DNA of 64,000 nt from an uncultured Candidatus Binatia bacterium (GCA_964291295.2 OZ219754.1:3264001-3328000), one strand, 5' to 3'. Shown: positions 1-64,000, counted from the stretch's first letter. Notes: a model not told the origin generated them from the sequence alone. Program-made: numbers and translations.

Positions 1-2
1 GG

Positions 3-2323
<2,321 letters not shown>

Positions 2324-2362
2324 GGGGCCGGGGTATCCGGGCCTCCTTGTCCGGGATCCCGT

Positions 2363-4045
2363 TCATGGCCCGACACCCGTCCTGCGCGGATCCAGAGCGC
2401 CGGTGATGCGCTTGCCATCGACCCGGATGGCCTGCACTCCGCCGGGCAGACGGGTTCGCCGAACCCTGTGCCCCTTGCCCTGAAGCGCCGTTACCGCCTC
2501 GTCGCTGACGGCCGGTTCCACCTCCAGGGCCGTAGTTCCGCCGGACGGAACCCGAATGCGCGCCGCCGTCACCGCCTCGGCCGGAGGCATGCGGAAGTCC
2601 AGGACATTGAGGATGGCCTGGAGCACCGCCCCGGTCTCCTGCGCGCTGCCGGAAGCGCCGACGATGAGCACCGGCCGGTCGTCCCGGAGCAGGATCGCCG
2701 GCGTCATGCTGTTCACCGGACGCCGTCGCGGCTTGAGCGTTTCCAGGGCGGATGCCGTCGAGTTGCCCGGAAGCCAGAACTGCCGCATCCGGTTGTTGAG
2801 GATGACACCCGTCTCGCGCACCAGCACCTTGGAGCCGAACGGCCCCCCCATGCCGAGACCCATGGAGACGGCGTTGCCGTCGCCGTCCAGCACACCGATG
2901 TGGCGGGTGCCGTCCCGACCTCCGGCCAGGACCGCCGGCATGGCGCCGTCGGGCCGCGCCGCAACGTCCATCAAGATGGCCTCGCGCAGCGCGGAAGCGC
3001 GCCCGGCGGAGGTGAGCCGCTGAACCGGGATCTCGCCGGACTCCGGATCCCTCGCGTACTCCAGGAGGTCTGTCGTGACCGCCTTGATCGTCTCCGCCAC
3101 CAGGTGCAGGTAAGCCCCGGAGTTGTGGCGGAACTGATCCAGTCCGTAACCTTCCATGACGCTCAGGAGTCCCACCAGCGCCACACCTCCGAAGCTTGGC
3201 GGTGGCGCCGTGATCACGGCCCGGTCCCGGTAACCGCCGATGACCGGTCGGCGCCACACCGGCTTGTAGCTGTTGAGGTCGTCCGCGGTCACGTTCTTGA
3301 TCCGCGCGGCAATGGACTGCCCGATGGCGCCCTCGTAGAATGCCGCCGCCCCCTCTCTGGCAATGGTCTTGAGCGTCTCGGCCAGTTCCGGTTGCCGAAT
3401 GACCGCGCCCACGCCGCGAGGCGCGCCGGATGCGTTCAGGAAAAGGCGCGAGAAATTCGCGCGCTGCCGCAGCGCCGCAAGGTCCTTCGCAATGACGCGG
3501 CCCAGCCGGCGCGTTACCGGGAACCCTTCGGCGGCATGGCGCACCGCCGGCGCCATCACCGCCTCCAACGGCAGGCTTCCGAACCGCTTCAGGGCTTCGG
3601 CCAGTCCGGCCACGGTTCCCGGAACCGCCACCGCCAGGGCGCCGGTCTCCAGGAGATCCCGGCGAAGGTGGTCGCCCTCGCGATAGAGGTCCGGGGCGGC
3701 CGCTGCGGGCGACACCACGGTGAAGTCCAGCGCATGCGCCTTCTTGTCCCTCACCTGGTAGAACACCAGGGTTCCGCCCCCGCCCAGGCCCGACGAGGCC
3801 GGATCCACCACCGCCAGGGCGAACGCCGTCGCCACCGCAGCATCGACGGCATTGCCGCCCTGCTCCAGAATCTCCATGCCCGCCCTGGTGGCGGTATCGT
3901 GTTCCGACACCACCACGCCGTCGAGGCGGGTCTGCGCCGGAGCGGATGACCCGCCTGCAAGAAGCGAAATCCCGAGCAACAGGAGGGCGATGACAGAGCG
4001 GATTCGGACTGGAACGGTCATGACCCTGGGAGCCGTGGTGGTCAC
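2363..4045 (-). CDS. ggt: Gamma-glutamyltransferase family protein, secreted, with divergent active site
   Basis: GGNAVDAAVA, SGLGGGG, AVPGTVAG motifs; N-terminal signal peptide; small-subunit motifs degenerate (GTRH, VNSMTP, GASGS). Confidence 0.85.
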   Translation of the reverse strand: MTTTAPRVMTVPVRIRSVIALLLLGISLLAGGSSAPAQTRLDGVVVSEHDTATRAGMEILEQGGNAVDAAVATAFALAVVDPASSGLGGGGTLVFYQVRDKKAHALDFTVVSPAAAAPDLYREGDHLRRDLLETGALAVAVPGTVAGLAEALKRFGSLPLEAVMAPAVRHAAEGFPVTRRLGRVIAKDLAALRQRANFSRLFLNASGAPRGVGAVIRQPELAETLKTIAREGAAAFYEGAIGQSIAARIKNVTADDLNSYKPVWRRPVIGGYRDRAVITAPPPSFGGVALVGLLSVMEGYGLDQFRHNSGAYLHLVAETIKAVTTDLLEYARDPESGEIPVQRLTSAGRASALREAILMDVAARPDGAMPAVLAGGRDGTRHIGVLDGDGNAVSMGLGMGGPFGSKVLVRETGVILNNRMRQFWLPGNSTASALETLKPRRRPVNSMTPAILLRDDRPVLIVGASGSAQETGAVLQAILNVLDFRMPPAEAVTAARIRVPSGGTTALEVEPAVSDEAVTALQGKGHRVRRTRLPGGVQAIRVDGKRITGALDPRRTGVGP

Positions 4046-4215
4046 ACCATGACTGTTTATTTCTTTGTCGGTCGGTTTGCAACTGCCTGTCTTTCCGGGG
4101 AACGCGGGTTGTGTTAACCTCGTCCTGTTTCCTCACCTGCCAGCCGCGGGGCGCGTCGCGAGAAGCCCCGCAGACAACCGGAGAAGACCACCGGAAAGGA
4201 CCACCGGAGAAGACT

Positions 4216-6210
4216 TTGGCGCGCAAATACGTCCTCAAGAACATCGCTCCATCGCCAGCGGCATCCACCGTCCGTTTCGAGGAGGAACTCAACGAGGCGC
4301 AACATGAGGCGGCGATGTCTCTGGAGGGTCCGCTGCTGGTGGTGGCCGGAGCCGGCACCGGAAAGACCCGGACCCTCGTTTACCGGGTCGCCCGGCTGAT
4401 CGAACGAGGTATCGACCCGCAATCCGTCCTGCTGCTCACCTTCACCCGTCGGGCGGCGGAAGAGATGCTGCGGCGGGCGAGCCTGCTGACCGACTCCCGC
4501 TGCGAACGCATTGCCGGCGGCACCTTCCACTCGTTCGGCAACATGGTGCTGCGTCAGTACGGCCCGGTCATGGGACTGATGCCCGGCTTCACCATCATGG
4601 ACCGCTCCGACAGCGAGGACGTGATCCAGCTCCTGCGTGCCGAAATGGGTCTCGACAGGCGCGAGAAGCGCTTCCCCAGAAAGCAGACCATCGCGGAGAT
4701 CCAGAGCCTGGCGCGGAACCGGCAGATGCCCCTGACCGAACTGGTCGAGCGCGAGTATTCACACCTGGCGGACTTCCTGGAGGAGTTGTCGGCCATCGCG
4801 GAGCGCTACCACGACTACAAGCGCGAGAAGCTGCTGTTGGACTACGACGATCTGCTCACCTGCCTCAAGGAGCTGCTGGAATCGCACGAGGACCTGCGGC
4901 AGCGCCTGTCGGACCGCTTTCGCTTCATCATGGTGGACGAGTACCAGGACACCAACCGGCTGCAGTCCGACATCATCCGCCGACTGGCCTGTACCCATAG
5001 CAATGTCATGGCGGTGGGCGACGACGCCCAGAGCATCTACTCGTTCCGCGGCGCCGACTTCCGGAACATCATGGACTTCCCCGCCCAGTTTCCCGGAACG
5101 AGGATCATTCCGCTTGAGGAGAACTACCGCAGCACCCAGCCCATTCTCAGGCTCACCAACGAGATCATCCGCCGGGCGCAGGAACGCTACGACAAGAACC
5201 TGTACAGCCGCAAGAGAGAAGGAGCGAGGCCGCTGCTGGTGCAGGCGGAGAGCGAGCACACCCAGTCACGGTTCGTGTGTCAGCGCGTGCTGGAACTGCG
5301 CGAGGAGGGAATTCCCCTGTGGGACATGGCGGTGCTGTTCCGCTCGAGCTTCCATTCCTTCGATCTCGAGATCGAACTCGCCCGCCACGACATTCCTTTC
5401 GTGAAACGCGGCGGCATCCAGTTCATGGAGACGGCCCACATCAAGGATGTGCTGGCGCACCTGCGCATCATCAGCAACCCCAGGGACGCCATCTCCTGGA
5501 GCCGGGTTCTCATGCTGCTGGAGGGCGTGGGGCCGCAGATGAGCCGCAAGCTCGTCGAACAACTCCTGGCCGAGGACGATCCGGGCCGGCACCTGAGGGA
5601 GCTCGAGTCTCGCGGGAAGACGCAACAGCCGCTCAAGACCCTGGGACAGGTTCTGGGCGAGTGTTCCGAGCGGACGCGGCCGGCGGACATGGCACAGTAC
5701 CTGATGCAGTACTACCTGCCGATCCTCAAGCGAAAGCACGCCGACGACTACCCCAAGCGGCTGCGGGACCTGGAACACTTCCTGGGCCTCACCGAACGCT
5801 ACCGGAGCGTCGAGCGGCTGTTGAGCGACATGGCGCTGGATCCGCCCGCCGCGAGCGTGGACGAAGACCTGCCGGTGGATCCGGACGAGGGCCCCCTGGT
5901 GCTGTCCACCATTCATTCCGCCAAGGGCCTGGAATGGCATTCCGTGTTCGTCATCTGGGCGCTGGAAGGACGCTTTCCTTCCTACCACAACATCCACAGC
6001 AGCGCGGAGCTGGAAGAGGAGCGAAGACTGCTGTACGTGGCCGCCACCCGAGCCAAGGAAAACCTCCTGTTCGCCTACCCGTCGCGCGTGTACGACCGTT
6101 CCCTGGGCATGGTGTTCTCGCAGCCCTCCCAGTTCATCGACGGGATCTCCGAGGAACTGCTGGAACCCATGTCGCTGGTCCATGAAGAGGGATACTACGG
6201 TCAACTCTGA
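4216..6210 (+). CDS. UvrD/PcrA/Rep family ATP-dependent DNA helicase
   Basis: AGAGTGKT, TFHS, VDEYQD, VGDDAQSIY, ENYRS, HSAKGLEW, EERRLLYVAATRA; likely TTG start at 4216 after GGAGA. Confidence 0.93.
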   Translation: MARKYVLKNIAPSPAASTVRFEEELNEAQHEAAMSLEGPLLVVAGAGTGKTRTLVYRVARLIERGIDPQSVLLLTFTRRAAEEMLRRASLLTDSRCERIAGGTFHSFGNMVLRQYGPVMGLMPGFTIMDRSDSEDVIQLLRAEMGLDRREKRFPRKQTIAEIQSLARNRQMPLTELVEREYSHLADFLEELSAIAERYHDYKREKLLLDYDDLLTCLKELLESHEDLRQRLSDRFRFIMVDEYQDTNRLQSDIIRRLACTHSNVMAVGDDAQSIYSFRGADFRNIMDFPAQFPGTRIIPLEENYRSTQPILRLTNEIIRRAQERYDKNLYSRKREGARPLLVQAESEHTQSRFVCQRVLELREEGIPLWDMAVLFRSSFHSFDLEIELARHDIPFVKRGGIQFMETAHIKDVLAHLRIISNPRDAISWSRVLMLLEGVGPQMSRKLVEQLLAEDDPGRHLRELESRGKTQQPLKTLGQVLGECSERTRPADMAQYLMQYYLPILKRKHADDYPKRLRDLEHFLGLTERYRSVERLLSDMALDPPAASVDEDLPVDPDEGPLVLSTIHSAKGLEWHSVFVIWALEGRFPSYHNIHSSAELEEERRLLYVAATRAKENLLFAYPSRVYDRSLGMVFSQPSQFIDGISEELLEPMSLVHEEGYYGQL

Positions 6211-6304
6211 AGCGGCTCCGGACGCCGGCCAGGGTGCGCGGGCACCAGGCGGCGCCGTCTTGCCCGGCTGACGGACCACCGGCCACGGACTTCCCATCCC
6301 TCAC

Positions 6305-7201
6305 GTGTCACCCGGATCCATCATAGCCGCCATACGGGCGTCCCTGGGGCGTGGCTGGGCCAGAACGCTGTACGAGCAGAACACCGGTTACCACCGGATA
6401 CGGGTGGAACAAACCCGGGAACACCGCCTCCTCTACTTCGACGGCACGCTGCAGAGTTCCATGGACCGGCGCAACCCCGCGTCGCTGGAGTTGCTCTATT
6501 CCCGATTCGCCTCCCTGGGGCTGGTGTTCCGGCCGGACGCGGCCAGAGTGCTGATCATCGGCCTGGGCGGCGGCTCCATGGCCAAGAAGTATCACCAGGA
6601 GTTCCCGGAGATGGAGATCGACTCCATCGAGATAGATCCGGACGTGGTGGAGGTCGCCCGCCAGTATTTCGATTTCCGGGTGGACGCGCGCCAGCGGGTC
6701 CACAGCGGCGACGGCCGCGAGTTCCTGGCGCGCGCCAGGGAGCCCTTTGACATGATTCTGCTGGACGCCTACTACGCGGACAACATGCCATTCCACCTGG
6801 TGACACACGAGTTCTTCGCCACCGCCCGGGACAAGATGACCGCGCAGGGCGTGCTGGTGGCCAATCTCATCGGATCGCTCCGGGGTCCGGACAGCACCCG
6901 GATCCGCGCCGCCATCAAGACACTCGGCCACGTGTTTTCCCAAATCTACACCTTTGCCATGTTCGGCAACCGCGGCTCGGTACTGAACGAGATCCAGAAC
7001 GTCGTGGTGCTGGCGAGCAAGGCGCCGGACCGCATGAGCATGAAGGAGATGGAACGGCGGGCCGCCGGTCTCGGACGGGATCTCTTCCCCGAGCCCATCA
7101 GCAAGATCCGCAGATCCTACTACACGGGTCCACTGGAACAGGACGATGTCGAGCTTCTCACCGATGATGCGGCGCCTCTTGACGATCGGGTGCGCCTCTA
7201 G
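6305..7201 (+). CDS. Spermidine synthase-like SAM-dependent methyltransferase
   Basis: IIGLGGGS, IEIDPDVV, DGREFL, ILLDAY, LTDDAAP motifs. Confidence 0.85.
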   Translation: MSPGSIIAAIRASLGRGWARTLYEQNTGYHRIRVEQTREHRLLYFDGTLQSSMDRRNPASLELLYSRFASLGLVFRPDAARVLIIGLGGGSMAKKYHQEFPEMEIDSIEIDPDVVEVARQYFDFRVDARQRVHSGDGREFLARAREPFDMILLDAYYADNMPFHLVTHEFFATARDKMTAQGVLVANLIGSLRGPDSTRIRAAIKTLGHVFSQIYTFAMFGNRGSVLNEIQNVVVLASKAPDRMSMKEMERRAAGLGRDLFPEPISKIRRSYYTGPLEQDDVELLTDDAAPLDDRVRL

Positions 7202-7859
7202 CGTTCTCCTGCTGGCCGGCTGCGCCCGTCCGTGGGAGGACGACACCTTTCGGAAGGTGCGCATCGTGCGCGTCAAGCTGGTGGCCGATCCGGCCCTGCG
7301 CCGGGCCGACCCGAGTTGGCGCGACACCGCCAAGGATCTGCTGCGCGCGGCATCCGACTATTACGAGGACAACTTCGGCATTCGCCTGGCCCATCAATCC
7401 ACCGGCGCCTGGCACGTGGCCGGCACCACCACTTCGTCGGTCACCCTGATGAAACGCCTCAAGCGTTCGTTCCCGCGGGCCGGCGGCGACCAGCCCCACG
7501 ATGTGGTGATCGGACTGACCCGGCAGCCGCTCAACTTCTACAAGGGAGGCCGGGCACGGGCCGACCGTTTCGGCAACTGCACGCAGGGGCTGGGAAACTA
7601 TATCGTGAGCCACGTGGGCGAGTCCTTCGACTACCACGACGGGGATTTGACCCACGACGCGGTGGCGGTGATCCACGAGATGGGGCACCTCATGGGAGCC
7701 GTTCACACCGACGATCCCGAGTCGGTGATGCACCGGGACTTCGATCTCAGAACCGGCTTCGACGCCCCCAATCGCGCCATCGTCATGGCGAACCGGCTAT
7801 GCCCCTTCGCCCGACCCCACCGCGGCACCCGGAACCAGGTCCAGCCGAACGGACCCTGA
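7164..7859 (+). CDS. Metzincin (M12/reprolysin-like) metallopeptidase lipoprotein
   Basis: Lipobox LLAGC; HEMGHLMGAVH zinc motif followed by SVM Met-turn. Confidence 0.75.
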   Translation: MMRRLLTIGCASSVLLLAGCARPWEDDTFRKVRIVRVKLVADPALRRADPSWRDTAKDLLRAASDYYEDNFGIRLAHQSTGAWHVAGTTTSSVTLMKRLKRSFPRAGGDQPHDVVIGLTRQPLNFYKGGRARADRFGNCTQGLGNYIVSHVGESFDYHDGDLTHDAVAVIHEMGHLMGAVHTDDPESVMHRDFDLRTGFDAPNRAIVMANRLCPFARPHRGTRNQVQPNGP

Positions 7860-8099
7860 CCCGCTGCGCAGAGACGGAGACGTCCGGTGAAAGGAGGGAT
7901 GGGGCCGCTTCAGTTGAAAGAGACCGCAGCAAGGAAGGCGGACCCCGCGGCGTTCCCGGGACAGATCATGATCTCGCTGGAACAGGCGGACCTCGTGCCG
8001 ACAACCGGGGGACCGGCGGCTTCCGCCCCACCGGCCTCCGGATGGGATTCCGTTGCGCGAAGTCTACACATCACGCGACTGCGCCGAGACCCCGCTTCG

Positions 8100-8672
8100 T
8101 CAGCGGCTTCCGTCCGGATTCCCACCCGACCGGCGCGCCCAGGGTTCGAGTTCATCGCCCTCTCGCGCCCTCCCCTCGGCAGCCCGCGGCTCGTTCCCGG
8201 AATGCCCCAGGATCTGGTCGGCGATGATTCCCAGGTCCCCCGTTGCCGATCGGTTCAGGTCGTTTTCAATCTCGGTCAGGTCTCTCTCGCACAAGCCGCC
8301 CAAGACCTTGACGATCAATGGCAACGCAGTCGCGCGGGTCTGTACCTTGCTCGCATCAACACCGTGCGACTTCAGGAATCGCCTGACACGCGACAGGTCG
8401 GGGAGATACCGTTTGTTCTCGTAGGCGCGAGCGATTCGTTCCACCAGCGGGAACGTCCGTGCATCGATTTCGGCTTCCTGCAGCAACTCGGGAAGTTTCC
8501 TGGTGCCACGACGGCTGTTCGACATTCTTTTCCTGACGGTGTCTACTTCCCGCTCGATGGTTTCAAATTCCACGTTCTCGGCTTGCGCAAGGGCGGCAAT
8601 CACCCGCTTCCGCCCGTACTCGGCGACGAGCAGCTTCGTGCGAAGCGCCAGAGCCTGGTTCACCATCGTCAT
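8100..8672 (-). CDS. Hypothetical helical protein translationally coupled to parA
   Basis: ATG at 8672 overlaps the parA stop (ATGA); about 190 aa; no recognisable ParB motif. Confidence 0.65.
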   Translation of the reverse strand: MTMVNQALALRTKLLVAEYGRKRVIAALAQAENVEFETIEREVDTVRKRMSNSRRGTRKLPELLQEAEIDARTFPLVERIARAYENKRYLPDLSRVRRFLKSHGVDASKVQTRATALPLIVKVLGGLCERDLTEIENDLNRSATGDLGIIADQILGHSGNEPRAAEGRAREGDELEPWARRSGGNPDGSR

Positions 8673-9516
8673 TTCGTTACACCCACAGCTGCCAGAATCT
8701 CGTTCTTGAGACCCCTGAAACCGCCTATCCGATTCCACCGCGTATAAGGCGTGCAGGACAACGGCAATCCCTTGCGCGCCGCCACCGCATACGACCGCGA
8801 ATACGGAATCTGATAGTCGAAAATACGCCAACCGTATTGGCCGGCCACACCACGCACTTCTTCAATGGCGCGGGTTTTCTCCATGTTGCCGGAGTACTCG
8901 GATTGGTCATTCAGCACCAGCCCGCAAATCTCAAGTTCGTGATCTTTGTTCTCCAGTCCAAAATCGCGTATGGATCTCGCAAGAAGTGGCAAACCAATGG
9001 TCGCCATGAATTCCGGCTTAACCGGAACGACCACATAGCGGCTGGCAAAATATGCCGCGTCGGTCAGAACCGACTCGGTGGGTGCGCAGTCGATTACAAC
9101 CAAGTCATAACGTTCACTCACCTGCCCAATCGCCCGGGCCAGCCTGCGCTCTTTGTCGGTCGGATTCTTCAGCGTTCTACTCAGTTCCAATCGCGACGCG
9201 ATGAGATTCAGGTTGTCGCTACCGTATCCAACCCCCCGGATAATCACGTCATTGACGTCGACCCGTTTCGGACTGCCGTCGGATCCTGCGGCCGGGATGT
9301 AATCCTCAAGAATCTGTACCACCGTCGGCCGACTGTCCTCGACGTGTCGCACATAATCCTCCGGACCCATGAGGCTATGGCTCAGGTTGGACTGCGGATC
9401 CAGATCGATCGCCAACACCCGCAGTCCGTCAGCTGCGGCCGCGTGCGCAAGCCGGGAGGCCATCGTGGTCTTGCCTACCCCCCCTTCATGTTTATCAAGC
9501 TGACGACGACGGCCAT
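8669..9516 (-). pseudogene. parA: ParA/Soj family ATPase with a 1-base deletion in a G7 run in Walker A (pseudogene, phase variant or sequencing error)
   Basis: ATG at 9516 reads MAVVVSLINMKGG then TAG; one extra G restores MKGGVGKTTMA and joins the 8669..9463 ORF (IDLDPQSNL, IDCAPT). Confidence 0.85.
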
Positions 9517-9718
9517 CGGACTGAACCCCCTTTATTCTCCAAGCTTGTCAGGGTATGCCCCCGGCGAAAGATCGTCAAGCAGGTGTGGGCACGGCTCACG
9601 GCGGGGTTGAGCTTTGAGCATTCCTTCTGCCTGACAAGGTGTTGATGACGGCGGGAACCACAACCGGAATACACCTTGAACAACCCGCCAAGATTCGGGA
9701 AACAGTGTCATGGCGGTG

Positions 9719-11212
9719 TCATCGGCTGACGGACCATGGGTCGTGGCCGTCGGTGGTCTCGTGCTCCAGGTCACCGTATCGTAGGATCCATTGCCCGCCC
9801 GGATGCTGTCCGGCACCCACCGCAAAGGGGTCGGGATGGCCCACCGCCGCCCAGTCACGGTTGTCGCCGTGCTTCTCCGCCAACTCGATCAGCACGCGAG
9901 CGGCTTCTTTCCGGGCTGTCTCCTCGTCGGGTTGCCAAAAGGAGACTTCCGGAAAACTGGACTCATCGCGGTCTGTGCCTTCCGAATGCCAGAATTGCAG
10001 CATCCATCGAACCGCCTGCGGTACGCGCGCCACCGGCGGCTCCCTCCGCTCGAACCTTTCAAGCACCCCACCCAGATCGACCAGCGGCACCACCTCCACA
10101 TCCCGTCGCAACTGGCGCTGTCCACCACCGTAGACAACCGCCTTCCGAAAGACTTGCGGCAGCATTGCGGACACTCGGTCGATGGCACTGAAGTAGTCGG
10201 CGGCAACCGTCGAACCGGACTTGATCTCGATAACGCCGAGGTCTCCCCCATACTCGCACACCAAGTCGCATTCCAACCCTCGGGTATCGCGGAAGAACGA
10301 CAGGTTGGACTGTTGGCCGCGGTTGAAGCGATGTTTGAGAGCCTCCACGACCGCGGCATTTTCGAACAACGGCCCCCGGAGCGGATGCGTGCCGATCTGG
10401 CCGGCATGCTCGATGCCGATGAGATGGCTCGCCAGCCCCACATCATGGAAGTAGAGCCTGGGTGACCGGACCAGGCGCTTTCGCATGTTGGCGTGAAAGG
10501 GCTGGAGCTGAAAAGTCAGGTAGCTCGCCTCCAGGAGCCTCATCCATTGGCGGGCCGTGGTGTGGGACACCCCGGCATCCGCGCCCAGCGACGACAGATT
10601 GACGAGCTGCCCCACACGTCCGGCGCACAGCCGCACGAAACGCTGAAAGCTGGACAGATTCCGGATATTCCCGATTCTGCGCACATCACGTTCAACGTAG
10701 GTCTCGAAGTAATCCCGAAGCGCCTCCCTGGGTTCGAGTTTCTGATCGTGAATTCGGGGATAGCAGCCAGAGTACAGGATATCGTCGACATCACCGCTCG
10801 CACCCGTCTGGTGACGTTCCTTCAGAGAGAAGGGTAGCAGTCGAAGCAATGCGGTGCGCCCGGCGAGGGATTGGCTGATGGCGTCGGAGAGAGCGAACTG
10901 CTCGCTGCCGGTGAGGACGAAGAGGCTGTTCCGGTGCAGTTCGTCAGCAAGCACCTGCAAGTAGGAAAGGAGTGCCGGAACGCGCTGAACTTCGTCAAGG
11001 ATGGCACCGCCGACAAGTGGCATGAGGAAGCCCTTGGGGTCGGACTCGGCGAATTCCCGTTGTTCGGGGGCTTCGAGGTTGACATACTTGAGACCGGGGA
11101 AAGCTCCGCGGCATAGCGTGGTCTTGCCCGACTGTCGCGGTCCGGTCACGGTGACGAAGGGGTACTGCTCGAACAGCCTGACCAGGCAGGGCGTGATTTC
11201 TCGCTCGATCAT
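9719..11212 (-). CDS. AAA_14 + DUF4143 ATPase with about 110-aa C-terminal extension
   Basis: GPRQSGKTT, ILDEVQRVP, LTGS, YVERDV, LFEN, ECDLV...IEIKS. Confidence 0.88.
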   Translation of the reverse strand: MIEREITPCLVRLFEQYPFVTVTGPRQSGKTTLCRGAFPGLKYVNLEAPEQREFAESDPKGFLMPLVGGAILDEVQRVPALLSYLQVLADELHRNSLFVLTGSEQFALSDAISQSLAGRTALLRLLPFSLKERHQTGASGDVDDILYSGCYPRIHDQKLEPREALRDYFETYVERDVRRIGNIRNLSSFQRFVRLCAGRVGQLVNLSSLGADAGVSHTTARQWMRLLEASYLTFQLQPFHANMRKRLVRSPRLYFHDVGLASHLIGIEHAGQIGTHPLRGPLFENAAVVEALKHRFNRGQQSNLSFFRDTRGLECDLVCEYGGDLGVIEIKSGSTVAADYFSAIDRVSAMLPQVFRKAVVYGGGQRQLRRDVEVVPLVDLGGVLERFERREPPVARVPQAVRWMLQFWHSEGTDRDESSFPEVSFWQPDEETARKEAARVLIELAEKHGDNRDWAAVGHPDPFAVGAGQHPGGQWILRYGDLEHETTDGHDPWSVSR

Positions 11213-11238
11213 GGTGCCGAGCATAGCCCTTCAAGTGA

Positions 11239-11284
11239 AATTTGCAAGTACTACTTTCAATTTGCACGGCCTGTCGAATTTGCG
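11239..11284. promoter_or_regulatory. Three AATTTGC boxes upstream of the DUF4143 gene, candidate operator
   Basis: aatttgca at 11239, aatttgca at 11259 and aatttgcg at 11277 in an AT-rich patch. Confidence 0.4.
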
Positions 11285-11813
11285 CAGTCTGTCGAGCTTT
11301 TTTGTCTTGTTCTTTGCCTTGATTCCCGGTCATGGCGCGGGACGAGCGGTTCGACGGAATCCGAAGCCTCGTCAACGGCAGTCCGGGTCGCTCCATTGTC
11401 GGACAGCCGCTTCGGGAGTGCCGGCGCGGTCATTCGGCTCGACGATTTCCGAGGTCAAGCGGAGCGCCGAGTGCCGGCGGTGCCACTCCCGCGCATCCGT
11501 TGCCGTGTGCCTGGCCCGACGTTGCGGCATCCGTGGCGGCGGCACCAGGTCTGCGCGTCGGGTGTCTTGCGCCCGCCTTCGCCAGTGCGGTAGTTAACGG
11601 CGAGCGACGTGGCGCCGGAGGGCTGCCGGAGGGCGGGACGCAGCGGCCGAAGTCGACTGGCCTGCGACGGACCTGTCATCCCCGGCGACCCACGGCATGT
11701 CTTCGAGTTCCCGGGGCTCGACGGTGCGCCGGGTGCGCGTGTCCTCGGAACGCAGGCTTGCCCTTTGAACCTGTTTTGCGGATGCGGTTCGAACCACACC
11801 CGGATGGAGGCGG

Positions 11814-12947
11814 ATGATGAAATCCGGAATGCGCTCTCTCGAAGAACTCAAACCCGAGATCCTGCGACGCGCCGGGCACACCAACCCCTTCGAGTGGGTC
11901 AAGCGGGAGGATGTGGAGGAGGTGGTCTCGTGGCTCGAATCCACCGAGGACGACCACTGGGCCGAGGTCTGGGGCCGCATGGGGCAACGCTACGAAGCAT
12001 TGGGCGAGAGACAGGAAAACGCGGGCGAGCCTTGCGGCGATGCCTTCTACCTTGCCTACGACTACTATCGGATAGGCCGCTATCCCGTGGCCTCGACTCC
12101 GGGAAAGAAGGCCTGCTACGAGGCGTCGCGGCGGAACTTCCTGAAGGCGGCCCGACACATGGACCCGCCGGTCGAACGGGTGGATATCCCCTTCGAGGGG
12201 AAGTCGGTGATCTGCTATCTGCAGATTCCGCGCGGCGCGCACCGGCCGCCGGTGGTGCTCCACTGGGGCGGCGTCGACGGCTGGAAGGAGGACCGGCGCA
12301 GACCCAGCCAGGCGTTTCACCGGCGGGGCCTTGCGACCATGACTCTCGACATGCCCGGGGTCGGCGAGAGCCCCGTCCCGGGCTCCGATCCCGAAGCCGA
12401 GCGCACCTTCTCCACAGCCCTCGACTACCTGGAGACGCGGGCCGACGTGGACGGGTCGCGCCTCGGAGTCATGGGCGCCAGCTTCGGCGGATACTGGGCG
12501 GCCAAGGTGGCACACGTGGAAGCGAAGCGGCTCAAGGGCGCGGTGGACTGGGGCGGCGGCGTCCACCTGACATTCCAGGAAGAATGGCTGCGGCCGGCGC
12601 TGACCACCCGGGCCGAACAATACCTCATGGGGCCGGCCAGCCTGCTCGACGCGCGCGGCTACATCTTCCGGACGCGGAACCTCGACGAAATCCTGGAACG
12701 GGCGCCGCGGCTCTCGCTGGTGACCCAGGGGCTCATCGACCAGCCCTGCGCGCCGCTGCTGCTGATCAACGGCAAGCGCGACGACCAGCACCCCATCGAC
12801 GACTTCCATCTGCTGGTGGAGCACGGCGACCCCAAGGATGTCTACATCTTCCCGGACGGAGGGCACATGGGGCGCGTGCCCGGCAAATCCAATGAGCCGG
12901 CGCTCGACGTGGTGGTGCGGTGGCTGCACCGAAAGCTCACGGGATGA
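11814..12947 (+). CDS. Alpha/beta hydrolase (FrsA / 2,6-dihydroxypseudooxynicotine hydrolase-like)
   Basis: GGVDGWKE, DMPGVGES, nucleophile GASFGG, DDQ, GGHMG. Confidence 0.85.
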   Translation: MMKSGMRSLEELKPEILRRAGHTNPFEWVKREDVEEVVSWLESTEDDHWAEVWGRMGQRYEALGERQENAGEPCGDAFYLAYDYYRIGRYPVASTPGKKACYEASRRNFLKAARHMDPPVERVDIPFEGKSVICYLQIPRGAHRPPVVLHWGGVDGWKEDRRRPSQAFHRRGLATMTLDMPGVGESPVPGSDPEAERTFSTALDYLETRADVDGSRLGVMGASFGGYWAAKVAHVEAKRLKGAVDWGGGVHLTFQEEWLRPALTTRAEQYLMGPASLLDARGYIFRTRNLDEILERAPRLSLVTQGLIDQPCAPLLLINGKRDDQHPIDDFHLLVEHGDPKDVYIFPDGGHMGRVPGKSNEPALDVVVRWLHRKLTG

Positions 12948-13231
12948 GTCGAAACGCGCCGGGGACGCTTGATCGAGTTCCCTCCAGTCTCCGGTGCGGC
13001 CCCGGCGACCGTGGCGCCCTTTCGCCCATCACCAGGATGACGCTGCCAGCCGATGCGGCGGGCGTCGTTTCCGGGGCCTTTCGATCTGCCGTGGCGTCAC
13101 GGCAGCCGGGGGCGGCGAAGCTCCCCGGCGCGCAGGTCCGCCACACGCCCGCCCCCGGGTGGCCCCGAGGAACAGGGACCGGCGCCCATCACGACTCAAG
13201 GAGAGGCTGGAACACGAGGATGCGCGCTTCC

Positions 13232-14275
13232 ATGAAGGCGATCACGATGCGAGAGTTCGGCGGCACGGACGTGCTGTGCATGGAGCAGCTTCCCGTACCC
13301 GCACCCGCGGCGGGCGAGGTGTTGATGGAAGTGCATTCCGTCTCGGTCAATCAGACGCTGGACATCGCGGTACGCCAGGGCAGCTACCGCACCGACCTCC
13401 GATTCCCGCTGGTACTCGGCAGCGATCCCGCGGGGCTCATCGTGGCCACGGGCGAAGGGGTGCCGCAAGCGCGCAGTGGCGAACGCATGGCCGCGGTGGC
13501 CTCCCTGCGCTGCGGCGCTTGCCGCTTCTGCCGTCGGGGCCGGGAAGACTCCTGCTCTTGCAGCCGTCATCTGGGACTGGACCTCCAGGGCGGATACGCC
13601 GAGTATGTGACCGTGCCGGCGGAGAACGTCTTTGCGATTCCGGACAACCTCTCCTTCGCCGAAGCCTCCGTCATCACGCGCCACTTTCCCACCGCCATCA
13701 ATCTGCTGCTCAACCATGCGAAGCTCGAAAAAGGCGAATGGGTGCTGATCATGGGTGCCGCGGGCGCCCTGGGCAGTTGCGGCGTGCAGATCGCCCGTCA
13801 CCAGGGCGGGCGGGTCATCGCCGCCGCCGGCACCGACTCCCGGGCCGAGGCCGCCAAGGATTACGGCGCCGATTTCACCATCAACTACCGGCGGCAGGAT
13901 CTGCAGCGGGAAGTGCTTCGGATCACGGACGGCCACGGCGTTGACGTGCTGTTCGAGAACATTGCCGACCCGACGCTGTGGCCGGGAGCCTTCAACAGCC
14001 TCGCTTTCGCCGGCCGCCTGGTGACCGCCGGCGCCCACGGCGGCGGCATCGTGCCGCTGGACGTGAAGCGGCTCTACCTCAAGCGCATTCGCATCATCGG
14101 GCAGCCCGGTGCCACCCGCAAGGATGTGGAGCTGGCCCTGTGGCTGGCCGGGCAGGGAACGGTCCGGGCGATCATCGACCGGGTGCTGCCGCTGGCGGCA
14201 GTCAGAGAGGCGCACGCGTTGCTGGAGCGGGGCGGCATCATCGGCAAGATCATCCTCGACCCCACCCTTGCCTGA
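13232..14275 (+). CDS. MDR-family (quinone oxidoreductase-like) reductase
   Basis: MKAI start; structural Zn motif CGACRFC...C; GAAGALG; catalytic-Zn GHE replaced by GSD. Confidence 0.85.
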   Translation: MKAITMREFGGTDVLCMEQLPVPAPAAGEVLMEVHSVSVNQTLDIAVRQGSYRTDLRFPLVLGSDPAGLIVATGEGVPQARSGERMAAVASLRCGACRFCRRGREDSCSCSRHLGLDLQGGYAEYVTVPAENVFAIPDNLSFAEASVITRHFPTAINLLLNHAKLEKGEWVLIMGAAGALGSCGVQIARHQGGRVIAAAGTDSRAEAAKDYGADFTINYRRQDLQREVLRITDGHGVDVLFENIADPTLWPGAFNSLAFAGRLVTAGAHGGGIVPLDVKRLYLKRIRIIGQPGATRKDVELALWLAGQGTVRAIIDRVLPLAAVREAHALLERGGIIGKIILDPTLA

Positions 14276-14369
14276 CGCGCGTACCGCCTTGCGCCATTCC
14301 GGCAGTTGGGCTACTCCTCGGACGGCACCGGACCGCATACGTCCGCACCGTTTTTGAGGGAGAGGAACC

Positions 14370-15230
14370 ATGGCACCACTCGTCACCATGCTCGGCATCA
14401 CCCACAACCCCTTCATGCCACGGCTGTTCAAGCAGGCACAGCAGCCGCCAGGAGCGGCCAGGGTGCGGGAACGAATCGCGATGATGCGGGCCACGCTGGC
14501 CCGTCACAAGCCCGACGTGCTCATTACCATCGGCAACGACCATCTGCACCAGTTCTTCATGGACAACATGCCGGCCTTCATGATTGGCAAGATGGACCGC
14601 TTTCACGGCACCTTTCATGACGAGGTGCGGGAGTTCGGTCTGCCGGAGTGCGACCTGCCCGGCGACCTGGAATTCTGCAACCGGCTGCTGGAAGGGGCGT
14701 TCGACCGAGGCGTGGACTTCGCCTGGTCCAGCGAACTCACCGTCGATCACTCCATCGTGGTCCCCATGCTGTTCGTCAGGCCGGAGATGGACATCCCCAT
14801 CGTCCCCATCCTGACCAACTGCATCGCGCCGCCGCTTCCCACCGCCCGGCGCTTCCACGAGGTGGGGCAGGCCATCCGCGCGGTCATCGACGGGCTCCCT
14901 GGCGGCAAGCGCGTGGGCGTCCTCGTCAGCGGCCACCTGTCGCTGGAAGTGGGCGGACCGAAGCAGTTCGAACGCCAACGGACCGACCCGGATTTCGACG
15001 CGCGGGCGGTGGGGTGGATCACCACCGGCGACATCGACGCGGCGGCGCGGGACTGCACCGTCGAGAAGATGATCCCGTCCGGCAACATGACGCTGGGGTT
15101 TCTCAACTTCCTCATGGCCATGGGGGTGGCCCGGGGAGCGCCTCCCGCCCACGCGGAAGGGCTCGACGCGGGATTCCCGGCGGTGCCGTTCTTCGCCTGG
15201 GAACGGGACGACGAAGGAGCGGGCCTGTGA
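14370..15230 (+). CDS. LigB-type (class III) extradiol ring-cleavage dioxygenase, large subunit
   Basis: THNP, GNDHLHQFF, TVDHS, IVPILTNC motifs. Confidence 0.8.
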   Translation: MAPLVTMLGITHNPFMPRLFKQAQQPPGAARVRERIAMMRATLARHKPDVLITIGNDHLHQFFMDNMPAFMIGKMDRFHGTFHDEVREFGLPECDLPGDLEFCNRLLEGAFDRGVDFAWSSELTVDHSIVVPMLFVRPEMDIPIVPILTNCIAPPLPTARRFHEVGQAIRAVIDGLPGGKRVGVLVSGHLSLEVGGPKQFERQRTDPDFDARAVGWITTGDIDAAARDCTVEKMIPSGNMTLGFLNFLMAMGVARGAPPAHAEGLDAGFPAVPFFAWERDDEGAGL

Positions 15231-15538
15231 GCAGGTATCTGGTGAACAAGTTCATGCACGTGGTGAACATGAACGGGGCCGCGGAAGAAGCCTACGTGGA
15301 GAATCCGCCGGGGTTCGTGGCCCGATGGGAAAAGGGCGAGCGGCTTGCGTTCACCCCGGAAGAGCGACGCGCGCTGGAGCAGCGCGACTATGGCAGCCTG
15401 TACGCCATGGGCGCACACCCTTTCCTTCTGTGGAGCTTCACCGAGGCGGTCTGGCGCAGGGAGATGGACCGGGAGGAGCTGGTGAAAGACTACAAGGCCA
15501 AGGCCATGGCGGCGGGCTACCCGGATTTCGAGACCTGA
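15227..15538 (+). CDS. LigA-like dioxygenase small subunit
   Basis: GTG start overlaps the ligB stop (GTGA); SRYLVNKF...TPEERRAL...LYAMGAHPFLL. Confidence 0.75.
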   Translation: MSRYLVNKFMHVVNMNGAAEEAYVENPPGFVARWEKGERLAFTPEERRALEQRDYGSLYAMGAHPFLLWSFTEAVWRREMDREELVKDYKAKAMAAGYPDFET

Positions 15539-15563
15539 ACGCCGCCCGAAGGCCGGCGCCCGC

Positions 15564-15821
15564 TCAACCCTTTCGTCCGAGCCAGTTGGACCACGACAGC
15601 CACGGGAACCGTTGCCGGTACCGCCGCACCAGCTCCCTGCCGCCGAGGGCGGCGCCGAGCCAGAAGATCACCTGGCCGACAAAGTAGACTCCGGCCGCCA
15701 CCAGGAGCCGGTTGTACTCCGTATCCAGAAAGGGCAGCAGCAGGATGACGGCGGTCCAGGCCCAGGAACCGACCATCAACCCCACCGCGGTCTTCTCGAA
15801 GAACGTCATGTGGTCGAGCAT
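15564..15821 (-). CDS. Small two-TM membrane protein (transporter-suffix-domain-like)
   Basis: Two hydrophobic segments; LLLPFL...GQVIFWLGAALGGRELVRRYR. Confidence 0.6.
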   Translation of the reverse strand: MLDHMTFFEKTAVGLMVGSWAWTAVILLLPFLDTEYNRLLVAAGVYFVGQVIFWLGAALGGRELVRRYRQRFPWLSWSNWLGRKG

Positions 15822-15930
15822 CGCACCGGTGCGCCGCCTCACGTGACCCGGCACCGGGCGGAGACCGCCCCCGGCTGCAAGCTGTCTTGAATCGGAACGA
15901 TGCCGCGGGTGGCGGGTGGTCGCCACCGCG

Positions 15931-18006
15931 CTAACGGTGTCTGACGATCCTGACATCCACCGCCGCCACCCCCGCACCCGCTTCCCTGACAATCAGCGGA
16001 TTGACCTCCAGATCGCTCAGGTGGGCTCGATGCGCGGCGAAAAGACCGGACAGACCGGTAATGGCCCGGACCAGCGCCTCGAAATCCCGAGGCTTCTGCC
16101 CGCGAACGCCCTCCAGGATCTGGCCGCCTTTCAGCTCCCGAAGCATGGCGCGCGCGTCCTCGGTGGTGACCGGAACGAGACGCAGCGCCACGTCCTTGAG
16201 CACCTCCACGAAGATGCCGCCCAGGCCCACCATCACGAAGGGGCCGTACTGCGCATCGACCCGGGCGCCGAGGATGATCTCGGTACCGCACACCATCTCC
16301 TGCACCCGCAGCCTGGCCCCTTCCGGCCCCCGGGCCAAAAACTCCGCGCCGGCCTGCTCGACGCGATCGGCCGAATCCAGTCCCAGCACCACGCCGCCGA
16401 CTTCGGTCTTGTGCACCACCGCCGCCGACTCAAGCTTCAGCACCACCGGGAAACCCATGGCGCCGGCCCTGGCGGCCGCCTCCGCCGGCGTGTCGACCAC
16501 CGCCTCCACCGGCGGCGTCAGGCCGCAATCAGCCAGCCGGCGCTGCCACGCGGCCCCTTCCAACTCCTCCGGCCTGCCGTCGGCCGCGGGCACCTCCGGA
16601 ATGCCCACTCGCCGCCGATGACCATAACCGCCCAGTCCATTGAGCGCCCGCAGCGTGGCCTTGATGCCCTGCAGGTGGGGAATTTCCGACGCCTCCTGGA
16701 ACACCCGGCTCTCGTCCATCAGGCTGTAGGTGGAGCGCGCGTGGGCGACGATGGGCTTGTCGATGCTCCGGGAGATCTTCCGGAGCAGTTCGGGATTGCG
16801 CTTTTCGCCGAAACGCGGCAGTTCGCCGTGAATGGCCAGCAGGTCCACGCCGTCGTCCTCGGCGTGGATGCGCACGATCTCGGCGAACGTGTTTTCGTTG
16901 CCGAAGCCGGCCACGCCGCACTCCAGCGGGTTCTCCACCACGAGGTCCTGGGGAATGAGAGGGCGCAGCTTGCGGTTGGAGGCGTCGCTCAGGGTTGCCA
17001 GCTCGATGCCCACCTCCTCGATGTGATCCAGCAGAATCCCCTTCATGCCCCCGGAGTTCACCACGATGGCCGCGCGCCCGCCCCGGGGACGCCGTCCCGG
17101 CAGGAACGCCAGCGTCATCTCGGTGAGATCCTCCAGGCTGTGGCAGCGCACCATGCCGTAACGGTCGCAGGCTGCCGAGAAGACCGCATCGTCGCCCGCC
17201 AGGGAGCCGGTGTGTGAAATGGCCTGGCGTTTCCCCAGCTCCGAGCGCCCAAGCTTCACGACGATGACGGGCTTGTCCCTCTCCAGGGCCCGAGCCGCCG
17301 TCTCCAGGAATATTTTCGGGCGCCGGATGCCTTCCGCCATGAGCACGATGATCCGGGTCTCGTCATCGTCAATCAGGAAGGACAGGTAGTCTACCAAGTC
17401 CAGGCTCACCTCATTGCCGCTGGAGATGGCGTAGCTGAAACCGATGCCGCGCTCCGCCGCGCCCTTCATCCAGTTGCCGAGGGACCCGCCGCTCTGGAAC
17501 ACCGCGGCCACCGGGCCGGGTTTGAGCAACGGCTGGCGCTGCGCGTAGGTCATCATGCCCCGGGTCACCGACGCGGCGCCCATGCAGTTGGGACCGCAAC
17601 AGACGATGCCGCTCTCCGCGCAGAACTCGGCCAGATCGCGACCGCGCTGGTGGCTTTCGGGATCGGTCCCCTCGCCGAAGCCCGCACTGTAGATGGTGGC
17701 CGCCTTGACCCCCAGCGGCGCGGCCTGCCGGAGGGTCGGGATCACCGCCCGGGTCGGCACCAGCATCAGCAGGTGCTCGGGCGCTTCCGGGAGCGCCTCC
17801 AGGCTCGGATAGCACGGCGCGTCCCACAACTCCTGATAGTTGGGATTGATCAGAAAGACGTTGCCGGAAAAGTTCGCCTGCTTGAGGCCGTGGAAGAGCA
17901 GGCTGGGCCAGTTGCCCTTCGGCGAAGCGCCGACCATGGCCAGGCTCCTGGCATGCAGCAGGTCGGCCGCCGGAAGAAGAGTGGTTCTTTCGTTGGTTTC
18001 GATCAT
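15931..18006 (-). CDS. NDP-forming acyl-CoA synthetase (acetate-CoA ligase family), probable hydroxycinnamoyl-CoA ligase
   Basis: VGAS, GPNCMG, QSGG, SSGNE, SHTGSLAG (phospho-His), C-terminal ATP-grasp HKTEVGGV and LEVNPL. Confidence 0.88.
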   Translation of the reverse strand: MIETNERTTLLPAADLLHARSLAMVGASPKGNWPSLLFHGLKQANFSGNVFLINPNYQELWDAPCYPSLEALPEAPEHLLMLVPTRAVIPTLRQAAPLGVKAATIYSAGFGEGTDPESHQRGRDLAEFCAESGIVCCGPNCMGAASVTRGMMTYAQRQPLLKPGPVAAVFQSGGSLGNWMKGAAERGIGFSYAISSGNEVSLDLVDYLSFLIDDDETRIIVLMAEGIRRPKIFLETAARALERDKPVIVVKLGRSELGKRQAISHTGSLAGDDAVFSAACDRYGMVRCHSLEDLTEMTLAFLPGRRPRGGRAAIVVNSGGMKGILLDHIEEVGIELATLSDASNRKLRPLIPQDLVVENPLECGVAGFGNENTFAEIVRIHAEDDGVDLLAIHGELPRFGEKRNPELLRKISRSIDKPIVAHARSTYSLMDESRVFQEASEIPHLQGIKATLRALNGLGGYGHRRRVGIPEVPAADGRPEELEGAAWQRRLADCGLTPPVEAVVDTPAEAAARAGAMGFPVVLKLESAAVVHKTEVGGVVLGLDSADRVEQAGAEFLARGPEGARLRVQEMVCGTEIILGARVDAQYGPFVMVGLGGIFVEVLKDVALRLVPVTTEDARAMLRELKGGQILEGVRGQKPRDFEALVRAITGLSGLFAAHRAHLSDLEVNPLIVREAGAGVAAVDVRIVRHR

Positions 18007-18017
18007 GTCTCCTCTTT

Positions 18018-18536
18018 CTAGAACAACTCGATACCCAGGAAACGGAACAGCTCACCCTCGTACCACGAGGCATGAATCACCTGGTCGAACACGCCGTACA
18101 GAAAGGCGGTGACGCAGGCGGCAAGGCCCAGGGAGAGGAGCCATCCTTCGTTCGACCCCACCTTCAGATAGAAAAAGACGAACAGCGGCAGCGCGATGAG
18201 CTGGCCCAGCAGCCATGTGCCGGCGAAGATGCCGGCGAGCCAGGCGCAGATGATGAAGGTTCGCTTGAGGGCCTGGCCGCTGCGAAGGTTCACGTCGAGA
18301 TAGAGATCCGCGGCGCCCGCGGCGTCCTCCGAGGCCTTCGCGTCCCCTCCCCGAATCCCGGTCCAGAGCGAGAGGATCACCGCCATGACGCAGCCGGCAA
18401 CGCCGATGAGCGTGGGGAACAGGGATGTCTTCGCCGGCCACTCCCGGGCTGTCACCACACCGGCGGCGAAGAGCACCGCCAAGGCGAGTATGAAAAGGCT
18501 CTCGACGTAGTGCTCGCGGATCCTTGATGGCCTCAT
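18018..18536 (-). CDS. tctB: Tripartite tricarboxylate transporter small membrane subunit TctB
   Basis: Multi-TM membrane protein with FP motif directly downstream of tctA. Confidence 0.8.
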   Translation of the reverse strand: MRPSRIREHYVESLFILALAVLFAAGVVTAREWPAKTSLFPTLIGVAGCVMAVILSLWTGIRGGDAKASEDAAGAADLYLDVNLRSGQALKRTFIICAWLAGIFAGTWLLGQLIALPLFVFFYLKVGSNEGWLLSLGLAACVTAFLYGVFDQVIHASWYEGELFRFLGIELF

Positions 18537-18579
18537 GGCATGCCTCCACGGGCTCCCGGCGGACGGCGCATGCCGCAGC

Positions 18580-20046
18580 CTACCGGCGCACCTGGGCTCG
18601 CGCCGCATAAAAGAGCGTCGCCAGGATCAGCAGGATCAGGACGACGGAGATGGGCCGCTGCCACAGCCAGACCCAGCCGTAGCGGCTGACGCTGATGTCG
18701 AGGTAGCGTTCCATGATGGGCCCCAGGACGAGCCCCAACGCGATGGGCGGCCTCGGCCAGCCCCACCGCTTCATGATGTAGCCCAACGCCCCCAGGCCCA
18801 TCAGCACGAGCCAGTCGCCGAGCTCCTGCGTGGCCATCCAGGAGCCCATGAACACCAGCACGAGAATCACCGGTATCAGCACGCTGCCGCGTATGGTGGT
18901 GATCCTGGCCAACTGGTTCGTGAAACCCATCAACAGGAGGGCGGTCAGGATGTTGGCGATGACCAGCGCCCAGATCACCGAGAAGGTGACGTCGAGTTTC
19001 GTGCTGAGAAGCTCGGGACCCGGGTAGATGCCGTGAATCAGGAAAGCGCCCAGCAGGATGGCCATGGTGGCGCTGCCGGGAATGCCGAAGGCGATGGTGG
19101 GGATCAGCGAGCCGCCCTTCATGGCGTTGTTGGCGCTCTCCGGCGCGATGACGCCGCGGATCTCGCCCTTGCCGAACTCCGCCTTGGGATCCTTGTTGGA
19201 CTGCACCGCGTGGCCGTAGGCCACCCAGTCGACGATGCTGGCTCCAAGACCGGGAATGAAACCGATGTAGGCGCCGATGAACGCGCACCGGAGCGCCAGC
19301 CACCAGTTCCGGAAGGCATCGCGAACTCCGGCCCCAAGACCCTTGCCCATCTCCGGCACTTCCGACAGCGTGCCCCTGCGCACCGCCAGCTCCACCACCT
19401 CGGGAAGCGAGAACAGTCCCAGCACACACGGCACGATGGGCAGCCCCTCCAGCAGGTAGGGCGTTCCGAACCAGAAGCGCGGGATGCCGTCCTGGGGCGA
19501 ATAGCCGATCATGGAGAGCTGCAACGCCAGCAGCCCCACGAGGATGCCCTTGGCCGGCGCATTGCCGCTCAGGGCGCCCACCATGGCCATGCCCAGGACA
19601 CCCAGGAGGAAAAATTCCGGAGCGCCGAAGGAAAGCACCAGGGGGCTCAGGATCGGAATCGAGCAGATCAGCAGGACGGCGCCCACCACGCCGCCGAAGC
19701 CCGACACCGTGTAGGCGGCACCGAACGCCCGCGCCGCTTCGCCCTTCTTCGCCAGGGGGTAGCCATCCATGATGGTGGCTTGGGAACCGGCGGTGCCGGG
19801 AACGCCAAGGAGCACCGAAGAGATGGTGTCGGAGGTGGAGGTGATGGCGTACATGCCCATGAGCAGCGCCATGGCCTCGTAGGGTTGAAGATCGAACGTG
19901 AACGGCAGCAGGATGGCCATCCCGGAGAGGCCGGAGAGGCCGGGGACCATGCCGAAGAAGACCCCCAGGATGATGCCCAGCAGCAGATAGCCGAACGCCG
20001 GCCAAGCGAGGATACCCAGAAGTCCCAGGTGGGCGGCTTCAAACAT
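18580..20046 (-). CDS. tctA: Tripartite tricarboxylate transporter permease TctA
   Basis: GMVPGL, GVPGT...DGYPLA, APESANNA, IPTIAFGIPGS. Confidence 0.93.
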   Translation of the reverse strand: MFEAAHLGLLGILAWPAFGYLLLGIILGVFFGMVPGLSGLSGMAILLPFTFDLQPYEAMALLMGMYAITSTSDTISSVLLGVPGTAGSQATIMDGYPLAKKGEAARAFGAAYTVSGFGGVVGAVLLICSIPILSPLVLSFGAPEFFLLGVLGMAMVGALSGNAPAKGILVGLLALQLSMIGYSPQDGIPRFWFGTPYLLEGLPIVPCVLGLFSLPEVVELAVRRGTLSEVPEMGKGLGAGVRDAFRNWWLALRCAFIGAYIGFIPGLGASIVDWVAYGHAVQSNKDPKAEFGKGEIRGVIAPESANNAMKGGSLIPTIAFGIPGSATMAILLGAFLIHGIYPGPELLSTKLDVTFSVIWALVIANILTALLLMGFTNQLARITTIRGSVLIPVILVLVFMGSWMATQELGDWLVLMGLGALGYIMKRWGWPRPPIALGLVLGPIMERYLDISVSRYGWVWLWQRPISVVLILLILATLFYAARAQVRR

Positions 20047-20134
20047 TGCGGTCAGGGTTGAGGCCCGTTGGAGAGAGCCCGTTGCCGGCCAGCCCGGCGG
20101 GCGGGAGACCGGCAACGGGAATTCGGCGGCGGCC

Positions 20135-21232
20135 CTACTTCATGGCCGCCTGCTTGCGCCCCTTTTCGACGTATTGGGCGCGGAACTGCTTCATCTCCTC
20201 GCCGGCCGTCTTCCACGGCGTCATGGCCTTCTCGATGTCCGCGGGCGCGGTCAGCATGTACGGCTCGATCCCCACGGACTTCTTGTACTCGGCGCGGAAC
20301 GCGGGGTCCTTGTTCATGGCGATGAAAGCCGAGCGCACGGCTTCCACCGCGGCCGCGGGAGTCTCCGGCGGGGCCAGGATCTGGCGGTAACTGGTCAGGA
20401 TCTGGAAGAGTTGCCACAGCGGTCCCGAAGGCTCCCGGCCCGAAAGCCGCTTGACGAACTGACGCGCGGTCACGCCCGGCGCGATGGCCGGAATCTCCAC
20501 GTCGCTGTGGTACCAGAGCGGCATGGCGATGCCCTTGTCCACGGCGATGGGCTTCACCCGCGGGATATAGAACGGCGTGCTGCCGTCCACGTAGTCGAGC
20601 TCCTTGCGCAGGAACGCCGCCAGCAGATCGGACGAACCCTGGTATCCGGTGACGTAGTGGTAGTTCACCCCCGCCAGGTCGAACAGGGTGCGGAACTTGA
20701 GATCCTTGCTGGAGTCGGCGCGAAATCCGCCCACGTTGAAGCTCTTGACCTTCTGAATGTCTTCCAGCTTGCCCAGCGGCGGATCGAGATCCGTCCGGGC
20801 CACCCCGACGCTGACCACGGGCGTGAACATGACCGGAAGGATCTCCTCCATGTTGGCCCGGAGACCGGCCTTCTCGGGGTCGCCCACATACCATTCCTGA
20901 TACCGGCCGCTGGCGGTCTGGCAACCCATTACGGTGCCGTTCCGCCGCGCCCGCTCGTAGAGCCAGTTCATGGCCAGGTTGCCGCCGCCGCCCGCCCGGT
21001 TCTGGATGACGATGGTGGGATTGCCCTTCAGGTGGTTCTTCAGATGACGGGCGTAGATCCGGCACTCGATGTCCGTGGGTCCGCCCGCGGAGAAGTCGAC
21101 GATGAGCTTCAATGTCTTGCCCTGGTAAAAGGGCTCGTCCGCCGCGGCCGCCGGGGCCCCCGGCAACAGCCCGAACACGAGCGCGGCAACAATGGAAAGC
21201 ACGGCCTTCTGGCTTCTGCATGTGGACTTCAT
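20135..21232 (-). CDS. tctC: TctC/Bug-like periplasmic substrate-binding protein
   Basis: Signal peptide; FYQGKT, SAGGPTD...R, NRAGGGG, GYQGS. Confidence 0.85.
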   Translation of the reverse strand: MKSTCRSQKAVLSIVAALVFGLLPGAPAAAADEPFYQGKTLKLIVDFSAGGPTDIECRIYARHLKNHLKGNPTIVIQNRAGGGGNLAMNWLYERARRNGTVMGCQTASGRYQEWYVGDPEKAGLRANMEEILPVMFTPVVSVGVARTDLDPPLGKLEDIQKVKSFNVGGFRADSSKDLKFRTLFDLAGVNYHYVTGYQGSSDLLAAFLRKELDYVDGSTPFYIPRVKPIAVDKGIAMPLWYHSDVEIPAIAPGVTARQFVKRLSGREPSGPLWQLFQILTSYRQILAPPETPAAAVEAVRSAFIAMNKDPAFRAEYKKSVGIEPYMLTAPADIEKAMTPWKTAGEEMKQFRAQYVEKGRKQAAMK

Positions 21233-21332
21233 CGCATTGCTCCTCCCTGGGTAGGTGATTGCCGTGGGGCACCGGTCCGGACCGCCCGGGACGGTGCCCC
21301 GCCACGTGACATTCCTCGGTTTCCGTATCGGG

Positions 21333-22169
21333 TCAGGAGGCCTTCCGAGCCCGGGCCATGGGGCCGAGACCGGGCTTGTAGGTCTTGTCGTCGATGAACT
21401 GCTTGATCCCCTGGTCGTAGCCGCTCTCCGCGTCCACCTGCTTGATCCACGCGCCCTTGGCCGCCAGGTAGTCCTCGGCCTGCGAATAGTCCATGCCGCG
21501 CACCAGCTTGTACGCCTGCTTGGTAGCCCGCAGCGCCCAGGGGTTCTTCTCCATCAGTTTCCGGGCCAGCTTCACCGTCTCGTCCCGGAGTTGCTCCGCC
21601 GGCACCGCGTAGTTCACCAGCCTCATCTCCGCCGCCTTCCGGCCGTCGAACGGGTCACCCGTCATGGCGTGGTAGAGACCGTCGCGCAGCGTCATCATGT
21701 CCGTCACCACCCGACTCACCAGACCCCCGGGCAGGATGCCCCAGTTGACCTCCGACAGACCGAACAGCGCGTCCTCCGCGGCAATGGCGAAATCGCACGC
21801 CACCAGCGGCGTGAAGGCGCCGCCGAAACAGAAACCGTTCACCATGGCGATGGTGGGCTTGGGAAAGGTGAAGAGCTTGCGCCAGCGCCACTCCTGGCTG
21901 CACCAGCTCGCCTGCCGCCGAAGCGCCGGATTCTTGTCGCCCTCCCGGAAATACTCCTTCAGATCCTGGCCGGCGCACCAGCTCTGGCCGGCGCCGGTGA
22001 TGACCATCACCTGGGTCTCCGGATCTCCCTCCGCCTCGGTCACCGCGTCGTACATGTCAAAGTGGAGCTGCGGGCTCATGGCGTTCCGCTTCTCCGGACG
22101 GTTGAGAATCACCCAGGTGATGCCGTCCTCCTTCTCCACCAGAACCGTCTTGTATTCTTTCGTTGCCAT
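21333..22169 (-). CDS. p-Hydroxycinnamoyl-CoA hydratase/lyase (crotonase), copy 2 (AGQDLKEYF)
   Basis: LNRPEKRNAMSP, CFGGAF, GLSEVNWG, and the KTYKPGLG C-terminus typical of HCHL. Confidence 0.9.
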   Translation of the reverse strand: MATKEYKTVLVEKEDGITWVILNRPEKRNAMSPQLHFDMYDAVTEAEGDPETQVMVITGAGQSWCAGQDLKEYFREGDKNPALRRQASWCSQEWRWRKLFTFPKPTIAMVNGFCFGGAFTPLVACDFAIAAEDALFGLSEVNWGILPGGLVSRVVTDMMTLRDGLYHAMTGDPFDGRKAAEMRLVNYAVPAEQLRDETVKLARKLMEKNPWALRATKQAYKLVRGMDYSQAEDYLAAKGAWIKQVDAESGYDQGIKQFIDDKTYKPGLGPMARARKAS

Positions 22170-23085
22170 TGAACGTATACCTCCTTGCAACATTCACCGG
22201 ATCGATAATTCGGCCAACTCTATGCAGTCGCGTTCACGGAGTCAAGACACGCCCGCGCCCGGTCACTTCTTCGGGACCCGGGCCATGGGGCCCAGGCCGG
22301 GCTTGTAGGTCTTGTCGTCAATGAACTGCTTGATCCCCTGGTCGTAGCCGCTCTCCGCGTCCACCTGCTTGATCCACGCGCCCTTGGCCGCCAGGTAGTC
22401 CTCGGCCTGCGAGTAGTCCATGCCGCGCACCAGCTTGTACGCCTGCTTGGTGGCCCGAAGCGCCCAAGGGTTCTTCTCCATCAGTTTCCGGGCCAGCTTC
22501 ACCGTCTCGTCCCGGAGTTGCTCCGCCGGCACCGCGTAGTTCACCAGCCTCATCTCCGCCGCCTTCCGGCCGTCGAACGGGTCACCCGTCATGGCGTGGT
22601 AGAGACCGTCGCGCAGCGTCATCATGTCCGTCACCACCCGACTCACCAGACCCCCGGGCAGGATGCCCCAGTTGACCTCCGACAGACCGAACAGCGCGTC
22701 CTCCGCGGCAATGGCGAAATCGCACGCCACCAGCGGCGTGAAGGCGCCGCCGAAACAGAAACCGTTCACCATGGCGATGGTGGGCTTGGGAAAGGTGAAG
22801 AGCTTGCGCCAGCGCCACTCCTGGCTGCACCAGCTCGCCTGCCGCCGAAGCGCCGGATTCCTGTCGCCCTCCCGGAAAAACTCCTTCAGATCCATGCCGG
22901 CGCACCAGCTCTGGCCGGCGCCGGTGATGACCATCACCTGGGTCTCCGGATCTCCCTCCGCCTCGGTCACCGCGTCGTACATGTCGAAGTGGAGCTGCGG
23001 GCTCATGGCGTTCCGCTTCTCCGGACGGTTGAGAATCACCCAGGTGATGCCGTCCTCCTTCTCCACCAGAACCGTCTTGTATTCC
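21350..23085. repeat. Tandem gene duplication, about 800-bp near-identical copies, period 927 bp
   Basis: For example agaaccgtcttgtatt occurs at 22141 and 23068. Confidence 0.95.
22217..22245 (-). promoter_or_regulatory. Sigma70-type promoter between the duplicated HCHL genes
   Basis: Minus strand TTGACT-17 nt-TAGAGT, followed by an AAGGAGG RBS before the copy 2 start. Confidence 0.6.
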
Positions 23086-23096
23086 CGGGTCGTCAT
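22263..23096 (-). CDS. p-Hydroxycinnamoyl-CoA hydratase/lyase, copy 1 (AGMDLKEFF)
   Basis: Near-identical to 21333..22169 at a 927-bp offset. Confidence 0.9.
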   Translation of the reverse strand: MTTREYKTVLVEKEDGITWVILNRPEKRNAMSPQLHFDMYDAVTEAEGDPETQVMVITGAGQSWCAGMDLKEFFREGDRNPALRRQASWCSQEWRWRKLFTFPKPTIAMVNGFCFGGAFTPLVACDFAIAAEDALFGLSEVNWGILPGGLVSRVVTDMMTLRDGLYHAMTGDPFDGRKAAEMRLVNYAVPAEQLRDETVKLARKLMEKNPWALRATKQAYKLVRGMDYSQAEDYLAAKGAWIKQVDAESGYDQGIKQFIDDKTYKPGLGPMARVPKK

Positions 23097-23866
23097 GAAC
23101 TGCCCCCTTGAAACTCTGTTCCCCCCTGCCCCTTCAGGTGCCGGGCCAGGAACGCCAGCGTCCTGGGCCAGACGTCCCTGGCCGAGGCCTCGTGATAGCT
23201 CGGGCGGTCGTCACAGAAAAAGGCATGCCCGGCCTCCTCGTACAGATGCCACTCGTAATCCACGCCGTTGGCCTTCAATGTCCCCTCAATGGCGTCCCGC
23301 GCCTCCTGCGGTATGCCCTGGTCCTGCCCGCCCCAGACGCACTGCATCGGAATCCTGATCCTGTTTCCCTGGGTCACCGGCTCCACCGGGCTCTTCTCGC
23401 TCCGCTGGCCGCCGGCGATCTGGCCGCCGTAGTACAAGCTGCTCGCCGCCAGGCCCGGGCAGTTGCAGGCCGCCATCCACGACACCCTGCCGCCGAAGCA
23501 GTAGCCGATGATGCCCACCCGGTCCGGGTCGACGTCGTCCCTGCCCTTGGCATGAGCGATGGCGCGGTTCAGGTCTTCGATGATCCTGGTGTCGTAGAGC
23601 GTGCCGCGGGCGGCAAAGGCACCGTCGCGGTCGGTGTTGGGAATGACCCGCTCGTCGAGCCGATAATAGAGATCCGGGGACAAGGCTACGTAGCCCTCCC
23701 CGGCAAAACGCTCGGTGACGTCCTTCATGTGGGCGTTCACGCCGAAGATCTCCATGATCACCAACAGGGCCGGCTTCCTGCCCTCGCCTTCCGGCGCGGC
23801 GACGAACAGGCCCATGGACCTGCCGTCTTCGCCGGCGATATCCACCGTCGCGGTCGTGATGCTCAT
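23093..23866 (-). CDS. Dienelactone hydrolase family protein
   Basis: EIFGVN, SPDLY, GYCFGG, AGHAFFCDDRPSY. Confidence 0.92.
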   Translation of the reverse strand: MSITTATVDIAGEDGRSMGLFVAAPEGEGRKPALLVIMEIFGVNAHMKDVTERFAGEGYVALSPDLYYRLDERVIPNTDRDGAFAARGTLYDTRIIEDLNRAIAHAKGRDDVDPDRVGIIGYCFGGRVSWMAACNCPGLAASSLYYGGQIAGGQRSEKSPVEPVTQGNRIRIPMQCVWGGQDQGIPQEARDAIEGTLKANGVDYEWHLYEEAGHAFFCDDRPSYHEASARDVWPRTLAFLARHLKGQGGTEFQGGSS

Positions 23867-24009
23867 GCCGTTCCTCCCCTTTCGTGTTTTCTGCTGAGCG
23901 TTGCCGATACGTGTTCTCCTTGACACGAGGTTCCCGAAGCTGTCAAGATTTGCTTGCATGTGCTGAAATGCCTTGCCGCCGCCCGCACAAACCCGGACAT
24001 ACCGATACC

Positions 24010-24606
24010 ATGCAAATCTGCTGCCTGGACCTGGAGGGCGTCCTCCTGCCCGAGATCTGGATCGCCGTTGCCGAGCACTATCACAACGACGACCTCCGGC
24101 TCACCACCCGCGACATCTCCGACTACGACCAGCTCATGCAGTACCGGCTGAAGATCCTCCGGAAGAACCGGATCCGGCTGGCCGACATCCAGGGCGTCAT
24201 CGCCGGCATGAAGCCGCTGCCGGGCGCCAAAGCTTTCCTGGATGACCTCCGGCGGCACTTTCCGGCGGTGATGCTGCTGTCGGACACCTACTACGAGTTC
24301 GCCATGCCGCTGATCCGGAAGCTGGGGGATCCGACGCTGTTGTGCAACTGGCTCACCGTGAGCCGGTCGGGATACATATCGGGCTACGTGCTGCGCCAGC
24401 CTGACGGCAAGCGCAGGGCGGTTCGGGCGTTCAAGGGGATCGGCTTCCGGGTGGTGGCCGCGGGAGACTCCTACAACGACCTGAACATGCTGCGCGCGGC
24501 GGACCACGGCGTGCTGTTCAACCCGCCGGAAGCCATCACCCGACGTTACCCCGCCTTCCCGGTGGCGCGGGACTACCCGACGCTGGCGCGGCTGCTGAAA
24601 CAATGA
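24010..24606 (+). CDS. thrH: Phosphoserine phosphatase / homoserine phosphotransferase
   Basis: CLDLEGVLLPEIW, TTRDISDYD, LSDT, AAGDSYND. Confidence 0.93.
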   Translation: MQICCLDLEGVLLPEIWIAVAEHYHNDDLRLTTRDISDYDQLMQYRLKILRKNRIRLADIQGVIAGMKPLPGAKAFLDDLRRHFPAVMLLSDTYYEFAMPLIRKLGDPTLLCNWLTVSRSGYISGYVLRQPDGKRRAVRAFKGIGFRVVAAGDSYNDLNMLRAADHGVLFNPPEAITRRYPAFPVARDYPTLARLLKQ

Positions 24607-24689
24607 CGAAGCGGGCGGGCACCGATTCCCGGCCCGGGACCAGGACAAACATGCATGCCTGCCGTTCACGACAACCAAGGAGAAAGCTC

Positions 24690-26087
24690 ATGCTCGACAC
24701 ACTGATTTCCAGTGCCGATATCATCAACGCCAACGGCCGCTACAAGGGGTCGGTGGGCATCCGGGACGGCGTCATCGCCGGCATCTACCAGCCCGGGGCG
24801 GCACCCGAGGCCAGGGAGGTGGTGGACGCCTCGAACCTGGCGCTGATCCCCGGCGCGGTGGACATGCATTCGCATCACCGCGAGGGAGGCGAACCCGGCG
24901 GCTACGCCTACAAGGAAAACATCCACACGGCCACCATGCAGTGCGCGGCCGGCGGCGTGACGACCTCGGTGGCCATGCCCAACGTGGTCCCGCCGCCCAA
25001 TACGGTGCCCCGCCTCGAACAGTTGTTCGAGGTCTACGAGCGGGAGTCCATCATCGACTACAACGTCAACCCCGCCGGGACCATCCCCGACGAAATCCCC
25101 AAGCTGGCGCAGAAGGGAATCGCCGCTTTCAAGGTGTTCATGGTGGTGGACACGGGCCGGGACTACCCGCACATGCCCGGCATCGGCGTCCACGATCACG
25201 GCAAGCTGATGGAGATCATGGAAGCCTGCGCCGCGGCCCGCGTGCCGCTCATGGTACACCCCCACGACCAGGCGCTGATGGACCACATCGAGAAGAAGTT
25301 CTGGGACCGGGGGGAGCGCGACTGCCTGGCCTACGCCAAGGCCTACGCCGCCCACGAAGGGGTCATCTGGGAGACGGCGATCCAACTCCTGATCCGCCTG
25401 CAGGCGGCCACCGGCGTTCACCTTCACCTGCTCCACGTCCAGACCGCCGGCACCGTGGAGATGATCCGCCGCGCCAAGGCCAACGGCCAGCGGGTAAGCG
25501 CGGAGATCAACCCCTGGGCGCTGTTCCTGGGCTCGGACTGGAGCGAGATCGAGCGCCTGGGCTCCTACGCCCTCTCCTACTGGGTGCCGGAGGAGAACTT
25601 GCCCGGACTGTGGGGCGGCCTGGTTGACGGCACCATCGATATCGTGGCCACCGACCATGCCCCGCACACGCGGGAAGAGAAGGAGATCGGTTGGGAGGAT
25701 GGCTGGAAGGCGCACACCGGAACCCCTTCGACCCAATACTACCTGAACCTGCTGTTCGATGCGGCAACCAAAGGCCGTATCTCCGTGGAGCGGGTGGTGG
25801 AGGCCACTTCCACCGGACCCGCGCGGATCTTCGGCGTCCGGAACAAGGGGCGCATCGAGGTGGGCTGCGACGCCGACCTGGTGCTGGTGGATCTCAACGC
25901 GGAGAGGGAGATCCGCGACGAGGATGTGCTCAGCCTCATCGGCTGGTCGCCGTACGCCGGCCGCACGGTGCGCGGTGTTCCCGTACGTACCTTCGTGCGC
26001 GGCACCACCGTGTACCGGGACGGCAAGGTGGTGGGTCAGAAAGGACACGGCCGGCAGGCATGGGCACGGTATCCGGGGCAAGGATAG
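24690..26087 (+). CDS. Dihydroorotase/allantoinase-family cyclic amidohydrolase
   Basis: PGAVDMHSH, AAGGVTT...MPN, FKVFM, ATDHAPH, DADLV. Confidence 0.85.
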   Translation: MLDTLISSADIINANGRYKGSVGIRDGVIAGIYQPGAAPEAREVVDASNLALIPGAVDMHSHHREGGEPGGYAYKENIHTATMQCAAGGVTTSVAMPNVVPPPNTVPRLEQLFEVYERESIIDYNVNPAGTIPDEIPKLAQKGIAAFKVFMVVDTGRDYPHMPGIGVHDHGKLMEIMEACAAARVPLMVHPHDQALMDHIEKKFWDRGERDCLAYAKAYAAHEGVIWETAIQLLIRLQAATGVHLHLLHVQTAGTVEMIRRAKANGQRVSAEINPWALFLGSDWSEIERLGSYALSYWVPEENLPGLWGGLVDGTIDIVATDHAPHTREEKEIGWEDGWKAHTGTPSTQYYLNLLFDAATKGRISVERVVEATSTGPARIFGVRNKGRIEVGCDADLVLVDLNAEREIRDEDVLSLIGWSPYAGRTVRGVPVRTFVRGTTVYRDGKVVGQKGHGRQAWARYPGQG

Positions 26088-26183
26088 TCCGAACAAGGGT
26101 CTAAACAAGTCACCCATACGACCATCCGCAGAACAGGGGAACGGAGGATGCGGGACGGACCCGGTGGCGTTGGCGGGTTCGGC

Positions 26184-27749
26184 TCATGCGGGCTCGGCGC
26201 GGACTTCGAGAAGGTTCCGCGCCTCGCGCCCGCAAGCCACGCCGATCAGATGGACCGGCCCGTCGTGGTCGCGGTACTTCTCCGCATAGCCCCGCTCGCG
26301 CATCTGCGCGAGTGCGGCATCCAGCGCGGCCGCGCTGTCATCTTCGCCTTCGGCCATCTTGAACTCCAGCACGAAGACCTGCCCGCCGAGAAGCAACACC
26401 ATGTCCGCGCGGCCATGATGCGAGGCCTCTTCCACCCGGAGGTCCGCTCCGATGGAGCGCAGGCACATGTAGAGAAGGCTCGCGTACCAGGCCTCGTAGC
26501 GCGCCAGATCGCCCTTGGCATGCCACTGGTAGGGGATCCCCGCCAGCCAGGCGCGGAGCCTCTCGCCGAAGCCCGTGAAGTCGCCGGCCTCCAGCAGCGC
26601 GCAGAACTCCCGGCCCCGCTCCAGCGGCTCGGCCCCCTTCTTGCCCAGCCAAGCAAGCAACCCACGGTTCAGGCTGAGCCTGACCTCCAGATTGGGATAG
26701 TCCAGCCGGTAGAGAGCGTCGAAATCGTCCTTCTCTTCCTCCGCAATGGTCAGACAGCCGGTCTGGAAGAGCAGCGCCTCGATGTCGATATCGCCCACAT
26801 CGAACTTGGAGATCAACGACATGTCCGCCAGCCGGCCCTCCAGTTCCATCGGGCTCACGGACTTCTCCATCAGCATCCGGAACAGGAAGTTCGGAGAGCC
26901 GGTCTCGAACCAGTACGGGCGGAACTCGCGGCTGTCGAGCAGCAGCAGCACGTCGTAGGGATTGTAGACCCGCTCCCCGCCCCGCCAGTGATAGCCGTCG
27001 TACCAGGTGCGGATTGCGTCGCGGTCCAGCCCGGCCATCTCGGCGCCGAAGACCCGATCCAGATCCTCGTCCCGATAGCCGCAGATGGTGGCGTAGCGCG
27101 GATCAAGGCTGATGTCCTTCAGATTGTTGAGCCCCGAGAACAGGCTGACCTTGGAGAACATGCTGACACCGGTGACGAAGACGAAGCGGACATGTGCGGC
27201 GCTGCCCTTGACGATGCCGTAGAAGCCGCGCAGGTAGTCCCGGTTGGCCGCCGCGAGCTCCGGGTCGTGGAGCACGTCGAGGATGGGCTTGTCATACTCG
27301 TCCACCAGCACCACCACCGGCCGCCCGGCGGCGCTGTGAAGACGGTCGAGAATGTTCCGGAGACGCCTCGGTCCGGTATCGGATGTCCGGGCGGGCGGGA
27401 GGCCGTGCTCGCGCTCCACACTCTCCAGTTGCTCGATAATGTCCCCTTCGATCTCGCCCGGCTCATTGTACTTGCCATCGAAGCTCAGCCGCATCACCGG
27501 ATGCGGCGAAGACCAGTCCCAGTGCGAATGGATGTCCAGTCCCCGGAACAGGGGTTCGTGACAGGCGAACAGCGACCGCAGCGTGTCGAGCAGCAGGCTC
27601 TTGCCGAACCGGCGCGGCCGGGACAGGAAATAGTGGCGCCCCTCGTCCACCAGCTGCCGGATGAGCGAAGTCTTGTCGACATAGTGGAATCCCTCGCTCC
27701 GGATCGTGCGGAAGTCCTGGATCCCCACAGGAAGACGACGTCGAGTCAT
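26184..27749 (-). CDS. AAA-ATPase-like protein with C-terminal PD-(D/E)XK nuclease domain
   Basis: LPVGIQDF, YVDKT, SRPRRFGKS, DEYDKP, YNPY, GRADM...LEFK. Confidence 0.9.
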   Translation of the reverse strand: MTRRRLPVGIQDFRTIRSEGFHYVDKTSLIRQLVDEGRHYFLSRPRRFGKSLLLDTLRSLFACHEPLFRGLDIHSHWDWSSPHPVMRLSFDGKYNEPGEIEGDIIEQLESVEREHGLPPARTSDTGPRRLRNILDRLHSAAGRPVVVLVDEYDKPILDVLHDPELAAANRDYLRGFYGIVKGSAAHVRFVFVTGVSMFSKVSLFSGLNNLKDISLDPRYATICGYRDEDLDRVFGAEMAGLDRDAIRTWYDGYHWRGGERVYNPYDVLLLLDSREFRPYWFETGSPNFLFRMLMEKSVSPMELEGRLADMSLISKFDVGDIDIEALLFQTGCLTIAEEEKDDFDALYRLDYPNLEVRLSLNRGLLAWLGKKGAEPLERGREFCALLEAGDFTGFGERLRAWLAGIPYQWHAKGDLARYEAWYASLLYMCLRSIGADLRVEEASHHGRADMVLLLGGQVFVLEFKMAEGEDDSAAALDAALAQMRERGYAEKYRDHDGPVHLIGVACGREARNLLEVRAEPA

Positions 27750-27889
27750 CGATCTCTCCATTTACGGTGACGCAATACACATCCGCATGGACATCGGCGG
27801 CACGGAGACCTGAGAGTCATCCACGGCCGGCGTCACCGCGGGGACGCGGCCCGGGCCGGTGACCGCGCGCGCAACGCGGTCTTCGAGTC

Positions 27890-28426
27890 TCATGGCTCCG
27901 CCCGGCTCCCTTGGCCGCACAGGTCCGGTGCCGCCGCACCCCGCCCCGCGGCATTCACATGGCGCTGCTCCAGTTCGAGCAGATATTCCTTGATGTCGAG
28001 TCCTCCGCCGTAGCCCGTAAGCCGCCCGTCGCCGCCAATGATCCGATGACAGGGCACCACGATGACGATGGGATTGCGCCGGTTGGCCGCTCCTGCCGCC
28101 CGCACCGCCCGGGGCCGTCCCATGGCCCGGGCCTGCTCGCCGTAGGAGCGGGTGGCACCGTAGGGAATGCGCTGAAGCGCCTCCCACGCGCGCAGCTGAA
28201 ACGGCGTGCCGGACAGGGCCACGGGCAGGTCGAAACACGTCCGCCGCCCCTCGAAGTATTCGTCGAGCTGCCGCCGCGCCGCCGCCACCACCGGCCCGCC
28301 GCACCGCCAGTCCTCCGCCACCTCACCGGAGTGCGTTTCCTTCCGGAAGCGAATCCTCGTCACCGCGGTCTCGCCGGCAACGATCAAAAGATCCCCTACC
28401 GGGCTCTCCGTCCAGTCGTAGTACAT
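27890..28426 (-). CDS. ogt: Methylated-DNA--protein-cysteine methyltransferase
   Basis: GTPFQ..W..L..IPYG, VVPCHR active site, GYGGG. Confidence 0.92.
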   Translation of the reverse strand: MYYDWTESPVGDLLIVAGETAVTRIRFRKETHSGEVAEDWRCGGPVVAAARRQLDEYFEGRRTCFDLPVALSGTPFQLRAWEALQRIPYGATRSYGEQARAMGRPRAVRAAGAANRRNPIVIVVPCHRIIGGDGRLTGYGGGLDIKEYLLELEQRHVNAAGRGAAAPDLCGQGSRAEP

Positions 28427-29157
28427 GAATCCCTCCGAACTGCCGCCCCGGGTCGTTGCCGGCCCGAACCTGCACCGCGAGTATCCCGACTTGCGCGCTC
28501 CTGTTCCCGCGGTTCGGTTTCCGCGGTTCTCTGTTCCCCGGTCCCGGCTTCCGCCCGCCGCGCCTCCAGTTCCGCGGCCTCCGTTGCCGTCTTCCCCCAC
28601 AGCGGTGGATCCTTGAGGTACGCCTCCTCTTCCGGAGTGTTCGGTCGTCCCAGCACCGCATTGCGATGGGGAAAGCGGCCGAAGCGTCTGATGGCGTCAT
28701 GATGGCCCACCGCGGCCCGCAGGGATTCCTCGTTGCCGAGCGTACGGTAGAGGGCCAGCGCGCGCTCCTGGTCCACCATCCGCTCGCTGTGCTCGAACGG
28801 CAGGTAGAAGAAGGTCCTGGGCCAGCGGGACAGGCCCCGGTCGTGGCCCCTCTCCAGCGCATGCTCGGCCACCGCCCGTGCCATGGCATCGGTGGAGAAG
28901 GCACGGGCGGTGCCGCGATGAATGTTGCGCGGGAACTGGTCCAGGGCCATGACCAGGGTCAGACAATCTTCCGGCGTTTGCCTGAAATGGTCCAGCTCCC
29001 CGGCGGCCGCCCGCTCGTGCACCCGGGTGTAATGATCGACGAGGTGGCGGTCGAACTCCGGCGTGGCGCGGAACCACACCTGCCGTTTCTCCATCTCCAC
29101 GCTCAGGTCCGCCGTACCGAACCAGAAAGTCAGGATTTCTCTCGACAGGGACTCCAC
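28396..29157 (-). CDS. DUF924 family protein
   Basis: FWF, LDQFPRN, FFYLPFEHSE, FGRFPHRNAVLGR; low-complexity C-terminal tail; start uncertain. Confidence 0.85.
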   Translation of the reverse strand: MESLSREILTFWFGTADLSVEMEKRQVWFRATPEFDRHLVDHYTRVHERAAAGELDHFRQTPEDCLTLVMALDQFPRNIHRGTARAFSTDAMARAVAEHALERGHDRGLSRWPRTFFYLPFEHSERMVDQERALALYRTLGNEESLRAAVGHHDAIRRFGRFPHRNAVLGRPNTPEEEAYLKDPPLWGKTATEAAELEARRAEAGTGEQRTAETEPREQERASRDTRGAGSGRQRPGAAVRRDSCTTTGRRAR

Positions 29158-29356
29158 GACATAGGCTCCACGCTTCTTTCGCACCCGGCCGTCGGTATGC
29201 ATCGGAAGCTGTCCGTGGCGGAAGCTGTCCGTGGCGCCATGCGGCCATGTCCGCCAAAGAAAAGCCGCTGCAAGTCTTGACCAACAAAGGCGCAATTGCA
29301 ACACTGCCCGAGGCTCGAACAACCAACGGGTCAATCCCGGTGCCCAGGAGGTCGTC

Positions 29357-30316
29357 ACGGCAAACTTCGATGACAAGGTCGCCGCCAGCGGTCGGACCTT
29401 GAACAAGCAGAAACTGCAGGTGCTCCAGATCAACTTGGGGAAATACTGCAACCAGTCCTGCTTTCACTGCCACGTGGAGGCCGGCCCGGGCCGCAAGGAG
29501 ATGATGGATCGGACCACCGTGGAACACGTGTTGCGGTTCCTGGAGAATTCCGACATCCCCACCGTGGATATCACCGGCGGCGCCCCGGAACTGAATCCCC
29601 ACTTCGACCATCTGGTGGAGTCCTGTCGGGCGCTCGGACGCCACGTGATGGACCGTTGCAACCTGACGGTCTTCTACGAGGAGGGCAAGGAGTACCTGCC
29701 GGAGTTCTTCAGACGCCACCGGGTCGAGGTGATCTGCTCGCTCCCCTGCTACACCAGGGAAAACGTGGACGGCCAGCGCGGCGACGGCACCTTCGAACTC
29801 AGCGTGAGCGGACTGCAGGCGCTCAACCGCCTGGGCTATGGCCAGACCGATTCGGGCCTGGAACTCAACCTGGTCTACAACCCCATGGGCGACTACCTGC
29901 CGCCGCCGCAGGAACAGTTGGAGAGCGACTATCGCCGCATGCTCGCCGACGACTTCGGCATTGTCTTCAACCACCTCTACTGCCTGACCAACATGCCCAT
30001 CACCCGCTTCCGGAAGTTCCTCAAGCGAGCGGGACACTACGACGCCTACCTGAAGCTGCTGGAGGACAACTTCAACGGCGAGACGCTGGACAAGGTCATG
30101 TGCCGCGATCTGCTGAGCGTGGCATGGGACGGCACGGTGTACGACTGCGACTTCAACCAGATGCTCGACATGCCCCTGGGCCGGGTGAACGGGAAAAAGC
30201 CGCACATCCGGGAGTTCTCCGCGGCCGACTTCGAGGCCAAGCCCATCCTGACAGGGAACCATTGCTTCGCCTGCACGGCCGGCACGGGCAGCAGTTGCGG
30301 CGGCTCATTGATCTGA
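29357..30316 (+). CDS. arsS: Arsenosugar-biosynthesis-type radical SAM protein (DUF3641); start codon uncertain
   Basis: QINLGKYCNQSCFHCHV, DITGGAPE, YDCDFNQM, HCFACTAG.GSSCGG. Confidence 0.88.
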   Translation, partial: TANFDDKVAASGRTLNKQKLQVLQINLGKYCNQSCFHCHVEAGPGRKEMMDRTTVEHVLRFLENSDIPTVDITGGAPELNPHFDHLVESCRALGRHVMDRCNLTVFYEEGKEYLPEFFRRHRVEVICSLPCYTRENVDGQRGDGTFELSVSGLQALNRLGYGQTDSGLELNLVYNPMGDYLPPPQEQLESDYRRMLADDFGIVFNHLYCLTNMPITRFRKFLKRAGHYDAYLKLLEDNFNGETLDKVMCRDLLSVAWDGTVYDCDFNQMLDMPLGRVNGKKPHIREFSAADFEAKPILTGNHCFACTAGTGSSCGGSLI

Positions 30317-30343
30317 CCGACGGGTCGCCCGGACGACCCGTCC

Positions 30344-31021
30344 ATGCGACTTTCCATCATCATTCCCGTCCTCGACGAGGAACGCACCATCGGCGGCACC
30401 CTCAAGGCACTGGAACGCATCGAACCTGATGAAATCCTGGTCGTGGACGGCGGCAGCACGGACCGCACGGCGGACGTCGTGCGCGCCGGGCCGGCACGGC
30501 TGGCCACCTCCCCCAGAGGGCGCGCCGCGCAGATGAACGAGGGAGCGCGCCAAGCCGCCGGCGACGTACTGCTGTTCCTTCACGCCGACACCCGCCTGCC
30601 CTCCACCACGAGAGCCGATCTGGAAGGCTGCATGGCCGACCCCGCCTGCGTGGGCGGCCGTTTCGACATCCGCCTGGACAGCGCCCGCCCGCTGCTCCGG
30701 GTCGTGAGCCGCATGATCAGCCTCCGTTCCCGCCTGACGCGGGTGTCCACGGGAGACCAGGCGATCTTCGTGCGGCGCACCGTCTTCGAACGCCTCGGCG
30801 GTTTCCCCGAAATCCCGCTCATGGAAGACATCGCGTTTTCCCGCGCACTCAAGCGGCAAGGCCGCATCGCCTGTCTGCGGTCACGGGTGGTGAGCTCCGC
30901 CCGGCGCTGGGAACGGAACGGCACGGTACGCACCATCCTGCTGATGTGGGCACTGAAACTCCTCTTCCTCTCCGGCGTCTCCCCTGCAAGGTTGAAACGG
31001 CTCTACGGCGAGGCCCGTTGA
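30344..31021 (+). CDS. GT2 glycosyltransferase (TIGR04283-like, ArsS-associated)
   Basis: SIIIPVLDE, VDGGSTD, GRAAQMNEG, LFLHADT, GDQAIF, LMED, SARRW. Confidence 0.88.
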   Translation: MRLSIIIPVLDEERTIGGTLKALERIEPDEILVVDGGSTDRTADVVRAGPARLATSPRGRAAQMNEGARQAAGDVLLFLHADTRLPSTTRADLEGCMADPACVGGRFDIRLDSARPLLRVVSRMISLRSRLTRVSTGDQAIFVRRTVFERLGGFPEIPLMEDIAFSRALKRQGRIACLRSRVVSSARRWERNGTVRTILLMWALKLLFLSGVSPARLKRLYGEAR

Positions 31022-31068
31022 CATGGAACAGCGGCGCATCCGGGAGCTGCGGTGAAGAGCCGTCAACT

Positions 31069-31098
31069 TTGACCGTGTTGTCGGCTTTGTGTTACGTT
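31069..31098 (+). promoter_or_regulatory. Putative sigma70 promoter for the aminotransferase operon
   Basis: TTGACC-18 nt-TACGTT with extended TG. Confidence 0.4.
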
Positions 31099-31138
31099 GG
31101 CGTGCTTCAGCGAGCGGGGCGGCCCTCGCGAGACTTGC

Positions 31139-32443
31139 ATGGAATCAGGCAGACAACAGGACAGGCAACAGGAAATTCTGGCCAGGCACAAGGAATACCT
31201 GTTCTCCTGTGTCGCCAACTACTATGAAGAGCCCCTGGTGGTGGATCGGGCCAAGGACTCCCTGGTCTACGACGTGGAGGGACGGGAGTATCTGGATTTC
31301 TTCGGCGGCATCGTCACCATCAGCGTCGGCCACTGCAACGACAAGGTGGTGGCCGCCATCGAGGAGCAGGTCCGCAAGGTCCAGCACACGTCGACGCTCT
31401 ATCCCAACGAACCGCAGGTGCGGCTGGCGGAGAAGCTTGCCGCCATCACACCCGGGGCGCTCCGGCAGTCCTTCTTCACCAACAGCGGCACCGAGGCCAA
31501 CGAGACGGCGGTGCTGGCGGCGCAGCTCCACACCCGGGCCCAGGACGTCATCGCCCTGCGCCACGGCTACAGCGGCCGCTCGCAACTGGCCATGAGCCTC
31601 ACCGGACACTACACATGGCGGCTCAATCCCGCCGCGAGCCCCAACATCCACCACATCCCCAACGCCTACTGCTACCGCTGCCCGTTCGGGCTCACCTACC
31701 CCGGCTGCGACCTCCGGTGCGCCAAGGACCTGGAAGACGCCATCCGGACCGCCACCTCGGGAAAGATCGCCGCGTTCATCGCCGAACCGATCCAGGGTGT
31801 CGGCGGATTCATCACGCCGCCCAAGGAGTATTTCAAGGAGGTTTCCGACATCGTGCACCGCTACGGCGGCCTGTTCATATGCGACGAGGTCCAGACCGGA
31901 TGGGGCCGAACCGGCGGCAAGATGTTCGGCATCGAGCAGTGGGACGTGGAACCCGATATCATGACCTTCGCCAAGGGCATGGCCAACGGCGTTCCGGTGG
32001 GAGGCACCATCACCCGGCCGGAGATCGCCGACAGCGTCAAGGGGCTGTCCCTCTCCACCTTCGGCGGCAATCCGGTGACCAGCACCGCCGCCCTCGCCAC
32101 CATCGAAGTCATCGAGAGCGAAGGGCTCGTGGCCAACGCCGCCGACCGCGGCGCACAACTGCGGAACGGCCTGAAAGGCCTCCAGGAGAAGTACCCCCTC
32201 ATCGGCGACATCCGCGGCATGGGGCTCATGCAGGCCATGGAGATGGTGGGCCCGGAAAAGACACCGAGCCCGGAAGCCGTGGCGCGGTTGTTCGAACTGA
32301 CGAAACAGAACGGGCTGCTGATCGGCAAGGGCGGGCTCATGGGCAACGTGATTCGCATCACCCCCGCCCTGAACGTGACCCGGGACCAGGTGAACGAGGC
32401 GCTGGAACGGCTGGACCGTTCGCTGGCGCAAATGGGGCTTTGA
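31139..32443 (+). CDS. Class III PLP aminotransferase (AGXT2/GabT-like)
   Basis: YLDFFGG, NSGTEANE, EPIQGVGG, DEVQTGWGRTG, AKGMANG, TFGGNP. Confidence 0.92.
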   Translation: MESGRQQDRQQEILARHKEYLFSCVANYYEEPLVVDRAKDSLVYDVEGREYLDFFGGIVTISVGHCNDKVVAAIEEQVRKVQHTSTLYPNEPQVRLAEKLAAITPGALRQSFFTNSGTEANETAVLAAQLHTRAQDVIALRHGYSGRSQLAMSLTGHYTWRLNPAASPNIHHIPNAYCYRCPFGLTYPGCDLRCAKDLEDAIRTATSGKIAAFIAEPIQGVGGFITPPKEYFKEVSDIVHRYGGLFICDEVQTGWGRTGGKMFGIEQWDVEPDIMTFAKGMANGVPVGGTITRPEIADSVKGLSLSTFGGNPVTSTAALATIEVIESEGLVANAADRGAQLRNGLKGLQEKYPLIGDIRGMGLMQAMEMVGPEKTPSPEAVARLFELTKQNGLLIGKGGLMGNVIRITPALNVTRDQVNEALERLDRSLAQMGL

Positions 32444-32449
32444 CTTCGG

Positions 32450-33438
<989 letters not shown>

Positions 33439-33442
<4 letters not shown>

Positions 33443-34278
33443 TCGGCTGGCGGCGCTACACCAAGGTCATGTGCGGCGGCATCATCATGCTGGTGCTGTG
33501 CATCTGCGGCCTCGGGGCGCCGTGGCTGGCACCCTACGACCCCCAGGAGCAGCGTCTGGAGCAAAGGCTCCGGGCGCCCGCCCTGGACCTGGGCGAGAAC
33601 TCGCACCTCATGGGAACCGACAACCTGGGCCGCGACCTCCTGAGCCGGGTCATCTACGGTTCGCGCATCTCGTTGATGGTGGGGGCCGCCACCGTGTTCC
33701 TGGCGGGTCTGCTGGGCTGTTTCCTCGGGGCCGTGGCGGGATACTTCGGAGAGCTGATCGACGAGACCATCAACAAGACCACGGAGATCTTCCTCGCCTT
33801 TCCCTTCCTGCTGCTGGCCATCGCCATCATGGCGTTCCTGGGGCAGGGCCTGGTGAACCTTGTCATCGCGCTGGTGCTCAGCCGATGGGTCCAGTACTGC
33901 AGGGTGGTCCGGGGCGAAGTGCTGTCGCTCAAGGAGCGCGAGTTCGTGCAGGCCGCCCGGGCACTGGGGGCCAGCAACCGCTACATCATCCTGCGCCACG
34001 TGATCCCCAACACATTGCCCAGCGTCATGGTCATCGCCACCTTCGCCATGGCCGTGGTCATCATCACCGAGGCGAGCCTGAGCTTCCTGGGTCTCGGGGT
34101 GCCGCCCAGCATCCCCACCTGGGGCTCCATGCTGAGCGAAGGCCGCAGCTACATGTACCGCGCCCCCTGGCTCACCATCTTCCCCGGCATCGCCATCTTC
34201 GTCACCGTCCTCGGCATCAATCTGCTGGGAGACGGCCTGCGCGACATCTTCGATCCCAAGCTGACGCGCAACCGTTGA
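33439..34278 (+). CDS. Peptide/nickel ABC transporter permease (DppC-like)
   Basis: GTDNLGRD, EFVQAARALG, EASLSFLGLG, NLLGDGLRD; GTGA overlap with upstream gene. Confidence 0.92.
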
Positions 34279-34372
34279 GGCGGAATGCGGAACACGGGAA
34301 AGGTGCCGGTGCGGCGCGGTGCGGCGTCGCGCCAACCTGGCACCGCGGTGACCGGTCCGACCGCTGGCGGCG

Positions 34373-36202
<1,830 letters not shown>

Positions 36203-36310
36203 GGCTCCTCACATGGCACTGCCGCGGCTTCGTCCCCGGAGCTGGCGGCGACCGGCCCCGGGCCGGCCCGGTTCGAATGCGAGAAGAGCGCCACCACGGG
36301 AGAGGGCGCT

Positions 36311-37966
36311 TCAGTGGACAAGGCCGCCCTGGCGCGCCTGTGCCACCATGGAGTCGCAGACGCGAAACGCGTTGGCCTGGATGGTCAGGGTGGGATTGAG
36401 ACCAGCGGCGGTCACGAACACGCTGGCGTCGACGATGAAGAGATTGGACACGTCGTGGGAACGGCACCACTTGTCCACCACCGATGACTCGGGGTCGTTG
36501 CCCATGCGGCAGGTGCCCATCTGGTGATTGTGGAGCTTGCGGGTCTCGGGCCTGGGCACGATGATCCGGGTCGCCCCCGCCGCCTCGTAGATTTCCCGCG
36601 AACGTTCGCCCAGGTAGGCGGCCAGCCGCACGTCGTTCTCGTGGCTGGTGTAGGTGATGCGCGCGGCGGGCAGGCCGTAGCAGTCCGTCACGTCCGGGTC
36701 GAGGTCCACGGCGTTGCTGGCCACCGGCAGGCTCTCGCCGGTGCAGTGGCTGTGCAGGTAGTGGCGCCAGGTCTCGCGCATGGAGTCCTTGTGCCGCTGG
36801 CCCCAGCGCTGGCCGTGGATGGGCCGCAGGGCCAGTTCGATGGGATCGCCGCCATGAGCCCGGGGGTGCATGAAGCCGCCCCGGATGAAACCCCGTTTCG
36901 TGTCCGTCCTGTAGAAGTCCTGGAGTACCCGGGTGCTGGAGGTTCCCTTGTGGCCGTCCAGCGGCTCCGGGAAGGTCACCACCAGCGTCACGCCCGGGGA
37001 GTGGAACATGAGATTCCGGCCCACCAGTCCGCTGCGGTTTGCCAGCCCCTGCGGGAACCGCGCGGATTCGGACAGGAGCAGCAGCCGCGCCGTCTCCACG
37101 CCTCCGGCCGCCATCACCACCAGGCGCGCCGGCTGGTGTTCCTCGGCGCCTTCGGCGTTGAAGTAGGTCACGCCGGACGCCTTGCCCTGCCGGTCCAGGG
37201 TAATCTCCCGCGCCAGGCAGAGGGGCCGCATCTCCAGACGTCCCGTGGCCAGCGCCTTGGGCAGGAGCGACTCCAGCGTGCTGGACTTGGCTCCCACGGG
37301 ACAGCCGTAGGCAGAGCACATCCCCTTGCCGATGCACCCCGGACGGCCGTCGTAGTCGCCGGTGAGGATGGCCAAGGGGGTCGGAAACGGGTGCAGGCCC
37401 AGCTTGCGGGCACCCTTCTCAAGGACCGCTCCGGGGCTGTTGCGCACCGCCGGCCCCACCGGATAGTCGCGTTTGCGCGGCGGGTCAAAGGGGTTCGACC
37501 AGCCCTTGCCCGAGACCCCGATGGTCCATTCCGCCTTCTCGTAGAAAGGCTCCATCTCCTCGTAAGAGATGGGCCAGTCCTGGATGGCGGCACCCGCCAC
37601 CGGGCCGTCCTCGGAGCGCACCCGGAAGTCCGACTCATGGAAACGCCAGGAGAGGCCGCTGTAGTGGATGGTGCCGCCTCCAACGCACATGGCGTTGGAG
37701 AAGGTCTGGGTCTTGCTGGACAGAACCTCAGCCGGCGTGGCGGCGTCGGGCCGCCAGGTGCGCGGCTCCAGCTCCACCGTGGGCCAGAAAAAGTTGCGCC
37801 GCTTGTACAGGAGTTCGTCGCCCAGGGCGAAATCCTCGCGTTTGTACCAAGGGCCCCGCTCCAGCACGCACACGGTCATGCCCGCCTCGGTGAGCTCCTT
37901 GGCCGCCACCAGACCCGACGCACCGCCGCCCACGATGCAGACATCGACTGTTTCGCGCCTTGCCAT
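36311..37966 (-). CDS. GMC oxidoreductase (gluconate 2-dehydrogenase flavoprotein-like)
   Basis: VGGGASG, VGGGTIHY, HQMGTCRMG, NPTLTIQA. Confidence 0.9.
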   Translation of the reverse strand: MARRETVDVCIVGGGASGLVAAKELTEAGMTVCVLERGPWYKREDFALGDELLYKRRNFFWPTVELEPRTWRPDAATPAEVLSSKTQTFSNAMCVGGGTIHYSGLSWRFHESDFRVRSEDGPVAGAAIQDWPISYEEMEPFYEKAEWTIGVSGKGWSNPFDPPRKRDYPVGPAVRNSPGAVLEKGARKLGLHPFPTPLAILTGDYDGRPGCIGKGMCSAYGCPVGAKSSTLESLLPKALATGRLEMRPLCLAREITLDRQGKASGVTYFNAEGAEEHQPARLVVMAAGGVETARLLLLSESARFPQGLANRSGLVGRNLMFHSPGVTLVVTFPEPLDGHKGTSSTRVLQDFYRTDTKRGFIRGGFMHPRAHGGDPIELALRPIHGQRWGQRHKDSMRETWRHYLHSHCTGESLPVASNAVDLDPDVTDCYGLPAARITYTSHENDVRLAAYLGERSREIYEAAGATRIIVPRPETRKLHNHQMGTCRMGNDPESSVVDKWCRSHDVSNLFIVDASVFVTAAGLNPTLTIQANAFRVCDSMVAQARQGGLVH

Positions 37967-37985
37967 CTGTCTCCGGGTTGCCGGT

Positions 37986-38600
37986 CTAGGACGAGCGGAC
38001 CTTCCGGGCATGGGGAAACGCGTCGGGCTCGTTGGCGTCGTACCAGCCATAGGGGGTCTCGTTGCCGTGGGGAAAGCTCGGACCGGGGTATCCCAGCATC
38101 CGCCAACCAGCCCGGTCCCTGTTGCCGCCGTGCCGCGGATGGCCGTAGAACCCTTCCATGGTGTGGGTGATCAGGAGCGTGAAGAACGGATCCTTGCGCT
38201 CGTCCAGAACAGTCAGCACCCGGTCCTGCCCCATATCGTCCAGGCCGCAAAAGTCTTTTCCCGACTCCAGTTCGGAAGCCAGCCGGTCCAGTTCGACGAC
38301 ACCGCCGCGATACGCCGGCAAGTGGCGGCTGCCCAGACCGGCGAGCCGGAACAGCGTCGCCTGCTGCTCCTCGGTACGGCCTCCCATGCTCCCGAGGAGG
38401 AAGTTGGCGTACTCCTTCTTCTCCCGCGGACCGATGTCCGTATCCACGTCATCCGCCGCCAGCAGGCCCTCGATGTAGTCGAGAACCCCGGCCTCCCGTG
38501 CACCGGGGTCCTGGTCCGATGGCACGATGCGCGCCGCCGCGGCCTCGATGGTGGCCCGCTCGTGATCCGACAACACACGTCCTGTTTCCATGTCGCTCAT
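37986..38600 (-). CDS. Gluconate 2-dehydrogenase subunit 3 family protein
   Basis: RIVPSD..PGAREAGV..YI, EGFYGHP..GGNRD..GW..LGYPG. Confidence 0.88.
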   Translation of the reverse strand: MSDMETGRVLSDHERATIEAAAARIVPSDQDPGAREAGVLDYIEGLLAADDVDTDIGPREKKEYANFLLGSMGGRTEEQQATLFRLAGLGSRHLPAYRGGVVELDRLASELESGKDFCGLDDMGQDRVLTVLDERKDPFFTLLITHTMEGFYGHPRHGGNRDRAGWRMLGYPGPSFPHGNETPYGWYDANEPDAFPHARKVRSS

Positions 38601-39030
38601 GACCTGCCTGCCGCCATGACCTGTCCCTCCCACCGACCATGGGCATCAATGGATACCTTACAACAGCGTCCCGGGCAATTCACGTTCGATGCTTCCGTTC
38701 GATGCTCCACGCTCTCGATTCACCGGTACGGGGAAGCGGCGTGAGCCGCTCCCCCGGCCGCACACGCACCCAGCCTCGTCGAGAAACGCCAACAGCCCGA
38801 CATGGGCGCGTACCGCGCCATACTGGCCACCGGAGCCGGGTCCGGATGAATTGTACTGGGGTCTGCGTGAATTGCACTCGATCGAGACTTCACGCCGTCC
38901 GAGGATCGGCGATGGAACCGCCCGCGGGCAATGCCGCGGTTCGCCGTACACCCCATGACCACATGGCGCCGGCAGGTCACGTGACACCGACCACATGACC
39001 TGGCCGTGCGACGCCTCTCGCCGATGGCGT

Positions 39031-39369
39031 TCAAAGCGGCTTGACGACCCTGCCCACCGTTGCCGCAAGACCGGTGACGGCATTCAGATACGCCCGGATC
39101 CGGTGCACGCGCTTCCCGGCCCGTTCGACAGCGGCGATACCCTGTTCAAGCGCCTTCCCGCTGCCGGCAAACTGCCGCCGGAGGGCCGCCACGCCGGTGT
39201 TCTCGAGACGGCGAACCGCCAGGCAGACATCCAGCAGGGCGGTGGCGGCCTCCGCGCGCTCGTCCGCCGGCAGCTCCTCGACCCCGGTGAGCCACTCGGC
39301 GGAGATCATCCGCTTTCGCGCCCGGCGCAACTCCGACAGTGTCTTGCGCCGAATCTCTCCCGGCGTCAT
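39031..39369 (-). CDS. Hypothetical small helical protein
   Basis: 112-aa ORF; ATGA overlap with the upstream lipoprotein gene. Confidence 0.65.
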   Translation of the reverse strand: MTPGEIRRKTLSELRRARKRMISAEWLTGVEELPADERAEAATALLDVCLAVRRLENTGVAALRRQFAGSGKALEQGIAAVERAGKRVHRIRAYLNAVTGLAATVGRVVKPL

Positions 39370-40280
39370 CGGAGCGCCCTGCCCGCTTCGGCGCCGAGTC
39401 GGGACACCAACTCGACGAAACCCTCGACGGTACCGGCCAACTCGGCTGCCCGGACGTCATCCATGCGACCCTCCATCGCCGCCACGTACGCCGCGCGCAA
39501 GGACCGGATGGTCCGCTCCGCGGCCTCGACGGCCTCCACGTCGCCCGCACCCCGCAGACTCCGCAACCGCCGGGCCGGCCAGGTCCTGGGGAGCCGCTTC
39601 GCGTTCATGTACGGCTCGGTCACCTCGCCGCTGCGGAACCGCGCCGACAGCACCTCCCGGTCGGCGCGAACCTGCCGGGCCAGCGCCGTGATCCACGCCT
39701 GTTGCACGGCCAGCTCGCGTTCCATGGTGGCGCCACGGGCTTCGAACTCGCGGCGCAACGCCGCGGACTTGAACGACGCCACCGCGACAGCCGCGGCCGG
39801 CTCCATCAGGCCGCTCACCGAAACGTCGCCCCAACGCGCCTTTTTGAGCCGCGGCGACAGCCGATTCAACTCCGTGGTCAAGCGTCTTGCAGTGCGGCCG
39901 ATCCCCTTGGACCCCTCCGGCTTCAGCAACGGCCGCAACGCCATGAAATACGATCTCAGAAGCTCGTTGTGACGCTTGGCCGCGGCGTACTCCGCCAGCC
40001 GTTCCGCCATGGCCGCGTCGAACTGCCGGAGCGCGTCCCGACGCTGCTCCGCCGACAGGCCGTCCCGCACCGACACCAAGGCCGCGGAATCGACCGCCGC
40101 CGCCAGTTCGAAAGCCCGATCCATCAGCGGCGGCACCTTGCCGGCCCAGGCGATGCCTGCCTTGGCAACCGCATCGAGTCCCGCAGTATCGGTGGCGGCC
40201 GTACAGCCGGCGGCCAGAAAAACCAGGACGGCTGCCGGCAGGAACGGGATATGGCGGGCTCGGGCACTCCTTCTCTTCAT
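39366..40280 (-). CDS. Hypothetical helical lipoprotein
   Basis: Basic N-terminus, hydrophobic stretch and LAAGC lipobox; GGAG RBS upstream. Confidence 0.7.
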   Translation of the reverse strand: MKRRSARARHIPFLPAAVLVFLAAGCTAATDTAGLDAVAKAGIAWAGKVPPLMDRAFELAAAVDSAALVSVRDGLSAEQRRDALRQFDAAMAERLAEYAAAKRHNELLRSYFMALRPLLKPEGSKGIGRTARRLTTELNRLSPRLKKARWGDVSVSGLMEPAAAVAVASFKSAALRREFEARGATMERELAVQQAWITALARQVRADREVLSARFRSGEVTEPYMNAKRLPRTWPARRLRSLRGAGDVEAVEAAERTIRSLRAAYVAAMEGRMDDVRAAELAGTVEGFVELVSRLGAEAGRALR

Positions 40281-40388
40281 GATCGGCGTCTCCTCGCGCC
40301 CGCTGAAGCGGAATGCGGGCGCAGAAAGGAAGATAGGGTGCGGGACGGCCACCCTGTCCTTTGCCTGTCCTTTGCCGCGCCCGCTTTC

Positions 40389-40505
40389 CGTATCGATTTT
40401 ACATCGATTTTCGTATCGCTTTGTATCGCCTTTGTATCGATTCCGTGTCCATTCTGATTCCGTACCCATGCTGTCTTCACACCGTGTCCCTTCTGTACCG
40501 ATCGG
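40389..40505. repeat. About 11-bp periodic degenerate repeat array (consensus tgtatcgattt) in a divergent intergenic region
   Basis: ATCG cores at 40392, 40403, 40415, 40425 and 40436; degenerate units continue to about 40505. Confidence 0.7.
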
Positions 40506-40698
40506 TCCTTGTTTGCACGGGACAATCGGGATGTCCAACGATCGGCAGTGAACCCGCACGCCGGGGCAGATCGTTGACCGTGCGCACGCACTTGCGGTAG
40601 TGTCGCTTCGGGACAGGGCGAAGGACATTCCCGACACTCCCGAAATTCCCGGATGCGTGACCGCCTGATCCGGACCTGCTCTGACAAGGAGAAGTGAA

Positions 40699-41940
40699 AT
40701 GAAGGACGGCCTGCGTTTCGTGGACAGCGACATGCACGTTCAGGAACCCGGAGACCTGCTGGAGAGATACCTCGACCCCGAGTTCAAGGGCCGGGTCACC
40801 TGGGCGGTGGACGCCCGGGGCCGGATCAGCCGCCGCACCTGGACCATCGACGGGCTGCCCGCCAGCGCGGACGTGGAGATACAGCAGCATCGCAAGAAGG
40901 CGGCCTCGTCAAAGGCCACCGGACCGATCATGGGAGCCGCCACCGGGGTGCTGTCGGCGTCGCGGATCGCCGACACGGGCCGTCTGGACTTCGCCATCGA
41001 GCGGGACTACGACGAGGAAGCCCAGCTCATGGGAATGGAGATGGAGGGCATCGACATCGCCGTGCTCTTCCCCACCGGCGGGCTGGGCCTCCTGGCGCGG
41101 GACCCCATGGACCCGCGGCTGTCGCTGGCCCTGAGCCGCGCCTACAATGACTGGATCAGCGACTTCTGCCGATACTGCCCGGAGCGCATGAAGTTCGCCG
41201 CCATGCTGCCGCTGCACGACGTCAATCTGTCGTGCCAGGAACTGAAGCGGGCGGTGCAGGAACTGGGCGCGGTGGCTTCGTTCATCCGGCCCAACCTCGT
41301 CAAAGGCCACTTCTGGCACTCCAACTACTGGGATCCCCTCTACAGCCTGCACGAAGAGCTCAACGTCTCCTGGTGCTTTCATGAAGGCACCGGCGCGTGG
41401 AACTCCCGCATGAACGAACTCTACGGCGAGAACCGCTTCTACCGCCACGTGGCCAGCCACTGGATCGAGATGCAGCAGGCCCTCATCGCCATGATCATCG
41501 GCGGGGTCTTCGAATTCCATCCCGGGCTGCGGGTGGGCTATCTGGAAGCCCAGAATTCCTGGGTGCCCGGCATCCTCACGCGCATCGAGTGGGACTACGC
41601 CAACTATCGCGATTCCCACGCGCCTTACCTGTCACTGACGCCCAAGGAGTACTTTCAGCGGAACTGCTGGGCCGCGGTGGAGGGCAGCGAGCCGGAAATC
41701 GCCGGCACGGCGGAACTCATCGGAGCGAACCGGATGTGCATCTCGACGGACTACCCCCACTTCGACTCGAACTTTCCCAACGTGTCCCGCAATCTGCTGC
41801 ACAACGTGCCGCGGGAAACCGCGGCGGCCATCTTCATGGGCGGCGGCGCCCTCTACGACTTCGGCGAGGAGGACTTCCGCAAGGCCCACGCGGCGGCGGA
41901 GACGAACCGGAAGCGGCAGGCCGCGGTCAACGAAGGCTGA
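40699..41940 (+). CDS. Amidohydrolase_2 family (LigW/LigY/ACMSD-like)
   Basis: DSDMH, AYNDW, FHEG, GGVFEFHP, STDYPH. Confidence 0.88.
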   Translation: MKDGLRFVDSDMHVQEPGDLLERYLDPEFKGRVTWAVDARGRISRRTWTIDGLPASADVEIQQHRKKAASSKATGPIMGAATGVLSASRIADTGRLDFAIERDYDEEAQLMGMEMEGIDIAVLFPTGGLGLLARDPMDPRLSLALSRAYNDWISDFCRYCPERMKFAAMLPLHDVNLSCQELKRAVQELGAVASFIRPNLVKGHFWHSNYWDPLYSLHEELNVSWCFHEGTGAWNSRMNELYGENRFYRHVASHWIEMQQALIAMIIGGVFEFHPGLRVGYLEAQNSWVPGILTRIEWDYANYRDSHAPYLSLTPKEYFQRNCWAAVEGSEPEIAGTAELIGANRMCISTDYPHFDSNFPNVSRNLLHNVPRETAAAIFMGGGALYDFGEEDFRKAHAAAETNRKRQAAVNEG

Positions 41941-42095
41941 TGCCCAGATCCGGGGCAACGAGAGTGCGGTGAAGGGAGTGGGGCTGGGGTGACAACCGCC
42001 GCGCGTTCCGGGCGGCCCTTCGCTGATCGGCCCGTCGCTCGTTGCCCCTTCACTCCCTGGTCCCTTCGTTCCCTACCCCTTCGCCTGTCCCAGTC

Positions 42096-42947
42096 TCACT
42101 TCGGCATCGGTCCCACCAGAAGCGCGGCGTCGAGTCGGCGGCCGAACAGATTGATGCGCCAATCGAGATGGGCTCCGGTGGAGCGGCCGGTGGAGCCTAC
42201 CGCGGCGATGGGCTGCCCCTGCTTCACGCGCTGGCCCTCTTTCACGACGATGCGCGACAGGTGGAGAAACGCGGACGACAGCCCGTGGCCGTGGTCGACA
42301 ATCAGGGTGCCGCCGGAGAAGTACATGTCCTTGTGGACGAGGGTGACCACACCGGCGGCGGGCGCCACCACCCGGGTGCCCTTCGGTGCGGCGATGTCGA
42401 TGCCGTAGTGGGGACGGCGGGGCTCGCCGTTCAGGATGCGCCGGGAGCCGTAGACGCCGCTGATGCGGCCCTTGACCGGCCAGCGAAACCGTCCCAGGAA
42501 GTCGGTGCGCGGGTCGTCGCGCAAGCGCGCCCGCTTCACCATGGCCGCCTCCCGGCGGATGCGCGCGAGGTCCCGGCTGCCAGGCGTCACCTTGCGGCGC
42601 GGCAGGCCGTCGATGCGCTGGATGCGGTACTTGCGGGGCGCGACCGCCAACTCGTGCCGCTGGCGCCGGCCGTCCGGGAGGACCAGGGACAGCACCACCT
42701 TCGGCGGCGCGTCGCGCCCGAATCCGATGAGAAACCAGCCATCCTTCGAGACCCGTACCGGCTCGCCCTGGAACGTCACGCTGGAGCCCGGTGCCACGCG
42801 CCCGCGCACAAGCCCCCCCTGCACGCGCGGACCCTCCAGCGCCACCCCCTTTTCGGCTGCCCGCGTGAAGGCCGGGACTGGCGGCAGCAATGCGGCGAAC
42901 AAGGTCAGGCAGAGCGCGAACCGAAGGGCTGACGGCCGGTTCTCCAC
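42096..42947 (-). CDS. M23 family metallopeptidase
   Basis: HYGIDIA, DHGHG, HLS, GSTGRSTGAHLDW; start uncertain. Confidence 0.88.
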   Translation of the reverse strand: MENRPSALRFALCLTLFAALLPPVPAFTRAAEKGVALEGPRVQGGLVRGRVAPGSSVTFQGEPVRVSKDGWFLIGFGRDAPPKVVLSLVLPDGRRQRHELAVAPRKYRIQRIDGLPRRKVTPGSRDLARIRREAAMVKRARLRDDPRTDFLGRFRWPVKGRISGVYGSRRILNGEPRRPHYGIDIAAPKGTRVVAPAAGVVTLVHKDMYFSGGTLIVDHGHGLSSAFLHLSRIVVKEGQRVKQGQPIAAVGSTGRSTGAHLDWRINLFGRRLDAALLVGPMPK

Positions 42948-43883
42948 CCGAGGAGAACGCGACCGCCGACGCGGACCGTTACCGGGAAGCACGGGGCGCC
43001 CCCGAGCCGGGCTCGGGAGCGTGGCATGCCGTGACCTGCATCCTGTGCCCGCGAATGACACGGATGCAGCATGGGACATGCCGGTGCGGCTGTCAAACAA
43101 GCTGCGACGGGAACCGTTCTTTATCGCGGCCGGCGGCGGTGCCGTCCTGGCCGCGCCTCCTTGAAGCCTGCGCCGCGGAAGATTCTCTTGGGGCAGAAAT
43201 CCACCAGAGTCCTTCTTGGCGCCCAGTTCGTGTCCAGCAAAGGGACAAGGCTGCACGTTTCCAGCATTCTGGACGAAAATCCGGACATGCTCTCCCACCC
43301 GCCATCTACCGGAGCGTCCTGCGGCGCAGACCCCTTGAAGCCGAAACCGGCACAGCGACAACGCAATCGGCTCCAGAACAGACCGCTGCAGGGCCGCAGA
43401 ACCTGCCTGCGTCGCCGTCCGCCGGACACAGACCTACCGGTAACGGTGGGATGAAGGATCAATGCTTCGCGCCTGCCGCGTCGTGAACCGCTGCAAGCCG
43501 CAGAACCGCCTGCCGACGTGCGAGGCTGATTGCCGGCGGCGCGATGGCCCGCTGCCTTTCCTCCCCTTCCTGCCACTCTTGCCATTCCTGCCATTCCACC
43601 CGTCGGCACGGCCGTCGGCCGGCAGGCTGCCTGGCTGAATCCGGACCTGCGACGCGCGTTTGATTCTTTGCTCCCGCTTGTGCAAGTTACCATCTGCAAT
43701 ACTCCGACCCCGCGGCTGCGGACGGGGTGCTGGAACGTCCGCGGGTCGGGATGCCGGATGGCTCGTCGTCACCGGTCCGGACCGCGTGCCGATGGCCTCC
43801 CGGACGTCCCGCACCCACATCCTGAACCTGCATACGGAATCACACGCGATGGGGACCGCGCGCGGTTTCGTCCGGGAGAGATC

Positions 43884-45374
43884 ATGAGCGAGATCCGATT
43901 CGTCGACACCACCCTGCGGGACGGCAACCAGAGCCTCTGGGCCCTCAACATGAAGACCGCGGCCATGGTGGAGGCCGCCGAGCAGATGGACCAGGCGGGC
44001 TTCGAGTCCATGGAGTTCTTCGTCACCAACATGTTCAAGAAGTACGTGCGGGAGCACAAGGAGAACCCGTGGGACTGGCTGCGGGAAGGCACCAAGCGGC
44101 TGCGCAACACCAAGCTGCGGCTTCACGGCGGCCTCAAGGGAGGGCTCGAGAAGAAGCCGTTGTCGATCCTGCAACTCATCATCCGCAAGGTGGTGGACAG
44201 CGGCATCACGCTGACGCGGACATCGAACTCCTGGAACGACTACGAGGTGTTCGGCGAGGAAGTGCAGGGACTGCGCAGCCTCGGCATGGACTGCGTCGTC
44301 AATCTGATCTATTCGGTGTCGCCCCGGCACACCGACGCCTACTACGCGCAGAAGGCCCGGGAGGCCGCCGCCCTCAAACCGGTTCGCATCTGCTTCAAGG
44401 ACGTGGGCGGGCTGCTCACTCCCGAGCGCACCCGCACGCTGGTGCCCATCGTGCTGGACAACATCGGCGACACCCCGGTGGAGTTCCACGCCCACTGCAA
44501 CAACGGCCTGGCACCACTCAACTACCTGGAAGCCATCAAGCTCGGCATGACCACGATCCACACCAGCGTGCCGCCGCTGGCCAACGGCTCGGCCCAGCCC
44601 TCGGTCTTCAACATGGCCCGGAACATCCGCGCCATGGGGCATGAGGTGCAGGTGGACGAGGAGGTGCTGAGGCCGGTGGAGGCACACTTCAACTATGTGG
44701 CCCGGCGCGACGGGCTCCCCATCGGCAAGCCGGTGGAGTACAACCACGCGCAGTACCTCCACCAGGTGCCCGGCGGCATGATCTCCAACTTCGTGCACCA
44801 GCTCCGCCTGGTAGGCATGGAGGACAAGCTGCCCGAGGCGCTGGAGGAAGCCGCCCGGGTGCGGGCCGAGTGGGGCTATCCCATCATGGTGACGCCGCTG
44901 TCCCAGTTCGTGGGCACCCAGGCCGCCTTCAACGTCATCCTGGGCCAACGCTACAAGCAGGTCAGCGACCAGTCCATCCAGTACGCCCTGGGCATCTGGG
45001 GCCGGGAGGGCGCCGAACTCATGGACCCGGACGTGAAGGACAGGATCCTGAGCCGCCCGCGCGCCAAGGCGTGGACCGAATGGGAACAGCCGGAACCGTC
45101 GCTCAAGGAGCTGCGCTCCCAGGTCGGCGCCGCCTCGGTATCCGACGAGGAGCTGGTGCTGCGGGTATACGCCGGCGTGGACGAGGTCAAGACCATGATG
45201 GAAGCCGGGCGGCCCAGGGAATACCTGAGCGCGCGCCAGCCGCTGGTGCGGCTCATCCACGAGTTGACCCGCCAGAACGAATACACCCAGGTGTACATTC
45301 GCAAGCCGGGGTTCTCCCTCGCGCTGGGGCGGAGCGACGATGGAGCGGCGAACGCGAATCGGGGAGAGTCATGA
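43884..45374 (+). CDS. Pyruvate carboxylase B / OadA-like carboxyltransferase lacking biotinyl domain, copy A
   Basis: DTTLRDGNQS, FKDVGG, HAHCNNG, HQVPGGM, GYPIMVTPLSQFVG; no AMKM motif. Confidence 0.88.
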   Translation: MSEIRFVDTTLRDGNQSLWALNMKTAAMVEAAEQMDQAGFESMEFFVTNMFKKYVREHKENPWDWLREGTKRLRNTKLRLHGGLKGGLEKKPLSILQLIIRKVVDSGITLTRTSNSWNDYEVFGEEVQGLRSLGMDCVVNLIYSVSPRHTDAYYAQKAREAAALKPVRICFKDVGGLLTPERTRTLVPIVLDNIGDTPVEFHAHCNNGLAPLNYLEAIKLGMTTIHTSVPPLANGSAQPSVFNMARNIRAMGHEVQVDEEVLRPVEAHFNYVARRDGLPIGKPVEYNHAQYLHQVPGGMISNFVHQLRLVGMEDKLPEALEEAARVRAEWGYPIMVTPLSQFVGTQAAFNVILGQRYKQVSDQSIQYALGIWGREGAELMDPDVKDRILSRPRAKAWTEWEQPEPSLKELRSQVGAASVSDEELVLRVYAGVDEVKTMMEAGRPREYLSARQPLVRLIHELTRQNEYTQVYIRKPGFSLALGRSDDGAANANRGES

Positions 45375-46834
45375 GCGACGTCACATTCGTGGACACCACG
45401 CTGCGGGACGGCAACCAGAGCCTGTGGGCCTACAACATGAAGACCGCGGCCATGCTGGATGCCATCGAGCGCATGGACCAGGCGGGCTTCGAGTCCATGG
45501 AGTTCTTCAGCGCCACCATGATCAAGAAGTACGTGCGCGAGCACCGGGAGAACCCGTGGCACTGGCTGCGCGAAGGCGCCCGGCGCGCACGCAGGACGCC
45601 GCTCCGGCTGCACGGGAGCATCCGCGGCGGGCTCGAGAAAAAGCCCACCTCGGTGGCCCGGCTGTTCATCCGGCACGTGGTGGACAGCGGAATCACGCTG
45701 ACGCGCAACTCCAACCCCTGGAACGACTACGAGGTGTTCCGGCACGACGTGGACGAACTGCGCGAACTCGGCATGGACACCATCGTCAATCTGATCTACT
45801 CGGTGTCGCCCCGGCACACCGACGCCTACTACGCGCAGAAGGCCCGGGAGGCTGCCGCCCTCAAACCGGTTCGCATCTGCTTCAAGGACGTGGGCGGGCT
45901 GCTCACTCCCGAGCGCACCCGCACGCTGGTGCCCATCGTGCTGGACAACATCGGCGACACCCCGGTGGAGTTCCACGCCCACTGCAACAACGGCCTGGCA
46001 CCACTCAACTACCTGGAAGCCATCAAGCTCGGCATGACCACGATCCACACCAGCGTGCCGCCGCTGGCCAACGGCTCGGCCCAGCCCTCGGTCTTCAACA
46101 TGCTCAGGAATGTGCGCGCGGTGGGCCATGCGGTGTCGGTGGACGAGGAGGCGCTCCGGCCGGTGGAGGCGCACTTCAACTATGTGGCCCGGCGCGACCG
46201 GCTGCCGGTGGGAGCCCCCTCCACCTACGACCAGTCCGTTTACAGCCACCAGGTGCCCGGCGGCATGATCTCCAACTTCGTGCACCAGCTCCGTCTGGTG
46301 GGCATGGAGGACAGGCTGCCCGAGGCGCTGGAGGAAGCCGCCCGGGTGCGGGCCGAGTGGGGCTATCCCATCATGGTGACGCCGCTGTCCCAGTTCGTGG
46401 GCACCCAGGCCGCTTTCAACATCATCCTGGGCCAACGCTACCAGCAGGTCAGCGACCAGTCCATCCAGTACGCCCTGGGCATCTGGGGCCGGCAGGGCGC
46501 CGAGTACATGGACCCCGACGTGAAAGACAGGATCCTGAGCCGCCCCCGCGCCAAGGCATGGGAGAACTGGAAGCAACCGGAGCCGTCACTCAAGGAGGTC
46601 CGGGCGCAACTCGGCGGCCCCTCACTGTCGGACGAAGAGATGGTGATGCGGGTCTACGCCGGGGATGAAGCCGTGGAGGCGCTGCACAACGCCGGCCGCC
46701 CCCGGGAGTACCTGAGCGCGCGCCAGCCGCTGGTGCGGCTCATCAACGAACTGACGCGGCAGAACGAATACACCCAAGTGTACATCCGCAAGCCGGAGTT
46801 CTCCCTGAGCCTGGGGCGAAACGCCGGCGGCTGA
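45371..46834 (+). CDS. Carboxyltransferase paralog, copy B
   Basis: Same motifs; ATGA overlap with copy A; offset 1487 bp. Confidence 0.88.
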   Translation: MSDVTFVDTTLRDGNQSLWAYNMKTAAMLDAIERMDQAGFESMEFFSATMIKKYVREHRENPWHWLREGARRARRTPLRLHGSIRGGLEKKPTSVARLFIRHVVDSGITLTRNSNPWNDYEVFRHDVDELRELGMDTIVNLIYSVSPRHTDAYYAQKAREAAALKPVRICFKDVGGLLTPERTRTLVPIVLDNIGDTPVEFHAHCNNGLAPLNYLEAIKLGMTTIHTSVPPLANGSAQPSVFNMLRNVRAVGHAVSVDEEALRPVEAHFNYVARRDRLPVGAPSTYDQSVYSHQVPGGMISNFVHQLRLVGMEDRLPEALEEAARVRAEWGYPIMVTPLSQFVGTQAAFNIILGQRYQQVSDQSIQYALGIWGRQGAEYMDPDVKDRILSRPRAKAWENWKQPEPSLKEVRAQLGGPSLSDEEMVMRVYAGDEAVEALHNAGRPREYLSARQPLVRLINELTRQNEYTQVYIRKPEFSLSLGRNAGG

Positions 46835-46879
46835 ATCCGGTCCCGGGTGGCGGCGCTGCGGTGCCAATGCCGCCGCGGC

Positions 46880-49879
46880 TCAAGGCGCCGTCCCCTGCTC
46901 CAATGCCAGATTGAAGACGGTGTCGCTCATCCAGCGCCTGAAGCCGTCGTTGTCCATGAACTGCTTGAACAACCGGCTGTCGTCCTTCATCACCGAAGTC
47001 ATCACCCTCTGCAGAACCCTTTCGAATTCGATGCGCAGATTATCACTGTCCGAGTGCCGCCGGGCATTCCGGAAGGCGGTATCCGCCTTCACCTTCGCAG
47101 GAATGGTCTCGGTGACGAATTGCCTCACGCGGTCCGCGTCCTCCCACGGGATGTTCCCGAAGTGGTCGTTGAAATCCCTGATGATGTTCGAGAGCCGATC
47201 CAGCTCCGGCTCGCTCCCTCCGCCGCCCGCACCGGCGGTCGCCGGGTCCACCTCGGCCTCCTCGTCGGGCAGCATGATCTTGCGCACCGCCTGCTTCTCG
47301 ACCCGATAGCTGTCCATGTCGATGGTGTCCAGAATGCCCCTGGACAGGTCATCCTCGCGCGGGGACGGCAGCCTGGGAATCAGGAAGTTGAGGAAGATCG
47401 ACCGCATTTCCCAGCCGGCCCGGGTATAGGGCAGCAGGCAGGAAAGGAAAGCGTAGGCCCGGACGAACCGCCTGGCCTTGCCCTTGAACTCCACCTGCCC
47501 ATCTTCGTCGAGGTCGCGCACATAGACCGCGACGCATCCGTCGAGAATCGGGTCGAGCCGGTCCCGTCCGGCACCGTCCAGGTAGAGCCGCGCGAAGTCT
47601 TCGACCTGGCCCGGCGCATAGACCTGAGCGCGGTCCAGATCCGCCTGCAGGTCATGAAGTCTGTTCGGGTCGGTCTCGTCGGACAGGATCGTGGCGCGAT
47701 AGAAGTCTGCGAAGGCATCGCGCATGGCGTCGGCGTCGTTCAGGAAGTCCAGCACGAAGACATCGTGCTTTTTCGGATGCGCCCGGTTGAGGCGCGAGAG
47801 TGTCTGAACCGCCTGGATGCCGGACAGCGTCTTGTCCACGTACATCGTGTGCAACAGCGGCTCGTCGTAGCCGGTCTGGAACTTGTCCGCGCAGACGAGG
47901 AACCGGTAAGGGTCCTCCCGGATCTTCTCGGCAATCCGGGTGCCCGGAAAACCGTTCAGCGACGCTTCGCTGACCTTCGCACCGCCGAATTCATGCTCAC
48001 CGGAGAAAGCCACCATGGCCCGATACGGGCTCTTTCGTTCGTTCAGATAGTCACGGATGGCGCGATGGTACTGGATCGCGCGTTCGATGCCGTTGGTGAC
48101 CACCATGGCCCGCGCTTCACCGCCGATCCGATTGCGGGCGAGAACCTGTTCGTGGAAGTGGTCCACCATGATCTCGGCCTTGAGGCGGATGGCGTGGCCG
48201 TGCCCCTCGACGAAGCGCCGCAGCTTCGTCCGGGCCTTCTTCGTATCGAACTCCGGGTCGTCCTCGACGGTCTTGGCGAGTTTGTAGTAACTGGCCACCG
48301 GCGTGTAGTGCGCCAGCACGTCCAGGATGAAGCCCTCCTGGATCGCCTGTTTCATGGTGTAGCTGTGGAAGGCGCGGCGCCGGGTCGTGCCGTGCGGGTC
48401 CGGCTCGCCGAACAACTCCAGCGTCCTGTTCTTGGGCGTGGCGGTGAATGCGAAGTAGCTGGCGTTGGAAAGCAGCTTGCGCGATTCCATCAACCGGTTG
48501 ATTTGGTCCTCGAAGGTCGCGTCCTGCTCCCCCGCGCTCGCCTCGGAAAGCACCTGCCCGAGGGCCGCGCTGGTACGACCGCCCTGGCTGGAATGGGCCT
48601 CGTCGATGACGATGGCGAAACGCCGCCCGCGCTGCGCGTCGCCGATCTCGTCGAGGATGTAGGGAAACTTCTGCACCGTCGAGATGATGATCTTCCTGCC
48701 CGACTCGATGAAACGCCGCAGATCGCCCGATGCGTTGGCATGGCCGACGGTGGCCCCGACCTGGGCGTACTGCCGGATGGTGTCGTTGATCTGCCGGTCG
48801 AGAATGCGCCGGTCGGTGACCACGATGATGGAATCGAAGATGGCGGCGCCGTCCCGGGAGAGGTCGATCAACTGGTGCGCCAGCCAGGCAATGGAGTTGC
48901 TCTTGCCGCTGCCGGCGGAGTGCTGGATCAGGTAGCGTCGGCCCACGCCGTTCGCGGCAGCGTCCGCCAACAGCCGGCGGACCACATCAAGCTGATGATA
49001 GCGGGGCCAGACCTGGGTTCGTACTTTACGGCCCGTCTTCTCGTCCTTCGTCTCCACCCGCTGGGCGTAGTTCTCCAGGATATGGGTCAGATTCTCGGGG
49101 GTGAGAACCTCGCGCCACAGGTAGTCGGTCTTGATTCCATCCGGGTTCGGCGGGTTGCCGGCACCGTCGTTCCAGCCCCGGTTGAAGGGAAGGAACCACG
49201 ATGCCTTGCCCCTGAGGTGGGTGCAGAAGCGCACCTCGGCCTCGTCCACGGCGAAGTGGGCAGCGCAGCGCCCCAAGTCGAACAGCGTCTCGCGCGGGTT
49301 GCGGTCCCTCTTGTACTGCTCCACCGCGTCGTCCACCGTCTGCCGAGTGAGGTTGTTCTTGAGCTCGAAGGTAATGACCGGCAGCCCGTTGACGAAGAGC
49401 ACGAGGTCCAGCGCCCGCTGGGTCTCGTCGCGGCTGTAACGAAGCTGCCGGGTGACCGTGAAGCGGTTCGACGCGAAGCGCTCCTGCGCCCGATGGTTGG
49501 CGGGGGAAGGCGTGCCATAGAAGAGGTCCAGATCGTGCGCGCCGTGCCTGAGTCCCTTGCGCAGCACCTCCATGGTGCCCCGCTTCGAGATCCGGTCCCT
49601 CAACCGCGCCAGAAACTTGCTTCGGGTCGGCCCGTCCTGGCCCAGCGCCAGCGCTGCGGCGGCTTGGGGTTGCGTGGTGCGCAAAAAAGCGGAGAGCTGG
49701 GCCAGATCAACGCAATATTCGCGTTCGTAGTCGCCATGGCTGCCGCAGATCCAGCCCGAACCGCCGTATTCCGACGGTGGTTCAGCCACCGTGTCCGCCG
49801 CGAGCGGGTCGCAGGCATGGCCCGTGAGCGCCGTGCAGATCAGCCCTTCGAGGCCGCGTTCGCTGGTGTCGGTGGTCAA
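46880..49879 (-). CDS. hsdR: Type I restriction endonuclease subunit R
   Basis: DLVLFVNGLPVITFELK nuclease motif, HSAGSGKS, DEAH, FTATPK, TGYDEP, QTLSRLNR. Confidence 0.95.
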   Translation of the reverse strand: MTTDTSERGLEGLICTALTGHACDPLAADTVAEPPSEYGGSGWICGSHGDYEREYCVDLAQLSAFLRTTQPQAAAALALGQDGPTRSKFLARLRDRISKRGTMEVLRKGLRHGAHDLDLFYGTPSPANHRAQERFASNRFTVTRQLRYSRDETQRALDLVLFVNGLPVITFELKNNLTRQTVDDAVEQYKRDRNPRETLFDLGRCAAHFAVDEAEVRFCTHLRGKASWFLPFNRGWNDGAGNPPNPDGIKTDYLWREVLTPENLTHILENYAQRVETKDEKTGRKVRTQVWPRYHQLDVVRRLLADAAANGVGRRYLIQHSAGSGKSNSIAWLAHQLIDLSRDGAAIFDSIIVVTDRRILDRQINDTIRQYAQVGATVGHANASGDLRRFIESGRKIIISTVQKFPYILDEIGDAQRGRRFAIVIDEAHSSQGGRTSAALGQVLSEASAGEQDATFEDQINRLMESRKLLSNASYFAFTATPKNRTLELFGEPDPHGTTRRRAFHSYTMKQAIQEGFILDVLAHYTPVASYYKLAKTVEDDPEFDTKKARTKLRRFVEGHGHAIRLKAEIMVDHFHEQVLARNRIGGEARAMVVTNGIERAIQYHRAIRDYLNERKSPYRAMVAFSGEHEFGGAKVSEASLNGFPGTRIAEKIREDPYRFLVCADKFQTGYDEPLLHTMYVDKTLSGIQAVQTLSRLNRAHPKKHDVFVLDFLNDADAMRDAFADFYRATILSDETDPNRLHDLQADLDRAQVYAPGQVEDFARLYLDGAGRDRLDPILDGCVAVYVRDLDEDGQVEFKGKARRFVRAYAFLSCLLPYTRAGWEMRSIFLNFLIPRLPSPREDDLSRGILDTIDMDSYRVEKQAVRKIMLPDEEAEVDPATAGAGGGGSEPELDRLSNIIRDFNDHFGNIPWEDADRVRQFVTETIPAKVKADTAFRNARRHSDSDNLRIEFERVLQRVMTSVMKDDSRLFKQFMDNDGFRRWMSDTVFNLALEQGTAP

Positions 49880-49896
49880 GATTTGGTGCCCGCTTC

Positions 49897-50214
49897 TCAG
49901 ATCGGGACCTCCCGCACCTGTCCTGGCAGCACCTCGTCAATCGCCGCGCGAATTTCTTCGGTTCGATGCTGTACCCGCGGCCACGGCGTAGCCATCAGCA
50001 CGACGACGGCCAGCCTTCTTCCGGTCAGATTCTGCTGATAACGCATGTTCCGGTCCGTGGTCACGATGACCTGATATCCTTCCTCTTCGGCTCTTCGGAT
50101 CAATTCCCCATTCTCCAGCAACTCCCATCCCCTCTCCGCAGACCTGTCCACCGAATGTTCTGACAAGTGCCTGCGAAGGGGTGCCGGAGTCCCGTGGTCG
50201 AAGAGAATTTTCAC
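49897..50214 (-). CDS. DUF5615/VapC45-like PIN toxin
   Basis: VKILFDHGTP...GW..LENGEL...VTTDRN.RYQQNL; GTGA overlap with the DUF433 stop. Confidence 0.8.
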   Translation of the reverse strand: MKILFDHGTPAPLRRHLSEHSVDRSAERGWELLENGELIRRAEEEGYQVIVTTDRNMRYQQNLTGRRLAVVVLMATPWPRVQHRTEEIRAAIDEVLPGQVREVPI

Positions 50215-51020
50215 GATTGCAGGGTCGTCCTGAGGGCCTCGGCTTCGTGCTTGAGCACAGCGGCCACCTGCCACGGTTTGACCTCGGGGTACCACTCCAG
50301 GAATTCGTTCACGGTGGCACCGCTCTCGAGACTCTCGAAAAGAGCATAAACCGGCACCCGGGTTCCCGTGAAGGCCCAAGCCCCACTGATCTTGCGGGGA
50401 TTCCGTTCCACCGCAGCACAGGTTGTCCAGTTCGTCATCTCTGTGACCTCCTCTTGGTTCGCGTCACCCTCTACAGATTCATCCAGGACAGGGGTGGGCA
50501 TTCCTGATTCCTGCGGCAAGACGCTGGCAGCTTCGCGGCCGCGCGGCCCCCTCTCCGCCTCCGGTGCGCCGCCTGGCTCGAAAACGACGACATCCAGGTT
50601 ATCGAAGCCACGAAAGGTTTCCTCGATGCGCGGGCGCACGTCGCACCATTCCAGTCCGCCCAGGCCGCAACCCAGCGGCGGTACCGCAATCGAACGTATC
50701 CCGCGTTCGCGTATCACTGTCGCAAGGTCATCCAACCCGGCCTGGATGTCTTCGATCCTGCTCTTGTCCCGCCAATGCCGCTTGGTCGGGAAGTTGACGA
50801 TGAAGCGGGGATTGGCGAGGAGGCGCGTTTCGAAAACGAACATGCGGCCGGGCCGGACCCCTCCCCCCTTGCAGGCCTCGGCATACGCGCGGAAATCCTC
50901 GGGAAACGCCTTCTTGAACTGAAGCGCAAGCCCGCGTCCCATCACCCCCACGCAGTTGACCGTGTTGACCAGGGCCTCGGCATCCTGGGCGAGGATGTTA
51001 CCGGCTTTGAAGTGAATCAT
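50211..51020 (-). CDS. DarG-type macrodomain fused in frame to a DUF433 (VapB45-like) antitoxin
   Basis: ALVNTVNCVGVMGRGLALQFKKAFP, NFPTKRHWR, PPLGCGLGGL; C-terminal GAWAFTGTRVPV..LFE.L..G with its own GAGGAGG RBS and ATG at 50438. Confidence 0.82.
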   Translation of the reverse strand: MIHFKAGNILAQDAEALVNTVNCVGVMGRGLALQFKKAFPEDFRAYAEACKGGGVRPGRMFVFETRLLANPRFIVNFPTKRHWRDKSRIEDIQAGLDDLATVIRERGIRSIAVPPLGCGLGGLEWCDVRPRIEETFRGFDNLDVVVFEPGGAPEAERGPRGREAASVLPQESGMPTPVLDESVEGDANQEEVTEMTNWTTCAAVERNPRKISGAWAFTGTRVPVYALFESLESGATVNEFLEWYPEVKPWQVAAVLKHEAEALRTTLQS

Positions 51021-51043
51021 CGGTGCCCTCTTCGTGTCACCTT

Positions 51044-51107
51044 GATAATACCACTTCGACTGAGGCACGACAGTGGGCCGTTGAGCAGCGGGCGGTGTCA
51101 TGGTCAA
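51044..51107 (-). pseudogene. Probable C-terminal remnant of darT
   Basis: RPTVVPQSKWYY directly upstream of the darG macrodomain, resembling DarT C-termini as recalled. Confidence 0.45.
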
Positions 51108-51124
51108 CCCACCGCCTCCGCCGA

Positions 51125-51832
51125 TCAGTCCCCGGGACCGAATGCCGGCTCGTCGTCGGAATCGGGACGATCACCCGTTCCGCCAGCGGCAGCCAGAGGA
51201 TCGATTTCCGGCAGAGAGGTCGCTGCTTGGCGCACATCCAGCTTGCCGGTCACGACATCGGCGATCAGACGGGTGCGGTACTCGCGGAGCAGGTCGATCT
51301 CGCTTTGCGCTTGAGCGATGCCCGCCTGGATCTTCTCGACCATGTGGTCGAGAAAGCGGGCGATGGCGGTCTGCTCAATGGAGGAAGGGATGGGAACAAG
51401 CCGCCGATAGGCTTCCTCTCGAGCAAGACCTGGAATCGCAGAGTCGTTGTTTACCGCATCAAGGCGTAGACAACCGAGCACGTAATACAACCAGAGAATA
51501 TGCGCAGGTGAAAATCGCTTGTCGACAAAAAACGTCGTGTCGATCGCGAAAACACATACGGGAGAATAGTGTACTTTACCAAATGAACCCTTTCGACCGA
51601 CGATTATACAAGGAGCCTCTGTGTTTGCCACCTGGTGTAAACCGACACGGCCATTTGAACCGAAAACTGGAGTGTTTCCAACACGACGTACTTCGGTAGA
51701 GAGAGAATCACCGTACTCCATTCGGCAAATCTGCTTCAGTCGCCTTACCTCCCAATGCACCGGCACCTCTCCCAGCCACTCGACCCCGGAGTCCTTGTAA
51801 CGTGGATATGGTTTGAGTTCGGCGGCCATCAC
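51125..51832 (-). CDS. hsdS: Half-size Type I specificity subunit (single TRD)
   Basis: YKDSGVEWLGEVP.HW, one low-GC TRD, P..EQ.AI..FLD, LIADVVTGKLDV; only 235 aa. Confidence 0.88.
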   Translation of the reverse strand: MMAAELKPYPRYKDSGVEWLGEVPVHWEVRRLKQICRMEYGDSLSTEVRRVGNTPVFGSNGRVGLHQVANTEAPCIIVGRKGSFGKVHYSPVCVFAIDTTFFVDKRFSPAHILWLYYVLGCLRLDAVNNDSAIPGLAREEAYRRLVPIPSSIEQTAIARFLDHMVEKIQAGIAQAQSEIDLLREYRTRLIADVVTGKLDVRQAATSLPEIDPLAAAGGTGDRPDSDDEPAFGPGD

Positions 51833-51833
51833 A

Positions 51834-52075
51834 TCAGCCGAAAAGGGTGTCGCGCACTGTCTGCCTTGGCAAATGGAGGAAGTCCGCCGTGTCGGCGACG
51901 ATCGCGTTCAGGGTTCCGACCCGCACGTCCCGATGTCGCGGCACGGTCACTTGATGCCTCCCGCCGTCGGCGGCACCGTCATGTGGCTGCCTCGGCTCCG
52001 AGTCAAGCGACGGCCGTGGTGAGGGGCAAACCGCCGGGCGACTTCGGTGGCCGAGAGGTCGCGGGGCAGTTTCAT
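51834..52075 (-). pseudogene. hicA: HicA-family toxin, frameshifted
   Basis: MKLPRDLS...RSRGSHM in one frame and HQVTVPRHRDVRVGTLNAIVADTADFL...LFG* in the next; 242 nt long. Confidence 0.8.
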
Positions 52076-52314
52076 GCCGCGATGGCCTCTTCCCGGACGA
52101 GATGCAGCCGGATCACGCGCGGCGCCTTGTCTTCATCGAAGTGGCAGGGCACGGCGTCTCTCGCCATCTCCTTCAGATCGTCCCAGTCCTCTCCCTGCGT
52201 GTGGATGCCGTATCCGGGCGCCTTGGCGTCGTACCCGCCTTCGACCGCTTCTGTGACCTCGAAAATGATTTCCGCTGGCCGCACCTGCGACACCGTGCTT
52301 GGATTTTCATTCAT
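52072..52314 (-). CDS. HicB-like antitoxin (short form)
   Basis: EIIFEVTEAVEGGY.A...GIHTQGEDWDDLKEMARDAV.CHF; ATGA overlap with hicA. Confidence 0.75.
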   Translation of the reverse strand: MNENPSTVSQVRPAEIIFEVTEAVEGGYDAKAPGYGIHTQGEDWDDLKEMARDAVPCHFDEDKAPRVIRLHLVREEAIAA

Positions 52315-52378
52315 TGTTCGCCTCATCCGCCCTTGTCTTCTTGTCGCCAAAGTCGGTCCGGCACGGCCGCCACGCGGC

Positions 52379-52999
52379 TCACTTCACGGGGAACCACTCC
52401 TGCAATGTACAGCGCAGCCTTTGGAAGGACCGATCCTTGCAGCCTTTGAGCGACACCCGTTCGGCGATCTGCTGGTACAGCGACGTGCTACGAGGAATCC
52501 CCGCTGCGTGCAACGCCGCATGGAATGCCTCTTTGGGACACGGGGACTTCAAGGCACCCGCAGACATCCAGCCATTTTCGACCAGCCAGTCACGCAGCGG
52601 CGGCTTCCTGCCCGACCAGCCGGCCACTTTGGCCACATGGGGAGAATCTGACCAGACCCAGGCCTCGAGTTCGGGGTCCACGACGACGGTTCGAGCCCGT
52701 TCACCCCAAAGGGAACTGGCGAAGCGTTGATCCATCTCGCGCTGGAGTTCTTCCGGGGCGGTTGTCTCGCGCCCGCTGCCTTGATGGTCGAATAGCAGCA
52801 GACCGTGGCGGTACTGCTTGACGAAGTCGGACAGGAACGATAACCCCTCACGCACGCACGCCGGATCGTGCTGCGGATGGACATGGATGTCATGCGCGAT
52901 TGGCCGGATACCCATCGCCCGCGGTCTCGATAACAGTCCCTTCAGCGCGTGCTGCATGTCCTTGTCGGCCACCAGCACGACCAAGTCCTTTTCGGTCAC
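52379..52999 (-). CDS. Toprim-like partner protein (Mad4-like)
   Basis: DLVVLVAD, HDP, LFDHQGSG, DPELEAWVW, PKE; GTGA overlap with the ATPase. Confidence 0.7.
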   Translation of the reverse strand: MTEKDLVVLVADKDMQHALKGLLSRPRAMGIRPIAHDIHVHPQHDPACVREGLSFLSDFVKQYRHGLLLFDHQGSGRETTAPEELQREMDQRFASSLWGERARTVVVDPELEAWVWSDSPHVAKVAGWSGRKPPLRDWLVENGWMSAGALKSPCPKEAFHAALHAAGIPRSTSLYQQIAERVSLKGCKDRSFQRLRCTLQEWFPVK

Positions 53000-54252
53000 C
53001 CCAACACTCCGGATGCCAGCAGCGTGCCGAGGTCGACGTCCTGCTGCCACTCTCGAAGCCGCGGGTGTTCGGAGCCGGGAACGATGTCGGTCGCGCCCTG
53101 GTCATCCTTCGCGAAGCAAAGCACCTCATCTCCGCTCGCGGCGTTCAACACCAACGGCGAGTGGGTCGCCAGCAGTACCTGGGCCGTGTACATGGAACGG
53201 AGGGAGTCGTAGACGGTGGCCACGGCACCGGGGTGAATCCCGTTCTCCGGCTCCTCTATCAGGTAGATCCCGCTCAGATCGGCAAGATACGCGGGCAGCG
53301 TGAGCGCCGTCAGTCGGAGTGTGCCGTCCGAGACAAGCCACGACGGAACCTTCAGGCGTCCGGCATATTCGTAGATCATGTAGCAGTGCCGGTCCTCCGG
53401 ACGTTCGATGGTCCTGATGTCCTCCAGGTCGGGAAGCGCCGTTTGCAAGTGCTTGATCCACGCCGCATGACGTCTTGGATCGCGCTTCCGAAGGCGAGCC
53501 ACGACCCAGGAGAGATTGGAGCCGTCCGGCAGGAACCCGGCGGCGCGCGTCGGCGGACTCGGGCGGCGGATCGCGCGGCTGTTGAGCATCAACCGCTGGA
53601 TGCGCGAATTGAGGTATTCGCGAAACCAGGTCGCTATTGAGAACGAATCTTCGTCCGCCGGGAGATTGCGCAACGCCGATCTCTTCGGCCCAAGCTTGAA
53701 AGATGGCGCCCAACTCCGGTCCGACGGTTTGGAATCGTTGTAGAAGTTGTCGTTACCTCCTTTGACCTTGTTGACCAAAACCTTGCGGTCCGACAGTCTG
53801 GTGCTTTCCTGAAGCGATGCCGGCGCTGCCGGAACCTGGGGAAAAAGCTCGCGCTGCTCCGCCGCGCGCACACCGGCCTTCTTCAAAAGCAGCGTCTCGG
53901 CCTTGAACTCGAACTGGCGCTCGGTGTCGTCGAAACCGATCTCCACCTGATACCGCACCGTATCCAGCTCCGGCTTCATCGACCGCTCGCGGAGATGGTC
54001 CGGCACCGTGGCCTCGACGGCCAGTTCCAGGCCGCTCCCGCAGCCACGGAACAACAGGTTGAGCGGATCCGAAGCGCGGTCTTCCAGGGCCTGTTCCAGG
54101 CCGTTCGATACGATGTCGCCGAGGAAGCCGATGACATCCAGGAAAGTCGTCTTGCCCGAAGCATTGGGGCCGACCAGGACGTGGAAAGGCTTCAGGGGCC
54201 GCGCCACATACTGCAGGCAGCGGTAGTTCAACGCTTCCACCAACGTGATCAC
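52996..54252 (-). CDS. ABC/AAA_21 ATPase (Mad3-like)
   Basis: GPNASGKT, signature VSDGT, LIEEPENGIHP, ATHSP. Confidence 0.85.
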   Translation of the reverse strand: MITLVEALNYRCLQYVARPLKPFHVLVGPNASGKTTFLDVIGFLGDIVSNGLEQALEDRASDPLNLLFRGCGSGLELAVEATVPDHLRERSMKPELDTVRYQVEIGFDDTERQFEFKAETLLLKKAGVRAAEQRELFPQVPAAPASLQESTRLSDRKVLVNKVKGGNDNFYNDSKPSDRSWAPSFKLGPKRSALRNLPADEDSFSIATWFREYLNSRIQRLMLNSRAIRRPSPPTRAAGFLPDGSNLSWVVARLRKRDPRRHAAWIKHLQTALPDLEDIRTIERPEDRHCYMIYEYAGRLKVPSWLVSDGTLRLTALTLPAYLADLSGIYLIEEPENGIHPGAVATVYDSLRSMYTAQVLLATHSPLVLNAASGDEVLCFAKDDQGATDIVPGSEHPRLREWQQDVDLGTLLASGVLG

Positions 54253-54284
54253 CGCCGCTCCCCATCGGGCGATCCCGCGTCCGG

Positions 54285-54412
54285 AATGTAGTGCAACAGG
54301 TCCTCCGTCTCCCCCTCGATCGCCAGAATATCTGTGCGAATGTCCTTCAGGGGTCGCTTCGGCTGTGGCCTGTAGAAGTACCGGTTGAGGCTGCCCTCGT
54401 AGCCGACTTGCC
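54285..54412 (-). repeat. Relict duplicate of the hsdM 3' end
   Basis: Encodes QVGYEGSLNRYFYRPQPKRPLKDIRTDILAIEGETEDLL; 54360-54406 matches 55178-55224 at 42/47 nt. Confidence 0.85.
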
Positions 54413-54438
54413 GTGTGCTCCCTGGAGAAACCCGCGTA

Positions 54439-54627
54439 TCACTGCCTGGAGCGTTCCGCTTCCATGGCCGTCAGGCGCTGCCGGAGCGGGGCGCTTTCAC
54501 GATATCTTCGCCAGTACTCATCGAATTCCTTGCCGCCCAGGTGTTTCGTTTCCTCGTAAACCCTCCTGCGAGCTTCGCGCATGAACTCGACGCAGTCGAA
54601 CTTGTCGGGCGCCTTACTCGTCATCAT
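54439..54627 (-). CDS. Small PIN-associated protein, putative antitoxin
   Basis: KFDCVEFMREARRRVYEETK; about 62 aa; AAGGAG RBS; overlaps the end of the PIN domain. Confidence 0.7.
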   Translation of the reverse strand: MMTSKAPDKFDCVEFMREARRRVYEETKHLGGKEFDEYWRRYRESAPLRQRLTAMEAERSRQ

Positions 54628-57064
54628 TGATCTCCTTCGGCGTTCGGATGTCGATTGCCGGGTAACCGAGTCTCCGGTTGACGCCATTGTACGCCCGGAT
54701 ACGCCCCCAACTCACCATCTGCTTGAAATTCCAGCTTGCAATGACATCAACCTCGCCGATGCTGGCGATGGCCACATGCAACGCAACGTTGTAGTTTGCC
54801 GGAGCCACGACTCCGGCTGCGATATAGGCCTCCGCAAGCTTGCGGGCCGGTTCGGATTCCCGAACCGTTTCAAAGTGGGCTTCCGGTATGTGTTCGATGA
54901 CAGCACGCACGCCAGGCGGTGCGTTTTCCAGATTCTTTCGAGTCACTTCCGAGAAGACCAGCGTTGCCTCGCCGCTGCGGAAGCCATCGAACAGGCGACG
55001 TGATGCTTCGCGGAACTCGTCGTCTTCACAACCGCCGATCACGGATGTATCCGCATAGATCCGGGGTTTCGCAGTGTATTCCGTTCCCGGTTCGCGCACC
55101 ATGAAGTCGGGAAGCAAGCTCTCGAAGTCAGCCTGGAGCTGGAGGATATCGGTTCGAATCTCGCCCAGCGTACGCAACGGCTGCGGCTTGTAGAAGTACC
55201 GGTTGAAGCTGATCTCGTAGCCGATCTTCACACTGTCATGCCGGTACCAGGCATCGGGTGCCCAGGGCAGCACTTCGCGTCGCAGGAAGGCTTCGAGGCC
55301 GCCCGCCTCCTGCAACGGAATCTGCTCGGTGTCGCGCAGGCCGGTGTCCGGCTCGTATTCGACCACGGCGGACCGGCGGTTCAGGGTCGTCGCGAACAGG
55401 CCGCGCAGCGGGTTGGCCTCCGTGCCACGCTTGTGGACCTTCCGGATGACCGCCGGTGCGTCCTCGCTCCGCCGGCCGTTCTCTTTCAACTCCTTGATCT
55501 CGGAAGCCTGGTAGACGCGGTTCGGATCGGCGCCCACGATCCGCAGCGGCCGCTCCACCGCCACCTTCCGATAGCCGAAGGCGGCGTTGTCGAAGATCCT
55601 GCTCTGCGCGCTCTCCTCGAAGGCGAGGAAGGTGCCGCAGATGCGCCTGATATCGTCCTCGCCGAGCTCACAGTTCTTCTTGCCGAGGTTCTTGCGCAGC
55701 GGCCGGTGCCAGCCGGTGGCATCGATCAATTGCACCTTGCCGCGCCGATGTTCCGGCTTGCGGTTGGTCAGCATCCAGACATAGGTGGCGATGCCGGTAT
55801 TGTAGAACAGGTTGAGCGGCAGGGCGACGATGGCTTCGAGCCAGTCGTTCTCGATGATCCAGCGGCGGATGTTGCTCTCGCCCTGGCCGGCATCTCCGGT
55901 GAACAGCGAACTGCCGTTGTGCACCTCGGCGATGCGGCTGCCGAGCGGGGTGTTCCGCTTCATCTTCGACAGCATGTTCGCGAGGAACAGCATCTGCCCG
56001 TCGCTGGAGCGCGTGGCCAGAGAGTACTCCGGATCGCCGTCATGCTCGATCAGGAACCGTGGATCGCGCAGGCTCTTCCTGCCGCCCATGCGCTCCATGT
56101 CCGTCTTCCAGCTCTTGCCGTAGGGCGGATTGGACAGCATGAAGTCGAACTCGCGGGCCGGGAAGGCGTCGTTGGCCAAGGTGGAATGCACCGGGCCGCC
56201 GACGATGTTGTCGGCGGCTTCGCCCTCGCCCTTGAGCAGCAGGTCGGCCTTGCAGATGGCGCAGGTCTCGGCGTTGATCTCCTGGCCGTACAGGTGCGTG
56301 GAGACCTGCTTGCCGCGCTCGGCGGCAAGCTCCCGCAAGGTCTCCTCGGCCACCGTCAGCATGCCGCCCGTGCCGCAGGCGCCGTCATAGAGCAGCCAGG
56401 TTCCGGATTCGATCCGGTCGGCGACGGGCAGGAACACGAGCCTGGCCATCAGGCGCACGGCGTCTCTCGGGGTCCAGTGCTCGCCCGCCTCTTCGTTGTT
56501 CTCCTCGTTGAACCGGCGCACCAGCTCTTCGAAGATCGTGCCCATGCCGTGGTTGTCCAGGCCGGGATGACGAACGGCGCCCGCGGTATCCATTACCGGG
56601 GCCGGGCTCAGATTGACTTCAGCCGAGGTCAGTTTCTCGATCAACGCGCCGAGGGCGTCGGCACGGGCGAGACGCGGGATCTGGTTGCGAAACTCGAAGC
56701 TGTCGAGGATGGCCTGCACGTTGGGCGAGAACCCGTCGAGCCAGGCTTCGAAATCGGCCCTGAGTTGCTGCGAACTGGAGCGGGCGCGCAGGCCGCGCAG
56801 GGTGAACGGCGAGGCATTGTAGAACGCCTGACCCGCGGCCTGGCGCAGCGCGGCATCCTGTTCGACCACGCCCGCCGCATCAAGCGAGTCCTTCATGTCG
56901 AGCACGGCCCGCTTGCCGTCTTCCAGCACCGCGTCCAGCCGCCGCAGCACGGTCATGGGCAGGGTCACGTCGCGGTATTTGCCGCGCACGTAGAGATCCC
57001 GCAGCACGTCGTCCGCGATGCCCCAGATGTAGTTCGCAATCCAGTTGAGGTCGCCGTTGCCCAT
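54614..57064 (-). CDS. hsdM: Type I m6A methyltransferase HsdM with C-terminal PIN-domain fusion
   Basis: IWGIADDVLRD, EAGEHWTPR, DGACGTGG, NPPY, GYEISFNRYFY; then RIYADTSVIGG...SWNFK...IRTP. Confidence 0.92.
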   Translation of the reverse strand: MGNGDLNWIANYIWGIADDVLRDLYVRGKYRDVTLPMTVLRRLDAVLEDGKRAVLDMKDSLDAAGVVEQDAALRQAAGQAFYNASPFTLRGLRARSSSQQLRADFEAWLDGFSPNVQAILDSFEFRNQIPRLARADALGALIEKLTSAEVNLSPAPVMDTAGAVRHPGLDNHGMGTIFEELVRRFNEENNEEAGEHWTPRDAVRLMARLVFLPVADRIESGTWLLYDGACGTGGMLTVAEETLRELAAERGKQVSTHLYGQEINAETCAICKADLLLKGEGEAADNIVGGPVHSTLANDAFPAREFDFMLSNPPYGKSWKTDMERMGGRKSLRDPRFLIEHDGDPEYSLATRSSDGQMLFLANMLSKMKRNTPLGSRIAEVHNGSSLFTGDAGQGESNIRRWIIENDWLEAIVALPLNLFYNTGIATYVWMLTNRKPEHRRGKVQLIDATGWHRPLRKNLGKKNCELGEDDIRRICGTFLAFEESAQSRIFDNAAFGYRKVAVERPLRIVGADPNRVYQASEIKELKENGRRSEDAPAVIRKVHKRGTEANPLRGLFATTLNRRSAVVEYEPDTGLRDTEQIPLQEAGGLEAFLRREVLPWAPDAWYRHDSVKIGYEISFNRYFYKPQPLRTLGEIRTDILQLQADFESLLPDFMVREPGTEYTAKPRIYADTSVIGGCEDDEFREASRRLFDGFRSGEATLVFSEVTRKNLENAPPGVRAVIEHIPEAHFETVRESEPARKLAEAYIAAGVVAPANYNVALHVAIASIGEVDVIASWNFKQMVSWGRIRAYNGVNRRLGYPAIDIRTPKEINDDE

Positions 57065-57223
57065 CTCGCATCCAGTCCGTGGTCTCGTGTTCGGCCTGCG
57101 GGGCGGCGGCCATCCCCGGGCCTCCCTCTCCTGGAAGCACGATCCCGCCTCGTACCGGAGCCGGCGCGCCGTCTTCATCCGGAACCCGCACCGCACGCGC
57201 CGCCCGGCAAGCCGGCGGCCCGG

Positions 57224-58513
57224 TCAGCGTTTCGTGTCGGCGATTTCCAGCGCGGCGAAGGCGTACATCCGGGCGGCGGCCTCGAGGTCGTCCACCTTCT
57301 GCATCTCGCCGGTGGCCGGCTTGGCGTCGGCGGCCTCCGGCGAGGGGCCGCACTTGATGGCGGGAATGCCCACTTCCGCGAACACCGTCAGGTCGGCGTA
57401 GGTGCTGGTGAAGGCGTCCCGGATCGGTTCCACCTTGCGTCCCCGCACGTATTCGTGCGCCTCTTCCATGGCGGCCACCAGCGGCTCCGCACCCTTGGAC
57501 TCGTACCCGTTGACGGACAGGAACAGCGAACACGCGGCCTCGATGGCGGTGTCCGCCACCACCGCCTTCACCTCCCGCAGCACGTCGATGGCGCGCTGTT
57601 CCGGGGTCATGAACGCCTCCACATAGAGGTTGCAGATGGCCGGCGAGAAATTGGGCTTGAACGGCGCACCGCCGAAGATGGAGCCGATGTTGACCTTCGG
57701 AACCATCGTGGCGGCGGCGAACTCGTAGCGGTGCTCCCGCTCGTAGCGCCGCGCCCAGTCTTCCAGGGCCGGAATGATGGAGGCCATGCGCACCACCGCG
57801 TTCCTGCTCTCCCGGGCATCCACCGGATGGTCCACGAACGGCCCGTACATCGGCTCGCCAAAGGTGGTGATCTTGATGAACACCGCGCCGCACTGCGCCC
57901 AGGTGATGCGGAACTGGGACGGCTCCACCACGATGCAATAGTCGCCCACGACCCCGTGGGTGACCAGGTAACGCGCGCCGTGGCCCTTTCCCCGGTAGGC
58001 CGGACCCTGGTAGTGGTCCACCGGCGCCCGGCCGATCTCCCCCGCCACCCCCGTGACGATGACGTCGCCCTTGAGCCGGACCCCGCTCTCCTTCAGCGCC
58101 TTGGCCATGGCCAGGGTGCAGGCGAGCGGCCCCTTGTCGTTGACGATGCCGCTGCCGTAGATGACCTCGCCGTCACGCCGGGCCAGCGCCTGCCACTCCG
58201 GGCGGGTGCCGCCGGTGATCCACAGATCCTCCGGGGTTCCGGCCAAGGCCGTGTCCATGTGCCCGTTGAACAGCAGCGTCGGTCCCTCGCCGGTGCCGGG
58301 GAGGACGCCCACCACATTGGCCCGGCCCGGCTCGGTGTGCTGCAGGAACGTCTCGATGCCCTGTTCCCGCAGCCAACCGTGGATGAACCGCGCCACCTCC
58401 TCTTCGCTGCCCGTGGGCGTGGGGATGCTGACCACGTCCATGGCCAGCCGGGCCAGCTCCTCCCGGTCGATGTGGGAAAAGACCTTTTCCAGGGTCGCCT
58501 GATCGGTTTGCAT
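57224..58513 (-). CDS. M20/ArgE-DapE family metallohydrolase with atypical motifs
   Basis: NGHMDT, G.G..NDKG, VAGEI, VVEPS. Confidence 0.8.
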   Translation of the reverse strand: MQTDQATLEKVFSHIDREELARLAMDVVSIPTPTGSEEEVARFIHGWLREQGIETFLQHTEPGRANVVGVLPGTGEGPTLLFNGHMDTALAGTPEDLWITGGTRPEWQALARRDGEVIYGSGIVNDKGPLACTLAMAKALKESGVRLKGDVIVTGVAGEIGRAPVDHYQGPAYRGKGHGARYLVTHGVVGDYCIVVEPSQFRITWAQCGAVFIKITTFGEPMYGPFVDHPVDARESRNAVVRMASIIPALEDWARRYEREHRYEFAAATMVPKVNIGSIFGGAPFKPNFSPAICNLYVEAFMTPEQRAIDVLREVKAVVADTAIEAACSLFLSVNGYESKGAEPLVAAMEEAHEYVRGRKVEPIRDAFTSTYADLTVFAEVGIPAIKCGPSPEAADAKPATGEMQKVDDLEAAARMYAFAALEIADTKR

Positions 58514-58646
58514 GGCTGGAACCCCCGTGCGGCCCGGAGGCTAACGAACAGGGACGCCGCAAGTCAAGCGCGTCAGGGAGGCCAAGACAAGCGCGCCAAG
58601 GCCCCCGGAACTTCCCGCCGGCGACCGGCCCGCCGGGAGCGGGAAT

Positions 58647-58676
58647 TTGACACGGCTGGACGCCATCGGATATCTT
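58647..58676 (+). promoter_or_regulatory. Putative sigma70 promoter for the ubiD-like gene
   Basis: TTGACA-18 nt-TATCTT. Confidence 0.45.
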
Positions 58677-58829
58677 CGGGAACTTGATCTGGAACTGGAT
58701 CCGGAGTTGCCGGGCCTGCCGTTTCCTTCCGCCACCCAAGCCCCGGACCCGGGCTGTCACACGGCCGAACGGGGCGACGGAAACTCTTGCAACATCACTC
58801 GAACGTCCGACGCGAACAGGAGGCAGTCC

Positions 58830-60458
58830 ATGGGTTATGCAGACCTGCATGAGCACCTGAAGATGCTCGAAGAGGCGGGGCACCTGCGCCGCATCAACCA
58901 GAAGATCAACAAGGACACCGAACTGCACCCGCTGGTGCGCTGGCAGTACCGGGGCGGGATTCCCGACGAGGAACGCAAGGCTTGGTACTTCTCCAACGTC
59001 ACCGACTCCCGCGGTCGCCGCTTCGACTTTCCGGTGGTGGTGGGTGCGCTGGCCGGCAGCCGGGCCATCTATTTCCTCGGCATGGGCTGCGACAGCGCCG
59101 AGGAGATGGACAAGAAGTGGAAGCACGCCCTCTCCAATCCGGTGACGCCGAAAGTGGTGGACGACCCGGCGTGCCACGAAGTGGTGATGACCGGCGACCC
59201 CCTGGAGCGGGACGGACTGGACAAGTTTCCGGTGCCCATCTCCACCCCGGGCTTCGACAACGGCCCGTACACGACCTGCTCCCACTGGATCACCCGGGAC
59301 CCCGAGACCGGCATCGGCAACATCGGCAACTACCGCGGCCAGATCAAGTCCCGCACCCGGGTCGGCGTGTTCCCGTCCGGACTGGGCCAGGACATCTACC
59401 TTCACTGGAAGAACGCCCAGAAGCGCGGCGAGCCGCTGGAGGCGGCCCTGGTCATCGGCGCACCGCCGGTGGTCTCCTACGTCTCGGTGCAGAAAGTCGA
59501 CTACGGCGTGGACGAGATGGCCATCGCCGGCGGTTTCGTGGGCGAGCCCATTCGCATGGCCCGGTGCAGGACCGTGGACCTGCAGGTGCCGGCGGAGTCC
59601 GAGATCGTCATCGAGGGTCGCCTCAACACCGAGTTCGTGGAGCCCGAGGGCCCCTTCGGCGAGTCCCACGGCTACATGCACCCGCGGCAGTTGAACCCGT
59701 TCATGGACGTCACCGCCATCACCCACCGCAAGAACGCCATCTACGTTTCGTGGCTGAGCCAGCTCACGCCCAGCGAATCGTCGGTCATCCGCAAGATCGG
59801 CTACGACCGGCTCATGCTGGTGCACCTGAGAGACCACTGCCGCATCACCAGCGTCATGCGGGTGGAGATGCACGAGCCGCTGACCAACACCTACAAGCTC
59901 GTCATCGTGCAGATGAAGCGCCCGAAGGAGGCCGAGGTGTGGCGGGCGCTGCACGCGGCGGCGTCGTTTCACCCCGGCGTGGGCAAGATCGTCATCGCGG
60001 TGGACGAGGACATCGACCCGGCGGACGAGGCCGCGGTGTTCTGGGCCATGTGCTACCGCATGAAGCCGCACAAGGACGTGCAGATCATCGGCGGCATGGA
60101 GAAGGGGCACGCGCCCCCGTTCTTCTACAAGGACGCGGACAAGGGCACGGACGTGGTGTCGTACCACCTGCCGGCGGACGAGTCGGGGATGCTGTGCAAC
60201 GCCATCCAGAAGGAGCCCTTCCCGCCCGTGTCCCTGCCCAAGCGGGAGTACATGGAACACGCCAGGGAACTATGGGAGGAGTTCATGCTGCCGCCCCTCA
60301 AGCCCAAGATGCCGTGGTACGGCTACTCTCTGGGCCAATGGGACGATGAACTGGACGAGGAGGCGAAACTCGCGGTGGAAGGGCGCTACTTCGAGACCGG
60401 CGAAAAGCTCAAGTCCCGGCGGGTCAAGGCCAGCGAGGTGGAGGAGGACGACCACTGA
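58830..60458 (+). CDS. UbiD-family prFMN-dependent decarboxylase
   Basis: NIGNYR, VPAESEIVIEG, EGPFGE.HGY, VDEDIDP. Confidence 0.92.
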   Translation: MGYADLHEHLKMLEEAGHLRRINQKINKDTELHPLVRWQYRGGIPDEERKAWYFSNVTDSRGRRFDFPVVVGALAGSRAIYFLGMGCDSAEEMDKKWKHALSNPVTPKVVDDPACHEVVMTGDPLERDGLDKFPVPISTPGFDNGPYTTCSHWITRDPETGIGNIGNYRGQIKSRTRVGVFPSGLGQDIYLHWKNAQKRGEPLEAALVIGAPPVVSYVSVQKVDYGVDEMAIAGGFVGEPIRMARCRTVDLQVPAESEIVIEGRLNTEFVEPEGPFGESHGYMHPRQLNPFMDVTAITHRKNAIYVSWLSQLTPSESSVIRKIGYDRLMLVHLRDHCRITSVMRVEMHEPLTNTYKLVIVQMKRPKEAEVWRALHAAASFHPGVGKIVIAVDEDIDPADEAAVFWAMCYRMKPHKDVQIIGGMEKGHAPPFFYKDADKGTDVVSYHLPADESGMLCNAIQKEPFPPVSLPKREYMEHARELWEEFMLPPLKPKMPWYGYSLGQWDDELDEEAKLAVEGRYFETGEKLKSRRVKASEVEEDDH

Positions 60459-60501
60459 GGAAGATCGGAGCAAGACGCAGGCGCCGCATCGCCTTGCTCG
60501 C

Positions 60502-60549
60502 AAGGCTTGACAGAAAAAAGGCTTGACAAAAAAGGGGGGGGGGTATTCT
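60502..60549 (+). promoter_or_regulatory. Promoter with duplicated -35 and a G10 tract in the spacer
   Basis: 16-bp tandem aaggcTTGACA units at 60502 and 60518; TTGACA (60523)-15 nt including G10 (60534-60543)-TATTCT (60544). Confidence 0.7.
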
Positions 60550-60742
60550 CTGACTGAAGTTTCCCCAAGGGCAGGCACGCGCAAGAAGAGAGATATCAGG
60601 GAAAACCATCAAGCGTGGCGATGCCGGCGCATGATGCCAGCGAGAGGCGGTGCTGGCAACGATTCCGGCGGGCACTCGATCAGGCGTCCGCTGTTCGGTG
60701 GGTGTCGCGAACAGGAAGGCCTTGTAGAGAAAGGACGAAACG

Positions 60743-63700
60743 ATGACGATGAATATCTTCCGGACAGGCGGCGACGGCGACGATACCCTGACCGGGGGCG
60801 CCGGCAACGACACGCTGGATGGCGGCATCGGTAACGACACCCTGACGAGCGGCGCCGGAGATGACACCCTGTACGGCGACGACGGCGACGACACGCTCAA
60901 CGGGGGTCAGGGCAGAGACACACTGTTCGGCGGCCGCGGCGACGATACCCTGACCGGCGGCGCCGGAGATAAAGATACCCTGACCGGTGGCACCGGGGCC
61001 GATACCTTTGTGTTCCAGGCGGGAGACGGCATCGACACCATCAACGATTTCGAGCCGGGCGACAAGATTCGGATCAAGGGATTCGCCGGCGGCTTCGAGG
61101 CGCTCGACATCAAGCAAGAAGGCATCTTGACCATCGTCCGCTATGGCGATGGCGATGCCATCCGAATGTGGAATGTGCGGGCCGAATCCCTTGGCGCGGA
61201 CGATTTCGAACTCCCCGACTCCCCCGATGATGCTGCCCCGTCCGGCACGGACGATTCCGAGAGTCCCCCGGCATCCATCGAGCGCACCGGCGGTGCCGGC
61301 GACGACAGCCTGGAGGGCGGTGACGGTGACGATACGCTGGACGGCGGCGCCGGCGACGATACGCTGGACGGCGGCAAGGGCAACGACATTCTTTACGGGG
61401 GCGACGGCGGGGACAGGCTGTCGGGGGGCGACGGGTCCGACTGGCTGTATGGCGGCGGTGGTGATGACCCGCTCATAGAGGGCGGGGCGGGCAACGATTG
61501 GCTTTGGGGCGAAGAGGGCGATGACGTGCTGGACGGCGGCGCCGATGACGACACGCTGTATGGCCGTTCGGGCGATGACACGCTGCGGGGCGGCACGGGC
61601 GTGGACACGCTGTATGGCGGTTTGGGGGCGGACACCTTCGCGTTCGCGGTGGGAGACGGCGTCGACACGATCGCCGATTTCGAGGCCGGGGACACGATCG
61701 AGATTGCCGGGGTGTCTGGCGGTTTTTCTGCGCTGGTGATCGAGCAGGAGGGCGCCAATGCGGTCATCCGCTACGGCGAGGGCGACGCTATCACGGTGGA
61801 GGGGGTGACGGCGTCCTCGCTGGGCGCAGGCGACTTCGTGTTTCCCGACGCCAGAGCCCGGGAAAGCACTCAAGTGCACGGTGCAGGCCAGAGTGACAAC
61901 ACCCTGTCCGGTACGGGCGAGACGCCAGACGCGCCAGCCGTCACGGGCGGGAACCCACAGCAGCAGAGTCAGAAGGTCTCGGGAATCGAGTGGCGTGGCG
62001 GCGACGGCGACGATGACAAAACCGGCGGCAAGGGTGGAGATACACTTTCTGGCGAAAGAGGCGCGGACACCCTGTCCGGCGCCGCCGGGGATGACAATCT
62101 GTACGGCGGCAGGGGCCGAGACACACTGCGCGGCGGCGACGGCGACGACACCCTGGAGGGCGGCTGGGGCAGGGACAATCTGTACGGCGGCAGGGGCCAA
62201 GACACACTCGACGGCGGCAGGGGCACAGACACCCTGGAGGGCGGCTGGGGCACAGACACCCTGCGCGGCGGCAGCAGCGCCGACATCCTGTATGGCGGCA
62301 GGGGTGCAGATACACTGTATGGCGGCGCGGGCAAGGATACCTTCATTTTCGATGTCGGAGACGGCCACGACACCATCCATGATTTCCGTAGAGGCGAACG
62401 GATTGTGGTGCAGGATTCGGGCCATGGTTGGAAGGCCTCGATATCGCAGGACGGCGACGACACCGTCATAGGCTACGGCAATGGCGACAGCATCCGGCTG
62501 TTGAATGTGCAGGCGGACTCCCTGACCGCCGATGATCATACGCTCCCGGGGGGACACAGGACGGCGGTCGGTTGGCGATGGAAGCCGGCATCCGAGTCGG
62601 CTGGCGAGAGCGTCGGCGACAAGACCCCGGGCGGGACAAACGCCGGCGACAATAATGGCAACAGCCCGAATACGCCGGGAAACCCGGGGAAACCCCTACC
62701 CGGCACAACCCCTCCACAAACAGGGAACAACGGCCCCCATGACGACGACTGGGACGGCAGCGGAGAGTACGGTGTCATCGTGCGCGGCACGGATGGCGAT
62801 GACACTCTGGATGCCATCTTCCAAACCTCTTCGATCGTGCTCGGCGGCGCCGGCAACGATACGCTGGAGGGCGGGAGCAGCAGCAACAGCGACATCCTGC
62901 ACGGCGGCGCCGGCGACGACAAGCTGGAGAGCGGCCACGGCTCCGCCATCATGTATGGCGGTTCGGGCAATGACACCCTGAAGGGCGGCTGGGGCAATGA
63001 CACCTTGTACGGCGGCGCCGGCGACGACAAGCTGGAGAGCGGCCGGGGGGATAACAGCTTGTACGGCGACGGCGGCGATGACACCCTGGTAGGCAGCTAT
63101 GGTGATGACACCCTGGACGGGGGGGATGGCGATGACACCCTGACGGGCGGTGCGGGCGCCGATACCCTGACGGGCGGTGCGGGCGCCGACACCTTCGGTT
63201 TCTTCATAACCGATGGATTCGGTGCCCGGATGCTGGAAGCAAGGGGCATAGGCTCGGGTGGCGTGGACGATGTCATTACCGATTTCAGCGCAGGCGACAC
63301 CATTTTCTTCAGCGGGGTCTACAGCCTGGAAGATTTGACCATCGCACAGGATGGCGACGATGCCGTCATCCGTTACGGCGATGGCCATGAAAACATCTTC
63401 ACCATCACCTTGCTGGGCGTGTCGGCGGACTCCCTCGGCGCAGAGAATTTCAGATTCGCGTCCCCGCCACCGAGCCGGAACGGTGTCCTGGGCGTCGTTC
63501 ATGGCCAGCACGGCAATCTGTGGGAACATCTCAGGTATGGCACGGAGGCCCCTGATGTCGTGTACAGCCGCGAGGGGGATGATGTGCTGGGGGGCGGCTA
63601 CGGTGGTGACTTTCTCGAGGGTGGGACTGGCGACGACACCATCACAGGGGGCGTGGGCGGCGGCTTTGACACCTTCCTGTTCAAGCCCGGCGACGGCAAC

Positions 63701-64000
63701 GACATCATCACCGACTTCGAAGATGACGAAATCATCCATTTCATCGGTTTCCAGGATTTGGAGGCGGGCCGGGTCCGCATGCAGCAGGATGGCCCCGATA
63801 CCGTAATCCGCTACGGCAACGACGATACCATCACGCTGCGAGGCGTATCGGCGGAGTCCCTGAGTGACGACAATTTCAGGTTTCTTGCTTCCGACAGCGA
63901 GCTGATGCTGACGGGCGGTGACCTCGGGGACTTCCTGTTCGGCCGCGACGGCGGTGACATGCTGTATGGCGGCAAGGGCGATGACAAGCTCGCTGGCAGC
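60743..64000 (+). CDS. Large modular RTX (hemolysin-type Ca-binding) protein, 3'-truncated by window edge
   Basis: Dozens of GGxGxDxLx repeats; first and last codons checked are in the same frame and no stop is seen; AAGGA RBS; no Sec signal peptide. Confidence 0.9.
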   Translation, partial: MTMNIFRTGGDGDDTLTGGAGNDTLDGGIGNDTLTSGAGDDTLYGDDGDDTLNGGQGRDTLFGGRGDDTLTGGAGDKDTLTGGTGADTFVFQAGDGIDTINDFEPGDKIRIKGFAGGFEALDIKQEGILTIVRYGDGDAIRMWNVRAESLGADDFELPDSPDDAAPSGTDDSESPPASIERTGGAGDDSLEGGDGDDTLDGGAGDDTLDGGKGNDILYGGDGGDRLSGGDGSDWLYGGGGDDPLIEGGAGNDWLWGEEGDDVLDGGADDDTLYGRSGDDTLRGGTGVDTLYGGLGADTFAFAVGDGVDTIADFEAGDTIEIAGVSGGFSALVIEQEGANAVIRYGEGDAITVEGVTASSLGAGDFVFPDARARESTQVHGAGQSDNTLSGTGETPDAPAVTGGNPQQQSQKVSGIEWRGGDGDDDKTGGKGGDTLSGERGADTLSGAAGDDNLYGGRGRDTLRGGDGDDTLEGGWGRDNLYGGRGQDTLDGGRGTDTLEGGWGTDTLRGGSSADILYGGRGADTLYGGAGKDTFIFDVGDGHDTIHDFRRGERIVVQDSGHGWKASISQDGDDTVIGYGNGDSIRLLNVQADSLTADDHTLPGGHRTAVGWRWKPASESAGESVGDKTPGGTNAGDNNGNSPNTPGNPGKPLPGTTPPQTGNNGPHDDDWDGSGEYGVIVRGTDGDDTLDAIFQTSSIVLGGAGNDTLEGGSSSNSDILHGGAGDDKLESGHGSAIMYGGSGNDTLKGGWGNDTLYGGAGDDKLESGRGDNSLYGDGGDDTLVGSYGDDTLDGGDGDDTLTGGAGADTLTGGAGADTFGFFITDGFGARMLEARGIGSGGVDDVITDFSAGDTIFFSGVYSLEDLTIAQDGDDAVIRYGDGHENIFTITLLGVSADSLGAENFRFASPPPSRNGVLGVVHGQHGNLWEHLRYGTEAPDVVYSREGDDVLGGGYGGDFLEGGTGDDTITGGVGGGFDTFLFKPGDGNDIITDFEDDEIIHFIGFQDLEAGRVRMQQDGPDTVIRYGNDDTITLRGVSAESLSDDNFRFLASDSELMLTGGDLGDFLFGRDGGDMLYGGKGDDKLAGS

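Follow-up and report, generated by a model that had tools for sequence, protein, structure and literature searches.

The window, a 64,000-nucleotide stretch of DNA from an uncultured Candidatus Binatia bacterium, carries a Type I restriction-modification (R-M) operon between positions 46880 and 57064. Reading the sequence alone had suggested about 11 co-oriented, often overlapping units running from hsdM::PIN to hsdR, and coordinates, strand, order and domain calls bore this out: every unit was found in its place and order, all on the minus strand, and four junctions are overlaps of 4 or 14 nt. The operon genes were compared with Pfam, PADLOC and NCBIfam models (the NCBIfam scan covered 12 operon sequences), giving the following features from the hsdM end to the hsdR end.

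57064..54614, minus strand: hsdM::PIN fused ORF, 816 aa, an in-frame fusion
55103..57064, minus strand: hsdM methyltransferase part, aa 1–654 of the fusion (Pfam N6_Mtase 162.7 bits, HsdM_N 65.3 bits)
54614..55102, minus strand: PIN-like domain, aa 655–816 of the fusion (162 aa), from a fold model and family alignment
54439..54627, minus strand: small partner gene, 62 aa, putative antitoxin of PIN, with a GAAGGAG Shine-Dalgarno sequence and overlapping the hsdM::PIN stop
54249..54410, minus strand: relict hsdM 3' end, a non-functional fragment whose translation, GYEGSLNRYFYRPQP...EDLL, matches the family HsdM tail
52996..54252, minus strand: ABC-type ATPase, MAD3/HEC-01A homologue, 418 aa (NCBIfam NF047739 483.6 bits, cut-off 420)
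52379..52999, minus strand: Toprim-like partner, MAD4/HEC-01B homologue, 206 aa (NCBIfam NF047734 214.7 bits, cut-off 160, full length 1–206)
52072..52326, minus strand: HicB-like antitoxin gene, 84 aa, from homology to neighbours of intact hicA
51834..52075, minus strand: hicA pseudogene with a 7-nt deletion just 3' of 51958, relative to the intact 82-aa hicA of locus L016
51125..51829, minus strand: half-size hsdS, 234 aa, with one TRD and one conserved helix region (a single Pfam Methylase_S domain)
51040..51100, minus strand: darT remnant, the last ~13 codons, QRPTVVPQSKWYY, just upstream of darG
50211..51020, minus strand: macro::DUF433 chimeric gene, in which the DarG macrodomain (aa 1 to ~167) continues by read-through into a DUF433 antitoxin that has its own Met at aa 195
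49897..50214, minus strand: DUF5615 (PIN_10-like) putative toxin, 105 aa (Pfam DUF5615 27.7 bits, cut-off 23.8)
46880..49879, minus strand: hsdR, 999 aa (Pfam HSDR_N, SWI2_SNF2, ResIII, T1R_D3-like; PADLOC REase_I)

The largest intergenic gaps are 187, 104 and 52 nt, and hsdM and hsdR lie 4735 bp apart in a segment of 10.2 kb. Because the genes are tightly packed or overlapping, we infer co-transcription from a promoter that would lie upstream of hsdM. A scan of 46500–57600 returned two promoter-like sites (1.3 expected) and two terminator-like sites (7.4 expected).

Could such an array be an assembly chimera of several metagenome hsd operons, its frameshift and fusions being sequencing errors? 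The runs are metagenomes rich in related hsd operons, with hundreds of contigs at 85–95% likeness, and mis-joins are therefore conceivable. However, one study provides two metagenome runs whose short-read contigs span 50786–53349, 51238–52106 and 54106–55211 gap-free, and bridging contigs in both runs show 0 gaps and 0–4 differing letters at the critical joints, a support that is not independent because one run may be the source sample. The hicA deletion was likewise reproduced with 0 gaps in metagenome-run contigs. In addition, an unrelated, further-decayed contig (L091) has partner, relict tail, MAD3, MAD4, hicB and hicA in the same order at 72% identity, followed by pieces of hsdR, and the HsdM::PIN fusion recurs in 140 protein clusters. 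An artefact is thus very improbable.

The R-M core and its chromosomal setting

The methyltransferase part of the fusion has what a Type I HsdM requires, including the catalytic NPPY motif (aa 312) and DGACGTGG, and scores 754.9 bits against PADLOC MTase_I. Of 561 matches to the hsdM::PIN query, the 80 best served as comparators; this part is 62–86% identical to them across many phyla. HsdR carries the GSGKS, DEAH and FELK motifs and combines an N-terminal nuclease with an SF2 translocase; it is 58–79% identical to its counterparts in related operons. The departure from a standard system lies in hsdS, whose product of 234 aa is only about half as long as the family median (474 aa) and aligns with a single half of full-length homologues; it matches the PADLOC Specificity_I models over half their length and has one TRD in place of the two of a Type I HsdS. 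A half-size HsdS with one TRD would have to work as a dimer, reading a symmetric site. Apart from this subunit, the R-M core looks intact as judged from its motifs.

The genes flanking the operon, encoding an M20 peptidase and a carboxylase, lie 0.15–2.9 kb apart with no hsd gene between them in all eight same-genus genomes examined and 10.4 kb apart here. Judging by this comparison, the operon is an insertion between the two genes. The hsdR copies of the same genus are only 69–81% identical and lie at other chromosomal places. No tRNA gene was present in 38000–64000, and no flanking direct repeats marking an integration site were found.

Cargo modules and their decay

Pfam returned no match in the C-terminal 162 aa of hsdM::PIN, and a profile of this region found nothing significant among PDB sequences. 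An AF2 model of the domain (pLDDT 93.2) gave the VapC structures 6ifc_A and 5ecd_A as top Foldseek matches (E 1e-4, TM 0.54–0.65), and by this model the domain folds as a PIN. Its family comprises 2542 representatives, mostly stand-alone proteins of 150–160 aa, and has four acids, D18, E57, D106 and D119 (domain numbering), each conserved in at least 90% of 50 aligned sequences. The window copy reads D18, N57, V106 and D119, so that two of the four catalytic acids are replaced. Among fused homologues of full length, 104 of 108 retain the whole tetrad, and only this copy lacks two of the acids. A literature search for HsdM-PIN fusions found no description, the fusion papers that it did find concerning HsdM joined to HsdS. 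Matelska et al. 2017 (PMC5499597) described PIN-like toxin-antitoxin (TA) genes, DUF433-PIN_10 among them, that show transcriptional coupling to Type I R-M. The window resembles them in having PIN-type and DUF433/PIN_10-type modules inside an hsd operon and differs in its translational fusion, the cases in the cited part of that paper being neighbouring genes.

The small partner gene belongs to no Pfam family. Its motif, FDCV.F.REAR.R, occurs in seven cargo ORFs of related loci; a partner-type ORF follows PIN in four of them (L015, L019, L025, L081), and partner and PIN form a single chain in two (L032, L067). A VapC-type pair has an upstream DNA-binding VapB, whereas this 62-aa partner lies downstream. 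HsdM::PIN and its partner may be an undescribed effector tethered to R-M, in which a catalytically competent PIN nuclease, covalently linked to the methyltransferase subunit, would be restrained by the partner and unleashed for abortive infection by damage to or inhibition of M2S, or by loss of a labile partner; we offer this tentatively and regard it as rather unlikely.

Downstream of the partner, the relict tail forms a 93-nt direct repeat with the live hsdM tail (55132–55224) at 76% identity and ends in a TGA that overlaps the GTG start codon of the MAD3 gene. A degenerate hsdM tail stands at the equivalent place in contigs L089–L091. As to the idea that gene ends serve as recombination landing sites, the relict hsdM and darT ends are real, but they are rare: of 85 sequences showing a tail match, only the window and L081 contain a duplicated hsdM tail.

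The MAD3 homologue has a Walker A motif (GPNASGKTT), LIEEPE and ATHSP, matches Pfam AAA_21 and scores 145.3 bits against PADLOC HEC-01A. Its Toprim-like partner scores 26 bits against PADLOC mad4 and, weakly, 18 bits against HEC-01B (E 4.6e-4). The two genes are adjacent, as in HEC-01, and overlap by 4 nt (GTGA). Against PDB sequences, MAD3 matched only OLD and PtuA, both weakly, and MAD4 had no match. Published MAD4 residues are D12, D55, D81, E83, E119, E121 and K164, and the MAD3-MAD4 proteins of P. aeruginosa are reported to assemble as a 2:2 ATPase/Toprim complex with DNA-cutting activity in vitro (PMC13662399; bioRxiv 10.1101/2023.03.30.534895). From its domains and scores, the pair in the window looks intact and resembles a split OLD-like ATPase/Toprim nuclease.

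Does the pair mark a MADS system? As in MADS, MAD3 and MAD4 homologues that pass the NCBIfam equivalog cut-offs follow a Type I-like methylase gene; unlike MADS, a classical HsdR is present instead. According to the cited parts of the MADS work, MAD3-MAD4 are required for defence inside MADS and therefore can work in a methylation-based system, and MAD6, MAD7 and MAD8 are mandatory in the authors' model. Full membership was rejected, as the 12 operon sequences gave only MAD3 and MAD4 above the NCBIfam cut-offs and no MAD6–8; HsdM scored 35 bits against NCBIfam MAD2 (cut-off 720), and HsdR matched hsdR models only. In a weaker variant of the tethered-effector idea, MAD3-MAD4 may still, by analogy with MADS, provide the Type I M/S module with a second nuclease arm. 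Like PrrC/EcoprrI and RloC, as portrayed in the cited part of PMC12707154, the window has a gene for an ABC-type ATPase effector inside a Type I operon; here, however, the effector is a separate Toprim protein and not an anticodon-nuclease domain, and among the 114 PADLOC families that the ATPase matched, the best 25 included neither PrrC nor RloC.

Relatives of the pair above the NCBIfam cut-off stand solo in five contexts (L093, L125, L121, L126, L127) and beside other methylase/helicase systems in others (L094/L095, L124). That MAD3-MAD4 always follows a methylase gene was rejected, given the five solo relatives and a pair placed after a helicase gene in L124. No close MAD3-MAD4 occurred in the 80 related operons (best 80 of 561), which held only three ATPase matches at 25–29% identity. 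On this distribution, MAD3-MAD4 is best described as an autonomous module.

The HicB-like gene matched no NCBIfam or Pfam HMM and is 48–83% identical to ORFs at the hsdM end in 10 of the 80 loci (best 80 of 561). An intact or near-intact hicA follows the hicB-like ORF in four loci (L016, L018, L028, L034); in the window, hicA is frameshifted and readable only across two frames, and HicB has no intact HicA beside it. The second half of hicA matched Pfam HicA_toxin (PF07927) with an E of 6e-4, below cut-off.

On the other side of hsdS, all that is left of DarT at the locus is a 13-residue C-terminal stump, QRPTVVPQSKWYY, which resembles the DarT C-termini HRPMVTVEPGWYY, HQPSVSVKPDWYY and NPRVEIRSDWYY (L084, L088). 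A PF14487 search gave no match in the window's own genome, but none in control genomes either. Macro::DUF433 scores 265.3 bits against NCBIfam DarG over positions 1–166 of 338, 84.5 bits against Pfam Macro and 45–47 bits against DUF433; the C-terminal half of DarG, with its DarT-binding domain, is replaced by DUF433. As a recurrent architecture macro::DUF433 was rejected: among 8000 scored relatives, the best 120 all lack DUF433. DUF433 and DUF5615 both exceed their Pfam cut-offs and are adjacent through a GTGA overlap. DUF5615 is 52–89% identical to copies preceding hsdR, most of them abutting it, in 10 of the 80 loci (best 80 of 561), and 59–78% identical to full-length copies in four same-genus operons and one same-order operon. 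By these scores and this arrangement, DUF433/DUF5615 is a putative TA pair that looks intact. The spacing of DUF433, DUF5615 and hsdR is recurrent (12–22 nt).

Overall, three toxins out of the four are broken or missing (PIN has lost two acids, hicA is frameshifted and darT deleted), and their antitoxin-like partners persist.

Cargo in related operons

Among 58 complete related operons, drawn from many phyla, 52 have cargo beyond hsdS between hsdM and hsdR; cargo counts are approximate because ORF calling in high-GC DNA is crude. The frequency of the fusion among the comparators may be inflated, because PIN contained one of the six peptides used for the search. The distance between hsdM and hsdR in the 58 operons ranges from 1352 to 9655 bp (median 3771). 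A check for cargo turnover at shared junctions of related hsd operons found it, which marks the operon as a hot spot for cargo: in the 57 operons with a called hsdS, cargo occupies the hsdM/hsdS junction in 41 and the hsdS/hsdR junction in 43, both junctions in 33 and neither in 6, and empty junctions are 4-nt overlaps. The Pfam families of this cargo include GmrSD, Schlafen/AlbA_2, DarT, Macro, HicA, PIN, DUF5615, DUF433, YhcG, Fic, Mrr, TIR/SLOG, SIR2+HerA and HEPN/MNT. Cargo types of the window recur there (PIN fusion, hicBA, darTG and DUF433-DUF5615), with an intact darT-darG pair (Pfam DarT and Macro) at the hsdS/hsdR junction of L029, L084 and L088.

The sequence-only reading had called a multi-module array unusual. 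With cargo in 52 of 58 related operons and embedding already published, this did not hold. Payne et al. (bioRxiv 10.1101/2024.01.29.577857) report, in the cited portion of their study, defence genes embedded in Type I R-M, BREX, DISARM and Hma operons, PrrC almost exclusively embedded in Type I systems, and HEC-01 without defence in their assay. The window agrees with that account in its cargo nested between hsd genes and in an ATPase/Toprim pair that matches HEC-01 models; it differs from the embedding described there in that its cassettes are stacked, mostly decayed and in two cases fused to neighbours. DarTG between hsdS and hsdR has been described by Jankevicius et al. 2016 (PMC5179494) and in the RRDM island of EPEC (PMC12255303), whose authors regard the hsdS/hsdR site as a potential recombination hot spot. 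The DarTG remnant of the window is at the same hsdS/hsdR position as these embedded copies; unlike them, its darT has ~13 codons and its DarG is reduced to a macrodomain joined to DUF433. A further difference is that no RptR-like regulator gene was seen upstream of hsdM here.

What keeps such cargo inside an R-M operon? Backup effectors of TA and nuclease type, co-expressed with the Hsd complex, might watch it and fire when a phage blocks restriction, as PrrC does with EcoprrI. The genes are co-oriented and overlapping, PIN is covalently joined to HsdM in 140 clusters with the tetrad kept in 104 of 108, and the MAD3 start sits on the stop codon of the hsdM tail. In MADS, moreover, the gene numbers run on from mad2 (a methylase gene) to mad3 and mad4, and PrrC and PARIS are published R-M guards, as far as the cited parts of these sources go. 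Tight translational coupling and the DUF433-DUF5615-hsdR spacing would also fit a functional link. In this copy, however, at most two effectors could fire because of the three toxin defects, MAD3-MAD4 relatives stand solo in five contexts, and no close MAD3-MAD4 is present in the 80 related operons (best 80 of 561). Cargo that varies between operons also fits passengers better than dedicated sensors, and the analysis turned up no sign of cargo monitoring the R-M complex. Layered immunity of this kind, which the sequence-only reading had favoured, is therefore improbable.

Alternatively, the cargo could be selfish, with addiction modules stabilising a transferred hsd operon and decaying toxin first after fixation. 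Loss of the toxin with retention of the antitoxin in PIN/partner, HicA/HicB and DarT/DarG points this way, as do similar toxin-poor remnants elsewhere: a partner without PIN (L027), a hicB stump (G020), a macro stump (G025) and a DUF433-DUF5615 stump at the chromosomal site of the window operon (G012). A stabiliser role has been suggested for DarTG (Jankevicius et al.). Many cargo types of related operons are, however, known defence genes and not TA genes (GmrSD, TIR, SIR2-HerA, Schlafen-like), and a DarTG in a Type I operon belongs to an island described, in the cited source, as phage-protective. As a full account, selfish addiction is possible and somewhat doubtful. It overlaps with the passenger reading set out below, and the two are not mutually exclusive.

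We think it probable that the segment is one mobile Type I R-M operon with passenger cassettes, a mosaic copy whose cargo does not consist of R-M sensors. The operon would belong to a lineage with HsdM of ~650 aa and HsdR of ~1000 aa and form a horizontally mobile 10.2-kb unit, whose two internal junctions, hsdM/hsdS and hsdS/hsdR, would routinely acquire defence and TA cassettes. Successive recombination, read-through fusion and deletion would have produced the present mosaic. Its cargo modules would act, or once have acted, as independent passengers of the abortive-infection or addiction type that ride with the operon and may stabilise it, and they would not sense the R-M complex.

Taken as a single case, the locus contributes little beyond the documented nesting of defence and TA cargo inside Type I operons. 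What it does record clearly is the way in which an array is built and decays, with its relict hsdM tail, the stump of darT, the read-through fusions hsdM::PIN and macro::DUF433, and toxin-first erosion. The best lead is HsdM::PIN: the fusion is widespread, and the intact tetrads of its homologues make a physical coupling of toxin and R-M directly testable with an intact homologue.

Gene order of the operon

Because the region has a G+C content of roughly 65%, it contains long spurious ORFs on both strands. Using Pfam, PADLOC and NCBIfam scans, we assigned the real genes to the minus strand, from 57064 down to 46880:

First unit, from 57064, minus strand: hsdM (N6_Mtase and HsdM_N), with no stop before a 162-aa C-terminal domain
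Second unit, minus strand: 62-aa ORF (the small partner), with its own Shine-Dalgarno, overlapping the hsdM stop
Third unit, minus strand, 160 nt: relict hsdM tail, translating to a second HsdM C-terminus
After the relict tail, minus strand: ABC-type ATPase gene and the gene for its 206-aa partner, joined by a GTGA overlap
After the ATPase pair, minus strand: HicB-like gene, then hicA, readable only in two frames
After hicA, minus strand: hsdS, 234 aa
After hsdS, minus strand: macrodomain::DUF433 gene, a fused ORF
After macrodomain::DUF433, minus strand: DUF5615 gene, again with a GTGA overlap
Last unit, ending at 46880, minus strand: hsdR (Pfam, PADLOC and NCBIfam scans)

Domain scans, start codons, overlaps and gaps bear out every item in the unit list of the sequence-only reading.

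Cargo at the junctions of related operons

The embedding of cargo in Type I operons is already in print. TgvAB is located in a Vibrio Type I operon. Defence genes are embedded in Type I, BREX, DISARM and Hma operons (Payne et al., bioRxiv 10.1101/2024.01.29.577857), PrrC sits in EcoprrI (PMC12707154), the EPEC RRDM island carries DarTG between hsdS and hsdR at a site termed a potential recombination hot spot (PMC12255303), and PIN and DUF433-PIN_10 genes are coupled to Type I subunits (Matelska et al. 2017, PMC5499597).

Scanning species-representative genomes gave 561 hsdM relatives, of which we fetched the best 80, that is, the most similar loci, one search peptide lying inside PIN. These 80 span many phyla at 62–86% identity, which marks the operon as horizontally mobile. 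In the 58 loci with both genes on one strand, the hsdM-hsdR gap was 1352–9655 bp (median 3771). Where hsdS was called (n = 57), the hsdM-hsdS junction was occupied in 41 loci and the hsdS-hsdR junction in 43; 33 loci had both junctions filled and 6 had neither. Junctions without cargo are 4-nt overlaps. By simple ORF calling, on which all cargo counts rest, 202 non-hsdS ORFs between hsdM and hsdR formed 129 clusters, with representatives matching GmrSD, Schlafen/AlbA_2, DarT, Macro, HicA, PIN, DUF5615, DUF433, HTH-M78, YhcG, AAA_21, Fic, Mrr, TIR/SLOG/ThsB, SIR2+HerA, HEPN/MNT, HigB, KwaB, DUF2290+UvrD, C5-methylase+Vsr and a transposase. The window's own modules were seen again elsewhere: hicB followed hsdM in 10 of the 80 loci, hsdR was preceded by DUF5615 in 10 (directly adjacent in most), Macro lay between hsdS and hsdR in 7, PIN lay at the hsdM end in 9, and a close MAD3-MAD4 (the ATPase pair) was found in none. 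The window's count of about 7 cargo ORFs falls in the upper part of the range (median 3; five loci have 7–12), a load that is not exceptional for the lineage. The operon was rightly read as a cassette array. The claim that such an array is unusual does not hold: the state is already known and is ordinary for this lineage, in which hsdS stands alone between hsdM and hsdR in only 6 of the 58 loci.

About half of 24 same-genus genomes have an hsdR relative (69–81% identity), at differing chromosomal positions, three of these genomes carrying fragments only. In the fetched operons (one ends at a contig edge and two are wrecks), the place ahead of hsdR is taken by DUF433-DUF5615 in four genomes of the same genus and one of the same order, and by Macro or darTG in three, and two same-genus operons have none of the window's cargo modules. 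The window unites both alternative occupants of the hsdS-hsdR junction, DUF433-DUF5615 and Macro/darTG. In all 8 same-genus genomes examined, the M20 peptidase and carboxylase genes flanking its operon lie next to each other, with no hsd between. At this site in one of these genomes, G012 (locus L132, G012:C1:4817200-4831500), positions 3452-3870 hold DUF433 and DUF5615 cut to residues 1-57, without hsd; this stump may be the remnant of a lost hsd operon. In the window, the plus strand at 43530-46834 carries two tandem carboxylase ORFs (PYC_OADA, HMGL-like), the longest ORFs overlapping by ~500 nt; same-genus genomes have the carboxylase gene in three or four tandem copies. Elsewhere in the window's genome there is another hsdR (G000:C1:63913-66837), which belongs to a different lineage (39% identity).

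HsdM::PIN and MAD3-MAD4

The PIN-like domain of hsdM::PIN had no match in Pfam. Its family comprises 2542 representative proteins, the majority stand-alone and 150–160 aa long. An AlphaFold model from an alignment of 50 members was confident (pLDDT 93.2), and its closest structural matches were the VapC toxins 6ifc_A and 5ecd_A (TM 0.54–0.65). The fusion is no accident of the window's genome, because the PIN part has matches in 140 protein clusters (448–1428 aa), almost all of which also carry N6_Mtase and HsdM_N and measure 810–900 aa; genuine fused ORFs of 812–819 aa are present in six related loci. The family conserves D18, E57, D106 and D119. Of the 108 fused proteins listed with a length of 700 aa or more, 104 keep all four acids; among the 108, the window's protein, reading N57 and V106, is alone in missing two. 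A literature search found no paper on the fusion, which the Payne and Matelska supplements, outside that search, could list.

The small ORF downstream is a member of a conserved family with the motif FDCV.F.REAR.R. A family member directly follows PIN in L015, L019, L025 and L081, and the two form one fused chain in L032 and L067, an association that ties PIN and partner together in function. In L027 (11995-12216), a partner gene directly follows hsdM with no PIN, as an antitoxin-like gene retained after toxin loss.

The ATPase scores as MAD3 (483.6 bits vs an NCBIfam equivalog cut-off of 420) and its partner as MAD4 (214.7 vs 160); the pair also matches HEC-01A and HEC-01B (PADLOC). In Pseudomonas aeruginosa, MAD3 and MAD4 form a 2:2 ATPase/Toprim complex that cleaves DNA in vitro, mad3 and mad4 are each required for MADS defence, and the authors' model makes MAD6-8 mandatory (PMC13662399; bioRxiv 10.1101/2023.03.30.534895). 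We rejected a MADS assignment because the NCBIfam scan gave no MAD6-8 match in the operon and placed hsdM far under the MAD2 cut-off. The genomic context of relatives above cut-off varies: five stand alone (L093, L125, L121, L126, L127), those of L094/L095 come after an MmeI/PglX-like methylase, upstream of which lies a DrmD-like helicase gene, and that of L124 comes after a methylase-Fic-helicase set. The pair is therefore an autonomous cassette. HEC-01 has been reported embedded in Hma systems, with no defence detected from HEC-01 alone (Payne et al., bioRxiv 10.1101/2024.01.29.577857). In L121 (G273:C118:1-3332), ORFs with AIR carboxylase (purE) domains lie on both sides of MAD3-MAD4, as if the pair had inserted into or beside purE.

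Decay and history of the mosaic

Relative to intact 82-aa genes in L016, L018 and L028, hicA carries a 7-nt deletion, reproduced by contigs of two runs (metagenomes of one study). Another hicA with an internal deletion lies 3′ of the fused HsdM::PIN in L058 (12466-12786), where one ORF joins the hicA start (MKLPRD) to its end (AIIAQVAAFLG). The stretch QRPTVVPQSKWYY, upstream of the macrodomain gene, matches C-termini of the DarT proteins that occupy the equivalent position in L084 and L088; a search whose controls also stayed silent found no DarT elsewhere in the genome. The macrodomain is DarG-like (81% identity to protein P0151 over residues 1-167), and from residue 195 on the protein is a complete DUF433 antitoxin with its own methionine. 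This fusion, absent from the best 120 of 8000 scored relatives, is a local deletion and read-through event. The hsdS gene retains one TRD and one conserved region, its alignment covering one half of ~474-aa homologues. A single 540-aa read-through ORF in L010 (7809-9440) comprises hsdS and DUF433; together with hsdM::PIN, macro::DUF433 and PIN::partner (L032, L067), it suggests that genes overlapping by 4 nt often lose the stop codon between them in this lineage.

The live and relict hsdM tails constitute a 93-nt repeat (76% identity) whose homology begins precisely at the GYE motif, and the MAD3 start codon is coupled to the relict tail. A degenerate tail occupies the same place in L089-L091 (MAD3 72% identical); in L091 the small partner lies ahead of it, with hicB-hicA and hsdR fragments behind. 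This shared order shows that the joint 'partner, hsdM tail, MAD3-MAD4' is old and has been passed on as a block. Gene ends had been proposed as landing sites; their use in crossover is upheld, their role as a regular landing pad is not, the duplicated tail being found only in the window and L081 among 85 sequences. In L091 (11251-12330; also L090 1780-2166), MAD4 residues 1-57 are joined directly to hsdR residues 692-994, a fusion created by deletion in this decayed relative of the window operon; L091 also holds a second hsdR C-terminal fragment (16885-17440).

Nothing here supports the suggestion that the cargo monitors the R-M complex, since most of the effectors are broken. The chief value of the locus is twofold: it preserves a dated record of how cargo was gained, fused and lost by toxin-first decay, and it points to the HsdM::PIN fusion family.
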